IMG/VR virus record: IMGVR_UViG_3300030012_003637 | Span: 1 to 56,578 of that record | Strand: one strand, 5' to 3' | DNA length: 56,578 bases | DNA from: a virus | Taxonomy: Duplodnaviria; Caudoviricetes | In this document: positions 1 to 56,578 of the stretch, in pieces | How the letters are laid out: each line of letters starts with the position of its first letter | Position numbering within the stretch: position 1 is the stretch's first letter | Program-made: the position numbers and the translations under genes | The notes under the pieces: model-generated | The model's input: the letters and a program-made list of their open reading frames with translations, nothing else | Databases searched by the model: none | What the model was told of the DNA's origin: nothing

Positions 1-2
1 CT

Positions 3-152
3 GTCACCGTTAGATCTAAAGAACAAGGTGAAGAATGTTATTATGAAAAAGTAGGAGACTATTATATAGTTTACCGAAAGAGAGATAAAAAGGTTATGAA
101 ATCTATAAACTATTTCAGGCCTAATTTAAAACAATTTATTAAAAATGTATAA
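3..152 (+). CDS. Partial CDS (3' end), probable MazG-like/PRA-PH nucleotide pyrophosphohydrolase
   Basis: Open frame from the window edge ending ...YIVYRKRDKKVMKSINYFRPNLKQFIKNV*, resembling the C-terminus of phage MazG-like proteins; not in the ORF track. Confidence 0.4.
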   Translation, partial: VTVRSKEQGEECYYEKVGDYYIVYRKRDKKVMKSINYFRPNLKQFIKNV

Positions 153-510
153 ATACGGAGCAAAATTATTAAGAGTAGTTGATGGTGATACAGCAGATGT
201 CATGATCGACTTAGGATTTGATACTTGGGTAAAAGCAAGATTAAGATTCAAAGGTGTAGATACCTGGGAGAAAAGAACTAGAGATAAAGCAGAAAAAGCT
301 AAAGGATTATTAGCATCAGCATTTACTAAAGAACATTTAGAGAGAAACGATGGAAGTTTTACTATTCAGTCTTTCGGTAAAGGTAAGTATGGTAGAGTTT
401 TAGCAGAAATTTTTATAGAAGGAGAAGAAAAATCTCTTAATCAGTTATTAATAGAAAATGGTCACGCTTATGTTTATGAGGGTGGTACTAAACAAGTTTT
501 TAAAGGTTAA
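145..510 (+). CDS. Thermonuclease (SNase-like) family nuclease
   Basis: RVVDGDT, RLRFKGVDTWE, KYGRVLA and LNQLLIENGHA motifs. Confidence 0.8.
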   Translation: MYKYGAKLLRVVDGDTADVMIDLGFDTWVKARLRFKGVDTWEKRTRDKAEKAKGLLASAFTKEHLERNDGSFTIQSFGKGKYGRVLAEIFIEGEEKSLNQLLIENGHAYVYEGGTKQVFKG

Positions 511-512
511 TT

Positions 513-1424
513 ATGGCAGAAGTAAAAAATTATCAAGAAGTAGTAGATATAGCATCTAAACACTTAGGTAAAGTAGGAGGAGATGGGTATAAGGATACTT
601 ATGCTCCTGAATTATTAGTAAAAGTACCTCGATATTTAAATAGAGAAGGTTACGGATTAACTGATAAAGACTTTGTAGGAGTAGATACTTGGAACTGTTA
701 TGAAGTATCAGCTATTACTAATAAAGGATTACCTGTAGCTGGTATGTTAAAAATTGTATGTCCTTCTGATTCTCAATATCACGTAGAATCTAAATCTATT
801 AAATTATATTTAAATTCGTTTAATATGACTAGATTAGGAGATAATACAGTTGAATGTATTCTAGAGATCGAAGAAAGAGTAAAAGCTGATTTAGATAAGT
901 TACTTGAAACTAATACTACTGTAAGTTTTTATACGGATGAAGAAGACGGTAAAGCATTATCGTTTGAAGGTTATACAGATTTAGGAGATATAGTAGATTT
1001 AGATCAAATAGACTTTACAGCTTTTCAATCTGATGCTTCTCAGCTACTTATAGAAGATACTTCAGATACTCCAAAAGAAATAAAATTAAGATCTAACTTA
1101 TTAAGATCTAACTGTAGAGTAACTAATCAACCAGATTGGGGTGATGTATTTATTAGAATGAATGGTAAAAATTTACCAGCAGCAGATTCAGTAGCAAAGT
1201 ATATAGTATCTCATAGAACTGTAAGTCATTTTCATGAAGAGATATGTGAAATGGTTTTTAAGCACTTAATGGATGCATATAAGCCTGATGACCTAATGGT
1301 ATCATGTTTATATACTAGGAGAGGAGGTTTAGATATTAATCCTATTAGAGCTACTCATTCAAGATTTATTCCTGATTTCTTCACTGATACTGATTATAGA
1401 ATACAAAAAACTTTAAGACAATAA
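513..1424 (+). CDS. queF: NADPH-dependent 7-cyano-7-deazaguanine (preQ0) reductase, bimodular type
   Basis: ESKSIKLYLNSF QueF motif, catalytic LRSNCRVTNQPDWG, FHEEICE, YTRRGGLDINP. Confidence 0.93.
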   Translation: MAEVKNYQEVVDIASKHLGKVGGDGYKDTYAPELLVKVPRYLNREGYGLTDKDFVGVDTWNCYEVSAITNKGLPVAGMLKIVCPSDSQYHVESKSIKLYLNSFNMTRLGDNTVECILEIEERVKADLDKLLETNTTVSFYTDEEDGKALSFEGYTDLGDIVDLDQIDFTAFQSDASQLLIEDTSDTPKEIKLRSNLLRSNCRVTNQPDWGDVFIRMNGKNLPAADSVAKYIVSHRTVSHFHEEICEMVFKHLMDAYKPDDLMVSCLYTRRGGLDINPIRATHSRFIPDFFTDTDYRIQKTLRQ

Positions 1425-1681
1425 TGGCAAAAGAAACAATTGAATCCCCAGTACTTATCGCTGAAAGAGTTCCTCCTGGTGATAAATGGGAGTTAGTTAT
1501 AGATAAAGAAAATGTAATTGATGGCTTAGTACAAGCATTAACTCAATATATGCGTAAAACAAAATTTAAAGGTAACTATAGATTAGAACCTTTGAATGGT
1601 AAATTGTATGCTCTTGAAGAAGTAGAGTTAGATATAACTGAACCGGAACCAGAAAGGTTTGATCTATACGGTGAATACTAA
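1424..1681 (+). CDS. Hypothetical protein
   Basis: 85-aa ORF translationally coupled to queF. Confidence 0.65.
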   Translation: MAKETIESPVLIAERVPPGDKWELVIDKENVIDGLVQALTQYMRKTKFKGNYRLEPLNGKLYALEEVELDITEPEPERFDLYGEY

Positions 1682-2390
1682 TTTACATATAGAAGCTATT
1701 GGTACTAAAGAAGTAGCTATAGCACGTCAATTAAGGATGGGATCTTATTCATTAGATCTTTTGTTAAAAAATAATAGTAGTTTAGAATTTTTAACTGATG
1801 CAAAACGTTACATAGTTTTATTAAGAGATCCTATAAAAAGATTTAAAAGCGGCTATTATCACGAAGTTTACGTACATAGATTAAAAAATACAAATTTAAG
1901 AAGATTTTTTAATAACCCCCCTACTTGGAGTTTAACTAAAAGCAAAGATCCATTTTATAAAGAATTCATAAATGTTATGATTGAACTTCATCAATCAATA
2001 AGTACATTAATAGAATCACAGTTAATTTTTGATAAATATTTTAATATTAACTCTTGGGTTATTAGCGAGGATCAGAAGATATCTTATTCGTTAGAAGCTT
2101 TATCTGAATACAATAATGTATATTTTACAGATTTAAAAAATTTATCTAATCCTAAATTTTTAAATTACTTGAATTGGAGTAAAGTAAATGAAATTCCATT
2201 TCCTGAACTAAATAAAACTAAAGATTATTTTTGGGACTTTATAGATTTATTCTGGAAAGAGTATAAACAGGGAAAAATTACTGATAAAAAGCTAATAAAT
2301 CCTTTAGATTTTTATAAAGATTTTATAGATAAAGAACAAACTATAGTATCTAATATAGTAAAAAAACATAAAAATTGGTTGGAATTCTGA
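1659..2390 (+). CDS. Sulfotransferase-like protein (divergent)
   Basis: VLLRDPIKRFKS resembles the 3'-phosphate-binding motif; the 5'-PSB loop is degenerate (LRMGSYSL). Confidence 0.45.
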   Translation: MIYTVNTNLHIEAIGTKEVAIARQLRMGSYSLDLLLKNNSSLEFLTDAKRYIVLLRDPIKRFKSGYYHEVYVHRLKNTNLRRFFNNPPTWSLTKSKDPFYKEFINVMIELHQSISTLIESQLIFDKYFNINSWVISEDQKISYSLEALSEYNNVYFTDLKNLSNPKFLNYLNWSKVNEIPFPELNKTKDYFWDFIDLFWKEYKQGKITDKKLINPLDFYKDFIDKEQTIVSNIVKKHKNWLEF

Positions 2391-2409
2391 GTAATTCTTC
2401 TTATATTAA
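2378..2409 (+). promoter_or_regulatory. Early/host-sigma-type promoter (GTTG-N20-TATATT)
   Basis: GTTG gaattctgagtaattcttct TATATTAA; one of about 20 copies with a fixed 20-nt spacer. Confidence 0.75.
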
Positions 2410-2426
2410 GTTAATAAAACGGTTAT

Positions 2427-2858
2427 ATGGATAAAGTTCATCATTGGTTAGAAGAAGGGTTTACTCAAGCTGGTACCTTCTTTGTTTCCGGTAAATATAC
2501 TCAAGGTGTTGATGTAGAGTTTATAGTAGATAGAAAAGATTGGTATGTTCCTGGAGTATATATCTTTGCTGATAAAAAAGGTAACGTTCTTAAAATAGGA
2601 GAGAGTGGTAAACTTGCTGATAGATTCTTTAATCAATATAAATGTATTAGTAATACTACTAATAACCGTATTAGAGAAAGCTTAAAAGCTGATTACGAAA
2701 AGGTTCATTTTTTCTTCTACCCAGTTCCTCAAGCAACTGAAAATATAATGAATAGAGAGATTACTGGAGCTTTTCATAAACAGCTAGAAGAGCAATTGTT
2801 AAAAGAATATTGGAAAAATACTGGTAAACTTCCTGTTTGGAACGAAATGAGAAAATAA
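2427..2858 (+). CDS. GIY-YIG family nuclease
   Basis: PGVYIF...VLKIGES...LADRF pattern, with conserved E (LEEQL) and a PxWN terminus. Confidence 0.6.
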   Translation: MDKVHHWLEEGFTQAGTFFVSGKYTQGVDVEFIVDRKDWYVPGVYIFADKKGNVLKIGESGKLADRFFNQYKCISNTTNNRIRESLKADYEKVHFFFYPVPQATENIMNREITGAFHKQLEEQLLKEYWKNTGKLPVWNEMRK

Positions 2859-2861
2859 TAT

Positions 2862-5189
2862 ATGCAATTAGAAAAAAAATACTATACGGTTCAAGATTCC
2901 GATACGCTTAAGTTAATGTTTGAGCATATAAAAGACTGTGATATAATCGCTGTAGATACTGAAACTTCTGGTCTTAATCCTAGAAAGGATAAAGTAGTAG
3001 GTTGGTCTATATCTGGTGAAGAAGGAGTTGGTTTTTATATACCTACTTTGGTATGGAATTTTGATAAGGATGAATTAGAATTGCAGACTATAGATGGGAC
3101 TTCTACTGAAACTATTTCTAAAAACTTACTTAATAAACTAAAAGGAAAAAAATTAGTATTTCATAATGCATCGTTTGACTGTCAGTTTATAAAAAACTAC
3201 TACGGTGTTAATCTTATAGAAGATATATGGGTTGATACTGGATTGCTTGTTCATACTGTTTATGAAGAAGGAGCTTTTGGTTATGGTAGTCCTTTTGGTT
3301 TAAAGCCTATTGCTATAATGAATCAAGAGGCTTTAGGATTAGACGTTCAAGAAGCTGCTAATAAAGAGCAAGTAGAACTAAAGGAATCTATTAAAAAGAA
3401 TGGAGGCTCAGTTACTAAAGAGCTCTATGAAATATATAAAGCTGACTTGGATATACTTTCTAAATATGCTTCTGCCGATACAGATTTAACGTTACGTATT
3501 TGTAATCTTTATTTAAAGAAACTTAAAGAAGAAAAGATGGAAAAGTTTTTCTTCGAAGATGAGGTTATGCCTATATACAGAGAAGTAACTATTCCTATGG
3601 AATCTGCTGGAGTAGATCTTAATGTAGAGTTAATAGAAAAGACTCATACTGAAATATCTCAAGATCTTCTTAAGAATAAAGAAATAGTTATGAAATCTTT
3701 ATTAGCTTTACCTGAAGTTAAAAAATGGGTTGTAGATACTTCAATGTATAACTACCCTGTATCCCATAAAGGTAATTGGGCTCAGAATTTAGTAACTAGA
3801 TATTCTCTACCTTTACCTAAATCTGAAAAAACTGGTAAGTATTCTCTTACTCAAAAGAATATAGAAGAACTAGAAGATTCTAATGTTAAGGAGTTTTTGT
3901 TAACTGGTAATAAGGACTTAATAGATGATATTGAGAAAGCTAGGATATCTATGGCTCTATGGAAAGAATCTAACGATAATGAATATATTAATATACAGTC
4001 TAAGAAGCATTTAGGAGAAATAGTTTTTGACTATATGGGAGTTAAACCTAAAGTATCAGGTGCTAATACTAAATCTGGTAGAGCTAAGTTTGATATGAAT
4101 ATGGTTGAAGATTTATCTAAAGAGTATACTTGGGCTGAAAATCTAAGAATATATAATAAACTACTTAAGATTAAATCTACTTATGTTGATAGATTTAGAG
4201 ATAGAAATGAAGACGGTAAGTATTATTTTTATTTCAAGCAAAATGGTACTGTATCTGGTCGTTATGGATCTGATGCTCAACAGTTACCTAAACCTTTAGA
4301 GGAAGGAGAAGATGCTCCTATTATTATGAAATACGTTAATATAGTAAGAGCTTTCTTAGTAGCTGGTAAAGGTAGAAAAGTAATCGATGCTGATTATGAA
4401 TCTCTTGAACCTCATTGCTTTGCTTCAGTATCTGGAGATAAAAAACTTCAAGAGATATTTGATAACGGATGGGACTTTTATTCTTATGTAGCTATACAAA
4501 CTGAGAAGTTAGACGGAGTATCTGCTGATAAAAAAGCTGATAACTATCTTAAAAAGTTAGATCCAGTTAAAAGAAATAAAGCTAAAGCTTATTCGTTAGG
4601 AGTAGCATATGGAATGGAAGCTTATGCTCTAAAAATGACTTTAGGAGTAGATCAGAAAACTGCTGAAGGACTAATAAAAGGTTATCTAGATGGATTCCCT
4701 GGTCTTGCTAAATGGAGAGAAAACTCTCGTCAGCAAGTAAAAGATAATGGATTTATAAAAAACTATGTAGGTAGAATACGTCACTTACCTAGAGTTCAAA
4801 AGATATATTCTAAGTTTGGTGAGAAGATGATGGATTGGAGGTTTAGAAAAGACTTAGAAGCTCAAGGATATAAAAGAGATGATGTAATAAAAGTATATAG
4901 AGACTATCGTAATGGTTTAAATAACTGTCTTAACTTTCAGTTACAGTCATTAGCTGCTGCGGTAGTAAATAGAGCTGCAGTTGAAATTAATAGAGCTGCT
5001 AAAGAAAATAATATTGATGCCTATGTTCAGGCTCAAGTACATGACCAATTGATTATTAATGTGAGTGAGGATCAGGCAGAAGAGTTTGCTCCTATAGTTC
5101 AAAAGATTATGGAGACTACTACTCAACTGCCTGGGATTACTCTTAAGGCTCCGCCTGAGATAGCTAATAATTGGAGAGACGGTCATTAA
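2862..5189 (+). CDS. polA: DNA polymerase, family A (3'-5' exonuclease + polymerase)
   Basis: ExoI DTETSG, FHNASFD, YASAD; TVSGR; motif A DADYESLE, motif B KAKAYSLGVAYG, motif C QVHD. Confidence 0.95.
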   Translation: MQLEKKYYTVQDSDTLKLMFEHIKDCDIIAVDTETSGLNPRKDKVVGWSISGEEGVGFYIPTLVWNFDKDELELQTIDGTSTETISKNLLNKLKGKKLVFHNASFDCQFIKNYYGVNLIEDIWVDTGLLVHTVYEEGAFGYGSPFGLKPIAIMNQEALGLDVQEAANKEQVELKESIKKNGGSVTKELYEIYKADLDILSKYASADTDLTLRICNLYLKKLKEEKMEKFFFEDEVMPIYREVTIPMESAGVDLNVELIEKTHTEISQDLLKNKEIVMKSLLALPEVKKWVVDTSMYNYPVSHKGNWAQNLVTRYSLPLPKSEKTGKYSLTQKNIEELEDSNVKEFLLTGNKDLIDDIEKARISMALWKESNDNEYINIQSKKHLGEIVFDYMGVKPKVSGANTKSGRAKFDMNMVEDLSKEYTWAENLRIYNKLLKIKSTYVDRFRDRNEDGKYYFYFKQNGTVSGRYGSDAQQLPKPLEEGEDAPIIMKYVNIVRAFLVAGKGRKVIDADYESLEPHCFASVSGDKKLQEIFDNGWDFYSYVAIQTEKLDGVSADKKADNYLKKLDPVKRNKAKAYSLGVAYGMEAYALKMTLGVDQKTAEGLIKGYLDGFPGLAKWRENSRQQVKDNGFIKNYVGRIRHLPRVQKIYSKFGEKMMDWRFRKDLEAQGYKRDDVIKVYRDYRNGLNNCLNFQLQSLAAAVVNRAAVEINRAAKENNIDAYVQAQVHDQLIINVSEDQAEEFAPIVQKIMETTTQLPGITLKAPPEIANNWRDGH

Positions 5190-5194
5190 AATAT

Positions 5195-5336
5195 TGCCCA
5201 GTAGAGCAGTAGGTAGCTCACTCTGGCTTAACCCGGCGCGAAGCAGATCTTTAACGTGAAGTGAAGCTTGTAATACAATCGATCGTGAAAAGCAAAGGGG
5301 TTAGAGAGGTCGCAGGTTCGAGTCCTGCCTGGGTCA
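5195..5336 (+). ncRNA. tRNA-like RNA (initiator-tRNA-derived) with a 76-nt segment replacing the anticodon loop
   Basis: Acceptor GCCCAG/CTGGGT, D-arm GAGC-AGTAGGTA-GCTC, anticodon stem CTCTG/TAGAG, variable loop AGGTC, T-arm GCAGG-TTCGAGT-CCTGC; 5226-5301 fills the anticodon loop position. Confidence 0.75.
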
Positions 5337-5350
5337 ACTAAATATAAATT

Positions 5351-5503
5351 ATGGATTTTAGAATAGAACTTTTAGGAGACGGAGCCTTACTAGGCTTTAC
5401 ATACTTTGCTAAGAACGACAGGATAGAAGCATATGAAGAAGAAGATTGGAATGAATTAAACATCTACCTCGTTATAGCTAAAATAACATGGAGGTGGTGG
5501 TAA
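5351..5503 (+). CDS. Small hypothetical protein (50 aa)
   Basis: MDFRIELLGDGALLGFTYF...WRWW*; fills the gap before metK; not in the track. Confidence 0.6.
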   Translation: MDFRIELLGDGALLGFTYFAKNDRIEAYEEEDWNELNIYLVIAKITWRWW

Positions 5504-5513
5504 ATAGAAAATT

Positions 5514-6464
5514 ATGATAAGAACAGCAGAATGTATAACACCAAAGCATCCAGATAAGATATGTGATAGAATATCTGATGCTATTTTAGATGCTTGTTTG
5601 GAGCAAGATCCAAACTCAAGAGTTGCAATAGAAACAATGGGAGGTCATGGAATTATATCTGTGACAGGAGAGCTAACAACATCAGCTTATGTAGAAATAC
5701 CTGATATAGTTAGATCAGTATATGACGATGAAATAGGCATACAGGTAAATATAGTTAAACAGTCTCCTGAAATATCTCAAGGAGTAGATACTGGAGGAGC
5801 AGGAGATCAAGGAATAATGATAGGTTACGCATGTAATGAAAATGAAGAAATGGTTCCGGAAGAATATTATTTAGCTCGTAAACTATGTAAAGAAATATAT
5901 AAGAAATATCCTTTTGATGGTAAAACTCAAATAACTATTAATGAACATAACCAAATAAGGGTAGTAGCTTCTTTTCAAAATGCTCCTGCAGCAGAGTTAG
6001 GTAAGATTATTACTAACTTTTTTATGCCTACTAATTATTCAGTTATAGATGTACATTGTAATCCTGCTGGAGATTGGAATATAGGAGGATTTACAGCTGA
6101 TACTGGTTTAACTGGAAGAAAATTAGCAGTAGATAACTATGGACCTAGAATTCCTTTGGGAGGAGGTGCCTTTTCAGGTAAAGATTGTTCTAAAGTAGAC
6201 AGAAGTGCTGCATATGCTGCTAGAAAAGTAGCGGTAGATTATTTAAAAAAATATAATGCTAAAGAAGTTTACGTAACTCTAGCTTATGCTATTGGATATG
6301 ATCAACCTCTTCAAGCAACAGCTACAGTAGATGGCAAACAAATTATTATAGAAGATTATGATTTATCTCCTAATGGAATATGTTCTATGTTAGACTTAAA
6401 GAAGCCTATATTTAGTAAAACTGCTGAATGGGGACATATGGGAAATAACTTTAATTGGAAATAA
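5514..6464 (+). CDS. metK: S-adenosylmethionine synthetase
   Basis: HPDKICDRISD, GAGDQG, DTGLTGRK, GGGAFSGKD, KVDRSAAY. Confidence 0.95.
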   Translation: MIRTAECITPKHPDKICDRISDAILDACLEQDPNSRVAIETMGGHGIISVTGELTTSAYVEIPDIVRSVYDDEIGIQVNIVKQSPEISQGVDTGGAGDQGIMIGYACNENEEMVPEEYYLARKLCKEIYKKYPFDGKTQITINEHNQIRVVASFQNAPAAELGKIITNFFMPTNYSVIDVHCNPAGDWNIGGFTADTGLTGRKLAVDNYGPRIPLGGGAFSGKDCSKVDRSAAYAARKVAVDYLKKYNAKEVYVTLAYAIGYDQPLQATATVDGKQIIIEDYDLSPNGICSMLDLKKPIFSKTAEWGHMGNNFNWK

Positions 6465-6475
6465 TTTAATAAAAA

Positions 6476-6508
6476 GTTGGATATAAAAGAAAATTTATAT
6501 ATATTTAT
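6476..6508 (+). promoter_or_regulatory. Overlapping early (GTTG-N20-TATATT) and late (TATTTAT) promoter motifs for hsp20
   Basis: GTTG at 6476, TATATTTA at 6500, TATTTAT at 6502. Confidence 0.65.
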
Positions 6509-6518
6509 TAATATACAG

Positions 6519-6539
6519 AAGATTCGACTCGAGAGCGAT
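6519..6539 (+). repeat. 5' arm of a 21-bp long-range inverted repeat flanking hsp20
   Basis: AAGATTCGACTCGAGAGCGAT pairs with 7032-7052 (18 Watson-Crick + 3 G-U). Confidence 0.8.
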
Positions 6540-6588
6540 TTTTTATATATGTTAACCGAGAGCTTCGGCCTCACAAAATTAAAATGAT

Positions 6589-7026
6589 ATGAGTACATTA
6601 GAAATCTTTGAAAGGCATTTTAGTCCTTTCGACATCCTTTTTAGGAATCAATTCAAATCTGACAGCACATTTCAACCTGTTGGAAATTTTAAACAACCAC
6701 ATCCACTTAATATTTTTTACGATGACGCAGGACTTAACTTTGAAGTTGCCTGTACTGGTCTTACTAAAAAAGATATAGTATTAGATATTGAAGGGGATAT
6801 TTTAAAAATTAGTTATACTAAACCTTTTGAAGAAAGAGGTGATGATGGAGAAATCCATCCAGGAATGATCCATAACGGGTTATCTAAAAAATCATTTGAC
6901 TTAAGATATAAAATAGCACCTAAATTTGATTTAGGTAATATAGATGCTAAGTTAGTAAATGGTTTATTAGAGATCTTTATACCATTAGCTGAAGAAGCTA
7001 AACCAAAATCAATTAAAATTAAGTAA
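6589..7026 (+). CDS. Small heat shock protein (Hsp20/IbpA-like)
   Basis: Alpha-crystallin motifs: AKLVNGLLEIFIP and C-terminal PKSIKIK. Confidence 0.9.
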   Translation: MSTLEIFERHFSPFDILFRNQFKSDSTFQPVGNFKQPHPLNIFYDDAGLNFEVACTGLTKKDIVLDIEGDILKISYTKPFEERGDDGEIHPGMIHNGLSKKSFDLRYKIAPKFDLGNIDAKLVNGLLEIFIPLAEEAKPKSIKIK

Positions 7027-7031
7027 ATTTT

Positions 7032-7052
7032 ATTGCTCTCGAGTTGGATCTT
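7032..7052 (+). repeat. 3' arm of the 21-bp long-range inverted repeat flanking hsp20
   Basis: ATTGCTCTCGAGTTGGATCTT, complementary to 6519-6539; overlaps the GTTG box of the groES promoter. Confidence 0.8.
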
Positions 7053-7074
7053 AAGTATATTTTAGTTATATTAT
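7043..7074 (+). promoter_or_regulatory. Early-type promoter (groES-groEL)
   Basis: GTTG-N20-TATATTAT. Confidence 0.7.
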
Positions 7075-7090
7075 AATAAAAGAAAGTTAT

Positions 7091-7402
7091 ATGTCAAAAA
7101 CATTGCAACCCTCTAACGATAGAATACTCCTTAAACCTATAGATGAAGGAGAAAAAACTTACGGTAATATTGTTATACCCGATATGGGTAAAGAAAAACC
7201 TGAATTAGGTGAAGTATTAGCAGTAGGACCTGGAAGAATGTCTGAGTTCGGTCATATGATCTTAATCAGATCTTGTAAAGTTGGAGATCTCGTATTAGTA
7301 CCTAAAATCGGTACTTTAAGAATAGATTTTGAAGGAGAAGAGTATTATATTGCTCAAGATAAAGAAGTATTAGCAGTAGTAAAAGAATCAGATAATGAAT
7401 AA
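7091..7402 (+). CDS. groES: Co-chaperonin GroES
   Basis: LQPSNDRILLK, GNIVIPD...KEKP..GEVLAVGPG, VGDLVL. Confidence 0.95.
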   Translation: MSKTLQPSNDRILLKPIDEGEKTYGNIVIPDMGKEKPELGEVLAVGPGRMSEFGHMILIRSCKVGDLVLVPKIGTLRIDFEGEEYYIAQDKEVLAVVKESDNE

Positions 7403-9038
7403 AAAAATAACATTTTCAAAAGAAGCTAGAAATAGACTAGCTCATGGAGTTGATCAATTAGCAAATGCTGTAACATCAACGTTAGGACCTTCCGGAAGGA
7501 ATGTAATTATAGAACAAGATATGGGTAATCCTGTATCAACTAAAGATGGAGTAACTGTAGCTAAATCTATTACATTAAAAGGTAAGGTAGAAAATTTAGG
7601 AGCTCAAATAGTAAAGCAAGCAGCTATAAAAACAGCTGACTTTGCTGGAGATGGTACAACTACATCTACTCTATTAGCTCAAGAAATATTAAAAGAAGGT
7701 TTATCTAAAATGGATGATGGAAGTAATGCAGTCGATATCAAAAGAGGTATAGATAAAGCTTCAAAAGGAATCGTAGATTTACTCTATGAAAATTCTAAAG
7801 ATATTACTGATGAAGAGCAAATAAAGCAAATTGCTACTATATCAGCTAATAATGATAAAGAAGTTGGTGAGTTAATTTCAACAGCCATGGACAAGGTAGG
7901 TAGAGACGGAGTAGTTACAATAGAAGAGTCGAAAACAGGTGAGACATATTTGGAAACGGTAGAAGGAATGCAATTCGGCAGAGGTTATAAATCTCCGTAT
8001 TTTGTCACTGACAATAATTCTATGACATCTATTTTAAAAGATCCTTTTATCCTTATCGTAGATAAAAGACTTAATCAAGTCAAAGAGTTACTTCCTATCT
8101 TGGAGGCTGTTTCTCAACAAAATAAATCTTTATTAATTATAGCTGAAGACATAGATGGTGAAGCTTTATCTACTCTAGTAGTAAATAAAATGAGAGGTAT
8201 ATTAGCTTGTGCTGCTGTCAAAGCTCCTGATTTTGGAGATAGAAGAAAAGCTATCTTAGAAGATATAGCAGTATTGACTGGTGGTCAAGTAGTATCAACT
8301 GAAAAAGGTATGAGATTAGATAAGTTTGATTCTGCCTGGTTAGGTAAAGCTAATAAAGCAACAGTTTCAAAAGATACTACTACTATTATAGATGCTAAAG
8401 GTACTGAAGAAACTATAACCGAAAGAGTAGATCAAATCAAAACTATGATAGATGAATCTAATTCACCTTTCGAAAAAGAAAACTTACAGAATAGATTAGC
8501 TAAGTTTATTGGAGGAGTAGCAATAGTACATGTAGGAGGTCATACTGAAATAGAGATGAAAGAGAAAAAAGATAGAGTTGAAGATGCTTTACATGCTACT
8601 AAAGCAGCCTTAGAAGAAGGTATATTACCTGGAGGTGGTATAGCTTTACTTAATGCTGCTAATAAGTTACTCGATAAATTAGGCGATGTTACTAATAAAG
8701 ATGAACTTAAAGGTTACCATATAGTAATGAACGCTTGTGAAAGACCTTTCTTTAAGATCTTAGAAAATGCAGGTATCTCAGACTCTAATACAAAAAGTAT
8801 TGAAAGTAAAATTAGAGAAGAAGATACTCTTTGGGGAGGATATAATCCAAGAATATCTAAGCATGTAAATATGTTTGATGATGGTATTATAGATCCTACT
8901 AAAGTAACTAGATTAGCTCTAGAGAATGCAGCTTCTGTAGCTGGTACATTATTAATTACTGAAGCAGTAGTATCAAAAGGAAAAGAAAAAGAAAATCAAC
9001 AACCTGGAGGTGTAGATCCAAGCATGCTTTTAGGTTAA
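7395..9038 (+). CDS. groEL: Chaperonin GroEL
   Basis: [43 protein letters not shown]. Confidence 0.97.
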
Positions 9039-9054
9039 ATTTAAATTAAATATT

Positions 9055-9222
9055 ATGGATAAACAAGAATTATTTGAACAAATTGAAGAGCAATTTATTA
9101 TTCTTCAAGAAGAAAATGGTAAATCAACTAAAGCTTCTCAAGCAAGAGCTAGAAAAGCAGCAGGTGAAATTAAAAAACTAATTACACCTTATAAGAAAGC
9201 GAATATGGAGGCAGTAAGATAG
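9055..9222 (+). CDS. Histone H1-like (Hc1-type) small basic protein, 55 aa
   Basis: MDKQELFEQIEEQF...KSTKASQARARKAAGEIKKLITPYKKANM; KAxxxRARK helix typical of Hc1-like proteins; not in the track. Confidence 0.7.
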   Translation: MDKQELFEQIEEQFIILQEENGKSTKASQARARKAAGEIKKLITPYKKANMEAVR

Positions 9223-9265
9223 GGGGCGTTTTTCCCTCATCGACGAAGTCGCCACGCGCGAATTT
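9218..9265 (+). repeat. GC-rich structured element, copy 1
   Basis: GATAGGGGGCGTTTTTCCCTCATCGACGAAGTCGCCACGCGCGAATTT; homologous to 51462-51516. Confidence 0.7.
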
Positions 9266-9324
9266 AAAAAACTCTTAGATTGGAAACGAGCATTGCTGCC
9301 TAAAGTACGTCTAAGGGTTTTTTT
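9266..9324 (+). terminator. Probable intrinsic terminator with a 28-nt loop
   Basis: AAAAAACTCTTAGAT pairs with GTCTAAGGGTTTTTT and ends in a T-tract. Confidence 0.55.
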
Positions 9325-9334
9325 ATTGGGTTTA

Positions 9335-9366
9335 CTTGTTATTTATAATTATATTTCTTATATTAT
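9335..9366 (+). promoter_or_regulatory. Early-type promoter
   Basis: cTTG-N20-TATATTAT, 3 nt upstream of ATG 9370. Confidence 0.6.
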
Positions 9367-9369
9367 AGT

Positions 9370-9507
9370 ATGCATAAAGACGCGAAATATTCAAGCGGAG
9401 AACTAGCTCAACTTGCGAGACGTAGGATGATACAAAAACATCATGGCGATGACTCTAAGTATACGCGCAAAACAAAACATAAAAAGGGTTATGATACAAC
9501 CGTATAA
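9370..9507 (+). CDS. Small basic protein, ArfA-like (45 aa)
   Basis: MHKDAKYSSGELAQLARRRMIQKHHGDDSKYTRKTKHKKGYDTTV*; YxRKxKH motif; not in the track. Confidence 0.5.
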   Translation: MHKDAKYSSGELAQLARRRMIQKHHGDDSKYTRKTKHKKGYDTTV

Positions 9508-9877
9508 ATTCGAGACAAGGGGTATAGGTCTTATAACTGATAGACTTATCTCAAAAGGTGCGTTTGTGGGTAATTATGTATTGAAGGATATTCCAACTTC
9601 TCCTTTACAAAGACATATATACGACGGATGGGTTGAAACAGATCCGTTCGGAAGGTATTTGAATCATAATGAAAATAGTAATTTAGAGTTTGTATTAAAT
9701 AATGAAGCCGTGGAAATATTCGCGAGCCATGCTATAGAACCTTATACTGAACTTACTGTAAATTATTTCGATTTAGTAAATCTTTTAAATATACCTAAAA
9801 GTATTATTGAAGAGTTTAGTATAAGTAAATTTAATTACGAAGAAGAATTAATTAAAATAAATAAAGACTTACTTTAA
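9491..9877 (+). CDS. SET-domain protein (putative lysine methyltransferase)
   Basis: GIGLIT, GRYLNH, ELTVNY motifs; start reassigned to ATG 9491 after gggtt. Confidence 0.8.
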   Translation: MIQPYKFETRGIGLITDRLISKGAFVGNYVLKDIPTSPLQRHIYDGWVETDPFGRYLNHNENSNLEFVLNNEAVEIFASHAIEPYTELTVNYFDLVNLLNIPKSIIEEFSISKFNYEEELIKINKDLL

Positions 9878-9884
9878 AATAGAT

Positions 9885-10367
9885 ATGAATTATAAAAAGT
9901 ACATTGATAACATTCCTGACTTTCCTAAACCAGGTATACTATATAGAGATATTCAACCATTATTAGCTAATCCAGATGCATTCAATGAAGCTATAGTTGA
10001 CTTAGGAACATTAACAGACGAAGTTCCTGACTATTGGGTAGGGATAGAATCAAGAGGATTTTTATTTGCTTCTGCATTATCAATGCATTTTGGAGGAGGT
10101 ATTAAAATGATTAGAAAATGGAATAAATTACCTAAAGTAGATTTAGTTCAAGCTAGTTATCAACTTGAGTACGGTGTTGATATAATAGAAATGAAAGAAG
10201 GAACTGGATCCGTAGTAATAGTAGATGATGTATATGCAACAGGCGGTACTATCAAAGCAGCAAAACAGCTAGTAGAAGAAGGAGGTTATGACCTTCTTGA
10301 TACTGTAGCATTAGTAGATATAGGAATAGGTAAAGAAAAAATTAAATCAGTTATTAAATATGAATAG
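9885..10367 (+). CDS. apt: Adenine phosphoribosyltransferase
   Basis: PDFPKPGILYRDI, GIESRGF, YQLEYG, VVIVDDVYATGGT. Confidence 0.93.
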   Translation: MNYKKYIDNIPDFPKPGILYRDIQPLLANPDAFNEAIVDLGTLTDEVPDYWVGIESRGFLFASALSMHFGGGIKMIRKWNKLPKVDLVQASYQLEYGVDIIEMKEGTGSVVIVDDVYATGGTIKAAKQLVEEGGYDLLDTVALVDIGIGKEKIKSVIKYE

Positions 10368-10896
10368 TAACATACTTCTTTTATCAGCTACTAATTACGA
10401 GCATAACCATGAAGAGATACATGGAATTCCTATTCATATCATAGGTATAGGTAGAGTAAATGCTGCACTTAATACTTATAAACTTATACAAAAATATAAA
10501 CCTGATCATGTAGTTGAATTCGGTTCTTGTGGTAATTTAAAAGATCATAAAGTAGGAGAGGTATTAGAAGTAGGAACAGTATATGATGACTTTTATGGAG
10601 GACCGGTATCTAACCACCCTCCTATAGAAATCTCTAACTCTAATATAAAGTTATTTTCTACAGATACTTTTTTTGAACAAGGAGCACAATATAGTAACCA
10701 TTATAATAAAATGGTTAACGAATGTAATATTATAGAAATGGAAGGATATTCTATAGCAAAAGTTTGTTCTTCTGAAAATATTTCCTTATCTTTATATAAA
10801 TGGGTTAGTGATGACGGCTCTAATAGCGAATGGTTAGAGAACGCAAAAGCAGGTTTTGAGAACTTTAAAATTATTTTTAAAGAAAAGTTTTTATGA
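10360..10896 (+). CDS. MTA/SAH nucleosidase-like (PNP/UDP phosphorylase superfamily)
   Basis: GIGRVNAA, FGSCG, STDTF, IEMEG, KWVSD. Confidence 0.75.
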   Translation: MNSNILLLSATNYEHNHEEIHGIPIHIIGIGRVNAALNTYKLIQKYKPDHVVEFGSCGNLKDHKVGEVLEVGTVYDDFYGGPVSNHPPIEISNSNIKLFSTDTFFEQGAQYSNHYNKMVNECNIIEMEGYSIAKVCSSENISLSLYKWVSDDGSNSEWLENAKAGFENFKIIFKEKFL

Positions 10897-11495
10897 AAAT
10901 ACTTATCGTAGCAACTCCTCGTTCAGGATCGACTTCTCTTTTAAGAGCTATATCTACTGAGCTTAAACTTATACGATACGGCGAGCCTTGGAATATAGGT
11001 ATAAGACTTAAGAAAGGAGTAATAAAGTATCCTATAGAAGAAAAAGATAGCTATGTAGTTAAATGTATATGTGATCAATTTCCTCCGTCATTAGATACTA
11101 ATCCTATAGATTTTTTTACTGAATATATAAAAGAATTTGATAAGGTAATATTATTATCAAGACAAGATAAAAGAGCAGCATATGAAAGTTTTATGTATAG
11201 TGATTTAAATAGAGAAAGTTACTACTGGCATAAACCTTATTTTATAGAAAGTACTGAAGGATATGAAAACTATAAAGTTAAAACTGAATACTTTTATAAA
11301 TTATATGAATTAATAGAACTTATATCTATCAGATCTAATAAACCTATATACTGGTATGAAGATATATACTCAGGAGATAAAGATAAGGTTATTAAAGTTC
11401 TTACGGAGCTAGGATTAGAAGAGTATTATGATAATTTTCAACCTTATATAGATCCTAAATTTAGATATAGACAATTTGAAAGAAAATTAATATGA
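10893..11495 (+). CDS. Sulfotransferase family protein
   Basis: IVATPRSGSTSL 5'-PSB loop, EPWN, ILLSRQD..AAYES, YEDI. Confidence 0.65.
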   Translation: MKILIVATPRSGSTSLLRAISTELKLIRYGEPWNIGIRLKKGVIKYPIEEKDSYVVKCICDQFPPSLDTNPIDFFTEYIKEFDKVILLSRQDKRAAYESFMYSDLNRESYYWHKPYFIESTEGYENYKVKTEYFYKLYELIELISIRSNKPIYWYEDIYSGDKDKVIKVLTELGLEEYYDNFQPYIDPKFRYRQFERKLI

Positions 11496-11845
11496 GAGAA
11501 AGCAAAAGATTTTCTAAAGGTATTAAAAAAGTTTTAGTAGATATAGATGAAACTATTTCTACATATACAGGTAAGAGAATTTATGCATTAGCTTCTCCTT
11601 TAAAAGATAATATAAAAAAAATAAATAAACTATATGACGAAGGCTGGCATGTAACGTACTGGACTGCAAGAGGATCTGTTTCTAAAGTTGATGCTTATGA
11701 GTTTACTTGGAAGCAATTAAGTGAGTGGGGATGTAGGTTTCATGACCTTATAGTTGGATTTAGAGAAGGACCTACTTGTTATCCTACTAAACCTCATTTT
11801 GATTTAGTAATAGATGATAAGTCTAAACGTATAGAAGAGATATGA
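11492..11845 (+). CDS. HAD-superfamily phosphatase (capsule-biosynthesis phosphatase-like)
   Basis: VDIDETI, YWTARG, KP..DLVIDDK. Confidence 0.8.
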   Translation: MRESKRFSKGIKKVLVDIDETISTYTGKRIYALASPLKDNIKKINKLYDEGWHVTYWTARGSVSKVDAYEFTWKQLSEWGCRFHDLIVGFREGPTCYPTKPHFDLVIDDKSKRIEEI

Positions 11846-12345
11846 AATTAAAATTAATATATGGATCTGATACTGGGAATACAGAATTAGTAGCAGAGGA
11901 TATTACAAAATTATTAGATGACGTAGAAGTTACAACCGTTGACGAAGTAACTGAAGACGATTGGACTAATAATGATAAATTTATTTTAGGCATACCTACA
12001 TGGTATGATGGAGAACTTCAAAGCGATTGGGAAGATTATTTTGAAGAATTTAAAACTATAGACTTTACAGGCAAAACAATAGCTATATTTGGTTTAGGAG
12101 ATCAATTAGGATATCAAGAATGGTTTTGCGACGGTATAGGTATATTAGGAGAAGTAATTTTAAATAATGGAGGTAAATTAGTTGGTTATACTAAAAATGA
12201 TGACTCTTATGATTTAGATATAGAACCTAAATGCCTTATAAACAGCGATACATTTTACGGATTATGTATCGATGAAGACAATCAATCAGAATTAACCCAA
12301 GAAAGAGTAGAAAAATGGGTTAATCAAATTAAAAATGAATTTTAA
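11842..12345 (+). CDS. fldA: Long-chain flavodoxin
   Basis: YGSDTGNTE, GIPTWYDGELQSDW, FGLGDQ, GLCIDEDNQ. Confidence 0.93.
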   Translation: MKLKLIYGSDTGNTELVAEDITKLLDDVEVTTVDEVTEDDWTNNDKFILGIPTWYDGELQSDWEDYFEEFKTIDFTGKTIAIFGLGDQLGYQEWFCDGIGILGEVILNNGGKLVGYTKNDDSYDLDIEPKCLINSDTFYGLCIDEDNQSELTQERVEKWVNQIKNEF

Positions 12346-12354
12346 AAATAAGTT

Positions 12355-12543
12355 ATGAGCGACTCAGTAAAAAAATGGCATGAAATGCAAGAAGAAGAAA
12401 AACAAGATAACCTTCTACAAGATTATGTCGAAACAAAAAAAGAACAAGCATTAAGAAAAAGAGCATACAGAATTCTTATTGATTATACCGAACAAGAAAT
12501 TAGATTAGCTAATAAAATATTAGATGTCGAATCATCACGATAA
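12355..12543 (+). CDS. Hypothetical protein
   Basis: 62-aa ORF with aagttATG start context. Confidence 0.6.
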   Translation: MSDSVKKWHEMQEEEKQDNLLQDYVETKKEQALRKRAYRILIDYTEQEIRLANKILDVESSR

Positions 12544-13057
12544 ATATGAAATGCAAATTCATAAAAGTGAGTTTAAACCTTTAAGTTTTGATAACTCATT
12601 TAAATTTGAAATTGCTTCTACATTTGATTATAAGTTTAACAGTTTACATTTTGAGGATCTAATATCCTCTATTGATAATAGACTACCTGATTGGAATGAA
12701 AAACCTACTTTAGACGATGTTAAAAAAAGATTAGATAGTATATCTAAATGTACTTTATTTTTTCATAAAGATTTTAACGAAGTTATAGGATGGGGTTGGT
12801 TTTCTAATGTATTTACGTATGATTGGATTAATGAAGTACATCCTTTACCAACTAATAAGTCTATTTACTACGGAGGTACTTATATACGTAAAGAATTAGA
12901 TATACCGCGTACAACTGGAGTACAATTGTATAACTACGCGTTTAACTATTTTTTAGAAAGAAATGAATATATGTACGGTTATATGGATATCTGGAATAAA
13001 GCTCCTATAAAGATCTGTCATAAAATAGGAGGTAGAGAATATAAATTTATAAAATAG
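12524..13057 (+). CDS. GNAT-like acetyltransferase (putative)
   Basis: VIGWGW, TYIRK...G..LY, WNKAPIKICHKIG resemble GNAT motifs A/B. Confidence 0.45.
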   Translation: MSNHHDKYEMQIHKSEFKPLSFDNSFKFEIASTFDYKFNSLHFEDLISSIDNRLPDWNEKPTLDDVKKRLDSISKCTLFFHKDFNEVIGWGWFSNVFTYDWINEVHPLPTNKSIYYGGTYIRKELDIPRTTGVQLYNYAFNYFLERNEYMYGYMDIWNKAPIKICHKIGGREYKFIK

Positions 13058-13088
13058 TTGGAATTACGAATAAAAGTTCTTATATTAT
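13057..13088 (+). promoter_or_regulatory. Early-type promoter
   Basis: GTTG-N20-TATATTAT; GTTG overlaps the upstream TAG stop. Confidence 0.75.
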
Positions 13089-13093
13089 AGTAT

Positions 13094-13585
13094 ATGATAA
13101 ATTCTCTTCCATTTAATCCTCCGTTTAAAAAAGACTGGATTATAAGGACTCTTAAAAAAGATTACTTTAAAAAACCTTATGATAGGTTTATGTGGTGGCG
13201 GAGCTATACTCCTAAGAATAAACCTTTATCTAAAAGTAAACCTCTTAGAGATCGAATAGCTAATGGAGATTTAGATCATGCTCCTTATTTATATGAATCT
13301 TATCTAGCAGAATATACTATGAACGATAAATATCTTCAATGTATAACTGTAAATGGAGAAGTAGATTATAGTAAATGGAAGCAAGATACATCAGTAGATG
13401 GAGCTAGGAAAAAAAGACTTTTAGAAGACTATGATAAAGAAGAAACTAGAAGACTAGATGAACTCAGGACAGGTTTTATGAAAGAATTTAACATAGATAG
13501 AGAGACATATTATAAAGAAGCTGAAAATAGTTCAAAAAAACTATTAGATTTTTATGATTATATGTCTAGAAAATATAAAACTTAA
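13094..13585 (+). CDS. Hypothetical protein
   Basis: 163-aa ORF directly after the promoter. Confidence 0.7.
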   Translation: MINSLPFNPPFKKDWIIRTLKKDYFKKPYDRFMWWRSYTPKNKPLSKSKPLRDRIANGDLDHAPYLYESYLAEYTMNDKYLQCITVNGEVDYSKWKQDTSVDGARKKRLLEDYDKEETRRLDELRTGFMKEFNIDRETYYKEAENSSKKLLDFYDYMSRKYKT

Positions 13586-13587
13586 CA

Positions 13588-13594
13588 TATTTAT
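13588..13594 (+). promoter_or_regulatory. Late-type promoter motif TATTTAT
   Basis: Intergenic TATTTAT upstream of ATG 13616. Confidence 0.55.
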
Positions 13595-13615
13595 TAATAT
13601 ACTAAACTTAAATTT

Positions 13616-13885
13616 ATGAATACTATTTTAATTATTATTGGAGTATTAGCCGTAGCACTAGGTGTCTATTACTTTGGCTTTTATAAAAAAGGTAAGATCA
13701 ACGATGTTGATGGAAATTTAGTTCCAGACGAGGTTGATGCTAAAGTAAGAAAGACTAAAGCTACTGTTAAAGAAGTAAAGAGAAGAGCTAAAAACGTCAA
13801 AGAAGAAGTTAAAGACGTAGTAGCAGCTGCAAAAGGTAAAAAAAGAGGTAGAAAGCCAAAAGCTGAAAACCTTCCGGAAGAGTAA
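13616..13885 (+). CDS. Single-pass membrane protein with basic tail
   Basis: N-terminal TM helix, NDVDGNLVPD Ca-loop-like motif, KGKKRGRKPK tail. Confidence 0.7.
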   Translation: MNTILIIIGVLAVALGVYYFGFYKKGKINDVDGNLVPDEVDAKVRKTKATVKEVKRRAKNVKEEVKDVVAAAKGKKRGRKPKAENLPEE

Positions 13886-13922
13886 GAATTTTTTTATTTT
13901 CTGTCTAACCTAAATAATTGAG

Positions 13923-14144
13923 ATGCAACAGCAATTGAATGTCGATATCAGTCAAACATCAGGAGTTACATGTGAGGAATGTGGAGGAACGTATTTCCAA
14001 AACGGACTTGTCATTAGAAAAGCATCAGGGTTACTCACTGGAACAGGAAAACCAACTTACATCCCAATACCCGTCTTCAATTGTAGAGAATGTGGACATG
14101 TCAATGCCGAGTTCTTACCACAGGAACTCACAAAATTGGACTAG
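13923..14144 (+). CDS. Zinc-ribbon protein
   Basis: CEECG...CRECGH. Confidence 0.7.
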   Translation: MQQQLNVDISQTSGVTCEECGGTYFQNGLVIRKASGLLTGTGKPTYIPIPVFNCRECGHVNAEFLPQELTKLD

Positions 14145-14146
14145 AT

Positions 14147-14240
14147 ACATCTACGACGGACTGCAGTCAATGATATATGGTGGCTCGTCTACGGACGAGT
14201 GATGGAGAGGCTAGATATAGAGTAGGAGCTTATCTAGCAG
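14147..14240 (+). ncRNA. Candidate structured RNA (3' UTR or sRNA)
   Basis: Hairpins GAC-TGCA-GTC, CTCGTC-TACG-GACGAG (cUNCGg) and GCTAGATA...TATCTAGC before the terminator. Confidence 0.4.
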
Positions 14241-14245
14241 AAATT

Positions 14246-14269
14246 GAGGCCTTCGGGCCTCTTTTTTTT
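14246..14269 (+). terminator. Rho-independent terminator
   Basis: GAGGCC-TTCG-GGCCTC followed by T8. Confidence 0.92.
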
Positions 14270-14281
14270 ATATCTTAAAAC

Positions 14282-14288
14282 TATTTAT
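14282..14288 (+). promoter_or_regulatory. Late-type promoter motif TATTTAT
   Basis: cTATTTATa right after the terminator, heading the membrane-protein operon. Confidence 0.6.
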
Positions 14289-14316
14289 ATAAAAGGAAAA
14301 CTACGGTTACTAAAAA

Positions 14317-14592
14317 ATGTTGCATATGAAAAAAGTAAAAAAATTATTTATGGATTTTAAAAATTTATTCAAAGACGACAACGACATCAATGAAAAGTCA
14401 ATAGTTGGATTCGTAGCATTTATAGTAATGATATTATTTGCTTTCGCAGATTTAATCACTGGTTATATAGGAAAAGACTTAGTTATAAATGAATTTATTT
14501 ATGACTCATTTCTATGGATAGTACTTGGTTGTTTCGGTATAGCTGAAGCAGGAAGAGCTATTAAAGGAAATAATAATAACAACTCTCAATAA
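14317..14592 (+). CDS. Two-TM membrane protein (holin candidate)
   Basis: Two hydrophobic segments with charged termini; the true start may be a downstream ATG. Confidence 0.55.
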   Translation: MLHMKKVKKLFMDFKNLFKDDNDINEKSIVGFVAFIVMILFAFADLITGYIGKDLVINEFIYDSFLWIVLGCFGIAEAGRAIKGNNNNNSQ

Positions 14593-14594
14593 AC

Positions 14595-15836
14595 ATGAAA
14601 AAACTATTATTAATTATTGTAGCTTTATTAGTAGCAGTACCTACTTTAGCACAAGAAGAAAAGAAAAAGAAAAACTTTTTTAAAGAATTTTATAATGACT
14701 TCTTTAAATATGCTACTGTATATGGAGCTGGAGACTATAGAGCACCATACGAATCATCAGATAAAAAATATTTAATTAGACAGCCTGAAGGAGCTGGCCT
14801 ATATGATGTTCCAATCGTAGAAGACGTAACTGAGTATTTCCCTTCAGATTACAGAATCGGTATAGGTATCAGAAAATTAGGTAGATTTGCTTATGAAAGA
14901 AAGCCTGGTAACTTTTGGACTGGTGATCAAAATTTAGAAAGACAAAATGCTCTAATAGCTCCTACTTCAGCTGTCAAAGGTTGGGAGTATTTATTCCATT
15001 TTGAAAAAGAAAGACGTAGAGGAGAAGAATGGGAAAACCAAAGATACTTTTTAAGACATACAGGTAAGTACCATGTAGCTAAAGTAGAATCAAGATACCA
15101 AGGAGCATACGATTTTAATTATAATGCTGCTGACGTAAGAGCAAGATTACCGATTGGAAAGAAATTCTCAATATCAGCAGGTGCTGCATATAGAACTCAC
15201 GAAAGAGTTTATGGTGTTAATCCATATGAAATTTGGGTTAGTGCTTTAAATGATGATGGTTCACAACAACATTACTGGTATGAATTAGCTTACGAATATG
15301 GATTTACAGATGCATATTACCAAACAACTATACAAAACCCAGTAACTGGACAACAACAAAATATAGGAGGATATTTTTGGTATAATCCAGATGGTATAAT
15401 TGTAGCGTCTTCAGATCCACAATTTAGAGATGGTCCTTATAAGAGATTAATTTCATTATATAATCAAGAAGTATTAGGAGAAACAGGAACATTCGGTTTA
15501 GTAAGTCCTGTAGTTGGATTTGATTTCTATCATTATAAATCTAATTTCTGGGCTCACTTATACGGCTCAGCATTTTTACCTTACCATAAGTATGTAAAAG
15601 GTGATAAAGATGATTTCGGTAGAGTACCTTTATCCTACTTATATAGAAACGATTGGGATCAATATGGTTTAGCTGATGCAGCAGAAGGAGAACAATGGTG
15701 GGATTATCAAGCTGGAGCAAATATTGGTTGGAAATTAAGTAAATCAATAGGAATATTTGCAGAAGGTGAATATACAAGAATGTGGGATTCAGAATTCTTT
15801 ATTACAACATTTGGAATAAATTATACATTTAGATAA
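14595..15836 (+). CDS. Outer-membrane beta-barrel protein (putative)
   Basis: Sec signal peptide (PTLA|QEE), amphipathic aromatic strands, C-terminal FGINYTFR BAM-type signal. Confidence 0.7.
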   Translation: MKKLLLIIVALLVAVPTLAQEEKKKKNFFKEFYNDFFKYATVYGAGDYRAPYESSDKKYLIRQPEGAGLYDVPIVEDVTEYFPSDYRIGIGIRKLGRFAYERKPGNFWTGDQNLERQNALIAPTSAVKGWEYLFHFEKERRRGEEWENQRYFLRHTGKYHVAKVESRYQGAYDFNYNAADVRARLPIGKKFSISAGAAYRTHERVYGVNPYEIWVSALNDDGSQQHYWYELAYEYGFTDAYYQTTIQNPVTGQQQNIGGYFWYNPDGIIVASSDPQFRDGPYKRLISLYNQEVLGETGTFGLVSPVVGFDFYHYKSNFWAHLYGSAFLPYHKYVKGDKDDFGRVPLSYLYRNDWDQYGLADAAEGEQWWDYQAGANIGWKLSKSIGIFAEGEYTRMWDSEFFITTFGINYTFR

Positions 15837-15838
15837 AA

Positions 15839-16120
15839 ATGGCAAAACAATTAGGTGAAGATACTAAAGTTACATTAGATCTCAAAACATTAGGGATGAT
15901 AGCTACAGGAATAGCTGCTTTAGTAGGTATGTGGTTTGCATTACAAGCTGATATAGCTGAAGCAAAAGAATTACCTGCACCCGTGATAGATAGAGTCGAA
16001 TATGATCTTAAAGATGAATTAATTCGACAAACAATAATGGACACTCAAGATGACGTCGATAAAATTTTAGAAGAATTAGAAAAAATCGATGAACGTTTAT
16101 ATGAGTTACAAAAACAATAG
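15839..16120 (+). CDS. Single-TM coiled-coil protein
   Basis: TM helix at about residues 17-35 followed by an acidic coiled coil. Confidence 0.65.
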   Translation: MAKQLGEDTKVTLDLKTLGMIATGIAALVGMWFALQADIAEAKELPAPVIDRVEYDLKDELIRQTIMDTQDDVDKILEELEKIDERLYELQKQ

Positions 16121-16126
16121 ATAAAA

Positions 16127-16534
16127 ATGAGTAAAGAAGCATTGAAAGAGGAAATTTTAGCAAAAATAGAAATAGATAAAATCCATGCTAAAAGTACAGC
16201 AAAGGAAATAGCATCCAGACATTTAGGTAAACATGGTATAAACTATATTACTATATTAGTTATTATTGGTGTAATTAGCTCTCAATTTTTAGAAGGAGGA
16301 GCATTAACAGCAGTTATTGGTTTAGTATCAACTGCAGCTATGGCTTTGATAGGTATATTACAACATATCGTAGGAGCTAAAGAAAAAGAAGAAAAACCAG
16401 AATTAGAAATAATTAAAAGTTTAATCAAGGAACTTTCTGATAAAGAGGATGACCCAATGCAAGTAGATGTAACTGATACAGACGTTACAGTAACTAAAGG
16501 CGAGAGCAAAGTAACTGCAAGCAAAAAGAAATAA
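16127..16534 (+). CDS. Two-TM membrane protein (holin-like candidate)
   Basis: Two hydrophobic helices flanked by charged regions. Confidence 0.6.
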   Translation: MSKEALKEEILAKIEIDKIHAKSTAKEIASRHLGKHGINYITILVIIGVISSQFLEGGALTAVIGLVSTAAMALIGILQHIVGAKEKEEKPELEIIKSLIKELSDKEDDPMQVDVTDTDVTVTKGESKVTASKKK

Positions 16535-16535
16535 T

Positions 16536-16937
16536 ATGAAAAAATTTATTTTCATAGTTTTACTCTACTTACCTTTACTATCTTTTTCACAAGAATATAT
16601 TGACGATAGTAATTTCGATGATAAAATTAACGAACAATCAGCTTTTGGAGATGATGAAAGTTCTATAGTAGTAATAGAATTTTGGGCTAAATTTAACGAA
16701 GCCAATGCGTTTGCTGATTGGGATAAAGTAGAAGGAGTAAAATACTATAGAGTAGATATTGCTAAAGCTCCAGGAGCTAAAAAAGAATATAGAGTCAGAA
16801 TGGCTCCAACTATAATAATATTCAAAGACGGAATTAATGAAGAGTCTTTTAAAGCAGGATTAGATTTAGAATGTCCTGTTACATTAGATGAGTTAACAGA
16901 AGCGATTGAAGAGGTCAAAACAGCAAATCAATTTTAA
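16536..16937 (+). CDS. Secreted thioredoxin-fold protein lacking CxxC
   Basis: Signal peptide SFS|Q; VVIEFWAKFN in place of WCxxC; YRVRMAPTIIIFKDG cis-Pro motif. Confidence 0.7.
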   Translation: MKKFIFIVLLYLPLLSFSQEYIDDSNFDDKINEQSAFGDDESSIVVIEFWAKFNEANAFADWDKVEGVKYYRVDIAKAPGAKKEYRVRMAPTIIIFKDGINEESFKAGLDLECPVTLDELTEAIEEVKTANQF

Positions 16938-16946
16938 TTAAAAACA

Positions 16947-17504
16947 ATGAAAAAATTAGTATTATTTTTGGCAATGGTTTTACTAATCAGTTGTACAAAA
17001 GAAGAAGAAGTATTAACGCCAGTATTCGAAATATCTTTAGATGGTCAATCATTTGATCCTTATGAAAGATATGCTAAAGTAGAAACCTTTGGAGGAGAAA
17101 AATGGGTTGATAATAAACTAAAAAAGATTTTTATCTTGTATCTTCAAATAGATGATGGAGAACCAAGATTAGACAAACAACACTTCTCATTATATTGCTT
17201 AGATTCAGATGCAAATGATGATGGTGAATTATTAGACGTAGGTACTTATACTTGGGAAAGCCCAGATGGTAAATATGCTGGAGTTGAAATACCAGGCGAT
17301 CTAGAGTATATTGTTTGGAATGAAGTAATAGTACAAGATGCAGGTCAATTAGGAGGAGCTCATTCAGGGTTAATATGTTTAACTGCTGAAGGAGAATTTT
17401 ATAATCCTTATATTCAAAGAACAATGACTGTATCAATGAAACTTGAAAACTTCCCAATTGGATTAGATATTGATGCTACTCCTTATGGATACTTACTAAA
17501 TTAA
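16947..17504 (+). CDS. Lipoprotein
   Basis: Lipobox LLIS|C followed by TKEEE (Bacteroidota surface-export-like acidic signal). Confidence 0.75.
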   Translation: MKKLVLFLAMVLLISCTKEEEVLTPVFEISLDGQSFDPYERYAKVETFGGEKWVDNKLKKIFILYLQIDDGEPRLDKQHFSLYCLDSDANDDGELLDVGTYTWESPDGKYAGVEIPGDLEYIVWNEVIVQDAGQLGGAHSGLICLTAEGEFYNPYIQRTMTVSMKLENFPIGLDIDATPYGYLLN

Positions 17505-17521
17505 AAGATAAATAAATAGTT

Positions 17522-17728
17522 ATGATGCCTTTGCCTTGTCCCTCATGTGGACAGCCTTTGGGGTTAAAGTTAGACTTTCTAGCTGTAAATCCTGCTGTAC
17601 AATGTCCACACTGTTATGCAGTATTAAAATTTAATGTAGATAAAGAATCTACTACTAAAATGCAAAAAGGGTTGAATGAAATTGAAAAGCTTAAAAAAAA
17701 GTATGAGGGCATAGCAAAGTTTAGCTGA
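17522..17728 (+). CDS. Zinc-ribbon protein
   Basis: CPSCG...CPHC. Confidence 0.7.
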   Translation: MMPLPCPSCGQPLGLKLDFLAVNPAVQCPHCYAVLKFNVDKESTTKMQKGLNEIEKLKKKYEGIAKFS

Positions 17729-17736
17729 ATTATTTC

Positions 17737-17778
17737 TATTTATAATTGTTATGCAGAATGGTTATGCGCTCTGCATGA
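17737..17778 (+). promoter_or_regulatory. Late-type promoter TATTTAT plus 5'-UTR hairpin
   Basis: TATTTAT 17737-17743; stem TTATGCAGA/TCTGCATGA 17749-17778. Confidence 0.55.
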
Positions 17779-17817
17779 AATTAAATTTATTCATTAACTT
17801 TTTAACTTAATTTTAAA

Positions 17818-18411
17818 ATGGCAGATTCTATCGCAAAAGATTTCGTAGGTTTACCGATTGAAGATCTAATAGTACAACCGATGGTTGGAATGGCAAAAGG
17901 TCAAGCGAAACTAAACAAAGTAACATGGGACTATATTAGTGAAGTAGCTTTTATCACAGAAAATGGTAAAACAGTTGCTAGATCATTAGATGTAGAACTA
18001 AACAGAATTGCTGTAGACGGAGCAACAGGAGAACAAAAACCTGAAGTAGTTCACAGTAGAATTCCAATGTTACCATTAGTACCACTTCCTTCTTTAGCTA
18101 TAACTAAAGCTGATATTGACTTTACTATGGAAGTAAAAACTCAATCTCAGAGTTCAGACACAACTAAAGCAAGTGCTGGTAGCACAATAACTGCAGGGTA
18201 TAAAGGTTGGGGCTTCAACTCTCAAGTAACAGTTACAGGTAATGTATCTACTACTAAAGAGAATACAAGAAGTACAGATAACTCAGCAAAATATACTGTA
18301 AATGTTACTGCAACTCAATTACCACCTACTGAAGGTATGCTTAAATTGTCAGATTACTTAACCAAAATGATGGAACCAACTAATATTCCTTTACCAAAGG
18401 ATAATAACTAA
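17818..18411 (+). CDS. DUF2589-family protein (long form)
   Basis: F.GLPIEDLI..P....AKGQ, PMLPLVPLPSLAI...IDFTMEV, RSTDNSAKY.V.V...Q...EG. Confidence 0.75.
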   Translation: MADSIAKDFVGLPIEDLIVQPMVGMAKGQAKLNKVTWDYISEVAFITENGKTVARSLDVELNRIAVDGATGEQKPEVVHSRIPMLPLVPLPSLAITKADIDFTMEVKTQSQSSDTTKASAGSTITAGYKGWGFNSQVTVTGNVSTTKENTRSTDNSAKYTVNVTATQLPPTEGMLKLSDYLTKMMEPTNIPLPKDNN

Positions 18412-18418
18412 TAAAATA

Positions 18419-18450
18419 GTTGGACTTTAATATAATTTTTATTATATTAT
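18419..18450 (+). promoter_or_regulatory. Early-type promoter
   Basis: GTTG-N20-TATATTAT. Confidence 0.7.
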
Positions 18451-18468
18451 AAAAAAAGGTTTCCGTAA

Positions 18469-18951
18469 ATGGCAAAATTACAAATTGAAGAGCTAGTTAG
18501 CGGTCTTTTAGAGGCCGCTATCGTAGCTAAACAGATAAGCGAGAGGCAGCATATCAACGCCTTAGCAAATTATTTCGATGAAAAAGGTCAACCTATTACT
18601 ACTACGGTACAGATAGGAGACAAAACAATAACCGTACCTTTCTATAGTATTGCAGATCATTCTTCAATTGGATTGGATGAGATGGAAATAGAATTTGATG
18701 CTAGATTAGGTTTTAATACGACAGAAGGTCCTTCTAAACTTAAGCAAGCATTACTTGGTAAGTATAAAGGTAAAAAGAAATATAAAAATTTAGTTAAGAA
18801 TATCGAAGTTGATCATGCTCACAATCCTAATAATATAGCTTGTGCAAAGATAAAAGTTAAATTTAAAAAAGATGATACTCCGGAAGCAGTATCGAGAATC
18901 GTAGATGGTTTTACATCTATTATGGATGAACCACGAACTACTAAAAAATAA
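18469..18951 (+). CDS. DUF2589-family protein (short form)
   Basis: EELVSGLLEAA, YFDEKG.P, VPFYSIADHSSIGLDEMEIEF, PEAVSRI; paralog of the upstream gene. Confidence 0.7.
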   Translation: MAKLQIEELVSGLLEAAIVAKQISERQHINALANYFDEKGQPITTTVQIGDKTITVPFYSIADHSSIGLDEMEIEFDARLGFNTTEGPSKLKQALLGKYKGKKKYKNLVKNIEVDHAHNPNNIACAKIKVKFKKDDTPEAVSRIVDGFTSIMDEPRTTKK

Positions 18952-18953
18952 TT

Positions 18954-19556
18954 ATGAGCTTTACTAGAGAACAAATACAAACTGCAGTTCAATCTAAAGG
19001 ACATAAGTTCTTTGAAAACGGCGATTACAACGTTAATATAGTAGGAGTAAGAAACTCAGCTACTGATAACAAAGTAACTAATAAATTTGATGATTGGATG
19101 ACAATCTCATATAAAGTAAACGGTGAATGGAACTTTCACTGCTATGACTGTACTACCGATCCAGGTAAGTACTGGGTAGATAATCTTCTTAATCCTGATG
19201 GAGTTGCAATAGTAGTCCCAGGGCAGTATAGAGGATCTCATCAAATAGGATTACATCAAGGTAAGTATGAAGCTTTGAGACAAATGAAACCTATCAAAGT
19301 TTGGAGAGACGATAATGAAGATAATGTATATGATCACATTGCAGATGATATACAAGAAGGTATTTTTGGAATTAATATACACAAAGCAGGATCAAGAGTA
19401 GAAGGATCTACTCAAATAGATAAATGGTCAGCTGGATGTCAAGTTTTTTCTAAAGAATCTGATTTTAATGAGTTTATGGATGTAATGTATAAAGCAAGAA
19501 ATACATGGAGTAACTCATTTACTTACACTTTAATAGAATCTAAAGACATAGTCTAA
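18954..19556 (+). CDS. L,D-transpeptidase-like (YkuD-fold) peptidoglycan enzyme, putative endolysin
   Basis: GINIH...WSAGCQV His/Cys catalytic motif; TTDPG; lies next to a spanin-like pair. Confidence 0.6.
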   Translation: MSFTREQIQTAVQSKGHKFFENGDYNVNIVGVRNSATDNKVTNKFDDWMTISYKVNGEWNFHCYDCTTDPGKYWVDNLLNPDGVAIVVPGQYRGSHQIGLHQGKYEALRQMKPIKVWRDDNEDNVYDHIADDIQEGIFGINIHKAGSRVEGSTQIDKWSAGCQVFSKESDFNEFMDVMYKARNTWSNSFTYTLIESKDIV

Positions 19557-19557
19557 G

Positions 19558-19944
19558 ATGAAAAATAATAATATACGAACCTATTTACTATGGGCTATAC
19601 TCGGTATATTTGTCGGGTATATGATTTTTGGTAGAAACCAAATTAAAGTTGATATCAAAAAATACGAAGCTCAAATACAAGCTTTAAACATAGTTATTGA
19701 TTCAGCAAGAACAAAAAATAAAGAATTAGAAAAAGAAGTCGCAGATTTTCAATTAGTGATTTCCGAAGCTAATAGTAAGATTAATAATCTTAATGATAAA
19801 ATTTTTATAATTAAAAAGCAAACAGATGAAAAGATTAGTGCTATTAATAGTCTTAATAATGATGAACTTTACCAGTTTTTCGCAGACAGATACAGACAGT
19901 ACCTCGATTCGATTGGAAGTCCCAATAGCGAAACTAGTAATTAA
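19558..19944 (+). CDS. Inner-membrane spanin-like protein
   Basis: N-terminal TM plus long coiled coil; overlapped by the next gene in the +1 frame. Confidence 0.55.
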   Translation: MKNNNIRTYLLWAILGIFVGYMIFGRNQIKVDIKKYEAQIQALNIVIDSARTKNKELEKEVADFQLVISEANSKINNLNDKIFIIKKQTDEKISAINSLNNDELYQFFADRYRQYLDSIGSPNSETSN

Positions 19945-20236
19945 GGATCTTATTAACGGTGATGCAGCTAAAGAAGAACTAATAGTATTAGATACTATTA
20001 TACATCATAAAGATATTCAGTTAAACGTTAAAGATACTATCATTTTAAATCTTAATCAACAGATAGATAACTTTAATAAGATTATTTCTACTAAAGATAA
20101 ACAAAGAACAATACAGGAAAACTTACAAAAAGATCTTGAAAAGGCATTAAAACAAGCTAAGAGAAGAGAGTTTTTATATAAAGTTGGTACTATTGCAGGA
20201 GGTGTAATGACAGTTCTGTACTTAACCAATAAGTAA
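19826..20236 (+). CDS. Secreted coiled-coil protein, spanin-partner candidate
   Basis: Signal peptide (TSFS|Q), coiled coil, C-terminal hydrophobic helix; 119-nt overlap with the previous gene. Confidence 0.55.
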   Translation: MKRLVLLIVLIMMNFTSFSQTDTDSTSIRLEVPIAKLVIKDLINGDAAKEELIVLDTIIHHKDIQLNVKDTIILNLNQQIDNFNKIISTKDKQRTIQENLQKDLEKALKQAKRREFLYKVGTIAGGVMTVLYLTNK

Positions 20237-20240
20237 AAAC

Positions 20241-20247
20241 TATTTAT
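20241..20247 (+). promoter_or_regulatory. Late-type promoter motif TATTTAT
   Basis: Intergenic, 13 nt before ATG 20261. Confidence 0.55.
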
Positions 20248-20260
20248 TTTAAAGTAAACT

Positions 20261-21331
20261 ATGCTAAAATCGATTAAAAAAGGTATGTTTCCTTTCCTGG
20301 TAGCGTTCTCAGCTCTATCAGTATCAGGATCTGCTGCTTTCTATTCTGTATTTGGATTAAGTAAATTATTTGCAGGAGCTAGCACAGAAGTAATAATAAT
20401 GGCTGGTTCATTAGAAGTAGCTAAATTAGTTACAGCTTCTCTCTTATATCAGTATTGGGATACAATTAATAAAGCCCTTAAGTATTATTTAAGTCTAGCA
20501 GTTATTATTCTAATATTAATTACTAGTATGGGCATTTACGGATTCTTATCTGCTGCATATCAAGAAACATTTCAAAAATTAACAGTAACTCAAAATAAAA
20601 TAGAATTTTTAGAAAATAAAGCAAATTTTTATGAAGAAGATATTTCAAGATTTGATCAAGAGCTTAAACAAATATTGGACAATATTAGTACTCTTTCTAA
20701 TGCCAAATCTAGATCGATCCAGGTCAAGGACACCAGTGTGGCTGGAGGCATTCGAAATACGATTTCCACGGTTGACTTACGTCTTGCACAAGATAGACTC
20801 AGAATTGAAGAAGATAACAGGAAAGATGTCTATTTGAAAAGAACCGTCGCTGCAGACAGTTTACAAAAATATAAATTAGAGATACTAGAATTACAGAACA
20901 ATGCCGATACAGTAGGAGAATTAGGTCCTCTACAGTATCTATCTGATTTAACTAACACTCCTATGAATAAAATTATTAATATATTATTATTAGTAATTAT
21001 ATTTGTATTTGATCCATTAGCAGTTTCATTAGTAATAGCAGCTAATTTTGCTTTTAATCAAGCATTCCCAAAAAAGAGAGAAAATTTATATGGTGAATTA
21101 GAACCTGATGAAGACTGGGATGATATTATACCTGAAGAAGATGAAGAGGATCTTACTGAATTACAAAAAACTTTGTTGATGGATTTAGAAGAAGATGAAA
21201 ATGAGACTCCGGAGGAGAGAAAAGCCGAGAGGGTTAAAGCCCCAACTCCGGTAAAGTCTCCTGAATACAAAGTAGGACATAAACCTAGTAATAAAAATAG
21301 AAATCAAGATCTAAAAAAAGACTATTTATAG
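20261..21331 (+). CDS. Multi-pass membrane protein with coiled coil (conserved phage type)
   Basis: N-terminal TM helices (LEVAKLV, TSMGIYGFLS), ELGPLQY, IIFVFDPLAV, acidic tail. Confidence 0.75.
   Translation: MLKSIKKGMFPFLVAFSALSVSGSAAFYSVFGLSKLFAGASTEVIIMAGSLEVAKLVTASLLYQYWDTINKALKYYLSLAVIILILITSMGIYGFLSAAYQETFQKLTVTQNKIEFLENKANFYEEDISRFDQELKQILDNISTLSNAKSRSIQVKDTSVAGGIRNTISTVDLRLAQDRLRIEEDNRKDVYLKRTVAADSLQKYKLEILELQNNADTVGELGPLQYLSDLTNTPMNKIINILLLVIIFVFDPLAVSLVIAANFAFNQAFPKKRENLYGELEPDEDWDDIIPEEDEEDLTELQKTLLMDLEEDENETPEERKAERVKAPTPVKSPEYKVGHKPSNKNRNQDLKKDYL
20631..20837 (+). CDS. Possible overprinted gene (+1 frame, 68 aa)
   Basis: Host gene switches to atypical codons that avoid +1-frame stops; hydrophobic YWTILVLFLMP. 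Confidence 0.35.
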   Translation: MKKIFQDLIKSLNKYWTILVLFLMPNLDRSRSRTPVWLEAFEIRFPRLTYVLHKIDSELKKITGKMSI

Positions 21332-21362
21332 TTGTTAATCTGAAGTATTTTTACTATATTGT
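21331..21362 (+). promoter_or_regulatory. Early-type promoter
   Basis: GTTG-N20-TATATTGT. Confidence 0.7.
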
Positions 21363-21366
21363 ATAT

Positions 21367-21609
21367 ATGAGAGAAAAATTGTTAAAAGCCTTATTAAGTA
21401 ATGCTCAAGGAGAACTTGATAAGCATGTCGCTAATATTGAAGTCTATTTAAATCAACCAGTAGGAGTCGGAGAACATATAGATGTTGTTGAGACTATTGA
21501 AAAAGAGCTAATCAAAGTAGCAGATTGTGATGCTAGGATTGAAATGCTATCGAAATTTTTCAACGAAACTCCTGAAGAAGAAGAAGAGGATTTTAATTTA
21601 GGATCTTAA
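21367..21609 (+). CDS. Hypothetical conserved phage protein
   Basis: NIEVYLNQPVGVGEH motif. Confidence 0.7.
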   Translation: MREKLLKALLSNAQGELDKHVANIEVYLNQPVGVGEHIDVVETIEKELIKVADCDARIEMLSKFFNETPEEEEEDFNLGS

Positions 21610-21631
21610 TCTAAATTAATTAAAAAGTTAT

Positions 21632-21973
21632 ATGAGTAAAAAAGCTATCGAAGTTTTAAAAGAAGAGTACCCTATTATTTACAACGCATACAAAGAGATA
21701 ATGGATGAGCAATTTGAATTATTTGCTAAGAAACATCTTGATTATGGTATGGGTAATGTATCAGCTGGAACTCAATTAGTCAATGAAGAAGAAAGAGAGT
21801 TTGCTATGACTGGTCTTTGGTATCGAATATCTGATAAAATTAACAGATGGAAGAATATGATACTTACTGGACGTAAAGCTCAAAATGAAACCTTAATTGA
21901 TACTTTCCAAGATATTACTAACTACGGAATAATATCCCAGTTAGTATTTAACGATAAATGGAAAAATAAATAA
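21632..21973 (+). CDS. DUF1599 / nucleotide-modification-associated domain protein
   Basis: FAKKHLDYG, RISDKINR, ETLIDTFQDITNYGII. Confidence 0.75.
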   Translation: MSKKAIEVLKEEYPIIYNAYKEIMDEQFELFAKKHLDYGMGNVSAGTQLVNEEEREFAMTGLWYRISDKINRWKNMILTGRKAQNETLIDTFQDITNYGIISQLVFNDKWKNK

Positions 21974-21974
21974 T

Positions 21975-22898
21975 ATGCCGAAAAAAATTCCAAAGCAAGT
22001 TAAACTTGTTAAGGATAGTTATATAAAGCAATCTAAGAGTCATAAGCATATCTCTTATAGTCAATTATTTACCTATCTTAGTTGTAAAAGAAAATGGGAG
22101 TTACAATATTTACGTAACGTAGCTCCTTATGAACCTTCTATACATGCCGTATTCGGCTCAGCATTTCATGAAACTTTACAGAACTATCTAGATGTAATGT
22201 ATAATGATACTGCTAAAGCAGCTAATGAAATAGATACAAATGCATACCTTTACGAAAGGATGGTAAAAAACTATAAGAGGCAGAAAATGCAAAATGGTAA
22301 CGAACATTTTTCTGATCCGGATGAAATGAATATGTTCTGGTTAGATGGCAAGCATATATTAGAGTATATTAAAAAGAAAAGAGGAGGTTACTTTTCTAAA
22401 AAGAATACTTACTTGGCAGGTATAGAAACTTTATTATATCAAGAAATAAGTCCTGGTATTTATTTTAAAGGATTTATTGATTTAGTATTCTATAATAAGT
22501 ATTTAGATGAATATACTTTAGTAGATATAAAAACCTCTACCAAAGGTTGGAATAAGTTTGCTAAAGCTGATGATAAGAAAATATTTCAATTACTTTTATA
22601 TAAAGAGTTTTTCGCTAAACAGTTTAACGTTCCTATAGAAAAAGTGAACGTAGAGTATTTTATAGTTAAAAGAAGAGTACCTGTAGAAGCTGATTTTGCT
22701 TCTATGCAAAGAAGAGTACAAGAGTTTAAACCTACGGATGGTAAAATTAAAAGAGGAAAAGCTATATCAGCTATGAATAATTTTATCAAAGACGTATTAG
22801 ATGAAAATAGAGAATATATAGATAAGACTTATCCTTGTACAGGTGATAGAAGTCCTTGCTGGCATTGCAACGTTTATGACGGAGTTTTGCAAAAATAG
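21975..22898 (+). CDS. PD-(D/E)XK nuclease superfamily (RecB/Cas4-like exonuclease)
   Basis: ISYSQ...C, FGSAFH, GFIDLV, VDIKTS, QLLLY, C-terminal C..CWHC. Confidence 0.85.
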   Translation: MPKKIPKQVKLVKDSYIKQSKSHKHISYSQLFTYLSCKRKWELQYLRNVAPYEPSIHAVFGSAFHETLQNYLDVMYNDTAKAANEIDTNAYLYERMVKNYKRQKMQNGNEHFSDPDEMNMFWLDGKHILEYIKKKRGGYFSKKNTYLAGIETLLYQEISPGIYFKGFIDLVFYNKYLDEYTLVDIKTSTKGWNKFAKADDKKIFQLLLYKEFFAKQFNVPIEKVNVEYFIVKRRVPVEADFASMQRRVQEFKPTDGKIKRGKAISAMNNFIKDVLDENREYIDKTYPCTGDRSPCWHCNVYDGVLQK

Positions 22899-22900
22899 CC

Positions 22901-22916
22901 TATTTATATATAAATA
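22901..22916 (+). promoter_or_regulatory. Palindromic late-promoter/operator site
   Basis: Perfect palindrome TATTTATATATAAATA upstream of the RHH-like gene. Confidence 0.45.
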
Positions 22917-22933
22917 TATAATTATATATAGTT

Positions 22934-23122
22934 ATGATTAAAAATGAAAAATTAACTTCGGTAAAAATTACACAACCTTTATTCGATGAATTTAAAATGG
23001 CTTGCTTGCAAGACAACTTTTCTTTTAAAAAGCTTGCAGATCGGGCAATTTTTCTTTATCTTACTAATAAGGACTTTAAAACTAAAATACATAGAGTTAC
23101 ATCCATAAAGTTAAAAAAATGA
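22934..23122 (+). CDS. Ribbon-helix-helix-like DNA-binding protein
   Basis: KLTSVKI beta strand followed by two helices; 62 aa. Confidence 0.55.
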   Translation: MIKNEKLTSVKITQPLFDEFKMACLQDNFSFKKLADRAIFLYLTNKDFKTKIHRVTSIKLKK

Positions 23123-24552
23123 TAGAAGGTTATATACCAAGAGATAAACGTAAAAAGATATTACTACTTAGCGATGATTTAAGAATGCACTCAGGAGTAG
23201 CAACTATGTCTAGAGAGATAGTAATTAAAAATTCTCATAGATTTAATTGGTATCAATTAGGTGCAGCATTAAGCCATCCTGAAGTAGGAAAGATATTCGA
23301 TATATCTAAATCTATTACTGATGTAACTGGAGTAGAAGATGTCGAAGTAAAAGTACAACCTAATGTAGGATATGGTAATCCAGATTTAATAAGGCAGATA
23401 CTTAAGCTTGAGAAACCAGATGCTATTTTTATATTTACTGATCCAAGATATTGGGTATGGTTATTTGAAATAGAAAGAGAAATAAGAAGTAAAATTCCTA
23501 TCTTTTGGCTCAATATTTGGGATGATTATCCATCACCTATTTATAACAAGAATTTTTATAACTCAGTAGATTTACTGATGGGTATATCTAAACAAACAGT
23601 TAATATTAATAAGTTAGTATTAGCAGAAGAAGCTAAGAATAAAGTTATTGAATACGTTCCTCATGGTATAGATGAAAAATTATTCTTTCCAGTTGGTAAA
23701 GATCATGAGTACTATGATAAGTTAGTCGAATTTAAACAGCAAACTATACCAGTTGAAACTGACTTTGTAGTTTATTTTAATTCTAGAAACATTCATAGAA
23801 AGAGACCTGGTGATACGATATTTGCATTTAAATTATTTTGTGATAAACTAACAAAAGAACAAGCAAAGAAATGCGCTTTAGTAATGCATACATCAGTTAA
23901 TGATCAACATGGTACTGATTTAAAAGCAGTTAAAGAAGCTATAGCTCCTGACTTAAACATATTCTTTTCTCAAGGAAAAATAACTCCTGAACAAATGAAC
24001 TTTATGTATAATATGGCAGATGTTACTATGTTATTAAGTTCTAACGAAGGATGGGGATTATCTTTAACTGAATCGTTAATGTGCGGTACTATGATTATAC
24101 CAAACGTTACAGGAGGTATGCAAGATCAATGTAGGTTTGAAAATGAAAAAGGAGAGTGGATAGATTTTGATGCTGACTTTCCTTCTAATCATAGAGGTAC
24201 ATATAAGAAATGCGGTGAATGGGCTGAACCTGTATTTCCATCTAATATAAGTCTAGCTGGTTCTCCTGCTACTCCTTATATATTTGATGATAGATGTCAG
24301 CCAGAAGATGCAGCAGATGCATTATTTAAAGTTTATAGTTACGGTAAAGAAGAAAGGACCAAAAGAGGTAAGTTAGGTCATGACTGGGTTATGTCAGATG
24401 AAGCAAAAATGTCTTCAACGGCTATGGGTAATACTATAGGAGACTGTATGGATAAAGCTTTCAAGAAGTTTAAACCAAGAACGCAGTATGATATAATTAA
24501 AATAGAAAACAGTAAGTCTAAAAAAGTCTTACATAAATTAACAGGGTATTAA
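23119..24552 (+). CDS. Glycosyltransferase, GT4 (GT-B)
   Basis: YVPHGID, RNIHRK, EGWGLSLTE, TGGMQD. Confidence 0.85.
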   Translation: MIEGYIPRDKRKKILLLSDDLRMHSGVATMSREIVIKNSHRFNWYQLGAALSHPEVGKIFDISKSITDVTGVEDVEVKVQPNVGYGNPDLIRQILKLEKPDAIFIFTDPRYWVWLFEIEREIRSKIPIFWLNIWDDYPSPIYNKNFYNSVDLLMGISKQTVNINKLVLAEEAKNKVIEYVPHGIDEKLFFPVGKDHEYYDKLVEFKQQTIPVETDFVVYFNSRNIHRKRPGDTIFAFKLFCDKLTKEQAKKCALVMHTSVNDQHGTDLKAVKEAIAPDLNIFFSQGKITPEQMNFMYNMADVTMLLSSNEGWGLSLTESLMCGTMIIPNVTGGMQDQCRFENEKGEWIDFDADFPSNHRGTYKKCGEWAEPVFPSNISLAGSPATPYIFDDRCQPEDAADALFKVYSYGKEERTKRGKLGHDWVMSDEAKMSSTAMGNTIGDCMDKAFKKFKPRTQYDIIKIENSKSKKVLHKLTGY

Positions 24553-24695
24553 TGGACAATAATAATCAATCTAATGGTAATACTCAATTGAATCAACTAA
24601 GAAATGACTTCAACGAAAGAATTGGTCATAAAAAAATCTTAGGGAGTTCTTTGAGAGTACAATTAAATAAAAGAAGAAGATACAGAACAATATAG
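24552..24695 (+). CDS. Small basic hypothetical protein (47 aa)
   Basis: MDNNNQSNGNTQLNQLR...KRRRYRTI*; coupled start TAATG; not in the track. Confidence 0.55.
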   Translation: MDNNNQSNGNTQLNQLRNDFNERIGHKKILGSSLRVQLNKRRRYRTI

Positions 24696-24708
24696 TAAAG
24701 TTATAATA

Positions 24709-25986
24709 ATGGATAAAACCTCAGTTGTAGTAAGTTGCCCTATAGATACTTATTCAGGCTATGGAGCACGAAGTAGAGATTTAGTTAAAGCATTAATAGC
24801 TTTAGGTGAATACGATGTTAAAATATTAGCTCAGAGATGGGGTACAACCAGGACAGGTTATCTCAAAGAACATCAAGAGCACGATTTACATTCTAGGGTA
24901 ATACCTAATATCAATAGTAAACCTGATATATGGATCCAGATAACTGTTCCTAATGAGTTTCAACCAGTAGGTAAATATAATATAGGTATTACAGCAGGTA
25001 TAGAAACTACTTTATGTCCTATGCCATGGATCGAAGGATTAAATAAAATGGATTTAGTTCTTACTTCTTCTAACCACAGTAAGAAAGTTCTAACAGAATC
25101 TAAATGGACTGTTACTCATAAGCAAACTAAAAAAGAAGAAAACCTTTTCTGCAATACTCCTATAGAAGTTTTATTTGAAGGAATCGATAATACTAAGTAT
25201 AAAGTAGACCCTAATAATAATTTTGATTTATCTTCTATTAAAGAAGAGTTTTGCTTTTTATTTGTAGGACATTGGTTACAAGGAGATTTTAAACATGACA
25301 GAAAAAATATAGGATATACAATTAAAGCATTCCTTCAAACGTTTAAAAATAAACCTAACCCTCCAGCTCTTATACTAAAGACTCAACATGCTAATGCATC
25401 ATTAATAGATTTAGATGCTATAAAAGAGAAGATTAATTCAATAAGATCTACTCTGAAAGGTAAACTGCCTAACATATATATTATTCATGGTGAAGTTTCT
25501 GATAAACAGATTAATGATTTATATAATAACCCTAAAGTAAAAGCTATGGTATGTTTAACTAAAGGAGAAGGATTCGGAAGACCTTTATTAGAATTTAGCG
25601 TAGTTAAAAAACCTATCATAGCATCAGGATGGTCAGGACAGGTTGACTTTTTAGATCCTATGAAAGCAGTACTAATTGGAGGTGAGTTAGAAAACGTTCA
25701 TCAATCAGCTGCTATTAAGGATGTTCTTCTTCCTGAAGCTCAATGGTTCCAAGTTGATGATGGTGATGTAGGAAAAGCATTAAAATCAGTTCATACTAAA
25801 TATAAAAAGTATGTACCTCTAGCTAAGCAATTAGGTTTTAAAAATCAAAAAGAATTTTCATTTGAAAGTATGACAAAAAAATTAGGAGAAATATTAAAAG
25901 AAAATTTACCTGAATTTCCTAAACAGGTAGAACTTAATTTACCTTCTTTAAATATTCCTAAAATAGAATTACCTAAACTTAAATAA
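24709..25986 (+). CDS. Glycosyltransferase, GT4 (GT-B)
   Basis: SGYG, FLFVGHW, RKNI, GEGFGRPLLE, WSGQVDF. Confidence 0.85.
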   Translation: MDKTSVVVSCPIDTYSGYGARSRDLVKALIALGEYDVKILAQRWGTTRTGYLKEHQEHDLHSRVIPNINSKPDIWIQITVPNEFQPVGKYNIGITAGIETTLCPMPWIEGLNKMDLVLTSSNHSKKVLTESKWTVTHKQTKKEENLFCNTPIEVLFEGIDNTKYKVDPNNNFDLSSIKEEFCFLFVGHWLQGDFKHDRKNIGYTIKAFLQTFKNKPNPPALILKTQHANASLIDLDAIKEKINSIRSTLKGKLPNIYIIHGEVSDKQINDLYNNPKVKAMVCLTKGEGFGRPLLEFSVVKKPIIASGWSGQVDFLDPMKAVLIGGELENVHQSAAIKDVLLPEAQWFQVDDGDVGKALKSVHTKYKKYVPLAKQLGFKNQKEFSFESMTKKLGEILKENLPEFPKQVELNLPSLNIPKIELPKLK

Positions 25987-25987
25987 T

Positions 25988-26449
25988 ATGAAATTAGATA
26001 AAGATAAAATGGTTGAAGGTCCTTTTGGTAGTAATGCTTGTTATGAGCAAACTTTTATACAAGAAGGAAATGAAATTAAAACGTGGTTATGTTTTGGAAG
26101 CGGCTTTACTACTTCTACATTAATGACTAAAGGTTCTAAAGTAGTTAAAGAGCTTAAAGAAACCTCTCCAGAACTGTATAAAGATCTTCTACATACAGAT
26201 AAAGAAAATAGAGTATGGGCTCCAGCTACTATTACCCTTCCGGAAAAGGGGATGGTGTTTTTAGACGGCACAAGCAAGGAAGTATGGCAGTGGGCAGCTG
26301 TTAAATCTACTCTTATTACTGAAGAGGATAGAAAAACTAAAAAGTTTCCTAAAGACCAAACTCATAAAATGGATATGAAAAATATAAAACATTTTGGTCA
26401 AAGAGAATTTATGGATGCTTTAGAATATATAGATTTTTATATGGTATGA
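25988..26449 (+). CDS. Hypothetical protein
   Basis: 153-aa ORF inside the glycosylation cluster. Confidence 0.7.
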   Translation: MKLDKDKMVEGPFGSNACYEQTFIQEGNEIKTWLCFGSGFTTSTLMTKGSKVVKELKETSPELYKDLLHTDKENRVWAPATITLPEKGMVFLDGTSKEVWQWAAVKSTLITEEDRKTKKFPKDQTHKMDMKNIKHFGQREFMDALEYIDFYMV

Positions 26450-27069
26450 AAATAAGCTATGCTATTACTGTATGTAACGAATTTGTAGAGATACAAAAAC
26501 TTATTTCATTTCTTTTACAGCATAAAAGAGACGAAGATGAGATAGTAGTTTTATACGATGAAGTAAATGGAGATGAAGAGGTTGAAAACTTTTTAAGAGC
26601 AAAAAGTGTTAACTTAGATTTTATGTGGTGGAATGGAGTATTTAATAATCATTTTGCTGATTGGAAAAATACTCTCAGAGAAAGATGTAATGGCGATTAT
26701 ATATTTCAAATAGATGCTGATGAATTACCTCATTGTGATCTTATAGCTAACCTTCCTAGCGTTTTAGAAAATAATCCTGATAATGAAGTTTACTTAGTTC
26801 CTAGAGTAAATACAGTCAAAGGGTTAACTAATGAGCATATATCTAAATGGAGATGGAATGTTAACGATAAAGGTTGGGTAAACTGGCCTGATTATCAATG
26901 GAGAATATGGAAAAATAAACCAGAAATAAAATGGGTTAATAAGGTACATGAAAAATTAGAAGGTTATAAAACTTTTGCACCATTACCTGAACTAGAAGAA
27001 TATAGTTTATCACACCCTAAAACTATAGAAAGACAAGAAAAACAAAATAAATTTTACGATACATTATGA
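26446..27069 (+). CDS. Glycosyltransferase, GT2
   Basis: YAITVCNE, IFQIDADE, WPDYQ.R, KVHE. Confidence 0.85.
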   Translation: MKISYAITVCNEFVEIQKLISFLLQHKRDEDEIVVLYDEVNGDEEVENFLRAKSVNLDFMWWNGVFNNHFADWKNTLRERCNGDYIFQIDADELPHCDLIANLPSVLENNPDNEVYLVPRVNTVKGLTNEHISKWRWNVNDKGWVNWPDYQWRIWKNKPEIKWVNKVHEKLEGYKTFAPLPELEEYSLSHPKTIERQEKQNKFYDTL

Positions 27070-28208
27070 AAAAAATATGGTACGCCCCTTATAAGTTCGA
27101 ATCATACGGACAAGAAGAAATAGACGCAGTAGTTAAATCATTAGAATCAGGATGGCTTGGAGGTCAAGGACCAAAGAGCGTTGAATTTGAAAAAGCTATA
27201 GCAAAAAGATTTGGTAAAAAATACGGAGTGTTTGTAAATTCAGGCTCATCAGCTTGTTTATTAGCAATAGCAGCTTTAGACTTACCGAAAGGATGTAAGA
27301 TAATTACCCCAGCATGTACTTTTGCTACTACTTTAGCTCCTATTATTCAGTTAGGGTTTAAGCCTATATTTGTAGATGTTGGATTAACAGATTATGTAGC
27401 TAATATAGATGAAGTATTAAGTAAAGTAGACGATGATGTTAAAGCTATTATGTTGCCTAATTTAATAGGAAATAAACCTGACTGGTATAAGCTTAAAGAA
27501 GGTCTGAGAAATATGGGCAGAGACGATGTTTTCCTTATAGAAGACAGTGCTGATACCATTACTAAGACAGATGTAACTGATGTTGCTACTACAAGTTTTT
27601 ATGCTTCACATGTTATTACTGCTGGAGGAGTAGGAGGAATGGTAATGTATAACGATAACAAACATGTTACTAAATGTCTTCAATATAGAGATTGGGGTAG
27701 ATTAGGAAACGATTCTGAGATTATGGACGATAGATTTAATCACTCAGTAGATGGAATACCTTATGACCATAAATTTTTATATTCAGTATTAGGTTATCAT
27801 ATGAAAGCTTGTGAAATGAATGCAGCATTTGGTTTAGTTCAGTTAGAAAGATTTAAAAAATTCTCTGATATTAGACGAGCTAACTTTAAAAGATATTTAG
27901 AACTGTTAGATGGAGTAGGAGATTTAATACTACCGGATGATAGCATTGAACCTAATTGGTTAGCCATTCCTTTACAAACTGAAAAGAGATTTGAGTTACT
28001 AACATTTTTAGAAGACCACAATGTACAGACTAGAGTAACCTTTGCAGGTAATGTAACTAGACATCCAGTTTATAGAGAGTATTTAGATGACTTTAAAAAT
28101 TCAGATACTATTATGAAGAATGGTTTCTTATTAGGAGCTCATCATGGAATGACTATAGAAGATGTAGAACACGTTTGTGGTTTAATAAAAGTATTTTTTA
28201 ATAAGTAA
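27066..28208 (+). CDS. DegT/DnrJ/EryC1/StrS PLP enzyme, RfbH/ColD-like sugar 3-dehydratase
   Basis: VNSGSSA, IEDSAD, SFYASHVIT (His instead of the Schiff-base Lys), RDWGR. Confidence 0.85.
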   Translation: MKKIWYAPYKFESYGQEEIDAVVKSLESGWLGGQGPKSVEFEKAIAKRFGKKYGVFVNSGSSACLLAIAALDLPKGCKIITPACTFATTLAPIIQLGFKPIFVDVGLTDYVANIDEVLSKVDDDVKAIMLPNLIGNKPDWYKLKEGLRNMGRDDVFLIEDSADTITKTDVTDVATTSFYASHVITAGGVGGMVMYNDNKHVTKCLQYRDWGRLGNDSEIMDDRFNHSVDGIPYDHKFLYSVLGYHMKACEMNAAFGLVQLERFKKFSDIRRANFKRYLELLDGVGDLILPDDSIEPNWLAIPLQTEKRFELLTFLEDHNVQTRVTFAGNVTRHPVYREYLDDFKNSDTIMKNGFLLGAHHGMTIEDVEHVCGLIKVFFNK

Positions 28209-28209
28209 A

Positions 28210-28836
28210 ATGGAATATATAGAATATAGTACAGAAGATTATCCTTTCAGAGGAATTATAGAAGAAGTATTACAGACTAAAGATTTAGAAAGAATACATA
28301 GTATGGCTGATTATGAGCTTTTTGTTAAAGGAACTGATCAATCTACTATTTGGCATAAAAGGTATTATGATAATTTAGATAAATTTTTACCTTTATATGA
28401 TAAGTTTATTAATGAAGTTGTTAAACCTAGTTTCGGTGAAGATATAGTCTATCAAAAAATCCCTACTTTTAGAACACAGTTAGTTAAGAATTTAGGAGTA
28501 TTTGAGTTTCATAGAGATAGAGACTATGCTCATAACGAAGAAGAGAGAAACTTCTTTTTACCTTTTACCGATGCATATGCTACTAATACTATATGGGTTG
28601 AATCTGAAGAAGATAAAGCAGATTATTCTCCTATGACTACCCTATATGGTCAAGTAGTTAAGTGGAATGGTAATAGTCTTATGCATGGCAATAAGCAAAA
28701 TACTACTTCCAATACCAGAGTTAGTGTTGATTTTAGATGTATTCCTTTATCTAAGTATTCAGAAGAAGAAGGAGCTGCTGCTATATATTCTAAAATGAAA
28801 TTTAAAATAGGCGATTATTATAATGTCACTAAATGA
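28210..28836 (+). CDS. Fe(II)/2OG-dioxygenase-like (StrG-like) protein
   Basis: YQKIPTFR, FHRD, HGN, TRVSVDFR. Confidence 0.6.
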   Translation: MEYIEYSTEDYPFRGIIEEVLQTKDLERIHSMADYELFVKGTDQSTIWHKRYYDNLDKFLPLYDKFINEVVKPSFGEDIVYQKIPTFRTQLVKNLGVFEFHRDRDYAHNEEERNFFLPFTDAYATNTIWVESEEDKADYSPMTTLYGQVVKWNGNSLMHGNKQNTTSNTRVSVDFRCIPLSKYSEEEGAAAIYSKMKFKIGDYYNVTK

Positions 28837-29495
28837 AGACTTTAGTATTAGGAGACGGTATTTTAGGATCAGAAATCGTAAAACAGACTGGCTGGGAATT
28901 AATGTCTCGGAAAAAGACAGGTTTCGATATAAACTCAACAAGTCTAGAGGTTCTTAACGATTACGATATAGTTATAAATTGTATAGCTAATACTGATTGT
29001 TACTCACTAAGTAAAATAAAACACTTAGAAATAAATTATAATTTTCCTAAAAGGTTATCTGATTACTGTGTAAATAGAGGAATTAAATTAGTTCATATAT
29101 CTACTGAATTTGTATATGCTAATAACAAATATGCTCCTAATGAGGAAGATAAAGCTATTCCAGATAACACTTGGTATGCTAAAAGTAAATTACTAGCTGA
29201 TAATTATATTGAACTTACTAATGAGAAAGCTTTAATTTGTAGAGAGCTTCACAAACCTAATCCTTTCCCTTATAAAGAAGTATGGAAAATAAGAACAACA
29301 GGCGATACAGTAGATAAAATAGCAGATTTAATTATTCAGTTAATAAATAAACACGCTGTAGGAATATATAATGTTGGTACTGGATGTAAATGGTTAAAAG
29401 ACCTTGCACCTAATTGTAAAGAAGTAGATGCTCCTGATTATGTTCCTTTCGATACTACAATGGACTTAACTAAACTTAATACTTTTTTAAGATAA
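28833..29495 (+). CDS. rmlD: dTDP-4-dehydrorhamnose reductase-like SDR
   Basis: LGDGILG, INCIA.T, HISTEFVY, YAKSK. Confidence 0.75.
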   Translation: MKTLVLGDGILGSEIVKQTGWELMSRKKTGFDINSTSLEVLNDYDIVINCIANTDCYSLSKIKHLEINYNFPKRLSDYCVNRGIKLVHISTEFVYANNKYAPNEEDKAIPDNTWYAKSKLLADNYIELTNEKALICRELHKPNPFPYKEVWKIRTTGDTVDKIADLIIQLINKHAVGIYNVGTGCKWLKDLAPNCKEVDAPDYVPFDTTMDLTKLNTFLR

Positions 29496-30376
29496 TGAAA
29501 GATGTTTACTTTATTGTAAAAGATATAGAAGGTAAGACTTATCCTTCTAATTACCTTCTAGGTAAAATGGTATCTGAAAAATTAAATAACCATGGAATGA
29601 ATACAAAAGTTATTGATTCTATACAAGGGTTAAAAGATAGTATTTTAATTTTTAATGGCTCTTTGATAAAAGAATATGATTTAAATAAGCATACATTAGA
29701 GATGTTAAAAGGTAGAAATAATAAATTAGTTCTTAATCCTTGTGACTATTTTATTTGGATGACTTATGAAGAATTAGAGCTTTACCCGTACATGGATGCT
29801 TTTATATTTCCTAACACTCAGTATAAAAATATGATAAAAGGATTAACTGACGATCAAATTATATCTGTTATTCCGCATCATTATGATCATAGATTCGATG
29901 GAGTTAAAGTTGAAAAAAGAAAAGATTTCTGTGTAGGATATTTTGGAGTTCCTTATAAAGATAAATATTTTATACCTGATACTAGCCCAGATTGGTTAAT
30001 TTATAATATAGATTTAAGAATAGGAGAATTAGAATATGAAGCTCAGAAATTTCATGTACACTTCTCTCATAGGAGTCCTTCTTCGTTAGATTTTTTCTTA
30101 AAACCTGCTACTAAATTAGCTATAGCATCAGCAAGTAATGTTGCTTTCTTAACTTCTAAAGATACATCAGTTATGGATTTTTTACCTGAAGACTATCCTT
30201 TATTTATTTCAGAAGATTTAGATGATTTAAATAGTAAATACGAATTATTAAAAAGTAAGTTTGGGACAAAAGAATGGAAAGATTACGTAGGATTTATTAG
30301 TAACCTAAAAGAAAAATTTGATTTAAATTACCAACAAAAAGATTATAAACTATTGTTTGAACGATTATCTGAATGA
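29495..30376 (+). CDS. Glycosyltransferase-like protein
   Basis: VIPHHYD, VGYFG, KPATKL GT-B-like features. Confidence 0.5.
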   Translation: MKDVYFIVKDIEGKTYPSNYLLGKMVSEKLNNHGMNTKVIDSIQGLKDSILIFNGSLIKEYDLNKHTLEMLKGRNNKLVLNPCDYFIWMTYEELELYPYMDAFIFPNTQYKNMIKGLTDDQIISVIPHHYDHRFDGVKVEKRKDFCVGYFGVPYKDKYFIPDTSPDWLIYNIDLRIGELEYEAQKFHVHFSHRSPSSLDFFLKPATKLAIASASNVAFLTSKDTSVMDFLPEDYPLFISEDLDDLNSKYELLKSKFGTKEWKDYVGFISNLKEKFDLNYQQKDYKLLFERLSE

Positions 30377-31038
30377 ACTTAACTATAGCTATAGATGATG
30401 TGAACCCTCTGAAAGGTTGGAGAATATTTGGTGATGATACTGAAAAGTATTTATTTGATCTAAATAAAACTTTCGGTGTAAAATTTACTTTATTTATTCC
30501 TTCTAATTATCATAATGAAGCTCCAATATCTAAAGATAAAAATTGGATAACAGACCTTAAAGATTCAGGTATATTTGAATTAGCAGCTCATGGTCATTTT
30601 CATCAAACTTCTAATCCTAAACGCTTAGGAGAGATGGAGTTTGCTGAATTAAGCAATGAAGAAGATATTCAAGATAGAATAAAATTAATGTTTGAAGAAT
30701 GGAATAAAGTAGGAATCAAACCAATAGGATGGAGAAATCCAGGTTGGATATGTCATCCATTAGCTAAAAAATACCTGGAAAATAAATTTGAATATGCTGC
30801 TTTACATTATGATCATAACAATAATCTTAAATGGAAGCTTAAAGAAATATTTGGTGCTGATGGAATACATGAGACTAATATTACTACTCACAAAGATAAT
30901 ATTATGTTACATTCACACATTTGTGGAGACTGGAATGATAATGTTTGGAATGAAAATAATTACAAACAATTAAACTTATCGTTGGAATTCTTATTTAAAA
31001 ATTATAAATTAGATAATAAAACTATAGCTGAATTATGA
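30373..31038 (+). CDS. Polysaccharide deacetylase-like (NodB/DUF2334)
   Basis: IAIDDV, FTLFIP, ELAAHGHFH, GWRNPGW. Confidence 0.75.
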   Translation: MNLTIAIDDVNPLKGWRIFGDDTEKYLFDLNKTFGVKFTLFIPSNYHNEAPISKDKNWITDLKDSGIFELAAHGHFHQTSNPKRLGEMEFAELSNEEDIQDRIKLMFEEWNKVGIKPIGWRNPGWICHPLAKKYLENKFEYAALHYDHNNNLKWKLKEIFGADGIHETNITTHKDNIMLHSHICGDWNDNVWNENNYKQLNLSLEFLFKNYKLDNKTIAEL

Positions 31039-31943
31039 AAGTAGCTTTTTTTACAGAGATGAATTTCATAGGAAAAATTCCTAGAAATCATACTAATATG
31101 AGAACTGAATTTGCTTGGATGGTAGCTTTAGATGCTGATCATTATAATATTAATCAAGTCCCAGAAGATAAATATGACTTAGGTATCATAATAATTCCTA
31201 AGAAAAATCCTGATATAGATCTAGCTCAAATTAAAGAGTACTGTAATAAGGTAGCAGTTATGCAAGAAGGTCCACATTGGTATTTTCAAGATTATGATAT
31301 AGCTAGACAAGTTCATTATTATAATAGCTTACAAAAGGCTGATATTATATTTGCACATAATAAAAAAGATAAAGAATACTATCAAGGACTAACTCAACAT
31401 AAAGATATTAGAGTTATGCAATCGTTAATGATAGAAGATAGTATAGATATTAATTCTTTAACTGATAGTAAAGATAGAAAAAATTGTATTATAGGAGGTA
31501 ATTTTGTATCATGGTATGGAGGTTTTGATTCATTTATTGTAGCTAATAATGTATTTAAATCAGATGAAATATATGCTCCTTCAATGGGAAGAAAGCAAGA
31601 AGGAGAAGAAAATTTAATAAAGCATATTCCTTATACTGAATGGAATGACTGGATAAAACAACTTAGTAAATTTAGAGTAGGAATACATCTAATGAGAACT
31701 CATGCTGCAGGAACTTTTGCATTAAACTGTGCTTACTTAGGGATTCCTTGTATAGGTTATAAAGGTTTAGATACTCAAGAAACTTTACATCCATCTCTAA
31801 GCATAGACGTAGGTGATATAAATAAAGCTAATGAATTATTAAAGACTTTAAATAATAATAAAGATTTTTATGATAAGTGTAAAGAAGAAGCTAAAAAAAA
31901 CTATGATAAGTTTTATCATGAGAGAAATTTTAAAATAGATTAA
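31035..31943 (+). CDS. Glycosyltransferase-like protein (GT-B)
   Basis: AAGTFALNCAYLGIPCIG GT-B C-terminal motif. Confidence 0.6.
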   Translation: MKVAFFTEMNFIGKIPRNHTNMRTEFAWMVALDADHYNINQVPEDKYDLGIIIIPKKNPDIDLAQIKEYCNKVAVMQEGPHWYFQDYDIARQVHYYNSLQKADIIFAHNKKDKEYYQGLTQHKDIRVMQSLMIEDSIDINSLTDSKDRKNCIIGGNFVSWYGGFDSFIVANNVFKSDEIYAPSMGRKQEGEENLIKHIPYTEWNDWIKQLSKFRVGIHLMRTHAAGTFALNCAYLGIPCIGYKGLDTQETLHPSLSIDVGDINKANELLKTLNNNKDFYDKCKEEAKKNYDKFYHERNFKID

Positions 31944-31944
31944 T

Positions 31945-32385
31945 ATGAAAAAATATAAATTAGGATTCACAGCAGGTAACTTTGATTTATTACACCCTGG
32001 TTACATATATACATTTCAAGAAGCTAAAAGACATTGTGATAAACTATTAATTTTTCTACATGAAGATCCTTCTGCAACTAGATATAGTAAATACAAACCA
32101 GTTATATCTTTATATGAAAGGTATAATGTTCTTATGGCCGTACAGTATGTAGATGAAGTAGTTACTTATCAGACTGAGGAAGATTTAATAAAGTTAATAC
32201 AATTTTATAAACCTGATTTAAGAATATTAGGAGACGATTATATAGGCAAAAGATATACAGGAGATCATTTACCTATTGATGTAATTTTTACTACAAGATC
32301 CCATGGATGGTCAACAACTAAACTTAAAAACTTAATTACTAAACAAACTATGAAGCAAAATCCTGACGTAATAAAAGAAAAATAG
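31945..32385 (+). CDS. Cytidylyltransferase (TagD/RfaE-like)
   Basis: GNFDLLHPG, VDEV, GDDY, WSTT. Confidence 0.85.
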   Translation: MKKYKLGFTAGNFDLLHPGYIYTFQEAKRHCDKLLIFLHEDPSATRYSKYKPVISLYERYNVLMAVQYVDEVVTYQTEEDLIKLIQFYKPDLRILGDDYIGKRYTGDHLPIDVIFTTRSHGWSTTKLKNLITKQTMKQNPDVIKEK

Positions 32386-32416
32386 TTGTTTTTCTGATAG
32401 TTTTTTACTATATTAT
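32385..32416 (+). promoter_or_regulatory. Early-type promoter
   Basis: GTTG-N20-TATATTAT. Confidence 0.7.
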
Positions 32417-32420
32417 ATTA

Positions 32421-33308
32421 ATGAGAGTAGTAGTAACAGGAGGTTTCGGTTTTATAGGATCATCATTTGTAAATTATTTAGACTCTTTAGGACATGACGT
32501 CTTAATAGTAGATAAGATTACTTATGCTGCTAATGTAGATAATATTCATGCTGCTAATAATACTATTCTAGCTGTAGAAAAAGATATTTGTGATGTAACT
32601 GCAGAAGATCTAGGAGATTATGAATACTTAGTTAACTTTGCTGCTGAATCTCATGTTGATAATTCTATTAAAGATGGAAGACCTTTTGTTAGGAGTAATG
32701 TAGAAGGAACTTTTAATTTATTAGAACTAGCTAGAAAAAATTCTTATCTTAAAAAGTTTATTCAAATATCAACTGATGAGGTTTATGGCGATATGGAAGA
32801 TTATGGAGAGGGTGTATTAGCTAATGAAACATTTCCTCTCATGGGATCATCATATTACTCTTCTACTAAAGCATCAGCTGATTTATTAGTTCAAGCAGCA
32901 GGACGTACTTATGGACTACCTTATTTAATTACTCGTACTTGTAATAATTTTGGAGTTAAACAGAATAAAGAAAAGTTTATACCGACTATTTTTAACTGTA
33001 TAAATAACGATATTGAAATTCCTATTTACGGTGATGGTAATCAGATTAGAGAATGGATATGGGTAGAAGATAATGTAAAAATACTCTATAAATTAATGTT
33101 AGAAAATACAGGAGTAGAAAATATAGGATCAGGAGATAGATGGACTAACAGAGAACTTATTCAGTTAATAGCTGATATTTCAAATAAAGAGATTAAATTT
33201 AAATTTGTAGAAGATAGATTAGGACATGATACTAGATATGGAATGCAAACTAATTTTCAAGATTATAAATTTAAATTACTAGAAGAATATTTAAAAGAAC
33301 AATTATGA
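32421..33308 (+). CDS. rmlB: dTDP-glucose 4,6-dehydratase
   Basis: TGGFGFIGS, DKITYA, FAAESHVDNSI, STDEVYG, YSSTKAS, DRLGHD.RY. Confidence 0.92.
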   Translation: MRVVVTGGFGFIGSSFVNYLDSLGHDVLIVDKITYAANVDNIHAANNTILAVEKDICDVTAEDLGDYEYLVNFAAESHVDNSIKDGRPFVRSNVEGTFNLLELARKNSYLKKFIQISTDEVYGDMEDYGEGVLANETFPLMGSSYYSSTKASADLLVQAAGRTYGLPYLITRTCNNFGVKQNKEKFIPTIFNCINNDIEIPIYGDGNQIREWIWVEDNVKILYKLMLENTGVENIGSGDRWTNRELIQLIADISNKEIKFKFVEDRLGHDTRYGMQTNFQDYKFKLLEEYLKEQL

Positions 33309-34147
33309 TAGCTTTGGTAACAGGCGGTGCTGGATTTGTAGGTACCAATTTAATTAAAAGACTTCTCAAAGAAGGATACGAAGTAATTAGTATAGATAAC
33401 TACTTTACTGGCTTTGAACATAATCATGTAGATGGAGCTTATTATATCAATGAAGATATTAGAACGATAGATTATGAAGCTTTGAAAAAACCTACTGTAA
33501 TATATCATTTAGCTGCCTTAGCTAGAATACAACCTTCATTTGATAACCCAGTTGAATGTTTTGATATAAATGCTAAAGGTACTTTAAGACTAGCTCATTA
33601 TGCTGCTAAAAATGATATACCTTTATTTTATGCAGGAACTTCTTCTAAACATAGCGGTAAATTTAAAAACCCTTATACGTTTACAAAAGATATTGGAGAA
33701 GATATAGTAAAACTATATCAAGAGCATTATAATTTAAAAGCAAGTATAGCTAGATTTTATAATGTTTATGGTCCTAATCAATTATGTGAAGGTCCATATT
33801 GTACTGTAATAGGTATATGGATTAAAGCATTAGAGGATAGTAAACCTTTATTAATAACTGGAGATGGAGAACAAAGAAGAGATTTTACTCATGTAGATGA
33901 TATAGTAGAAGCTTTGTATTTAATGGATGAGAATCAAGCTTTTGGTTTTGAATTTGAATTAGGTAGAGGAAAAAATAACTCTTTAAATGAGTTAATAGAA
34001 TTTATTAATCCTCCTCAAAAAGAATATATCCCAGCTAGACCTGGAGAAGCTAGAGTTACTCTTAATACCGATCAAACAGCTAGTAAGGTTTTAGGTTGGG
34101 ATCCTAAAATTAATATTGAAGATTATATAAAAAATGGATTTGAATAA
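33305..34147 (+). CDS. NAD-dependent epimerase/dehydratase
   Basis: TGGAGFVG, HLAA, YTFTK, RFYNVYGP, GDGEQRRDF. Confidence 0.9.
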   Translation: MIALVTGGAGFVGTNLIKRLLKEGYEVISIDNYFTGFEHNHVDGAYYINEDIRTIDYEALKKPTVIYHLAALARIQPSFDNPVECFDINAKGTLRLAHYAAKNDIPLFYAGTSSKHSGKFKNPYTFTKDIGEDIVKLYQEHYNLKASIARFYNVYGPNQLCEGPYCTVIGIWIKALEDSKPLLITGDGEQRRDFTHVDDIVEALYLMDENQAFGFEFELGRGKNNSLNELIEFINPPQKEYIPARPGEARVTLNTDQTASKVLGWDPKINIEDYIKNGFE

Positions 34148-35291
34148 ATTTACTTTTGTTATTCCTTCTAGAAATAATCTAGAGTTTTTAAAATTAGCTT
34201 ATGAATCTATACGTAATTTAGAAACTAAGCATGAAATTTTAGTTTTAGATGATGCTTCAGAAGATGGTACATCGTCTTGGATCGAAGAACAAAATGATGA
34301 AGACTTAATAACTTTTTATAATCCTGGACCAGAAAGGATTGGAATAGTAGGAATGTTTGATAAGGGAATAGAATTAGCTCGTACAGATATCATAATGGCT
34401 TTTCATGCTGATATGGTTGCATGTAAAGATTTAGATAAAAATATTCTTAAACATTTAGATAAAGGAGTAGTAGTCTCTGCCACAAGAGTAGAACCTCCTT
34501 TACATCCAGATGGTCCAGAGAAAATTATTCGTAATTATGGAATAGAAGCAGATGAATTTAACTTTGAAGCTTGGTATTCCGGAAGTGAATCATTAAAAGA
34601 AAATAAAACTACTGAGGGTATATTTGCTCCTTGGTGTATGTTTAAAGAAGATTTTTTTAAAGTAGGAGGTCATGATAAATTATTTGCCCCTCAATCTAAA
34701 GAAGACTCAGACTTATTTAATAGATTTCAATTAAACGGATATAAATTTATTCAACCTTGGGATGCTTTAGTATATCATTTTACTTCTAGAGGTTCTAGAT
34801 TTAATAAGTATTCTGGAGGTTCAGCTGGAAAGAATTCAAACGAATGGTTAAAGACTACTACTAAGAATGGAAGAAACTTTTTACGTAAATGGGGTCATTT
34901 TGTAATGCATGATCAGTATATGAAACCTATAATACCTAACAAGTATGATGTTGGCTTTATAATTAAAAATTGTGATAATGATATGCTTGCTTTATTAGAA
35001 CCTTATTGTGATACTATATATGTTGATTGTGACTATTCAGATTATATAAAAGAAGAGCAGCAAAATACTTTAATTAATTTATCAACAAGAGTTTTACCTT
35101 ACGATAATGAAAAGCAAAACTCAATTTTAATTGAAGTAGATAGAAAAGAGTTTAACGAACAAGATATGATTATTATCCAAAAGCTCTCCCAGATATTAGA
35201 TGATAGTGGTAAAGTTGGAGAATTTAAATTAAATAATCTATTTATTAATATAATTAAGTATGAAAAAATTAATCATAGAATTTACGCATAA
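34134..35291 (+). CDS. Glycosyltransferase, GT2
   Basis: VIPSRN, LDDASEDGT, HADM, GGHD..F....EDSD, VYHF. Confidence 0.85.
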   Translation: MDLNKFTFVIPSRNNLEFLKLAYESIRNLETKHEILVLDDASEDGTSSWIEEQNDEDLITFYNPGPERIGIVGMFDKGIELARTDIIMAFHADMVACKDLDKNILKHLDKGVVVSATRVEPPLHPDGPEKIIRNYGIEADEFNFEAWYSGSESLKENKTTEGIFAPWCMFKEDFFKVGGHDKLFAPQSKEDSDLFNRFQLNGYKFIQPWDALVYHFTSRGSRFNKYSGGSAGKNSNEWLKTTTKNGRNFLRKWGHFVMHDQYMKPIIPNKYDVGFIIKNCDNDMLALLEPYCDTIYVDCDYSDYIKEEQQNTLINLSTRVLPYDNEKQNSILIEVDRKEFNEQDMIIIQKLSQILDDSGKVGEFKLNNLFINIIKYEKINHRIYA

Positions 35292-35436
35292 ATCTGGAGA
35301 AGTAGAAGAGATAGAATTTGTAACTGATAGAGGTTATGATTGGACTGTTGAGCAATGGACTAGAAATAGATGGATTGTAGACCATAAATTAATATCAGAA
35401 GAAAACGTAAATAACAAAAAAATGCTATTAGGCTAA
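35260..35436 (+). CDS. Small hypothetical protein (58 aa)
   Basis: MKKLIIEFTH...KKMLLG*; has its own TATTTAT at 35239; not in the track. Confidence 0.6.
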   Translation: MKKLIIEFTHKSGEVEEIEFVTDRGYDWTVEQWTRNRWIVDHKLISEENVNNKKMLLG

Positions 35437-35437
35437 C

Positions 35438-35444
35438 TATTTAT
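35438..35444 (+). promoter_or_regulatory. Late-type promoter motif TATTTAT
   Basis: 4 nt before ATG 35449 (probably leaderless). Confidence 0.55.
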
Positions 35445-35448
35445 TAAT

Positions 35449-35808
35449 ATGAAAATCGAAAACCTTATTAAACAAATTACTGAATCTGCAAAAATCAATT
35501 TTGCTGGACATCAATTTGTCTTAAAAGTTGACACTAACGAAGATCCTCAAAAGAAAGGAGTTAAAGTTCAATTCATTCCTACCGAATTTGGATCAATGAC
35601 TAGAACTGAACAAAATGATATTGCTATTGAATTAGAAGAAAGACTAGAAAAAGGTCTTGCTGAATATGATTTAAGAGTAGAAAGAGATAGAAACTTAAAA
35701 GACAAAACTATTATTGGATTTTTTATTTATATAGAATATTTTGATAAAATTATTAGAAAAGCTTTATCAAAACAAAATCCAGATACAATTGATGAACCAG
35801 AAGTATGA
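35449..35808 (+). CDS. Hypothetical protein
   Basis: 119-aa ORF. Confidence 0.7.
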   Translation: MKIENLIKQITESAKINFAGHQFVLKVDTNEDPQKKGVKVQFIPTEFGSMTRTEQNDIAIELEERLEKGLAEYDLRVERDRNLKDKTIIGFFIYIEYFDKIIRKALSKQNPDTIDEPEV

Positions 35809-36206
35809 GCAAACCAGAAGCTGTAATTAAAAGAACTTTTCATAATATTTATCCAATTCGTTTCAGAATTAAAAAGAAACAGTTAGATAGGTCTTCCTTT
35901 AATAGAAAACTTTTTATAGATCTTTGTACTAATTTAAAGAAAGTAGAAATTAGAAGAGATCACTTATTACAAGCAGTTGGTATAGATGTTACAGCTTTTG
36001 AAGACTTATACTTTCATATAATTGAAAACTTACTTAATCTTTCTTTTAATAAAGAACAACTTAATCTTTTACATACTTACCTCTATGAATTATCTCCTAA
36101 TGATGAATGGGATGGTTTTATTGAATTAAAAATAGGAAATACTATGAGAAAATTCAATATAAAAGAGCCTAAACAAGTATGGGAAATACTGCAATTAATT
36201 AAGTAA
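35805..36206 (+). CDS. Hypothetical protein
   Basis: 133-aa ORF, ATGA overlap. Confidence 0.7.
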   Translation: MSKPEAVIKRTFHNIYPIRFRIKKKQLDRSSFNRKLFIDLCTNLKKVEIRRDHLLQAVGIDVTAFEDLYFHIIENLLNLSFNKEQLNLLHTYLYELSPNDEWDGFIELKIGNTMRKFNIKEPKQVWEILQLIK

Positions 36207-36209
36207 AAA

Positions 36210-36241
36210 GTTGGTTTTCTGAGATATTTTTCTTATATTTA
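36210..36241 (+). promoter_or_regulatory. Early-type promoter
   Basis: GTTG-N20-TATATTTA. Confidence 0.75.
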
Positions 36242-36261
36242 TATAGTAAAAAGGTTATGTT

Positions 36262-36738
36262 ATGTTCGTTTGGTACCTACATGGTTTAGAATCTCCTGCT
36301 GGAGGTCCAAAAGTTGACTTCTTAGAAAGTATTGCTGATAAAGTATTTGCTCCTCAGATAGATTATAGAAATCTAAATTCATTTAAAAGTTTATTAGATA
36401 TCGCTAAAAAATTATATCCTCCTGATTTAATTATAGGCTCTTCTATGGGAGGGTACTTTGCAGATGCTTTAGGAAGTCATTTAGGCGTTGATGTTTTACT
36501 ATTTAATCCTGCATTACATAGTAGACCGATTGAACCTATAGGAGTTACTTATGGTGATAATAAATGGAAAAGAAACTTTGTTGTTGGAATGGAGGATAGT
36601 GTTATAGATCCTAAACGTACTAAAGCTTATAAAAACTTACCTGATAGTTGGACTGAGATAAAAGGAATGGGGCATAGAATTAGTATCGAAGTATTTAAAG
36701 ATATTTATAATAAAGTCATACTAAATGAAACTAACTAA
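36262..36738 (+). CDS. YqiA/YcfP-like alpha/beta hydrolase (esterase)
   Basis: YLHGLES, IGSSMGG nucleophile elbow, LFNPA, D..I, GH. Confidence 0.85.
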   Translation: MFVWYLHGLESPAGGPKVDFLESIADKVFAPQIDYRNLNSFKSLLDIAKKLYPPDLIIGSSMGGYFADALGSHLGVDVLLFNPALHSRPIEPIGVTYGDNKWKRNFVVGMEDSVIDPKRTKAYKNLPDSWTEIKGMGHRISIEVFKDIYNKVILNETN

Positions 36739-37249
36739 AATATTATTAGAAAATAACTGGAGACCTTTGACTTCTTCTGAAGTTAAAAATGATAAAGATG
36801 AATTATTTAAAATGATAGATAATGCATATGCTCCTTTAGGAGGTCATCCAAACGTTACTAATCCAAACGATATCGATACAGCAGCAGATGGATATATAGT
36901 AATAGATTTAGATGATGATCCAGAAGATGATGCCACTATAATGACTAAGCAAAGACCTGGAGGTACTAAATTAGTAGGCATGGGTCATGATGGATCTAAA
37001 CCTGCTAAATCAGCTGCAGTTGCAAAAACAGTTAGTAGTTTAAATAAAAACGGATACTACATAGAAGTTTCCGGAAAGATATTAGATATTCTTAAAGCTA
37101 AAGGTGTAGCTATAGTAGATGATGAAGATACAGTTAGAAAAGCTTTAAAAGGTAAAGAAATAGTTTGGCATGGTGATGGCTCTTATGATAGAGTAATAGG
37201 AACTAAAAAGATAAGAAAAGTTATGATGGGTAAACCAAAAATAACTTAA
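36725..37249 (+). CDS. Hypothetical protein
   Basis: 174-aa ORF preceded by TATTTAT at 36702. Confidence 0.7.
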   Translation: MKLTKILLENNWRPLTSSEVKNDKDELFKMIDNAYAPLGGHPNVTNPNDIDTAADGYIVIDLDDDPEDDATIMTKQRPGGTKLVGMGHDGSKPAKSAAVAKTVSSLNKNGYYIEVSGKILDILKAKGVAIVDDEDTVRKALKGKEIVWHGDGSYDRVIGTKKIRKVMMGKPKIT

Positions 37250-37255
37250 GTTTTA

Positions 37256-37287
37256 GTTGTTTTTCTGAATATTTATGCTTATATTTA
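37256..37287 (+). promoter_or_regulatory. Early-type promoter
   Basis: GTTG-N20-TATATTTA. Confidence 0.7.
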
Positions 37288-37313
37288 AGCTGAACTAATT
37301 TAAACGGTTATAT

Positions 37314-37706
37314 ATGAAATTAAAAATGATCCCTTGTCCTAAATGTGAAAACCCTTTTCCTGAAAAAAGAAAAGAATTAGGTTATCACGTATGTGTAAAT
37401 TGTTCCACCACAGATAAAGTAGTTGGTATTACTACGGTAGAAGGTACCGGAGACCATACCTGGAATGATATTATCATTATGGATAGAAAAAAAGCTATTA
37501 GTATAGCTCAAAAAGAAGCTGAAATTACTGGCAGAAGAGTAGAGATCGATATTGAAGTTCAAGACTATGAAAAAGATGAAGAAGCAGTATCTCAATCAGC
37601 TAATGAAGCTATTACTAAATCTTTAAGTGAATCTCAACAGGACCAAAATTATGATGTATTTGATCCTAATAAACAATTCGAAGGTATACAAGGAATTGAT
37701 TACTAA
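37314..37706 (+). CDS. C4 zinc-finger protein (DksA/TraR-type finger)
   Basis: CPKC..PFPEKR..LG...CVNCS. Confidence 0.55.
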   Translation: MKLKMIPCPKCENPFPEKRKELGYHVCVNCSTTDKVVGITTVEGTGDHTWNDIIIMDRKKAISIAQKEAEITGRRVEIDIEVQDYEKDEEAVSQSANEAITKSLSESQQDQNYDVFDPNKQFEGIQGIDY

Positions 37707-38110
37707 TGTCTTGGATAGGAAAAAATAGAGCAATTTCAGCTATAGATTGGATTGAAGAGAATAAACCTCAAGATGGTCCTTTTATAGTATTTTATAAAGA
37801 CGATCCTATATCAGTTACTACGGATATTAATGAATCTAAAAATAAACAAGTTAGATGGGAGATGCATTTCAAAGATGGTAAAAGAGCTGATGGTAACTCA
37901 TATGGATGGTTTTGGGATGGTACTCTTAAACAAATATTAGGCTGGAAAGATAATAAAAAGCATGGCGCTAATATTAGATTTTATCCTAATGGAATGGTAG
38001 TTGATCAATGGAATTATAAAAATGGAATCAGAGATGGGATATGGATATCTAGAAATAAAGATGGTTCTATAAGAAAAAAAACTATTTACGATAATGGCAA
38101 GACCAAGTAA
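37706..38110 (+). CDS. MORN-variant repeat (YwqK-like) protein
   Basis: Repeats FKDGKRADG, WKDNKKHG, YKNGIRDG. Confidence 0.7.
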   Translation: MSWIGKNRAISAIDWIEENKPQDGPFIVFYKDDPISVTTDINESKNKQVRWEMHFKDGKRADGNSYGWFWDGTLKQILGWKDNKKHGANIRFYPNGMVVDQWNYKNGIRDGIWISRNKDGSIRKKTIYDNGKTK

Positions 38111-38723
38111 GATACTAACTAAAGAAGATATTCTAAGAGCTCAGAAGATGACTAGATCTAATTTTGCAGCTGCTAGATACCTTCACGTTTCTTATAACCA
38201 TTATAAGAAGTATGCTAAAATGTATAAAGATGATAATGGAGTAAGCTTATTAGAGGTTCATAAAAATCAAGCAGGAAAAGGTATTCCTAAATTTTTATCT
38301 AATAAAGGTAAAGAGCCTCCTTTAATGGATTTATTGGAAGGCAGAATACCTATAGAGCATTTTGATGCACAGAAAGTTAAATCTAGAATTATTCAAGAAT
38401 GTCTTTTAGAAGAGAAATGTGCTAAGTGTGACTTTATGGAAAGAAGAGTTCATGATACTAAAGTACCTTTAATTCTTACGCATAAAGATAAAAATAGAAA
38501 AAATTGGCATTTAGATAATTTAGAGTTTTTATGCTATAATTGTGCATTCTTATATTATGCTGATCCGATAACTGAACAACAAGTTCATGCAATGGAAGAC
38601 TATGTTGATAAGTCTAAAGAAGAGCACAACTGGCAATTGGATGAACATCATATAGAACATCTTAAAGAACTTGGACTATACGAAGATATAAACCCAGGTG
38701 ATGAGTTCATAGAAAAATATTAA
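38094..38723 (+). CDS. HTH plus HNH-like zinc-binding protein
   Basis: N-terminal HTH (AAARYLHVSY); CAKC...H..KNRKN..LDNLEFLCYNC. Confidence 0.65.
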   Translation: MARPSKILTKEDILRAQKMTRSNFAAARYLHVSYNHYKKYAKMYKDDNGVSLLEVHKNQAGKGIPKFLSNKGKEPPLMDLLEGRIPIEHFDAQKVKSRIIQECLLEEKCAKCDFMERRVHDTKVPLILTHKDKNRKNWHLDNLEFLCYNCAFLYYADPITEQQVHAMEDYVDKSKEEHNWQLDEHHIEHLKELGLYEDINPGDEFIEKY

Positions 38724-38735
38724 CTATTTATAATC

Positions 38736-38885
38736 ATGAAAACTAAAAAACATAATAAGTTTTCTACGTTTAAAAAACGTAAACCGCACGAAAGAAAAGT
38801 AGCTGACAGTTTAGTCAAGACTCATGAACGAAATGAAAAGTTACGAGAAAAAGAGATTAGCACTAATATTTTAGATCTCTTCTAG
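38736..38885 (+). CDS. Small basic protein (49 aa)
   Basis: MKTKKHNKF...ILDLF*; TATTTAT at 38725 lies 4 nt upstream; not in the track. Confidence 0.55.
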   Translation: MKTKKHNKFSTFKKRKPHERKVADSLVKTHERNEKLREKEISTNILDLF

Positions 38886-38904
38886 TTTAATTTAAAATTA
38901 TTTT

Positions 38905-39495
38905 ATGAGAAAAATAACTTTAGTATTCACTTTAGTAGTAATTTTGTCTGTGCTTACAGCATTCGCAAACATTATAACAGTACCAATAGTTAACACTCCT
39001 CCAGTAAATCAATTAGTTTCTTATCCTTTGGAGTTAAAAAAAATAAAGATAGAAACAAATAAAATAGAACTTAAAGCAAAAGATCATAGTGCATTTTTAA
39101 ATGCAATAGGATTTAGAGAATCGTCAAATAACTATAAAGCAATTAATAGATTAGGGTACTTAGGTAAGTATCAATTCGGTAAAAAAACTTTAAGAGCGAT
39201 AGGTATTTCCGTATCAAAAGAAGAGTTTCTTAATAGCCCTATGATTCAAGAAGAAGCTATGCAGTTGCTTTTAGAACATAATCGAAAAAACCTAAAAAGA
39301 TTTATAAAAAAATATAATAATACTACTGTTCATGGAATATATGTAACCGAGTCAGGAATATTAGCAGCAGCTCACTTAGGAGGCGCAGGTAATATTAGAA
39401 AGTGGTTTAGAAAAGGAGAAGATTTCAAAGACGGATACGGTACTACTATTACATCTTATATGGTAAAATTTCAAGGATATCAGTTGGAATTCTGA
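38905..39495 (+). CDS. Lysozyme/lytic-transglycosylase-like protein with N-terminal signal/anchor
   Basis: RESSNNY.AIN..GYLGKYQF catalytic Glu motif; LAAAHLGGAG. Confidence 0.75.
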   Translation: MRKITLVFTLVVILSVLTAFANIITVPIVNTPPVNQLVSYPLELKKIKIETNKIELKAKDHSAFLNAIGFRESSNNYKAINRLGYLGKYQFGKKTLRAIGISVSKEEFLNSPMIQEEAMQLLLEHNRKNLKRFIKKYNNTTVHGIYVTESGILAAAHLGGAGNIRKWFRKGEDFKDGYGTTITSYMVKFQGYQLEF

Positions 39496-39514
39496 TAAAA
39501 TATTCATATATTGT
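39483..39514 (+). promoter_or_regulatory. Early-type promoter
   Basis: GTTG-N20-TATATTGT. Confidence 0.7.
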
Positions 39515-39534
39515 AGTATATTAAAATAAAGGTT

Positions 39535-39726
39535 ATGTTTAAAAATATAGTATTCAGTAAAACTGATTTCGATGGAAAAGCTGAAGGAGGTATCTTCTTT
39601 AGATCATTTGAACTTAATAAATTTTTAGAAAGAGTAGAGGCTAGCGACGAAGAAGTTGTTGGTTTAAAGTTCGAAGGAAATAACGTTGAAATTTTAGTTA
39701 ATAAAAATAAAAGAATGTCTGTATAA
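39535..39726 (+). CDS. Hypothetical protein
   Basis: 63 aa; aaaggttATG start. Confidence 0.65.
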   Translation: MFKNIVFSKTDFDGKAEGGIFFRSFELNKFLERVEASDEEVVGLKFEGNNVEILVNKNKRMSV

Positions 39727-40049
39727 TGGCAGCAGAAAAAAGAGGCTTTACAGGTAAATTAGATTATGACTTTCCTACTCATGGAGTATGTGAAGTACAA
39801 TTAGCTAATGAAGAATGGTACAGAGTTACTGAAAGAGACTTTAGATCGTTTGATGGTCCTAGGAGGTATACTATTCCTGATTATACTCTTCATAAAGCTA
39901 TGGATGTTCCTATGACTACTACTAAGTATATAGGTCCAGTTTACCTATGGGGTACTAATACTTATGTTCCTTATAGAGGTACTAGAAAATTATTAGAAAC
40001 TGAAGAAAGAAAAAAAGAAAGAGCAGAATTAAATAAAGCTAGATCATGA
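39726..40049 (+). CDS. Hypothetical protein
   Basis: 107 aa; coupled to the upstream gene. Confidence 0.7.
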   Translation: MAAEKRGFTGKLDYDFPTHGVCEVQLANEEWYRVTERDFRSFDGPRRYTIPDYTLHKAMDVPMTTTKYIGPVYLWGTNTYVPYRGTRKLLETEERKKERAELNKARS

Positions 40050-40342
40050 AAAAATTATATTTCGATACACCTGCTGAGTTTGAAAAACTATTTTCTAAAA
40101 AAACTAGAGAGGTTACAGATGGTATAGTAGAAGGAATAGAAACAGCTATTCAAGAGCAGAAAAAATCTGCTATGTTATTTAATATAATTTTTGCTAATGA
40201 AGAAGTTTCATTCGAAATATCTCTTCCTAAAAGTGAATGGGTAGGAGCATTAAAAAATTGTCTCGATTATTATCATGAACATAGCGAAACTGATCTTGCT
40301 ATAGATTGTTGGAAGTTATTAGAATGTGCTAAGTTACAGTAA
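40046..40342 (+). CDS. Hypothetical protein
   Basis: 98 aa; ATGA overlap. Confidence 0.7.
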   Translation: MKKLYFDTPAEFEKLFSKKTREVTDGIVEGIETAIQEQKKSAMLFNIIFANEEVSFEISLPKSEWVGALKNCLDYYHEHSETDLAIDCWKLLECAKLQ

Positions 40343-40525
40343 TTGAAACCTTTTGAAGAGTTATTTATAGAACCTAGAACTTGGAAGTTTGAGTCATCAA
40401 GCTCAGATAAAGTATATACAGTTACTGAAGGTAAATGGTTGTTTTGTGACTGCTGGGGGTATATAGCTCATAAGAAATGTAAACATATTAAACAAGTAAA
40501 TGAACTCATTAATTCAGAGTCGTAA
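40343..40525 (+). CDS. SWIM zinc-finger protein
   Basis: SSS..VYTV, CDC.G......CKHI; TTG start. Confidence 0.7.
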   Translation: MKPFEELFIEPRTWKFESSSSDKVYTVTEGKWLFCDCWGYIAHKKCKHIKQVNELINSES

Positions 40526-40886
40526 ATTAGAAGTTAAAAAAAGTAATATACACGGGTACGGAGTATTTGCTAAAGAAAATATAAACAAAGGAGAAGTATT
40601 AGAAGAATGCCATTTTATGTCCATTCCTTATACCACAGTATTTGATAAAAAATATAACCAAATTTTAGATTATGGTTTTAAATATCCTATTGAGGATCCA
40701 TCTGAATTAGCATGGCCTTTAGGTAATGGCTGCATCTATAACTCTTCTAAAAATAATAATGCTGATTGGAATCTAGATCTTGAACGAAGACTATTTATTT
40801 TCAGAGCTATAAAAGACATAAAAAAAGGAGAAGAAATATGTACATACTATGAAGATAATGTTGAATGGTTTACTAAAAATAACTAG
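40500..40886 (+). CDS. SET-domain protein
   Basis: SNIHGYGVFA..NI.KGE, IYNSS..NNA, AIKDIKKGEEICTYY. Confidence 0.85.
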   Translation: MNSLIQSRKLEVKKSNIHGYGVFAKENINKGEVLEECHFMSIPYTTVFDKKYNQILDYGFKYPIEDPSELAWPLGNGCIYNSSKNNNADWNLDLERRLFIFRAIKDIKKGEEICTYYEDNVEWFTKNN

Positions 40887-40893
40887 GAAAACA

Positions 40894-40925
40894 GTTGGAA
40901 GTCTGAGATATTCTTCTTATATTAA
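40894..40925 (+). promoter_or_regulatory. Early-type promoter
   Basis: GTTG-N20-TATATTAA with upstream ACTAGGAAAA. Confidence 0.75.
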
Positions 40926-40942
40926 GGTATAAAATTAAGGTT

Positions 40943-41221
40943 ATGTATAATATAAGTTTCGAAGTTTGGCTAAAAGATGAAGTAAAAGATATCTTGAAAG
41001 CTAATTATGTAGATAAGTCTTTATCTACGGATGATTTTCTAAGATTAGTTTTAGAAGTTAAGAATTATCTAGGTGAATGTGATTCTCCTGAAGAAGTAGA
41101 AATCGAAGAGGTAGTAAATTATATCTTTGAATCTTCTTCTTATAAAGATAAGATGTGGGTAATTTATCCTGAAGAGCATAAGTATGCTGGTCAAGAAAGA
41201 AGTTTAACTCCTAATTGTTAA
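40943..41221 (+). CDS. Hypothetical protein
   Basis: 92 aa; aaggttATG. Confidence 0.65.
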   Translation: MYNISFEVWLKDEVKDILKANYVDKSLSTDDFLRLVLEVKNYLGECDSPEEVEIEEVVNYIFESSSYKDKMWVIYPEEHKYAGQERSLTPNC

Positions 41222-41511
41222 TTATGACTAAAAGAGAAAAGCAAAGATCGTTGACTAAAGAATTTTTAACTTGGGTAAAAGATATTTATCCGAAAGCTGA
41301 GTTTGATGACTCAGATGGTTATGGATATACTGATATATCTATAGATGGTGATTTTAAAGGAGATAATGTAATATCTTTTAGAAGGCATCATAATCAAGTT
41401 GACGCGTATAACTGGGCTGAAGATCATATATTAGAAGCTGAGAAAGTTATGGATAAAAAATTAGATGAATTAAAAAATAAATATCAATTATATTATGGTA
41501 GAAGTAATTAA
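41215..41511 (+). CDS. Hypothetical protein
   Basis: Likely start at ATG 41224. Confidence 0.65.
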   Translation: MLIMTKREKQRSLTKEFLTWVKDIYPKAEFDDSDGYGYTDISIDGDFKGDNVISFRRHHNQVDAYNWAEDHILEAEKVMDKKLDELKNKYQLYYGRSN

Positions 41512-41665
41512 GCATGCATTAGGATTTTGTGGAGAGCATTGGCATCCTAATATTTGGACTGCTCTTGCTGGATCTCCTGTAATAGCATCTACGGTATATT
41601 ACGTTAAGTGTAAGTGCGGTGGATGGTTTAAGCATAAAAAAGGTTGTGATCATGAAGTGCATTAA
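41495..41665 (+). CDS. Small His/Cys-rich protein (56 aa)
   Basis: MVEVIKHALGFCGEHWHPNIW...CKCGGWFKHKKGCDHEVH*; not in the track. Confidence 0.55.
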   Translation: MVEVIKHALGFCGEHWHPNIWTALAGSPVIASTVYYVKCKCGGWFKHKKGCDHEVH

Positions 41666-41888
41666 GTGTACTGAGGAGATAAATCCTCTTAGATTAAAAG
41701 CATTACCAGATACTAAAACTTGTGTAAGTTGTAGTAATACTGGAAGGTGGTACGTAAGAAATATTATTTCCGGAAAGACTACTTATGCTGAAACTGAAGT
41801 AATTAAAGATCCTAATGTAGCTAAAAGTATAGCTGCTATGGATCGAAGACAAGGATGGGGAAGTAATCTCCATAAAGTTAAAAGATAA
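41652..41888 (+). CDS. DksA/TraR-type C4 zinc-finger protein
   Basis: CIKC.EEI.PLRL.ALP.TKTCVSC; start reassigned to ATG 41652. Confidence 0.75.
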   Translation: MKCIKCTEEINPLRLKALPDTKTCVSCSNTGRWYVRNIISGKTTYAETEVIKDPNVAKSIAAMDRRQGWGSNLHKVKR

Positions 41889-41903
41889 ATTTAAATTAAA
41901 GTT

Positions 41904-42134
41904 ATGAATAAATTAAAGTTTTATTGGAATTTATACTATCCAGTTATTTTATCATTTTTATCATTTCTGTATTCTGTTGGATTATGGTTTAGCGGACATC
42001 AATTAGAAGGTATATTTGTTGGTATATGGGTACCTTCTATACTTGCATTTGCTATTTGCATTAGGCAGAGAAGAAATGACTTTTTTAGAGCAATGGCTGC
42101 TAAAAGAAGATACAGAGGGAGGAGAAGAAAATGA
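41904..42134 (+). CDS. Small membrane protein
   Basis: Two TM segments, GIFVGIWVPSILA, Arg-rich tail. Confidence 0.7.
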   Translation: MNKLKFYWNLYYPVILSFLSFLYSVGLWFSGHQLEGIFVGIWVPSILAFAICIRQRRNDFFRAMAAKRRYRGRRRK

Positions 42135-42424
42135 TAACAGGTAATATGTTAATAATGTTTATAGTTGGGTTTATTATATTCTGTTTTTATATAGCAGGAT
42201 TAATTTATGCTATCTACTGGGGTCATAGTACGCAGAGGAAAGAAATGATGAATGACCCAGAGCTACAAAATTATTATAACAGGCATCATAATTACGACGC
42301 TGGTATAGATTGGTCGAAACATAACCCTCATGTTAATGAATCAGATAGTTATGTTAAAAATTTATTTAAACCTAAAAGAAAAAATAGAAAAGAAAACGTA
42401 GGTAAAAGCACGTTTTGGGATTAA
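42131..42424 (+). CDS. Single-TM hypothetical protein
   Basis: N-terminal hydrophobic helix. Confidence 0.65.
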   Translation: MITGNMLIMFIVGFIIFCFYIAGLIYAIYWGHSTQRKEMMNDPELQNYYNRHHNYDAGIDWSKHNPHVNESDSYVKNLFKPKRKNRKENVGKSTFWD

Positions 42425-42699
42425 TGAAAAGAAAAGTAAGAAGATACTGGACTAAAGATTTTTTAAGATTATTAGTTAGAGAAAGAAAGTTAAGTCCTAT
42501 TGAAAGAATATCCAGCAGAGTAGGGTATATGGGAGCAGGATTTATTATGGCTGGTCATTGGACTGTAGAGCCTATTTTATTTATGATAGGTTTTTGCTGT
42601 GTATTATTTCAAGTAACAGTTAGAAGACAATGGAACTTAGTAGTTCTTCAAATTAATGGATTGATAGCTTGGGCTATTCATTTTTTTAATAATTTATAG
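42415..42699 (+). CDS. Small membrane protein
   Basis: Hydrophobic C-terminal half; probable start at ATG 42424. Confidence 0.65.
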   Translation: MGLMKRKVRRYWTKDFLRLLVRERKLSPIERISSRVGYMGAGFIMAGHWTVEPILFMIGFCCVLFQVTVRRQWNLVVLQINGLIAWAIHFFNNL

Positions 42700-42730
42700 T
42701 TGGAATTTTAATAAAAATTAATTATATTAT
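42699..42730 (+). promoter_or_regulatory. Early-type promoter
   Basis: GTTG-N20-TATATTAT. Confidence 0.7.
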
Positions 42731-42733
42731 AAT

Positions 42734-42886
42734 ATGGAAACCTTTGAAGATTATATGAATAAAAAAAAGTACGAAGATCTAGTTAATGAAATAATAGATT
42801 TAAAAATGAGACATCCATTATCTGAAGAAGATAAGTTAAAATTACAGAAACTCCAACAAAAATTAAACGGTGACAAAAAAGTATAA
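42734..42886 (+). CDS. Small hypothetical protein (50 aa)
   Basis: METFEDYMNKKKYEDL...DKKV*; follows the promoter; not in the track. Confidence 0.55.
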   Translation: METFEDYMNKKKYEDLVNEIIDLKMRHPLSEEDKLKLQKLQQKLNGDKKV

Positions 42887-43337
42887 GGTAATGCTAGTAA
42901 GTGGAGGATTCGATCCAGTCCACAAAGGTCATTTACAGATGATTGAAGCAGCAAGAGAATTAGCAGACGAAGTTTGGGTCATTTTAAATAGTAATAGTTG
43001 GTTAAGGAATAAGAAAGGAAAAGCTTTTATGAAAGAATCTGAAAGGGAATATATTATGTCTCAAATTAAAGGAGTTACTAAAACCTTTGTATGTAACCCT
43101 AGAATACCAGCAGACAAAACAGTATGTGATGGCATTTATTCAGCTGTTATGGCTTATAGAAGAGAGATAAACGGCAAAATGAGAATGGCATTTGGCAATG
43201 GAGGAGATAGAGTCCAGGGTAACATTCCGGAAGAAGATTACTGTAAGTCAATGGATGTAGATATGGTATGGAATTTAGGCGAAAAGATTCAATCATCATC
43301 TTGGTTACTAGAAAAATATCAGAATTCAGCAGTATAG
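42870..43337 (+). CDS. Cytidylyltransferase-like protein
   Basis: VSGGFDPVHKGH, FGNGGDR, KIQSSS. Confidence 0.85.
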   Translation: MTKKYKVMLVSGGFDPVHKGHLQMIEAARELADEVWVILNSNSWLRNKKGKAFMKESEREYIMSQIKGVTKTFVCNPRIPADKTVCDGIYSAVMAYRREINGKMRMAFGNGGDRVQGNIPEEDYCKSMDVDMVWNLGEKIQSSSWLLEKYQNSAV

Positions 43338-43351
43338 ACTACTTTACTAGA

Positions 43352-43358
43352 TATTTAT
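43352..43358 (+). promoter_or_regulatory. Late-type promoter motif TATTTAT
   Basis: 16 nt upstream of ATG 43375. Confidence 0.55.
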
Positions 43359-43374
43359 AATAAATTAATTTACT

Positions 43375-45564
43375 ATGAATGGAACTTTATTTTCATCTGA
43401 CTTTGTTGTCGATGCAGAAGGTAATGAAAGATTATTAGAAATCAATACCGATACTGGCTTTACTCAAGACTTTATTAATAATAATTTATCTTTTACTGAT
43501 CTATTCTCAGTCTTTAGTTCAAATAATATTACTGAAGTAGTAGTTATTCATAAAGAGTTTCAAAGAGAGTTCGTAAATAAATTAAAGACTGATTTAGAAG
43601 CTTTTGATAATACTATAACTTTCACAGTTCAAAAAGAAAATTCAGAATCTATTTATCCAACAGCAGTTGCAGATGCTGCTAATAAGTTTATATTAAGATT
43701 AGCTTATAACGAGAATGCATTACTTGATTCTACTTATGCTAAAAATAATTATAATTTATTAAAACTTTTTTACGATAATAGTAACCAAGCATCAGTATCA
43801 GAATTTTATTATTCAGGCTCTGATGGAATAGTAAATACTATCCAAGCTTCTGCAAATAGTTCTTCGTTACCTGATTATGTAACTAAACCTATTCAAGTTT
43901 GGAATTCAACTAATACTTTTTATAAACAAAATTTTGATACCTTAACTGGAAGTTTAGATTCAAATGATTTTATCCAAAAATATCATCATAATACTTCTGA
44001 AGAAGAGAATAATAGTATTACATCTTATAGAGTTTTTTCTATAGCATATGGTTCTAATATTGATGTAGTTTTTTTAGGAATGTATAAACAAATAGCTATA
44101 TTAGATATTCCTGACTCATTAACTACAAAAAATAATGGAGCATTAGATACTAAACATTATTATGAATTTGCTTCTAACTATCCTAAATTTGATGGAGAAG
44201 GAGGTATAACAAGCACTGCTGCTGTTTATTTACCCTCAGGCTCTCAAATTATTTCTAATTTAAGTGTAGGAGATGAAATTAGTTCTTTTCATGTAGAAGG
44301 ATCCCCAGATGCTGATTCAGATGCTATATTAACAGATTGGAAACATGCCGGTACTGAACTACCCTCAGGTTCTTTTCAAACTTCTTCTTTAGTTGAAGCT
44401 GTAAATAATTTAAATGCTAAAAATAATATTTTAGCTAAATTAGTTATGACAAATGATGATGTAGTATATGCTAGTCCTAATACATTATTTTTAACTCATG
44501 TAACTGAGTCAAATGAATTAACTTATAAAGGAGCATCTCATATTTACCCAGGGTATTCTTTAATGAAAAACGATGGTGCTAGGATAGAAGTTTCTCAAAG
44601 TCTTTTAGAAGTTTACGATAGTCCTCAACAGCTTTATAATTTAGATATAGAAAGTAGAGACGTCTATATAATTAGTAGCTCAGGAGTATTAGTTCACAAC
44701 TGTTTTACTGCTGGTACTTCTATTACTTTAGCTGATGGTAGTTTAAAGTCTATTGAAAATATAAAGGATTATGACGAAGTGTTATGCTGGAGTCATGCAA
44801 CAGAGGAACTAATTCCTGGAAAAGTTGAAACAGTATCAAAAAAATTAAGTGATCAAGTTTATACCATTAAGCACGGTAATGAAAAAACAACAGTAACAGC
44901 TGAACATCCTTTTTATGTAGTTAATAAAAACGAATACGTTGCAGCGAAAAATTTAAAGGAAGGAGATATTTTTATTACTGATACAGGATCTGAAACTAAA
45001 GTCAAAGAAGTAATCATTCCTGAAGATGATAAATTTATAGAAGTTTACAACTTAGGAAATGTATCCCCAGTTCATAATTTTTTTGCTGATGGGGTATTAG
45101 TTCATAATTTTAAAGGATTACCTCCTGGAGGTTTATGTTGTTTTGTAGAAGGTACTGAAATTAGTTTAGCTAATGAAGATATAAAAAATATAGAAGATAT
45201 AGTAATTGGTGATGAAGTATTATCTTGGAACGGAGAAGAGTTGGTAGTAAGTAAAGTAATAGATATCGAACCAACAGTAGTAGGAGATAGAGATTTATAT
45301 ACTATTAATGGAGAAGGAATATGTAATATCGAATTTACACCAGAGCATCCTTTCCTTACTAAACAAGGATGGAAAGCTTTAAAACCAGATGTAGAAGAAT
45401 TTGGTATATTAGAACCTGGAGATGAGATAAATTGTTGCGGAGAATGGAAAGCTATTTCTTCTATAGATGTAATAGATTCTAAACCAGATCAAAGAGTATT
45501 TAACTTTACAGTAAAAGAATATCACAACTATGTTGCCAATGGTATTATAGTTCACAATAAATAA
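43375..45564 (+). CDS. Circularly permuted ATP-grasp-like domain fused to three tandem Hint domains
   Basis: N-terminal DFVVD...LLEINTDT, YVTKP, FIQKY; Hint1 ~G277-N442 (VLVHN), Hint2 C443-N578 (TAEHPF, VLVHN), linker FKGLPPGGLC, Hint3 C589-N728 (TPEHPF, IIVHN), K729. Confidence 0.85.
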   Translation: MNGTLFSSDFVVDAEGNERLLEINTDTGFTQDFINNNLSFTDLFSVFSSNNITEVVVIHKEFQREFVNKLKTDLEAFDNTITFTVQKENSESIYPTAVADAANKFILRLAYNENALLDSTYAKNNYNLLKLFYDNSNQASVSEFYYSGSDGIVNTIQASANSSSLPDYVTKPIQVWNSTNTFYKQNFDTLTGSLDSNDFIQKYHHNTSEEENNSITSYRVFSIAYGSNIDVVFLGMYKQIAILDIPDSLTTKNNGALDTKHYYEFASNYPKFDGEGGITSTAAVYLPSGSQIISNLSVGDEISSFHVEGSPDADSDAILTDWKHAGTELPSGSFQTSSLVEAVNNLNAKNNILAKLVMTNDDVVYASPNTLFLTHVTESNELTYKGASHIYPGYSLMKNDGARIEVSQSLLEVYDSPQQLYNLDIESRDVYIISSSGVLVHNCFTAGTSITLADGSLKSIENIKDYDEVLCWSHATEELIPGKVETVSKKLSDQVYTIKHGNEKTTVTAEHPFYVVNKNEYVAAKNLKEGDIFITDTGSETKVKEVIIPEDDKFIEVYNLGNVSPVHNFFADGVLVHNFKGLPPGGLCCFVEGTEISLANEDIKNIEDIVIGDEVLSWNGEELVVSKVIDIEPTVVGDRDLYTINGEGICNIEFTPEHPFLTKQGWKALKPDVEEFGILEPGDEINCCGEWKAISSIDVIDSKPDQRVFNFTVKEYHNYVANGIIVHNK

Positions 45565-45566
45565 TT

Positions 45567-45701
45567 ATGGGAGTATATAGAACACAAAAATTTACTGCTA
45601 TTAAAGATCAAACATCTACAGCAGTTAGTGCACAAAGACAAAATAATCTTAAGGCTATAGTTAATAATTTTATTACTTATTTTAAAGCTAAACATAGTTA
45701 G
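45567..45701 (+). CDS. Small protein (44 aa) coupled to the Hint polyprotein gene
   Basis: MGVYRTQKFTAIKDQTSTAVSAQRQNNLKAIVNNFITYFKAKHS*; starts 2 nt after the stop; not in the track. Confidence 0.65.
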   Translation: MGVYRTQKFTAIKDQTSTAVSAQRQNNLKAIVNNFITYFKAKHS

Positions 45702-45708
45702 TAAATTA

Positions 45709-45740
45709 GTTGCTATTCCGATTATTTTTTCTTATATTTT
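45709..45740 (+). promoter_or_regulatory. Early-type promoter
   Basis: GTTG-N20-TATATTTT. Confidence 0.7.
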
Positions 45741-45757
45741 AATTTAAATGTTATGTT

Positions 45758-45946
45758 ATGAAAGAGTTATATTTTTTAAGATCCTATAAGATCAATCACA
45801 GAACAATAGATTCAGTAATGGACGGTTATCATATCGAAGTAGAAGGATATAGATACGAACGTCTTAATGCTAAACCTAGAGGTAGATCCATTGAGAAAAG
45901 ACTAAGGAGTATGGATGAACAAACTCAACTAGTAATCTATTCTTAA
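45758..45946 (+). CDS. Hypothetical protein
   Basis: 62 aa after the promoter. Confidence 0.6.
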   Translation: MKELYFLRSYKINHRTIDSVMDGYHIEVEGYRYERLNAKPRGRSIEKRLRSMDEQTQLVIYS

Positions 45947-46302
45947 TGAAAGATTTAAATTGGTATTATATATTTTTAGGATTTTTAGTTACCATACTAG
46001 CCCAAGTAGGTGCATGGTATCAACACAATCTTCAATTTAAGAATCCTAAATATGATGAAACATGGTGGGGTATGTATATCTTAGCTATTCCACTTACTTA
46101 TGTTTTTATTTTAGCTACTAAATATAATGTAATAGGGTATGGAGGTTCAATCTGGGGAGGTAGATTTGTAGGCTTTGCTTTAGGAATGTTAGTATATGCT
46201 GTAATGATACAAATATATTTTAAAGAACCTTTTACGTTAAAGATAGCAGTTCAACTTCTTCTTTGTACATCTATTTTAGCTGTGCAAGCTTTTTGGAAAT
46301 AA
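45946..46302 (+). CDS. Four-TM small membrane protein (DMT/SMR-like)
   Basis: Four hydrophobic helices, F.EP..LK near the C-terminus. Confidence 0.55.
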   Translation: MKDLNWYYIFLGFLVTILAQVGAWYQHNLQFKNPKYDETWWGMYILAIPLTYVFILATKYNVIGYGGSIWGGRFVGFALGMLVYAVMIQIYFKEPFTLKIAVQLLLCTSILAVQAFWK

Positions 46303-46334
46303 GTTGGAATCCTGCTAATTTTTTCTTATATTTA
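46303..46334 (+). promoter_or_regulatory. Early-type promoter
   Basis: GTTG-N20-TATATTTA. Confidence 0.75.
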
Positions 46335-46351
46335 TAGATAAAGGAAGTAAT

Positions 46352-46594
46352 ATGTCAGATACAAATAGATACGTAGTAAAAATAGAAGCATACGTTTACG
46401 GTAAAAATGATTATCATGCTAGAATGAATGCTCATAAAATGCTTGATAATATAAATGCTAAGAACTTAAATGCTGATGCTGAAATAAAAGAACTAGGTTC
46501 TCAACCTTTCGGTACTATGCAATATAGGGAGTTAGAAGATTTTAGCCGTCCATCTAAATTAGATGCAGATGATGATGCTCCATTACCATTTTAA
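46352..46594 (+). CDS. Hypothetical protein with SSB-like acidic tail
   Basis: Ends DADDDAPLPF. Confidence 0.65.
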   Translation: MSDTNRYVVKIEAYVYGKNDYHARMNAHKMLDNINAKNLNADAEIKELGSQPFGTMQYRELEDFSRPSKLDADDDAPLPF

Positions 46595-46595
46595 T

Positions 46596-46820
46596 ATGAT
46601 AGAAATAATAAAGTCTATAAGTGGGTATTTAGTAATAGGTTGTGTATGGATAATATGGTTTGAAAGATTCTGTATTAATAATAAGATAGGAGGAGCTTTT
46701 TCAAATAAAGAAAGATATTATCAAATGGTATTATGGCCGATTAATTTAGGAGTATTCCTTTTTAGTTGGCTAGAAGAAGTTATAAAACAGATAAAGAATG
46801 ATGGACATGGCAATAATTAA
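46596..46820 (+). CDS. Small membrane protein
   Basis: Two hydrophobic segments; start probably ATG 46596 (MIEIIKS). Confidence 0.6.
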   Translation: MIEIIKSISGYLVIGCVWIIWFERFCINNKIGGAFSNKERYYQMVLWPINLGVFLFSWLEEVIKQIKNDGHGNN

Positions 46821-47514
46821 GAATATAATTCAAGAAACTAAAAATGTAAGAAGGTTTATAATTGAAGATCCTTTGAAGGATAGAATAATATATGAACCAG
46901 GACAATTAGTAAATCTTTATTTAAATACTCCTATGGATTCTAAACCTCACGTTAGGAGTTATTCAGTAGCATCAGCTCCTGATGATACCAACGAATTTGA
47001 AATAATAGTTACAGATCAACCAGGAGGGTTAATGAGTGATTTTTTATTTAATCAAGTTGATATAGGAAGCGAAATAATATATAAAGGACCTATGGGGATG
47101 TTTACCCTTCCGGAAGAGATTGATAGAGATTTATTCTTAGTTTGTACAGGATCAGGAATCAGTCCTTTTAGATCTATGGCTAAGTTCCTTACTAATAATA
47201 AAGTAAGTACTAAAAATATACATTTAATATTTGGTTGTAGAACTAAAGAAGACTTACTTTATTATAATGAACTAAAAGAATTAGAAAAAGTAAATCCTAA
47301 TTTTAAATACCATATTGCGTTGTCTAGAGTTGAAGAAGAAGGTTTTCATAAAGGATATGTTCATGATATCTATCTTCCTTTAATCAAAGACTTAAAAAAT
47401 AAACCTTTATTCTACCTTTGTGGTTGGAGAAATATGATACTAGATGCTAAAGATAATCTAAGTGAATTAGGTTATAAAATGGTAAAAGATATTAAAATAG
47501 AGGTTTATAACTAG
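46798..47514 (+). CDS. Ferredoxin/flavodoxin-NAD(P)+ reductase-family FAD oxidoreductase
   Basis: PGQ, RSYSVAS, GGLMS, GPMG.F, TGSGISPF, FGCR, YLCG. Confidence 0.9.
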   Translation: MMDMAIIKNIIQETKNVRRFIIEDPLKDRIIYEPGQLVNLYLNTPMDSKPHVRSYSVASAPDDTNEFEIIVTDQPGGLMSDFLFNQVDIGSEIIYKGPMGMFTLPEEIDRDLFLVCTGSGISPFRSMAKFLTNNKVSTKNIHLIFGCRTKEDLLYYNELKELEKVNPNFKYHIALSRVEEEGFHKGYVHDIYLPLIKDLKNKPLFYLCGWRNMILDAKDNLSELGYKMVKDIKIEVYN

Positions 47515-47533
47515 GAAAATAACTAGGGAAATA

Positions 47534-47565
47534 GTTGCTTTTCTGGAAAATTATTCATATATTAA
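47534..47565 (+). promoter_or_regulatory. Early-type promoter with tandem upstream ACTAGG(G)AAAT repeats
   Basis: aactaggaaaat aactagggaaat aGTTG-N20-TATATTAA. Confidence 0.75.
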
Positions 47566-47594
47566 GGTATATTAATAATTAAAAAATAAAGGTT

Positions 47595-48095
47595 ATGTAT
47601 AAAAATTCAAATTCTGTTATTTCTGGTACTGATAGCAAAAAAGCTAAAAGTGAAAAAAAAGATTGTGTAGTAAAAGCTATTGCTTCTTCTACTAACGTAG
47701 ATTATGATACTGCTCATAGTTGGGTAAAAGAAAACTTCGAAAGAGAAGATAAAAAAGGAACTAGTAACTGGATGATTTCTAAAAGGTTTAAGAATCAAGA
47801 TATGGAAATCGGAGGTAAAAAGTTTAAAGTTAGCAAGTGTAAGTCTTGGGAGGTAACAAATACTTATAAACTTTATGGTGAATTGATTAATCGTCAGAAG
47901 ACAGTTAAATCTTTTAGAAAAGATAAGCCTAAAGGTACTTATATGGTATTAGTTAGTAAGCATGCATTTACTATTAAAGAAGGTACTTTAATAGATAATC
48001 ATGGAGAAGAGTGGAGACCTACTAGAAAGGTAATCGGAGCTTATAAGTTCTCTCCAGTTAGTAAAGAAGTTCAACTTTCCCTAGATTTTTCTTAG
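47595..48095 (+). CDS. Hypothetical protein, possible papain-like Cys-His-Asp fold
   Basis: DCVVKAIA ... KHAFTI..G.LID. Confidence 0.55.
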   Translation: MYKNSNSVISGTDSKKAKSEKKDCVVKAIASSTNVDYDTAHSWVKENFEREDKKGTSNWMISKRFKNQDMEIGGKKFKVSKCKSWEVTNTYKLYGELINRQKTVKSFRKDKPKGTYMVLVSKHAFTIKEGTLIDNHGEEWRPTRKVIGAYKFSPVSKEVQLSLDFS

Positions 48096-48101
48096 GGAAT
48101 A

Positions 48102-48133
48102 GTTGGAAGTCTGAGAAAAAGTTCTTATATTTA
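48102..48133 (+). promoter_or_regulatory. Early-type promoter
   Basis: GTTG-N20-TATATTTA. Confidence 0.75.
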
Positions 48134-48161
48134 AGTATATAAATCAATAATAAAAAAGGTT

Positions 48162-49070
48162 ATGTCAAATCAATTAATTTTCGAAACTCTTAAAGCTAAA
48201 GAGGATAAACTGCAAGCTAAATTAGATAAATTACAAGAAAAAAATAGAGAAGTTAGAGATAATAAATCTAAAGCTCTTAACGATACTTTGAGATCTTATT
48301 TTGAAGGTACTGAAGGTATTGAAACTAACTTAGTAGATCTTAGGTATGAAAATAGTTATGGTTCTTCTATGGAGATTTCTGCTCAAGGTAATTCATACGA
48401 AAAAGAAGTATGGAATGAAGAAAAAGAAGAATATGAAGTTCAAACTAGATTTAGAAGAAATGAAATATGTACTGTAAAAGTAAAAGAGTATAGTAGATAT
48501 GATAATGACGAAGATACTGGTGATCATTTTGTGGATCTAGGTATTAGTACTTATTCTTCTTCTGATAATTACTCAGAGTTTAATTTAGAAAGAATGTTAT
48601 TTACTGGTCAAGTTGCTTTAATTATTAAAGACTTTAAAGATGATATCTTAGCTGATATGAATAAAGTTTATAAGCAGCATACTAAATTAACTGATAAGTC
48701 TTGGGATAAAGTATCTGCTGTTAAGGCTCAGATCCAAGAAATCGAAGATCAAAGATCTAAATTTAAGCATGATATTTTCATGGAAGATCTTAAAAATGGT
48801 ATCGAACTTTTAGATGATAAAACTGCTTCGATCCAGGTAAGATACGACTGGCATGTTGGCAGTATTATAGCTGCTAAGATTACTAGAACTTCTTACTCAG
48901 GTAAGTCTGTTGACTTAGAAGTTAAAACTAAAGGAAGATCTTGGAATAGCGAAACTGAAAAGTATGAAGATCAGATCTTTACTAAGACTTTAGATAAAGT
49001 AAGAGTTTCTAAACTTGAAGATTCATTTTTAAACGGTTATAATAATTTAACTTGGAAAAAAGTATCGTAA
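48162..49070 (+). CDS. Hypothetical protein (coiled-coil containing)
   Basis: 302 aa; aaaggttATG. Confidence 0.75.
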   Translation: MSNQLIFETLKAKEDKLQAKLDKLQEKNREVRDNKSKALNDTLRSYFEGTEGIETNLVDLRYENSYGSSMEISAQGNSYEKEVWNEEKEEYEVQTRFRRNEICTVKVKEYSRYDNDEDTGDHFVDLGISTYSSSDNYSEFNLERMLFTGQVALIIKDFKDDILADMNKVYKQHTKLTDKSWDKVSAVKAQIQEIEDQRSKFKHDIFMEDLKNGIELLDDKTASIQVRYDWHVGSIIAAKITRTSYSGKSVDLEVKTKGRSWNSETEKYEDQIFTKTLDKVRVSKLEDSFLNGYNNLTWKKVS

Positions 49071-49279
49071 GTATAATTAATAAAACTGATTTAGTGATCA
49101 TGAGCTGTGAGAATGACGAGCAGCTCTTGGTCGCTGAAAGGTATGCAGATCAAGCTGAAAAGTGTATGCTTAGTATGTTTGGATCTGAATTAACTTCTGA
49201 AGAAGCTGTTACTTATGCTGATTTTAGAAAGAATAATAAAGATAAGATATCAGCTAAAAGAATAATGTTAAAAAAATAA
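49052..49279 (+). CDS. Hypothetical protein
   Basis: 75 aa, TTG start. Confidence 0.55.
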   Translation: MEKSIVSIINKTDLVIMSCENDEQLLVAERYADQAEKCMLSMFGSELTSEEAVTYADFRKNNKDKISAKRIMLKK

Positions 49280-49280
49280 T

Positions 49281-49481
49281 ATGTTAGTAGTCAAAGTAGG
49301 TAAAAAAGAAAATATTAATCAAGCGGTTAAACGCTTAAAAAGAAAGGTTAGAAATGTTGGACTAATTAAAGAGATTAGAAAACGCCAACAGTTTGATAAA
49401 CCTTCAGTTATTAAACGAAAAGCTAAACAAAAAGCTATTCGTAAAGAAAAATGGTTACGAGAAAACGGAGAGTATGTATAG
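49281..49481 (+). CDS. rpsU: Ribosomal protein bS21 (phage-encoded)
   Basis: ENINQAVKRLKRKV...KEIRKRQQFDKPSVIKR. Confidence 0.9.
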   Translation: MLVVKVGKKENINQAVKRLKRKVRNVGLIKEIRKRQQFDKPSVIKRKAKQKAIRKEKWLRENGEYV

Positions 49482-49569
49482 TGATTTAAGTGTAACCGAG
49501 GAAGGTATATTAGTAATGTTAGTAACAGCTTTACTCTTATACATGTTAACATACTTAATAGAAAAATAG
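49474..49569 (+). CDS. Small membrane peptide (31 aa)
   Basis: MYSDLSVTEEGILVMLVTALLLYMLTYLIEK*; tiles with neighbours. Confidence 0.4.
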   Translation: MYSDLSVTEEGILVMLVTALLLYMLTYLIEK

Positions 49570-49571
49570 TT

Positions 49572-49664
49572 ATGATAGAAGTAAAAATAATAGAAGTAGT
49601 AATATTAGCTGTAGTATGCGTCCAATTAGGACTTTTACTAGGCTTATCAATAAGAATAAAATAA
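49572..49664 (+). CDS. Small membrane peptide (30 aa)
   Basis: MIEVKIIEVVILAVVCVQLGLLLGLSIRIK*. Confidence 0.4.
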   Translation: MIEVKIIEVVILAVVCVQLGLLLGLSIRIK

Positions 49665-49665
49665 T

Positions 49666-49821
49666 ATGAATAGTTATAAAGTTGAATTTTGGTACAGGTA
49701 TGACGGAGATACTATGGAACCAACTATAATAGATGTAGAAGCTGAAGATGAGGCTACTGCATTAAGTGTAGCTAAAATAAGAGCACCGAGAGGAGCTAAA
49801 GAATTTGAAATAGTAAAATAA
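49666..49821 (+). CDS. Small hypothetical protein (51 aa)
   Basis: MNSYKVEFWYRY...VEAEDEATAL...EIVK*. Confidence 0.55.
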   Translation: MNSYKVEFWYRYDGDTMEPTIIDVEAEDEATALSVAKIRAPRGAKEFEIVK

Positions 49822-49822
49822 T

Positions 49823-49954
49823 ATGACAGAAGAAGATTATAAATACCGTCAAGGTAGAAGAAAAAAACAAGTAGAAGGTCACGCTATGATGGCTATGGTA
49901 GGATTAATGGGCATAGTTTTAATGCTATTAGTTATTAGTTTTATTACATCATGA
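49823..49954 (+). CDS. Small membrane protein (43 aa)
   Basis: MTEEDYKYRQGRRKKQVEG plus a C-terminal TM. Confidence 0.55.
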   Translation: MTEEDYKYRQGRRKKQVEGHAMMAMVGLMGIVLMLLVISFITS

Positions 49955-50169
49955 TAAAGTATCCAGATATAGTAGCCGTTTATAAAACTTCTGATAGAGC
50001 CAATGCAAAGAAGTTTATGAAGATCTTTAAAAATACTTTAATTGATAAAGTCTTAGATAGTAGATCAAGAGCAATACCTAAAGGAGCTAAGATAGTAGAC
50101 TTAGGAGTAGGAAAGGACTTTAAAAAGAAATGGAAAGCTAAACATAAAATTTATACTTTAACTAAATGA
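49951..50169 (+). CDS. Basic hypothetical protein
   Basis: 72 aa; ATGA overlap. Confidence 0.65.
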   Translation: MIKYPDIVAVYKTSDRANAKKFMKIFKNTLIDKVLDSRSRAIPKGAKIVDLGVGKDFKKKWKAKHKIYTLTK

Positions 50170-50693
50170 TTAACGAAGAAGTTATACTTACTGAAAAAGA
50201 ATGTCGATCTATCATTGAATTAAATGACGGATTCAAAAGAAGTAAGGTACATAATAAGGGATCAAAAAGAATAACTAGTACTAATAGAACTAATTATGAA
50301 AGTATAATAGAATCAAAACCTATTGTTGATCTTCTTCTTCCTAAATTATCAAAGTATGATATAATTAGTTTACCTGAGTACTGTAACGTAGCAAGGTATA
50401 ATGAAGGTGAATGGTTTGCTAAACATGTAGATGCTGGTCCAGCTAATGTAGATAAGAAAAGATTTAAAACTTTAATAGTACAGTTATCTAATCCAGATGA
50501 TTATGAAGGAGGTGAGTTAGTAATTTGGGATCAAAGTAATAATGAAATAGTATCAAATAAAGCAGTTGGTAATATGATCTTATTTGAATCTAAACTTATG
50601 CATCAAGCTAACAAAGTCAAGAGAGGTATAAGATATTCGTTAGTATTCTTTTTAAGAACAGATAACTTTAAAATTAATAAACCTATAATATAA
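50166..50693 (+). CDS. 2OG-Fe(II) oxygenase (PKHD/P4H-like)
   Basis: HVD, QLS...YEGGEL, H...V..G.RYSLV. Confidence 0.88.
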   Translation: MINEEVILTEKECRSIIELNDGFKRSKVHNKGSKRITSTNRTNYESIIESKPIVDLLLPKLSKYDIISLPEYCNVARYNEGEWFAKHVDAGPANVDKKRFKTLIVQLSNPDDYEGGELVIWDQSNNEIVSNKAVGNMILFESKLMHQANKVKRGIRYSLVFFLRTDNFKINKPII

Positions 50694-50697
50694 AATT

Positions 50698-51063
50698 ATG
50701 ATTAAAAGATATATTGGAATAGCTTTTTTATTCCTTAGTTTAAATTTATACTCACAAGCTTATACTGTAACTAAAATAGGCAGCTATTATGAAATTAACT
50801 TTGTTGACGAATTTGCTGATCAATGGTTTTTAGATGGTGAACCTATTCTTGTATATGGAGAGTTAAAGCTAAATGAAAAAGAGTATAAGCAACTGATTAA
50901 AGATATTAAAAAGACTTTAAAGCAGCCAGAGAAAGAATTAGATAGAGCAAGCTATGCTGTTATCAAATATGGATGGGTTAGGGATAGTGTATGGATTTAT
51001 AAGAATGAAAAAGCATTCAGCGTTACATTAAACGATATAGAATATTTAAATAGTAAATTATAA
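50698..51063 (+). CDS. Secreted hypothetical protein
   Basis: Signal peptide LYS|Q. Confidence 0.65.
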   Translation: MIKRYIGIAFLFLSLNLYSQAYTVTKIGSYYEINFVDEFADQWFLDGEPILVYGELKLNEKEYKQLIKDIKKTLKQPEKELDRASYAVIKYGWVRDSVWIYKNEKAFSVTLNDIEYLNSKL

Positions 51064-51064
51064 T

Positions 51065-51403
51065 ATGGATAAGAAGAATACTTACTTTGTAGATATAGAT
51101 GGAACGATCTTTAAATATAGAAAGTTTGAAACTTATGAGAGTTCTAAAGCCGAAGTTATACCTTCAACCTTAGAGTATCTAATAAGAGTCAAAGAAGAAG
51201 GCCATATGATAATACTAACTACAGCTAGACCAGAGGAGCTAAGAATACATACAGTTATGGAGTTAAATACTAACAACGTTCCTTATGATAGATTAGTAAT
51301 GGGAATAGAAAGAGGTCCAAGATATCTTATTAATGATATGGATCCAAAGATAAAACAAGAAAGAGCTATTGCATTAAACTTAATTAGAGATGAAGGGATA
51401 TAA
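51065..51403 (+). CDS. HAD-superfamily hydrolase
   Basis: FVDIDGTI, ILTTAR, RYLIND. Confidence 0.8.
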   Translation: MDKKNTYFVDIDGTIFKYRKFETYESSKAEVIPSTLEYLIRVKEEGHMIILTTARPEELRIHTVMELNTNNVPYDRLVMGIERGPRYLINDMDPKIKQERAIALNLIRDEGI

Positions 51404-51593
51404 TAAACTTACAATAAAGCAAAGACTCCGAGGGTGGGGCTTTGATATGGACCAATTGAGGGAGAGTGAGGGGGCGCTTTTCTCCTCTCTCGACCGAAGG
51501 TCGCCACGCGCATTTTCAACTAACGTTTCAAATGATCTTCCTAACTACTGCCATTACTCCGGTTTAAGGACGGTAAGGAGTTATATGGAATAA
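51390..51593 (+). CDS. Hypothetical protein containing the GC-rich element
   Basis: 67 aa ending CHYSGLRTVRSYME. Confidence 0.45.
   Translation: MKGYNKLTIKQRLRGWGFDMDQLRESEGALFSSLDRRSPRAFSTNVSNDLPNYCHYSGLRTVRSYME
51462..51516 (+). repeat. GC-rich structured element, copy 2
   Basis: GAGAGTGAGGGGGCGCTTTTCTCCTCTCTCGACCGAAGGTCGCCACGCGCATTTT; homologous to 9218-9265 with compensatory stems. Confidence 0.7.
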
Positions 51594-51802
51594 ATAAAGG
51601 CTGAGGTATAGTAGACTTTGGTTAATACTCTATATCATTTTATATTAGATAATAGGAGAGAGACTATCTAAGCCATATTAGATAAAGGGATAGAAGCTAT
51701 GCTTACCATAAAGACTATTAATAATAGGGAGTGTATATATTCATATATTAATATACTTATATAAACATATATGTTCTATAGAATAAACAGATAGTAACGT
51801 AT

Positions 51803-51834
51803 AAAATATAAGGGTAATAGATCAGGCACCCACC
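51803..51834 (-). promoter_or_regulatory. Degenerate early-type promoter, minus strand
   Basis: Reverse complement GGTG-N20-TATATTTT with the usual spacer CTG. Confidence 0.35.
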
Positions 51835-51904
51835 TCCCTCCCTTCTTTTTTTTCTCTATATAGGATATTTTCCAGGCCATACAGGGGAAATAATACGGAA
51901 AATA

Positions 51905-51936
51905 GTTGGATATATGAGATATATTTCGTATATTTA
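51905..51936 (+). promoter_or_regulatory. Early-type promoter
   Basis: GTTG-N20-TATATTTA. Confidence 0.75.
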
Positions 51937-51956
51937 AGTATTAAATAAAGGTTATA

Positions 51957-52067
51957 ATGAAAAGGTTATATAATAAACTCAAGGAGCCTATAGTAAGTTT
52001 CTTATTTATAGCACTAGTATTTTACTTATTGTATATCAGCCTATGGATGTTTTGTCCTTGTCCATAA
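51957..52067 (+). CDS. Small membrane peptide (36 aa)
   Basis: MKRLYNKLKEPIVSFLFIALVFYLLYISLWMFCPCP*; aaaggttataATG context. Confidence 0.5.
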   Translation: MKRLYNKLKEPIVSFLFIALVFYLLYISLWMFCPCP

Positions 52068-52424
52068 AAGGCCTCTATAGTACTATTAGTCTGATTTAAG
52101 ACTGATCTACATATGCCATCAATGTGATATAACACTGCCAGTATAGTTCCCTATACGGTACCTCTATGGCTATATCTGCCCAGACCTATCTTCCTCTTTC
52201 TCATAACTTTTTACCTATAGGTTTATATATAAATATATATAGATATATAGAGATACTAAGTTTAGCCTATAAAAATACAGGATTTATACGGGATTAATAA
52301 AAATAAGTATAAATTATTACCTATAGTACTATCTATTGTGGTACTTATCGTTATACTTACTGGAATAATATTGGTAATCCTTTGGTGATACCTTCAGATC
52401 CAATATACTAACAATTACTCTATA

Positions 52425-52456
52425 ATAATATAAGAAGATTTTTGGTAGTTTCCAAC
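52425..52456 (-). promoter_or_regulatory. Early-type promoter on the minus strand
   Basis: Reverse complement GTTG gaaactaccaaaaatcttct TATATTAT, exact 20-nt spacer; only clean minus-strand copy seen. Confidence 0.7.
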
Positions 52457-52509
52457 GAAAACCATGGAAATTTTCCGAAAAAAAATTTTGTATATAGGGG
52501 TTTTTTCTA

Positions 52510-52516
52510 TATTTAT
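52510..52516 (+). promoter_or_regulatory. Late-type promoter motif TATTTAT
   Basis: 8 nt before ATG 52525. Confidence 0.5.
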
Positions 52517-52524
52517 ATAAAATT

Positions 52525-52959
52525 ATGAAGAAAATCGACCCTCATACCTTATTTTCTCTATTCGAAGCTAATGATGAGCAAGTATACGAAGAGAATAACG
52601 TTACAGAAGTACTACAGAATCCTTATGTACTAATGGGCATGGTAGTTAGAGGGGTTGATAACTTTTTCCTATTAGATGCTATATATACCAAGAATCATAG
52701 GAAGGAATACCTCAGAACCAAGGATCAAATACAACATAAATATTTTTCAAAGCTTTTTACCTACTTAGAAAGGATAAATTCCGATAAATTTGAGACAAAA
52801 TACATTATCGGTGAGACTTTTGACAGTGGACAAGTAAATAAATCGTTACATACCATGTTATATTTCTTTGAAAACCTCGAAGAATACGAGAAATGCGCAA
52901 TAATCAAGAAATATATAGATTTACTTTACGAAAAACCCAATGTTCGGTTACATATTTAG
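52525..52959 (+). CDS. Hypothetical protein with C-terminal UVR-like motif
   Basis: FFENLEEYEKCAIIKK. Confidence 0.65.
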   Translation: MKKIDPHTLFSLFEANDEQVYEENNVTEVLQNPYVLMGMVVRGVDNFFLLDAIYTKNHRKEYLRTKDQIQHKYFSKLFTYLERINSDKFETKYIIGETFDSGQVNKSLHTMLYFFENLEEYEKCAIIKKYIDLLYEKPNVRLHI

Positions 52960-52976
52960 GAATTAAACTCTAAAAT

Positions 52977-53060
52977 ATGATTACTTTATTAAAAGTAGTA
53001 GGATTATTTATACTATTTTGGTTCGTTATGAACAGGTGGTTTAAATATTTAGATAAATAA
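52977..53060 (+). CDS. Small membrane peptide (27 aa)
   Basis: MITLLKVVGLFILFWFVMNRWFKYLDK*. Confidence 0.4.
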   Translation: MITLLKVVGLFILFWFVMNRWFKYLDK

Positions 53061-53071
53061 AAGGGGAAATA

Positions 53072-53103
53072 GTTGGAATTCTGCATAATTCTTCTTATAT
53101 TAT
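53072..53103 (+). promoter_or_regulatory. Early-type promoter
   Basis: GTTG-N20-TATATTAT. Confidence 0.75.
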
Positions 53104-53124
53104 GGTATATTTAAAAACGGTTAT

Positions 53125-53445
53125 ATGAATTATCAAGAAAAGGTAAAAAAATCCAAGAAATTATTAGATAAAGTTTATTCTCTAAAGGATAAAGAGGATA
53201 TCTTAGTAGAGTTTGGAGTAGATAGGTTTAGTAAGAAGCCTAGAGAGTTTAGAATTAGAGCTTATAATAATTACAGAGGCGACGGCGTTCACTATAGTAT
53301 ATGGGAAAATAAAGGTATAGGAGGTATGAATATAGAGAAGGTAGGTAAGACTACTATGAAAGGATATACATATGATATGATGTCTCAAAAGACTACTTTT
53401 ACGTTTCCTTTATATGAAATGAACATAGTAGAACCAAAGTCATGA
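53125..53445 (+). CDS. Hypothetical protein
   Basis: 106 aa; acggttatATG. Confidence 0.7.
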   Translation: MNYQEKVKKSKKLLDKVYSLKDKEDILVEFGVDRFSKKPREFRIRAYNNYRGDGVHYSIWENKGIGGMNIEKVGKTTMKGYTYDMMSQKTTFTFPLYEMNIVEPKS

Positions 53446-53708
53446 TAGTACCTCAGTATCTCCAGTCTCAACTCTCAGATTTTATTACCCATAGATTTAA
53501 AGATATCTCTATAGATAAACACTCTATGGACAAACCAGACTGGAATCTAACGGTTACCGGCAAATACTCTTATATCATGAATATACGTAAAGGTTATCCT
53601 ATAAGCGTAATGGTATCGGAGATATCTAAACAAAAATATACCGAAGAGGCCTTCTATAATAGAGCCGCTTTAGAATTTGAATTAAACGATAATATAAAGT
53701 ATGGATAA
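53442..53708 (+). CDS. Hypothetical protein
   Basis: 88 aa; ATGA overlap. Confidence 0.6.
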   Translation: MIVPQYLQSQLSDFITHRFKDISIDKHSMDKPDWNLTVTGKYSYIMNIRKGYPISVMVSEISKQKYTEEAFYNRAALEFELNDNIKYG

Positions 53709-54324
53709 ACTAATAGAAAAAATTTCGTGGCAACTTTGCGCGTTTTGCGCGGCGAGCGCGGTGCTTTTTTCATGTACTATAGAAGAGATCTCCCCTCCCC
53801 CTTGCCTTGACGGTGATTGCAACGCCGAAATGATCTTTCCGGTCGAAGCAGATGAGAACGGTTATTACCATATTGAGTTAGATTGGACAGGAGAATACTT
53901 ACCTTACTTCAACGTTGACGTTTTTGCATCTAAACTTAATAGCCATTATACGTATAACGGAGTTCATAACGTAGAAGCACGTTTCGATAGCGATACTTAT
54001 TGGATTATAGGAGATACCTTAACGGTAACGGTTAATAACTACAACCCTTTCCAAGGTCCATACGATTATTCCGGCAATCTTCTACCTAATAGCACCACCA
54101 CAGTAGACTTAACCCAGTTTGCAGGTATGAAAGTTAACATGGTTCAGGGTACTAGCATAAGATTTTCAGATGACCACCACAGATTACGTAGTAGACGTTC
54201 AGTAGGACCTATTCCTCCTATGGCTATAGGTGATACTATTACGCTTTATATGGAGGTTTATTGGGATGCAGGTAGTGAATCCGTACTTAAAGACAACTTT
54301 TTGGAAAAATTTATTGTAGAATAG
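53701..54324 (+). CDS. Lipoprotein
   Basis: Lipobox VLFS|C followed by TIEE; beta-rich body. Confidence 0.7.
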   Translation: MDKLIEKISWQLCAFCAASAVLFSCTIEEISPPPCLDGDCNAEMIFPVEADENGYYHIELDWTGEYLPYFNVDVFASKLNSHYTYNGVHNVEARFDSDTYWIIGDTLTVTVNNYNPFQGPYDYSGNLLPNSTTTVDLTQFAGMKVNMVQGTSIRFSDDHHRLRSRRSVGPIPPMAIGDTITLYMEVYWDAGSESVLKDNFLEKFIVE

Positions 54325-54355
54325 TTGATCTTTTGAAAAAAAATCATTATCTTAA
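54324..54355 (+). promoter_or_regulatory. Early-type promoter (variant)
   Basis: GTTG-N20-TATCTTAA. Confidence 0.55.
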
Positions 54356-54444
54356 TTATATATTAAGAATTAAATATAAATAAATACTTAATTATATTAA
54401 TAATATATGAATAATTTAATAATATAACAAATAATTAATCTAAT

Positions 54445-55179
54445 ATGTCATTGCAAGCGGAGAAAATCCATTCGAATTACGAGAAACATCTTAAAATAGT
54501 CGATCACTACATTACCGATCGTAAGGATAAATGTAAAAAGCTTATAGAACACCTTGGCGAAGCCTATATTATGGCTCCAGCTAGTGGTAAGTCTTGGCAT
54601 CATAATGCATTTCCAGGTGGTTATGTAGATCATGTTAATAGAGTAGTAGAGTTTTCACTTAAACAGATGAAACTTTACAAGGAGATGGGAGGTACTATAG
54701 ACTTTACAGAAGAAGAATTAGTATTTGCAGCTTTATTCCATGATTTAGGTAAAATAGGAGATGGTACTAAAGAGAATTACGTAATACAGACCGATGAATG
54801 GAGGAAAAATAAACTATTTGAAAACTATACTTACAATCCAGACTTGGATTTTATGTTAGTTCCTGATAGATCTTTGTTTATACTACAGAAATTTGGTATA
54901 CCTGTTACGCAGAACGAATTTTTAGGTATAAGATTACATGATGGCGTGTTCGATAAGGCTAATGAAGCCTATTTTTACAGTAACTACCCTACTTCTAGGA
55001 TGAAAACTAATATCGTATTCATTTTACACTCGGCAGACTTCTTAATGTCTAAGTTAGAATTTGATCTTTGGCGTAATGATGGGGGAAAACTAGTTCCTAA
55101 AGAAACTAAACCAAGATACGGTCAAAAGAAACCTATAAAAGCCTCAAAAGGCCTAAATAAAATGTTAAAAAACTTATAA
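54445..55179 (+). CDS. HD-domain phosphohydrolase
   Basis: APAS...HH.AFPGG..DH, ALFHDLGK, IRLHDG, LHSAD. Confidence 0.88.
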   Translation: MSLQAEKIHSNYEKHLKIVDHYITDRKDKCKKLIEHLGEAYIMAPASGKSWHHNAFPGGYVDHVNRVVEFSLKQMKLYKEMGGTIDFTEEELVFAALFHDLGKIGDGTKENYVIQTDEWRKNKLFENYTYNPDLDFMLVPDRSLFILQKFGIPVTQNEFLGIRLHDGVFDKANEAYFYSNYPTSRMKTNIVFILHSADFLMSKLEFDLWRNDGGKLVPKETKPRYGQKKPIKASKGLNKMLKNL

Positions 55180-55180
55180 A

Positions 55181-55489
55181 ATGGAAATTTTTTACGTAAT
55201 TATTGGAATATTAGTTGCCTTTTCGGGAACTTTAGTGTATATTATTAGAAACTTGATGGTAAAAGTAGAGAAATACGAAGATGTTACCTTAGATCAAACA
55301 CAATATCTTCAGAATATCTCTAATATTATCGGAGAGTCTAAAAAACACTTACAGAATCTTGATGAACGAGGGGTCTTTCAAAGTGATGATGAAGTGGGAG
55401 AATTTTTTAAACAGATGACAGCTGTCCAAGAAGAATTGGACAAGTATATGCTCCCGGAAAATTATGGCAAGGAAGAGATCGAAAGCTAA
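55181..55489 (+). CDS. Single-TM hypothetical protein
   Basis: N-terminal TM; FQSDDEVG.FF motif. Confidence 0.7.
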   Translation: MEIFYVIIGILVAFSGTLVYIIRNLMVKVEKYEDVTLDQTQYLQNISNIIGESKKHLQNLDERGVFQSDDEVGEFFKQMTAVQEELDKYMLPENYGKEEIES

Positions 55490-56168
55490 CTACTTTACAA
55501 AAGAGACAGAAGAATACATAGTTAAATTTAACGAGTCTGAAGATCAAGATTATAGAAAAAAGATCTTTACAGAACACATTTACTACCCTTTTTACAAGCT
55601 AGCAGAAAACATTATACATACTTTTAAGTTTTACTACACCGACGTAGAGAAGATAGAAGACTTAAAGCACGAAATAGTATCAGTTATTTACGAGGAAAAG
55701 ATTATGAAGTTTGATCCTACTAATGGAGCAAAAGCATACTCTTATTTTGGAACTATAGTTAAAAGATGGTTAATAAACTATAATAATAAAAACTATAAAA
55801 AACTAAAACAGGTAGGAAATTTTTCCGATATAGAAGACCAATACGAACAGGAATTAAAAGTAGATCATAAAGCTGCTAAAAACTTAAGTGATTTTATCGA
55901 TAACTGGGTAGAACATGCATATAGCATATTAGAAGAGTTATTTGCTAAAGACTCAGATAAACATATAGCAGATGCAGTATTAACTATTTTTAAAACTAGA
56001 CACGATCTAGATATATTTAAAAAGAAAGCTCTTTATATATACATAAGAGAAATGACTGATTGTGATACTCCTAATTTAACAAAAGTAATAAACGTATTAA
56101 AAGCAGACTTTAGAAAACGCTATCAAAAAGCCTACGATATTGGGCTTTTACGAAATAATTCTGATTAA
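55464..56168 (+). CDS. Phage sigma factor, T4 gp55-like (putative late sigma)
   Basis: NYFTKETE, KLAENII, KFDP..G.KAYSYFGTIVKR, resembling gp55 region 2 (FDP..S.NPFAYFT). Confidence 0.65.
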   Translation: MARKRSKANYFTKETEEYIVKFNESEDQDYRKKIFTEHIYYPFYKLAENIIHTFKFYYTDVEKIEDLKHEIVSVIYEEKIMKFDPTNGAKAYSYFGTIVKRWLINYNNKNYKKLKQVGNFSDIEDQYEQELKVDHKAAKNLSDFIDNWVEHAYSILEELFAKDSDKHIADAVLTIFKTRHDLDIFKKKALYIYIREMTDCDTPNLTKVINVLKADFRKRYQKAYDIGLLRNNSD

Positions 56169-56171
56169 AAC

Positions 56172-56178
56172 TATTTAT
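56172..56178 (+). promoter_or_regulatory. Late-type promoter motif TATTTAT
   Basis: Intergenic, 12 nt before ATG 56191. Confidence 0.55.
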
Positions 56179-56190
56179 TAATAAAGAATT

Positions 56191-56562
56191 ATGAGCATCG
56201 ATAAAGAAATATTTAAAGGTAAAACTTTATCTGACCTTTTTGGAGAGATTTACGACAACTCTAAAGAAACTAAAGCCCAGGTAAAAGGACTTATAGGAGA
56301 GTTAAAACCTCTTATAGAAAATATTGGTGACGCTACACTTTTAGTACCTATGATTAAAGAGTATATGGAGATAGGTGTTAAGAATGATGAGCACCTTATT
56401 AAGCTAGCTCAAGTCATTCAAAGACTAGAAGCAACAATAGCTAGAGGCGGCACTGAAGAGTTTGATTTATCTGAACTTCAAGATCTAATAGAAGAACAAG
56501 GTCTTATGGATGATGAAGTAAAACAAGTAGGAGAAGGTAAAGGAGATAAAGAAGAAGAGTAA
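56191..56562 (+). CDS. Hypothetical helical protein
   Basis: 123 aa; VPMIKEY.EIGVKNDE.L.KLA motif. Confidence 0.7.
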   Translation: MSIDKEIFKGKTLSDLFGEIYDNSKETKAQVKGLIGELKPLIENIGDATLLVPMIKEYMEIGVKNDEHLIKLAQVIQRLEATIARGGTEEFDLSELQDLIEEQGLMDDEVKQVGEGKGDKEEE

Positions 56563-56578
56563 ACATGTTATTAGGTAA

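What the first reader, a model, noticed from the sequence alone, without database searches (positions are those of the whole stretch)
5195..5340. Initiator-tRNA-derived RNA carrying a 76-nt cargo in place of the anticodon loop
Seen: intact acceptor stem (with a 1:72 mismatch or bulge), an fMet-type D-arm GAGCAG.GGTAGCTC, a T-arm, and an anticodon stem CTCTG/TAGAG. The loop position is occupied by 5226-5301. It begins GGCT-TAACCCGG, which is the fMet arm GGCTCATAACCCG with CA deleted. The insert has alternative pairing TAACCC/GGGTTA, GATC/GATC, a TTGT-AAT-ACAA hairpin and repeated GYGAA motifs. It is too short for a group I intron or a tmRNA, and no CCA is encoded (AACTA). Inference: a natural tRNA-scaffold ncRNA processed by host RNase P/Z and CCA-adding enzyme. 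It could be a decoy for anticodon nucleases or tRNA-sensing defences, or a translation regulator; alternatively, a tRNA with a novel short intron.
Basis: partly seen in the sequence, partly recalled or inferred. Interest (0 to 1): 0.8.

Follow-up and report, generated by a model that had tools for sequence, protein, structure and literature searches.

The report
Phage tRNA with conserved structured insert
A marine phage gene encodes an initiator-type tRNA whose anticodon loop is replaced by a conserved, folded RNA module, found in many related phages and matching no known intron or RNA family.

Summary
Window 5195-5336 (+) folds as a full tRNA cloverleaf with 69-76 extra bases where the anticodon loop should be. 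It is not a one-off. Pattern scans found 140 complete copies (86 distinct sequences) in marine viral and metagenome contigs.

In 84 distinct type-1 sequences, 94.6% of pair cells are paired, against 80.0% in shuffles. All four tRNA arms covary. So do a helix that closes the insert and two hairpins inside it.

The body is of initiator/Met type. The insert occurs in a short form, a long form and a second, unalignable type, all at the same site. No insert-free copy was found.

Rfam, default ARAGORN, tmRNA, group I and bulge-helix-bulge tests all fail. No phage RtcB, splicing endonuclease or RNA ligase was found.

Three features argue against a decoding tRNA: the leftover "anticodon" bulge varies in length (5-7 nt), 83 of 84 sequences have a mismatch at pair 1:72 or 2:71, and the discriminator base varies.

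My best reading (0.45) is an unspliced tRNA-scaffold RNA that displays an invariant loop holding a palindrome. A new kind of small tRNA intron remains possible (about 0.3). The function was not tested.

The parts
5195..5201 (+). acceptor stem 5' strand (TGCCCAG); pairs with 5329-5335; 1:72 is UxC
   Evidence: (pairs 3-7 covary; 1:72 unpaired in 47 of 84, 2:71 unpaired in 42 of 84)
5204..5219 (+). D arm GAGC-AGTAGGTA-GCTC (G18 G19 present; A11:U24)
   Evidence: 100% of cells paired, 3 of 4 pairs changed on both sides; columns 10/25 covary with position 45 (tertiary triple)
5221..5226 (+). anticodon stem 5' strand CTCTG plus G5226, which pairs with T5301 (6 bp; RNAalifold adds C5227:G5300 as a 7th pair)
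   Evidence: helix 3: 99.6% paired, 5 of 6 pairs changed on both sides
5227..5231 (+). A/U-rich bulge CTTAA, the remnant of the anticodon loop; the last two A are invariant; length is 5-7 nt across the family
   Evidence: CTTAA 71, CTAAA 4, CATAA 4, CATTAA 4, TTTATAA 1 of 84
5232..5234 (+). P1 5' strand (CCC), the helix that closes the insert; pairs with 5297-5299
   Evidence: helix 4: 100% paired; pair 42:108 shows CG, UA, AU, GC and UG; the same helix closes the type-2 inserts
5235..5240 (+). internal-loop purines GG, then CGCG (P2 5' strand; partner ambiguous: GC 5292-5293 or CGTG 5284-5287)
   Evidence: both pairings are over 93% paired but neither shows a change on both sides
5241..5269 (+). 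optional extension: outer helix AAGC/GCTT (5241-5244 / 5266-5269) and inner hairpin (5248-5251 / 5259-5262, loop TAACGTG); absent from short-form relatives
   Evidence: helices 6 and 7, each with 2 pairs changed on both sides; missing in 17 of 84 sequences
5270..5293 (+). near-invariant core GTAATACAATCGATCGTGAAAAGC, with the palindrome CGATCG at 5280-5285
   Evidence: invariant columns; CGATCG is present in all 21 type-1 loci found by a scan that did not specify the insert
5294..5301 (+). AAA internal loop, P1 3' strand GGG (5297-5299), invariant G5300, and T5301 which pairs with G5226
5302..5311 (+). anticodon stem 3' strand TAGAG and 5-nt variable loop AGGTC
5312..5328 (+). T arm GCAGG-TTCGAGT-CCTGC
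   Evidence: helix 8: 100% paired, 3 of 5 pairs changed on both sides
5329..5336 (+). acceptor stem 3' strand CTGGGTC and discriminator A; followed by ACTAA (no CCA)
   Evidence: discriminator A 52, G 30, C 1, T 1 of 84
5193..5505 (+). cassette of about 313 nt (the element plus a 50-aa ORF at 5351-5503), present between the PolA stop and the MetK start here but absent at that place in the two closest PolA relatives
   Evidence: L020 and L003 run from the PolA stop to the MetK start in about 10 nt

Best explanation
This is a functional gene for a chimeric RNA. An initiator/Met-type tRNA body (acceptor, D and T arms plus tertiary contacts, all under selection) carries a long irregular arm in place of the anticodon loop. 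That arm is a 6-7 bp stem, a UUAA bulge, helix P1, a purine/AAA internal loop, a short P2, and an apical domain with a near-invariant sequence (AAUA..CGAUCGUGAAAAGC) that includes a 6-nt palindrome. I think it is NOT spliced into a decoding tRNA. Inferred steps: it is transcribed within the operon; it is cut out at the tRNA ends by host RNase P and a 3' tRNA-processing nuclease such as RNase Z; the tRNA fold stabilises it; and it works as a non-decoding tRNA-scaffold RNA. The active part would be the displayed apical loop, which binds a protein or RNA partner or pairs with a second copy through the palindrome. A decoy for a host factor that recognises initiator tRNA is one sub-case. Shown here: conservation, structure, origin of the body, cassette-like mobility, and presence of the insert-bearing sequence in RNA-library contigs. 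Not shown: processing, stability, the partner, and absence of splicing.
For: (1) RNA-level selection on body and insert: 94.6% of cells paired against 80.0% in shuffles, 24 of 35 pairs changed on both sides, 0 of 500 shuffles as high. RNAalifold independently recovers the cloverleaf, P1 and P2. The 10:25:45 triple covaries.
(2) The insert core is nearly invariant over 84 distinct sequences, so the insert's own sequence is under selection.
(3) No insert-free copy turned up: 18 of 18 loci found by a 5'-half pattern, 29 of 29 by a 3'-half pattern and 25 of 25 by a junction pattern carry an insert.
(4) The anticodon remnant is not kept as a 7-nt loop. The bulge is 5, 6 or 7 nt long and A/U only. 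ARAGORN's intron mode gives inconsistent calls on 30 homologues: taa 16, tag 11, aag 2, tat 1, at positions 36-39.
(5) 83 of 84 sequences have a mismatch at 1:72 or 2:71, and the discriminator switches between A (52) and G (30) among close relatives. From recalled tRNA biology, this is unlike an elongator tRNA with a fixed identity.
(6) A canonical class-II tRNA-Leu(taa) coexists with the element in 4 of 140 loci.
(7) No RtcB, tRNA splicing endonuclease or RNA-ligase domain was found in the window record or 4 relatives, one of them a 100%-complete 176.6-kb genome.
(8) A second insert type at the same junction shares the architecture. Its palindrome is ATGCAT in 3 sequences and GTGCAC in 1, a double change that keeps the self-complementarity.
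(9) Metatranscriptome contigs hold the insert-bearing form: a 151-nt contig with 1 mismatch over 5144-5294, and a relative's contigs at depth 20 and 42 in two studies. No joint was seen.
Against: The insert sits exactly where tRNA introns sit, 3' of the anticodon-like triplet, and a helix brings the flanks together as in introns. Removing 5232-5300 would leave a 5-bp stem and a 7-nt loop. With the 6-bp stem, 5232-5298 would leave the loop CUUAAGG, with U33 and anticodon UAA. UUA is the commonest Leu codon here (901 of 1416) and ATA the commonest Ile codon (707 of 1353). The other tRNAs of these phages also read A-ending codons (Gln ttg, Ala tgc, Arg tct). One variant has a perfect UUUAUAA loop. 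Two insert types at one site, shuffled among body lineages, look like intron turnover. The RNA contigs could come from DNA carry-over or from an unprocessed precursor, and contigs cannot show that a spliced 73-76 nt form is absent. No partner, target or dimer has been shown, and a scan for antisense targets in two phage genomes did not exceed shuffled controls.
Confidence: 0.45

Rival explanations
1. It is a pre-tRNA with a new kind of small intron (37-69 nt). The intron is removed either by its own catalysis or by host enzymes (an endonuclease plus RtcB-type ligation). The product is a decoding tRNA, most likely anticodon UAA for the abundant UUA codon, with a 6-bp anticodon stem.
For: The insert lies 3' of a CU-UAA string and is closed by a covarying helix. 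The last insert base G5300 and the first insert pair C:G are invariant, as splice-site signals would be. Two insert types share the same boundaries. UUA and AUA are the top codons, and the companion phage tRNAs read A-ending codons. The full tRNA tertiary signature is kept. Lak megaphages of Prevotella were reported to carry 'enigmatic', highly conserved introns in tRNAs (PMC6784885, passages read). RtcB is found in the Bacteroides control genome.
Against: No boundary choice gives a canonical 5-bp stem with a 7-nt loop, U33 and a purine at 37. The 7-nt option has C33 and anticodon UUA, an ochre suppressor, while TAA ends 56 of 84 long + strand frames and code 11 already covers 90.5% of the window. 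The bulge length varies from 5 to 7 nt. 83 of 84 sequences have an acceptor-top mismatch, and the discriminator varies. There is no insert-free allele. No bulge-helix-bulge motif, group I core or Rfam ribozyme fits. No phage splicing enzymes were found, and the insert is absent from 185,579 species genomes. A canonical tRNA-Leu(taa) coexists in 4 loci.
Confidence: 0.3
2. It acts in cis. A tRNA-like fold is kept inside operons as an RNase P/Z cutting signal or a 5'-end stabiliser or regulator for the gene just downstream, and the insert tunes that role.
For: The element always points the same way as its neighbours and is tightly packed between them: 5 nt after the PolA stop here, and the next start codon usually 10-22 nt after its end. 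It moves as a cassette together with a downstream ORF. An RNA contig runs from the PolA 3' end into the element.
Against: The downstream genes fall into at least 25 unrelated clusters, so no specific regulatory logic is visible. Tight spacing is normal in phage genomes. A cutting signal does not explain a nearly invariant 22-nt loop or the conserved palindrome. Ordinary tRNAs would serve the same purpose.
Confidence: 0.12
3. It is a dead tRNA gene interrupted by a scar or a small mobile DNA element, with no RNA function.
For: Default tRNA finders reject it. The helix closing the insert could be read as terminal inverted repeats.
Against: Compensatory changes occur in every stem, including the closing helix and the internal hairpins, and the core is invariant across 84 distinct sequences from many contigs. 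No target-site duplication is seen.
Confidence: 0.03

Closest known systems
'Enigmatic' conserved introns in tRNA genes of Lak megaphages (Devoto et al. 2019, PMC6784885; passages read)
   Same: Phage tRNA genes with non-group-I inserts, seen only when intron-aware tRNA prediction is used. Insert sequences are highly conserved. The host phylum is Bacteroidota: Prevotella there, and probably Flavobacteriia here, judged from the nearest cultured relative. The mechanism is unknown in both.
   Different: Lak phages have alleles with and without the intron in ordinary decoding tRNAs (Thr, Tyr). Here no insert-free allele was found, the anticodon is degenerate and the acceptor top is mismatched.
Engineered tRNA scaffold for recombinant RNA (Ponchon and Dardel approach; PMC3753655 seen only as a search listing with the start of its abstract; details recalled)
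   Same: An RNA of interest replaces the anticodon loop of a tRNA, so that the cell processes and protects it like a tRNA.
   Different: That scaffold is man-made. This would be a natural, evolutionarily conserved counterpart, and its processing and stability are untested.
tRNA-like non-coding RNAs: tmRNA and bacterial Y-RNA-like YrlA (recalled)
   Same: A tRNA-shaped module is joined to a non-tRNA functional domain.
   Different: tmRNA lacks a full D arm and carries a tag ORF of 250 nt or more. ARAGORN's tmRNA mode finds nothing here, and no conserved ORF is present. YrlA has the opposite topology, with its ends in the non-tRNA stem. No Rfam match.
Bacterial group I introns in tRNA anticodon loops (PMC3984707 seen only as a listing with the start of its abstract; details recalled)
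   Same: An insert in the anticodon loop of a bacterial or phage tRNA. The last insert base is an invariant G.
   Different: At 37-69 nt it is far below any group I core. There is no Rfam intron match and no U.G P1 arrangement at a plausible splice site.
Archaeal/eukaryal protein-spliced tRNA introns at 37/38 (PMC4090602 seen only as a listing with the start of its abstract; details recalled)
   Same: The position is next to the anticodon, and the insert pairs so as to extend the anticodon stem.
   Different: The covarying helices leave a 4-5 nt bulge on one strand and 0-1 nt on the other, not two 3-nt bulges around a 4-bp helix. No splicing endonuclease was found in the phage records. The hosts are bacteria.

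Membership tests
Canonical tRNA (Rfam RF00005 / ARAGORN default) | The whole gene scores above the family threshold | tested here: not met
   0 genes with default ARAGORN. No Rfam hit at gathering score. Only the 3' half matches, at 16.2 bits against a cut-off of 29.
Canonical tRNA (Rfam RF00005 / ARAGORN default) | Cloverleaf stems and tertiary positions (U8, G18 G19, T-loop TTCGA, the 10:25:45 triple) | tested here: met
Canonical tRNA (Rfam RF00005 / ARAGORN default) | 7-nt anticodon loop with U33 and a purine at 37 | tested here: not met
   76 nt lie between the stem strands. The remnant bulge is 5-7 nt long, and no splice choice restores a canonical loop on a 5-bp stem.
Bacterial initiator tRNA | Unpaired 1:72 (criterion recalled) | tested here: inconclusive
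   1:72 is unpaired in 47 of 84, and either 1:72 or 2:71 is unpaired in 83 of 84. The window has UxC.
Bacterial initiator tRNA | A11:U24 (criterion recalled) | tested here: met
   AU in 70 of 84, including the window
Bacterial initiator tRNA | Three consecutive G:C pairs in the anticodon stem and a CAU anticodon (criteria recalled) | tested here: not met
   The stem is CTCTG/TAGAG and there is no CAT. The 27 insert-free tRNAs with the same D and T arms were all called tRNA-Met(CAT) by ARAGORN, and most show GGG..CCC by my reading of the printed sequences.
Group I intron | Conserved catalytic core (P3-P9), typically 200 nt or more (recalled) | tested here: not met
   The insert is 37-69 nt. No Rfam match at E<=10.
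Bulge-helix-bulge tRNA intron | Two 3-nt bulges flanking a 4-bp helix, and a splicing endonuclease | tested here: not met
   The covarying pairs define a different junction. PF01974 was found in 0 of 5 phage records.
tmRNA | tRNA-like domain without a full D arm, plus a tag reading frame | tested here: not met
   ARAGORN -m finds none. The full D arm is present. The short frame seen in the window's insert is not conserved in relatives (my reading of the alignments).
Known small ribozymes and riboswitches (Rfam 15) | Match to a covariance model | tested here: not met
   No match in the window at gathering score or at E<=10 over 5100-5450. The type-2 inserts were not scanned.
Lak-phage tRNA introns | Sequence or structure homology of the insert | not testable with these tools

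The most novel reading that the evidence does not exclude
The insert is a new class of very small tRNA intron (37-69 nt) in phages of bacteria. It would be removed by its own catalysis or by a host pathway not yet known to splice tRNAs, for example endonucleolytic cuts followed by RtcB-type ligation. The product would be a tRNA with a 6-bp anticodon stem that reads the phage's commonest codon, UUA. If so, the 'enigmatic' introns of Lak megaphages may be the same phenomenon, and Bacteroidota would have a tRNA-splicing capacity.
Probability: 0.25. Interest if true: 0.92.

Novelty: new variant of a known kind. Interest (0 to 1): 0.72.

Why it matters
Either outcome is new biology. If the RNA keeps its insert, it is a natural version of the tRNA scaffold that biotechnologists invented: a widespread marine phage non-coding RNA that borrows the tRNA fold for processing and stability and displays a conserved, palindrome-bearing loop to an unknown partner. 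If the insert is removed, bacteria or their phages have a tRNA intron type that fits none of the three known splicing routes. It also shows that default bacterial tRNA finders miss such genes altogether.

Tried and rejected
- **Rfam.** Nothing at gathering score over the whole window, and only a weak T-arm match at E<=10 over 5100-5450.
- **ARAGORN.** Default and tmRNA modes find nothing. Intron mode calls a gene, but with inconsistent anticodons and intron positions across homologues.
- **Bulge-helix-bulge and group I readings.** Rejected from the covarying junction and from the insert's size.
- **Phage-encoded splicing or repair enzymes.** PF01139 (RtcB), PF01974 and PF09414 each hit 0 of 5 records. 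PF01702 (TGT) hit 0 of 2. These records are partly fragments, and host enzymes were not examined.
- **TAA recoding / ochre suppressor.** Code 11 already gives 90.5% cover, and TAA is the main stop codon.
- **CRISPR-repeat or host-RNA mimic.** The core-plus-T-arm pattern gives 0.
- **Antisense target inside phage genomes.** The best non-self duplexes, at -21 to -22 kcal/mol, equal the shuffled-query controls.
- **Second copy in the window.** None within 3 mismatches.
- **Alternative helix CGCG/CGTG instead of GC/GC.** 93.8% paired, but no change on both sides, so undecided.
- **MFE of the single sequence.** z = -0.21, uninformative.
- **Promoter/terminator scan.** Nothing convincing, and Bacteroidota promoters are not covered by the tool.
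- **RNA contigs.** No joint was seen, and cover is patchy. This says nothing about whether a spliced form is absent.
- **Immuto phage.** The weak R1 hit at E = 0.119 is an unrelated repeat region.
- **Type-2 pattern scan.** L349 and L350 are coding-sequence chance matches. L035, L036, L041 and L048 are chance matches to the type-1 core.
- **Conserved protein neighbour.** None. The genes just downstream fall into at least 25 clusters.
- **Rows dropped.** In one search, 15 of 155 nhmmer hits were dropped because they were cut by contig ends or lacked my two anchor motifs. Alignment A1 leaves out the 2 type-2 sequences known at that point and 1 duplicate of the window.
- **Papers.** The crAss-like phage paper PMC7886860 was checked (passages) and has no occurrence of the phrase 'tRNA intron'. 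Three searches aimed at phage tRNA introns or tRNA-like scaffolds returned only the Lak report as a precedent, so I found no description of this family in the held library. Subscription papers and supplements were not searchable.

Full report
**What is there.** The window is an IMG/VR virus record of 56.6 kb, estimated 34% complete. Positions 5195-5336 on the + strand lie 5 nt after the stop codon of a family A DNA polymerase (2862-5189) and 14 nt before a 50-aa ORF. After that ORF come a SAM synthetase, Hsp20, GroES and GroEL.

Read directly, the stretch has a 7-bp acceptor stem with U1xC72, the D arm GAGC-AGTAGGTA-GCTC, the anticodon stem CTCTG/TAGAG, a 5-nt variable loop, a standard T arm and discriminator A. 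No CCA is encoded. Between the two anticodon-stem strands lie 76 nt.

Default ARAGORN and Rfam at gathering score find nothing.

**It is a family, not an accident.** Exact-pattern scans with the T arm, the insert core, the 5' half and the 3' half found homologues in IMG/VR.

From all fetched loci I extracted 140 complete copies, 86 of them distinct. 15 of 155 hits were dropped as truncated or lacking my anchor motifs. The runs that hold the window's DNA are marine.

The nearest cultured relative, by PolA (68% identity over the full length), is Flavobacterium phage vB_FspM_immuto, so the hosts are probably marine Flavobacteriia. Immuto itself lacks the element. So do two near-complete uncultured relatives, which carry only ordinary tRNA-Arg and tRNA-Thr genes.

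**Structure.** On 84 distinct type-1 sequences (alignment A1) the structure I wrote is paired in 94.6% of cells, against 80.0% (sd 0.4) after shuffling. 24 of 35 pairs have changes on both sides. None of 500 shuffles reaches the observed pairing or covariation score, and sliding the partners by 1-3 columns drops pairing to 31-55%.

- Every tRNA arm covaries.
- The anticodon stem has a sixth covarying pair (G.U, A-U, C-G).
- RNAalifold adds a seventh pair, C5227:G5300, which shows CG in 83 sequences and UG in 1.
- The insert is closed by helix P1 (5232-5234 with 5297-5299). It is paired in all 84 sequences and shows five pair types at one position.
- Long forms carry an extra two-helix extension (5241-5269) with its own compensatory changes. 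17 of the 84 sequences lack it (short form, elements of 111-113 nt).
- Mutual information also recovers the tRNA tertiary triple 10:25:45.

The apical sequence GTAATA..CGATCGTGAAAAGC is almost invariant. The partner of the CGC(G) segment is ambiguous, because two options are both conserved and neither covaries.

**A second insert type.** Four loci (L056, L348, L086, L353) have the same tRNA body and the same junction: CTTAA, then a C:G-initiated closing helix, then G, then T. Their roughly 60-nt interior is unrelated to type 1. The closing helices are CTTAT/ATAAG, CTCAA/TTGAG and CTGAAG/CTTCAG.

Type 2 also has an internal hairpin and, near its 3' side, a 6-nt palindrome: ATGCAT in three sequences and GTGCAC in one. 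That is a double change that keeps the self-complementarity. Type 1 has CGATCG in all 21 type-1 loci returned by a scan that did not specify the insert.

Short, long and type-2 inserts each occur in several acceptor and D-stem lineages of the body. Inserts and bodies have therefore been recombined.

**Origin of the body.** A scan for insert-free tRNAs with the same D arm and the same variable-plus-T arm returned 27 loci. ARAGORN calls all 27 tRNA-Met(CAT), and most show GGG/CCC in the anticodon stem and an unpaired first pair. The initiator criteria themselves are recalled knowledge.

The element keeps A11:U24 in 70 of 84 sequences. Strikingly, it has a mismatch at 1:72 or 2:71 in 83 of 84. 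It has lost the G:C run and the CAU anticodon. 'Initiator-tRNA-derived' is thus supported.

**Is it an intron?**

Against a spliced decoding tRNA:
- No insert-free allele was found: 18 of 18, 29 of 29 and 25 of 25 loci from three insert-independent patterns carry an insert.
- The bulge left of P1 is CTTAA in 71 sequences, CTAAA in 4, CATAA in 4, CATTAA in 4 and TTTATAA in 1. It is 5-7 nt long, and only the last AA is fixed.
- ARAGORN's spliced models disagree among 30 homologues: taa 16, tag 11, aag 2, tat 1.
- With standard numbering, the only 7-nt loop has C33 and anticodon UUA. That would be an ochre suppressor in a genome that reads well with code 11 and uses TAA as its main stop.
- The discriminator switches between A (52) and G (30).
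- A canonical tRNA-Leu(taa) lies near the element in 4 of 140 loci.
- There is no bulge-helix-bulge motif, no group I core and no Rfam ribozyme.
- No RtcB, splicing-endonuclease or RNA-ligase domain was found in five phage records, one of them a complete 176.6-kb genome whose only other tRNAs are Arg(tct) and Ala(tgc).
- The insert is absent from 185,579 species genomes.

For an intron:
- The site is right, and a helix brings the flanks together.
- The boundary bases are invariant.
- Two insert types share one site.
- The CU-UAA string would give anticodon UAA on a 6-bp stem. UUA (901 of 1416 Leu codons) and AUA (707 of 1353 Ile codons) are the commonest codons.
- The companion tRNAs of these phages (Gln ttg in 20 loci, Ala tgc in 9, Arg tct) also read A-ending codons.
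- One variant has a perfect UUUAUAA loop.
- Lak megaphages of Prevotella, also a Bacteroidota host, were reported to have conserved 'enigmatic' tRNA introns (PMC6784885, passages).

**Expression.** Four metatranscriptome runs were laid as contigs. One 151-nt contig with a single mismatch covers 5144-5294, which is the PolA 3' end, the 5' tRNA half and most of the insert. A relative's insert-bearing sequence appears in contigs of two studies at depth 20 and 42. No contig skips the insert.

This shows only that the insert-bearing sequence is present in RNA libraries. DNA carry-over cannot be excluded, and contigs cannot reveal a small spliced tRNA.

**Genomic behaviour.** Compared with the two closest PolA relatives (L020, L003), the window has about 313 extra bases, the element plus the 50-aa ORF, between the PolA stop and the MetK start. 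In L020's contig the element sits elsewhere (L027).

Across 141 loci there are several contexts. QueC lies within 3 kb upstream in 37 loci (median 82 nt away), QueD downstream in 35 and QueE in 27. The genes immediately downstream fall into at least 25 clusters, and their start codon is usually 10-22 nt after the element.

The phage family makes 7-deazaguanine DNA. QueF is in the window, and in immuto the dG peak is gone from digested DNA and is replaced by fdPreQ1 (PMC10516641, passages). I see no mechanistic link between that pathway and the element, only synteny among related phages.

**Verdict.** The gene is real, conserved at the RNA level and unclassified. I favour, at 0.45, a non-decoding tRNA-scaffold RNA whose conserved apical loop is the working part. 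A new small intron gets about 0.3, a cis-acting processing or leader element 0.12, and a dead gene 0.03. Function, processing and partner are all inferred and none is shown.

Noticed in passing
L022:515-683 (- strand; contig of 168 kb, handle G007): Inside a dense tRNA cluster of another marine phage, ARAGORN's intron mode calls a class-II-like 'tRNA-Ser(gga)' with an 82-nt insert at position 36/37. It may be a second, unrelated case of a phage tRNA with an insert.
   Followed up: partly
window 5193-5505: The element and a 50-aa ORF of no known family form a cassette of about 313 nt. It is absent at this place in the two closest PolA relatives, where PolA runs straight into MetK.
   Followed up: yes
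related loci, e.g. L024, L025, L034, L058 (element between QueC and QueD/QueE): In 37 of 141 loci the element lies about 82 nt downstream of QueC, inside the preQ0/preQ1 gene cluster used for 7-deazaguanine DNA. The complete relative G001 also has a formyltransferase N-domain gene about 6 kb away. No functional link is shown, and this may be plain synteny.
   Followed up: partly
window 513-1424, 5514-6464, 6589-9038, 9443-9877: The window encodes QueF, a SAM synthetase, Hsp20, GroES, GroEL and a SET-domain protein. This set of auxiliary genes is shared in part with Flavobacterium phage immuto.
   Followed up: partly
window 46209-46267 (+): A second weak tRNA-model match (14.9 bits, E 0.09). 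It was not examined.
   Followed up: no
window 51404-52497: A stretch of 1094 nt with no frame of 80 codons or more on either strand, the longest such gap in the window. No Rfam hit at gathering score.
   Followed up: no
L340 (NC_055915.1 about 67326-67480): Phage immuto has a run of CTTTAACTTAAAG-like repeats, which gave a spurious weak hit to the RNA model.
   Followed up: no
3' flank of the element in window (5337-5341) and relatives: The bases right after the discriminator are mostly CTAA or CAAA, never CCA. This may matter for 3' processing or for the short leader of the next gene.
   Followed up: no

Follow-up and report, generated by a model that had tools for sequence, protein, structure and literature searches.

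The window analyzed here, that is, the whole stretch of DNA under study, is an entire IMG/VR virus record of 56,578 bases with an estimated completeness of 34%. Its G+C content is ~30%, and all long ORFs lie on the + strand. It represents part of the genome of a marine Flavobacterium myophage that is immuto-like. Megablast of the window against phages gives no match. Near the first copy of the element described below, the gene order is QueF, family A DNA polymerase, MetK, Hsp20, GroES (7091-7402, + strand), GroEL (7395-9038, + strand) and a small basic ORF of 55 aa (9055-9222, + strand) that lies 3′ of groES-groEL. The same gene order is found in phage immuto, a 160-kb myovirus of Flavobacterium sp. 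LMO8 with nearly all of its genes on one strand, where the element (NC_055915, 42439-42492) occupies an unannotated gap 3′ of DNA polymerase, GroES, GroEL and a small hypothetical gene. Besides the QueF homologue and family A polymerase seen in the window, DnaB and DnaG are present in immuto. Immuto DNA is reported to carry, in place of every guanine, a formylated preQ1 base, which is a 7-deazaguanine derivative (bioRxiv 10.1101/2023.04.13.536721).

Two direct copies in the window

The element is present as two direct copies on the + strand, at positions 9210-9263 and 51458-51515, 42 kb apart, a recurrence far beyond chance. The 12-mer GTCGCCACGCGC has exactly two occurrences in the window (0.07 expected; none of 100 shuffles reaches two), an 18-nt loop pattern matches the two sites alone (0.01 expected in the window), and a search of both strands finds CACGCGC in the two copies only. 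A covariance model built from relatives and run over the window with filters off scores the whole of copy 1 at 64.7 bits (E = 2.8e-22) and the whole of copy 2 at 55.1 bits (E = 1.1e-18), with the next-best match at 5.5 bits. Sequence, 12-mer, loop pattern and model scores thus bear out the two sites proposed in a first-pass annotation of this DNA.

Copy 1, which we class as type A, begins with hairpin P1 (9218-9240), in which GAUAGGGGG and UUCCCUCAU enclose the loop CGUUU; this stem is predicted by the model alignment and is also present in the minimum free energy (MFE) fold. The stop codon of the 55-aa ORF abuts this copy, with TAG (9220-9222) falling within the 5′ strand of P1. Hairpin P2 (CGAC-GAA-GUCG, 9241-9251), predicted by the model alignment and supported by compensatory changes across the family, is followed by the single-stranded tail CCACGCGC (9252-9259) and then by an A/U-rich flank, GAAUUUAAAAAAC. 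Folding predicts a terminator-like hairpin with a large loop and a U-run farther 3′, outside the element (9266-9323); the terminator of relatives is compact and starts 9-11 nt past the tail. In copy 2, classed as type B, model and fold place P1 (GAGAGUGAG...CUCCUCUC) at 51462-51490, with an ambiguous register between the G-run and the CU-run. Its P2 has five base pairs (CGACC-GAA-GGUCG, 51491-51503), the tail is again CCACGCGC (51504-51511), and an extra hairpin, P3 (CAUUU...AAAUG, 51511-51534), is a feature of type B copies only. The cGAAg hairpin with four versus five base pairs, and an outer stem that differs between the copies yet still pairs, are as originally described.

The earlier account of the surroundings also placed copy 1 in an intergenic region and copy 2 inside a small ORF, which is correct. 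For the 55-aa ORF, which it called “Hc1-like”, the Pfam Hc1 match is weak (E = 0.0025, 18.1 bits) and falls under the 23.5-bit cut-off. Apart from this weak match, Pfam and PHROGs name no family for the small ORFs or for a gene inserted in relatives.

A degenerate inverted copy had been suggested near position 53717, and we reject this candidate. The covariance model finds nothing at 53717-53755 on either strand at E≤10, and the 13-nt resemblance, in which one mismatch is allowed, is no better than chance, as 30 of 100 shuffles contain at least two matches. The stretch encodes the Cys/Ala-rich N-terminus ...LCAFCAASAVLFSC... (MDKLIEKISWQLCAFCAASAVLFSC) of ORF 53701-54324, which to our own eye resembles a lipoprotein signal.

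A conserved family in related phages

The proposal that these copies represent an uncharacterized cis-acting RNA or ssDNA motif holds, with ~90 related phage loci, compensatory changes and no corresponding Rfam family; it stands because both a family of further copies and covariation among them were found. The covariance model returns 91 matches (84 distinct) with scores of 26.6-74.2 bits in the 78 loci searched, which are IMG/VR contigs of 31-37% GC. Whole-record searches covered 10 records that are long or complete (94-191 kb); each has one to three strong matches, and immuto has a weak one in addition. Where a record has two copies (genomes of 156-191 kb), these lie 37-50 kb apart at syntenic places, the first after groEL.

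Four pattern scans of IMG/VR were made. The first gave at least 120 matches, and among the matches listed 11 AT-rich loci carry the whole motif. The second gave 55 loci, comprising 49 AT-rich loci with the whole motif and six GC-rich chance matches, and the third gave 89. The fourth, with the tail left free, gave 91 loci that represent 61 distinct stretches; 18 have another tail, and four of these are seemingly unrelated. The invariance of the GAA loop and of the tail described below is partly built in, because GAA was required in all four scans and the tail in three of the four.

No convincing copy is present in the bacterial genomes searched. A 19-base pattern gave at least 120 matches in the genome collection, and among the matches listed all are in GC-rich genomes and attributable to chance, while a strict 24-base pattern matched no stretch in species-representative genomes. 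Searching 151 genomes of the class Bacteroidia with the model yielded seven weak matches (17-24 bits), and the ones that were inspected proved to be hairpins without relation to the element or a duplicated stretch. BLAST against plasmids gave chance matches only, with no similarity to plasmid ssi regions. Rfam 15 gave no match at gathering score over the whole window and none covering either copy at E≤10. The element is a new family of conserved phage cis-elements that is absent from Rfam, and its kind, the structured intergenic phage signal, is already known. The literature consulted concerned immuto, PeSLs and N4 hairpin promoters, and the motif itself may exist in print. Its distribution is best explained by a module specific to immuto-like Flavobacterium myophages.

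P1 is a helix of 9-12 base pairs, in which a purine run (...GAGGGGG) is paired with a pyrimidine run (CUCUCUC...) through many G·U pairs, and its loop of 5-7 nt is usually CGUUU or CGCUU. P2 adjoins P1 without a spacer and consists of 4-5 base pairs and a GAA loop closed by C-G. Then comes a near-invariant single-stranded CACGCGC, followed by an A/U-rich flank (RAWUUUNRAC, by eye). Among the 84 distinct copies, the tail is CCACGCGC in 66, TCACGCGC in 10 and of another form in eight; 82 have GAA as the P2 loop, one has GCA, and the remaining copy has no P2. It is the combination of a G·U-rich helix, a tip like that of DNA mini-hairpins, an invariant tail and an in-frame copy within a gene that is unusual.

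Paired cells account for 86.6% of the model alignment, compared with 79.0±0.7% in shuffles, and 100 cells have changes on both sides, compared with 39.5±4.6; none of 500 shuffles reaches either value. Slid controls, in which the partner is moved by 1-3 columns, are 57-70% paired. The clearest compensatory change in the element is in P2, where one pair occurs as GC (37), AU (23), CG (8) and UA (2), and another as AU (44) and CG (27). Of the four P2 pairs, all but the closing C-G show 12-13 “unpaired” cells, which are variants with five base pairs that the model misaligns. Variation in P1 is mainly between G-C and G·U, with some double changes in outer pairs, and a conserved G-run and CU-run alone could give this mostly one-sided change. 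At least five complementary P3 stems can be recognized by eye in type B relatives, including CGGAU/AUCCG, CGAAU/AUUCG, CAUAU/AUAUG and GAUUC/GAAUC. The case for structure rests on covariation because fold energies are not special: z values are +0.53 and −1.03 for the window copies, with a family mean of −0.54 against mononucleotide shuffles, and single-sequence MFE folds often favor other pairings over P2. A long-range helix between upstream coding sequence and P2 plus tail, seen in the MFE fold of locus L148, was discarded since it contradicts the covarying P2.

Six copies are model-only (L330:1587, L147:2409, L309:103, G157:70493, G159:49623 and G158:145730). CCACGCG(C/A) is kept in all six, and the full CCACGCGC in five. 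The P2 loop is GAA in three and GCA in one, and the other two (L309:103-145 and G158:145730) have no P2. Because model-only copies can be without it, P2 is a usual but not obligatory addition to a core formed by P1 and the tail. The first-pass annotation had not seen that P2 is missing in some relatives.

Gene contexts of the element

Sixteen of the 84 distinct copies have a strict terminator, 14 lie before a start codon, 30 are in an open frame and 24 fall in none of these classes. The strict terminators start no more than 20 nt from the tail (9-16 nt), and 14 of them do so at 9-11 nt. For copies before a start codon, an ORF of at least 40 aa begins 14-18 nt 3′ of the tail. The residual class includes copy 1 of the window, with its large-looped terminator, and the immuto group, where the next gene begins 31-52 nt on. 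These counts are affected by a terminator finder that misses some imperfect terminators; the remaining copies mostly have none within 90 nt. For copies outside frames, the distance from the upstream stop codon to the final G in the 5′ strand of P1 is mostly 2-26 nt. The element does not itself pass as an intrinsic terminator, as CACGCGC and a flank of mixed A and U, rather than a U-run, come directly after P2, and a terminator consensus scan called none at either window copy.

At type A loci of the window and seven relatives, a promoter-like site lies 3′ of the terminator. The genes 3′ of type A copies differ among phages: a SET-domain protein and a phosphoribosyltransferase (PRTase) in the window, where a nucleoside phosphorylase-like protein is also encoded, a FliL-like protein in immuto, and hydrolase-like and other proteins elsewhere. 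In relatives, two copies can bracket variable inserts, which are a gene of 169-201 aa that is absent from the window, ORFs of 58-65 aa, or a mere 45 nt (L330).

Such arrangements would suit a selfish or recombination module, that is, a GC-rich palindrome at module junctions that mediates cassette exchange without a molecular task of its own. Bracketed inserts, differing 3′ genes and a copy held in frame in a gene all favor this view. Selfish GC-rich palindromes are known from AT-rich genomes as REP sequences, Rickettsia palindromic elements and mitochondrial GC clusters, and in-frame insertions of palindromes occur in other AT-rich genomes. The element resembles selfish palindromes of this kind in forming GC-rich hairpins in an AT-rich genome, in following stop codons and in occurring once in frame. 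It differs from them in its low copy number (one to three in each of 10 long records), syntenic locations, lineage-wise compensatory change and invariant tail. The PeSLs of T4-type phages offer a further parallel: these short sequences, composites of a terminator and a promoter, are described as sites at which exchange takes place (PMC4122927). Like PeSLs, the element is short, conserved and intergenic, lies where conserved blocks meet variable ones, has copies that flank inserts and, in the window and seven relatives, has type A copies followed by a terminator and promoter-like site. However, PeSLs join a terminator to an early promoter and are numerous in hyperplastic regions; the element is neither terminator nor promoter, is present in one to three rather than dozens of copies, and has a conserved tail and an in-frame copy. 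An exchange module without a task also fits poorly with one to three copies at syntenic places in genomes of 156-191 kb, and with copies in the same genome that are not homogenized and carry different P2 stems. Moreover, the compensatory changes follow lineage and therefore indicate long-term selection on pairing, and a mere palindrome does not explain a single-stranded tail that is more conserved than the stems. We regard a selfish or recombination module as unlikely.

Highly conserved unpaired nucleotides beside variable stems are also what might be expected of a ligand-sensing riboswitch or of a self-cleaving pseudoknot, in which GCG of the P1 loop would pair with CGC of the tail. The terminator at a fixed 9-11 nt after the tail in 14 copies agrees with a switch, as do the PRTase and nucleoside phosphorylase-like genes that come next in the window of a phage whose lineage makes 7-deazaguanines. 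The loop-tail pseudoknot proposed in the first-pass annotation finds no support, however, as at least nine of the 84 distinct loops are without GCG while the tail is unchanged, and no loop change is linked to the tail variants (CCACGCGC in 66 of 84, TCACGCGC in 10 of 84). Covariation of this pairing cannot show itself because the tail is near-invariant, and the P1 loop has just 5-7 nt if the G-run pairs as modeled. The accompanying suggestion of ribozyme-like activity is not supported either, as there is no match to an Rfam ribozyme or riboswitch even at E≤10. A switch is further disfavored by the differing downstream genes, by the copies inside ORFs or abutting start codons, and by the fact that inspection by eye revealed no attenuator-type pairing alternative to the terminator that is common to all copies. 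We consider this family of explanations highly improbable. An apparent likeness between the tail and preQ1-II riboswitches, type I-C CRISPR repeats or 16S helix 45 was dropped, as it has no model support.

Copy 2 sits in frame within a gene that, judged by its protein alignment, is real and conserved, a placement that the first-pass annotation missed. This gene (51390-51593, + strand) encodes a protein of 67 aa (...GWGFD...SPRAFSTNVSND...CHYSGL...YME), and in an alignment of 22 homologous ORFs GWGFD, encoded 5′ of the element, and CHYSGL...YME, encoded 3′ of it, share one frame. Differences per site at codon positions 1, 2 and 3 are 0.46, 0.34 and 0.55 outside the element, versus 0.28, 0.33 and 0.40 inside it. 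Within the element the amino acids vary non-conservatively (DRRS, PPKV, PPKG) while the base pairs stay. The element is a clear example of a sequence under constraint both as protein and as nucleic acid. The protein matches 160 protein clusters at E≤0.001, none of which is named or has a Pfam domain. An impression by eye that type B spacing is always a multiple of three was withdrawn when a column count did not reproduce it, and the frame rests on the protein alignment. The stretch GGGGCUUUGAUAUGGA 5′ of copy 2 was considered as part of a tmRNA and rejected, with no call by ARAGORN or Rfam; it encodes GWGFD.

A non-coding stretch of ~0.9 kb (51594-52524, + strand) without long ORFs follows this gene. 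Its blocks, which are conserved in distant relatives, comprise AT-rich repeats, a C/U-rich run with a T-run (51828-51857) and a promoter-like site, TAGTTG-N20-TATATTTA (51903-51936). The motif TAGTTG-N20-TTATATT occurs 14 times or more in the window, usually in a gap 5′ of an ORF. The claim of a promoter rests on this longer shared motif, because a loose promoter pattern is not enriched (13 sites versus 10±3 in shuffles).

Possible action as RNA or single-stranded DNA

The pairs of P1 comprise 419 Watson-Crick, 225 G·U and 17 A·C cells in the alignment, and at three positions G·U is more frequent than any other state. In 77 of 84 copies, folding favors the sense over the antisense strand (mean −17.3 versus −12.1 kcal/mol), and P1 as a DNA helix is weak (mean −7.2). 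Pairing state and strand preference together suggest that the helix exists on the transcribed-sense strand only and is read as RNA. In terms of the modeled pairing, P1 carries the probable signature of a sense-strand RNA helix, which as DNA would be mismatched at one-third of its pairs (225 of 661 paired cells). RNA, unlike immuto DNA, is unmodified. Every copy with flanking ORFs that was examined is co-oriented with those ORFs, but with almost all genes on the same strand, a polar DNA signal would be co-oriented in this way as well. Metatranscriptome contigs (three sets, plus one DNA run, compared with 44000-56578) include none from RNA on 50300-52819, a result with no bearing on expression.

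P2 has a different character. It is nearly without G·U (two of ~300 cells) and obeys the C-GNA-G rule of DNA mini-hairpins, and these DNA-like traits count against the RNA reading. C-GNA-G mini-hairpins are reported to be very stable as DNA and much less stable as RNA, with CCGAAGG found in RSF1010 ssiA and GGA or GAA loops in N4 promoters (PMC13037366). A second source describes N4 hairpin promoters with a covarying stem of 5-7 bp and a 3-nt purine-centered loop (PMC4496689). The element might therefore act as an ssDNA signal on the non-template (+) strand, where the P2 mini-hairpin and tail would serve as a hairpin promoter or would mark a site of priming, R-loop formation or replication initiation. 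RSF1010 ssiA, the G4 complementary-strand origin and the N4 virion-RNAP promoters would be its precedents by analogy.

Several observations agree with such a signal. The C-G closing pair with a GAA loop is present in 82 of the 84 copies, with GCA in one, the stem is Watson-Crick only, and a genome holds just one to three copies. Copy 2 borders the conserved AT-rich non-coding stretch with its repeat blocks, a family A polymerase is encoded in the window and DnaB and DnaG in immuto, and at two loci (L165 and L315) the element lies directly 3′ of a terminator. Little RNA is expected from these two copies because of that position. The resemblance of P2 to the mini-hairpins of ssiA, the G4 origin and N4 (PMC13037366, PMC4496689) lies in an identical tip, where C-G closes a loop of GAA or GCA, and in a short stem that covaries and precedes a conserved single strand. 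P2 also has the short stem and 3-nt loop of an N4-type promoter (4-5 bp and GAA, against 5-7 bp in N4; PMC4496689).

Against this reading, P1 as DNA would hold about one-third G·T mismatches, with G·T the conserved state at three positions, so that P1 pairs only if G·U wobble is allowed. The two copies named above that have no P2 are good in other respects, with P1 and the tail retained. In N4 the hairpin lies on the template strand, whereas the GAA hairpin here belongs to the coding strand of the flanking, co-oriented genes, and the T7-like RNAP domain PF00940 was found in none of five records, a weak argument because control genomes are silent too. With ssi and other primase signals the element shares only the mini-hairpin tip, and BLAST detects no similarity to plasmid ssi regions. 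Finally, the replacement of every G in the DNA of the relative immuto may count against a DNA hairpin. An ssDNA signal is a genuine possibility, but one we doubt.

The element is a real, conserved signal, most probably one that is read as RNA where gene blocks end. Our preferred explanation, which we hold at roughly even chances, is that it acts as RNA in the sense transcript and forms a recognition platform that shows CACGCGC to a conserved partner. P1 and P2 would present the invariant single-stranded CACGCGC and A/U-rich flank to a trans-acting partner, which could be encoded by the phage or could be the host's machinery for transcription or translation, and the site of action would be the end of a long transcription unit or the start of the next cistron. 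We infer RNA action, factor binding and an effect on termination from the patterns observed, namely conservation, copy number, strand, hairpin covariation and contexts.

The form of RNA action that we place first is control of termination or read-through at the end of a unit, by analogy with lambda nut or HK022 put, which are RNA signals for processive antitermination. We put it first because of the fixed short distance to the terminator in type A, the low copy number and the two-hairpin-plus-tail design, and we offer it tentatively. Nut and put share with the element a short structured RNA in the sense transcript, few copies per phage, and one or more hairpins with a conserved single strand; type A copies, moreover, follow a small gene and lie just before a terminator. 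This upstream placement holds strictly for 16 of 84 copies, a count made with a finder that misses imperfect terminators. The flank UUUAACAA of some copies may also resemble rrn boxA. The element differs from nut and put in having no known N-like partner, and in that many copies are without a nearby terminator and some lie in an ORF or before a start codon. Read-through would also be less needed at some type A loci because a promoter-like site follows the terminator. An equally tentative alternative is that the element produces a stable processed 3′ end or a 3′UTR-derived RNA with CACGCGC as its contact. Control of translation of the next cistron appears rather improbable. Flavobacteriia phages are abundant in the sea, and their hosts initiate translation without Shine-Dalgarno pairing and have unusual promoters; to our knowledge, very little is known of how gene expression and replication are organized in these phages.

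A signal of ~55-70 nt that is more conserved than the surrounding proteins, stays at the same two module boundaries and is kept even inside a gene points to a key partner, for which polymerase, ribosome, nuclease and primase are candidates. The element thus provides an experimental handle in the cultured relative immuto and is a candidate for a new family in RNA-motif databases.

The RNA-like P1 and DNA-like P2 might also be combined in a single process of dual use, in which an origin couples transcription to replication. The G-rich RNA would stay hybridized, the displaced coding strand would form the C-GAA-G mini-hairpin, and CACGCGC would define the site of synthesis or processing of a primer used by the family A polymerase, in a phage with all-7-deazaguanine DNA. 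We think this coupling unlikely, but if true it would explain the sense orientation of the element, the contrasting properties of P1 and P2, the position at the ends of units and the AT-rich stretch after copy 2.

Copies of the element in related genomes

In relatives, paired copies of the element separated by 45 nt to 1.4 kb enclose different small genes, an arrangement that resembles cassette borders. Two such pairs lie at 1488-1542 and 1587-1640 of locus L330, and at 1467-1519 and 2875-2928 of locus L007. Two nearby copies are likewise present at L348, L314, L308, L078, L046, L357 and L337. Element copies at L309:103-145 and L587:1501-1543 (record G158) retain P1, the G·U-rich hairpin, and the CCACGCGC tail while lacking P2, the C-GAA-G triloop hairpin; a complete copy is also present in the genome with these P2-less forms.

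The best bacterial match of the covariance model reaches 24 bits, at L566 and L571 of the Bacteroidia-class genome G050. These loci are a duplicated stretch in which GCCACGCGG comes after a perfect purine/pyrimidine hairpin of 12 bp, and we judged them unrelated to the element.

The ORF around copy 2 and the adjacent non-coding stretch

The spurious-looking small ORF that carries copy 2 (window 51390-51593; GWGFD...SPRAFSTNVSND...CHYSGL...YME) is a member of a real, widespread protein family represented by 160 metagenomic clusters, none of which has a name or Pfam domain. In short versions of the protein, it is the element's own G-run that codes for GWGF. The gene for a phage-encoded ribosomal protein bS21 (49281-49481; Pfam Ribosomal_S21, E = 8.8e-14) lies ∼2 kb upstream of copy 2.

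Downstream of the ORF, ∼0.9 kb (51594-52524) is devoid of long ORFs, with some blocks kept in distant relatives. Among these conserved blocks are AT-rich repeat blocks (51730-51775 and 52203-52257), a C/U-rich run (CACCCACCTCCCTCCCTTC) that leads into T8 (together 51828-51857) and, 3′ of this run, a promoter-like site. The stretch, which gave no Rfam matches, could be an origin, a regulatory region or the home of a non-coding RNA.

Promoter-like motif and other genes

The motif TAGTTG-N20-TTATATT(TA) recurs in gaps 5′ of ORFs, for example at 13055, 18417, 21329, 32383, 37254, 42697, 45707, 47532, 48100, 51903, 53070, 54322 and 55212, and is similar to the Bacteroidetes -33/-7 promoter type.

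Auxiliary genes (513-1424, 5514-6464 and 6589-9038) encode a QueF-like nitrile reductase, an enzyme of the 7-deazaguanine pathway, as well as SAM synthetase, Hsp20, GroES and GroEL. Because two stretches in its C-terminal half match Hint/intein domains, the sequence of a 729-aa ORF (43375-45564) suggests an intein or Hint-domain protein. Between copies 1 and 2 lies a sugar-modification cluster (23119-35291) of glycosyltransferases, a DegT-type aminotransferase, epimerases/dehydratases and a cytidylyltransferase.
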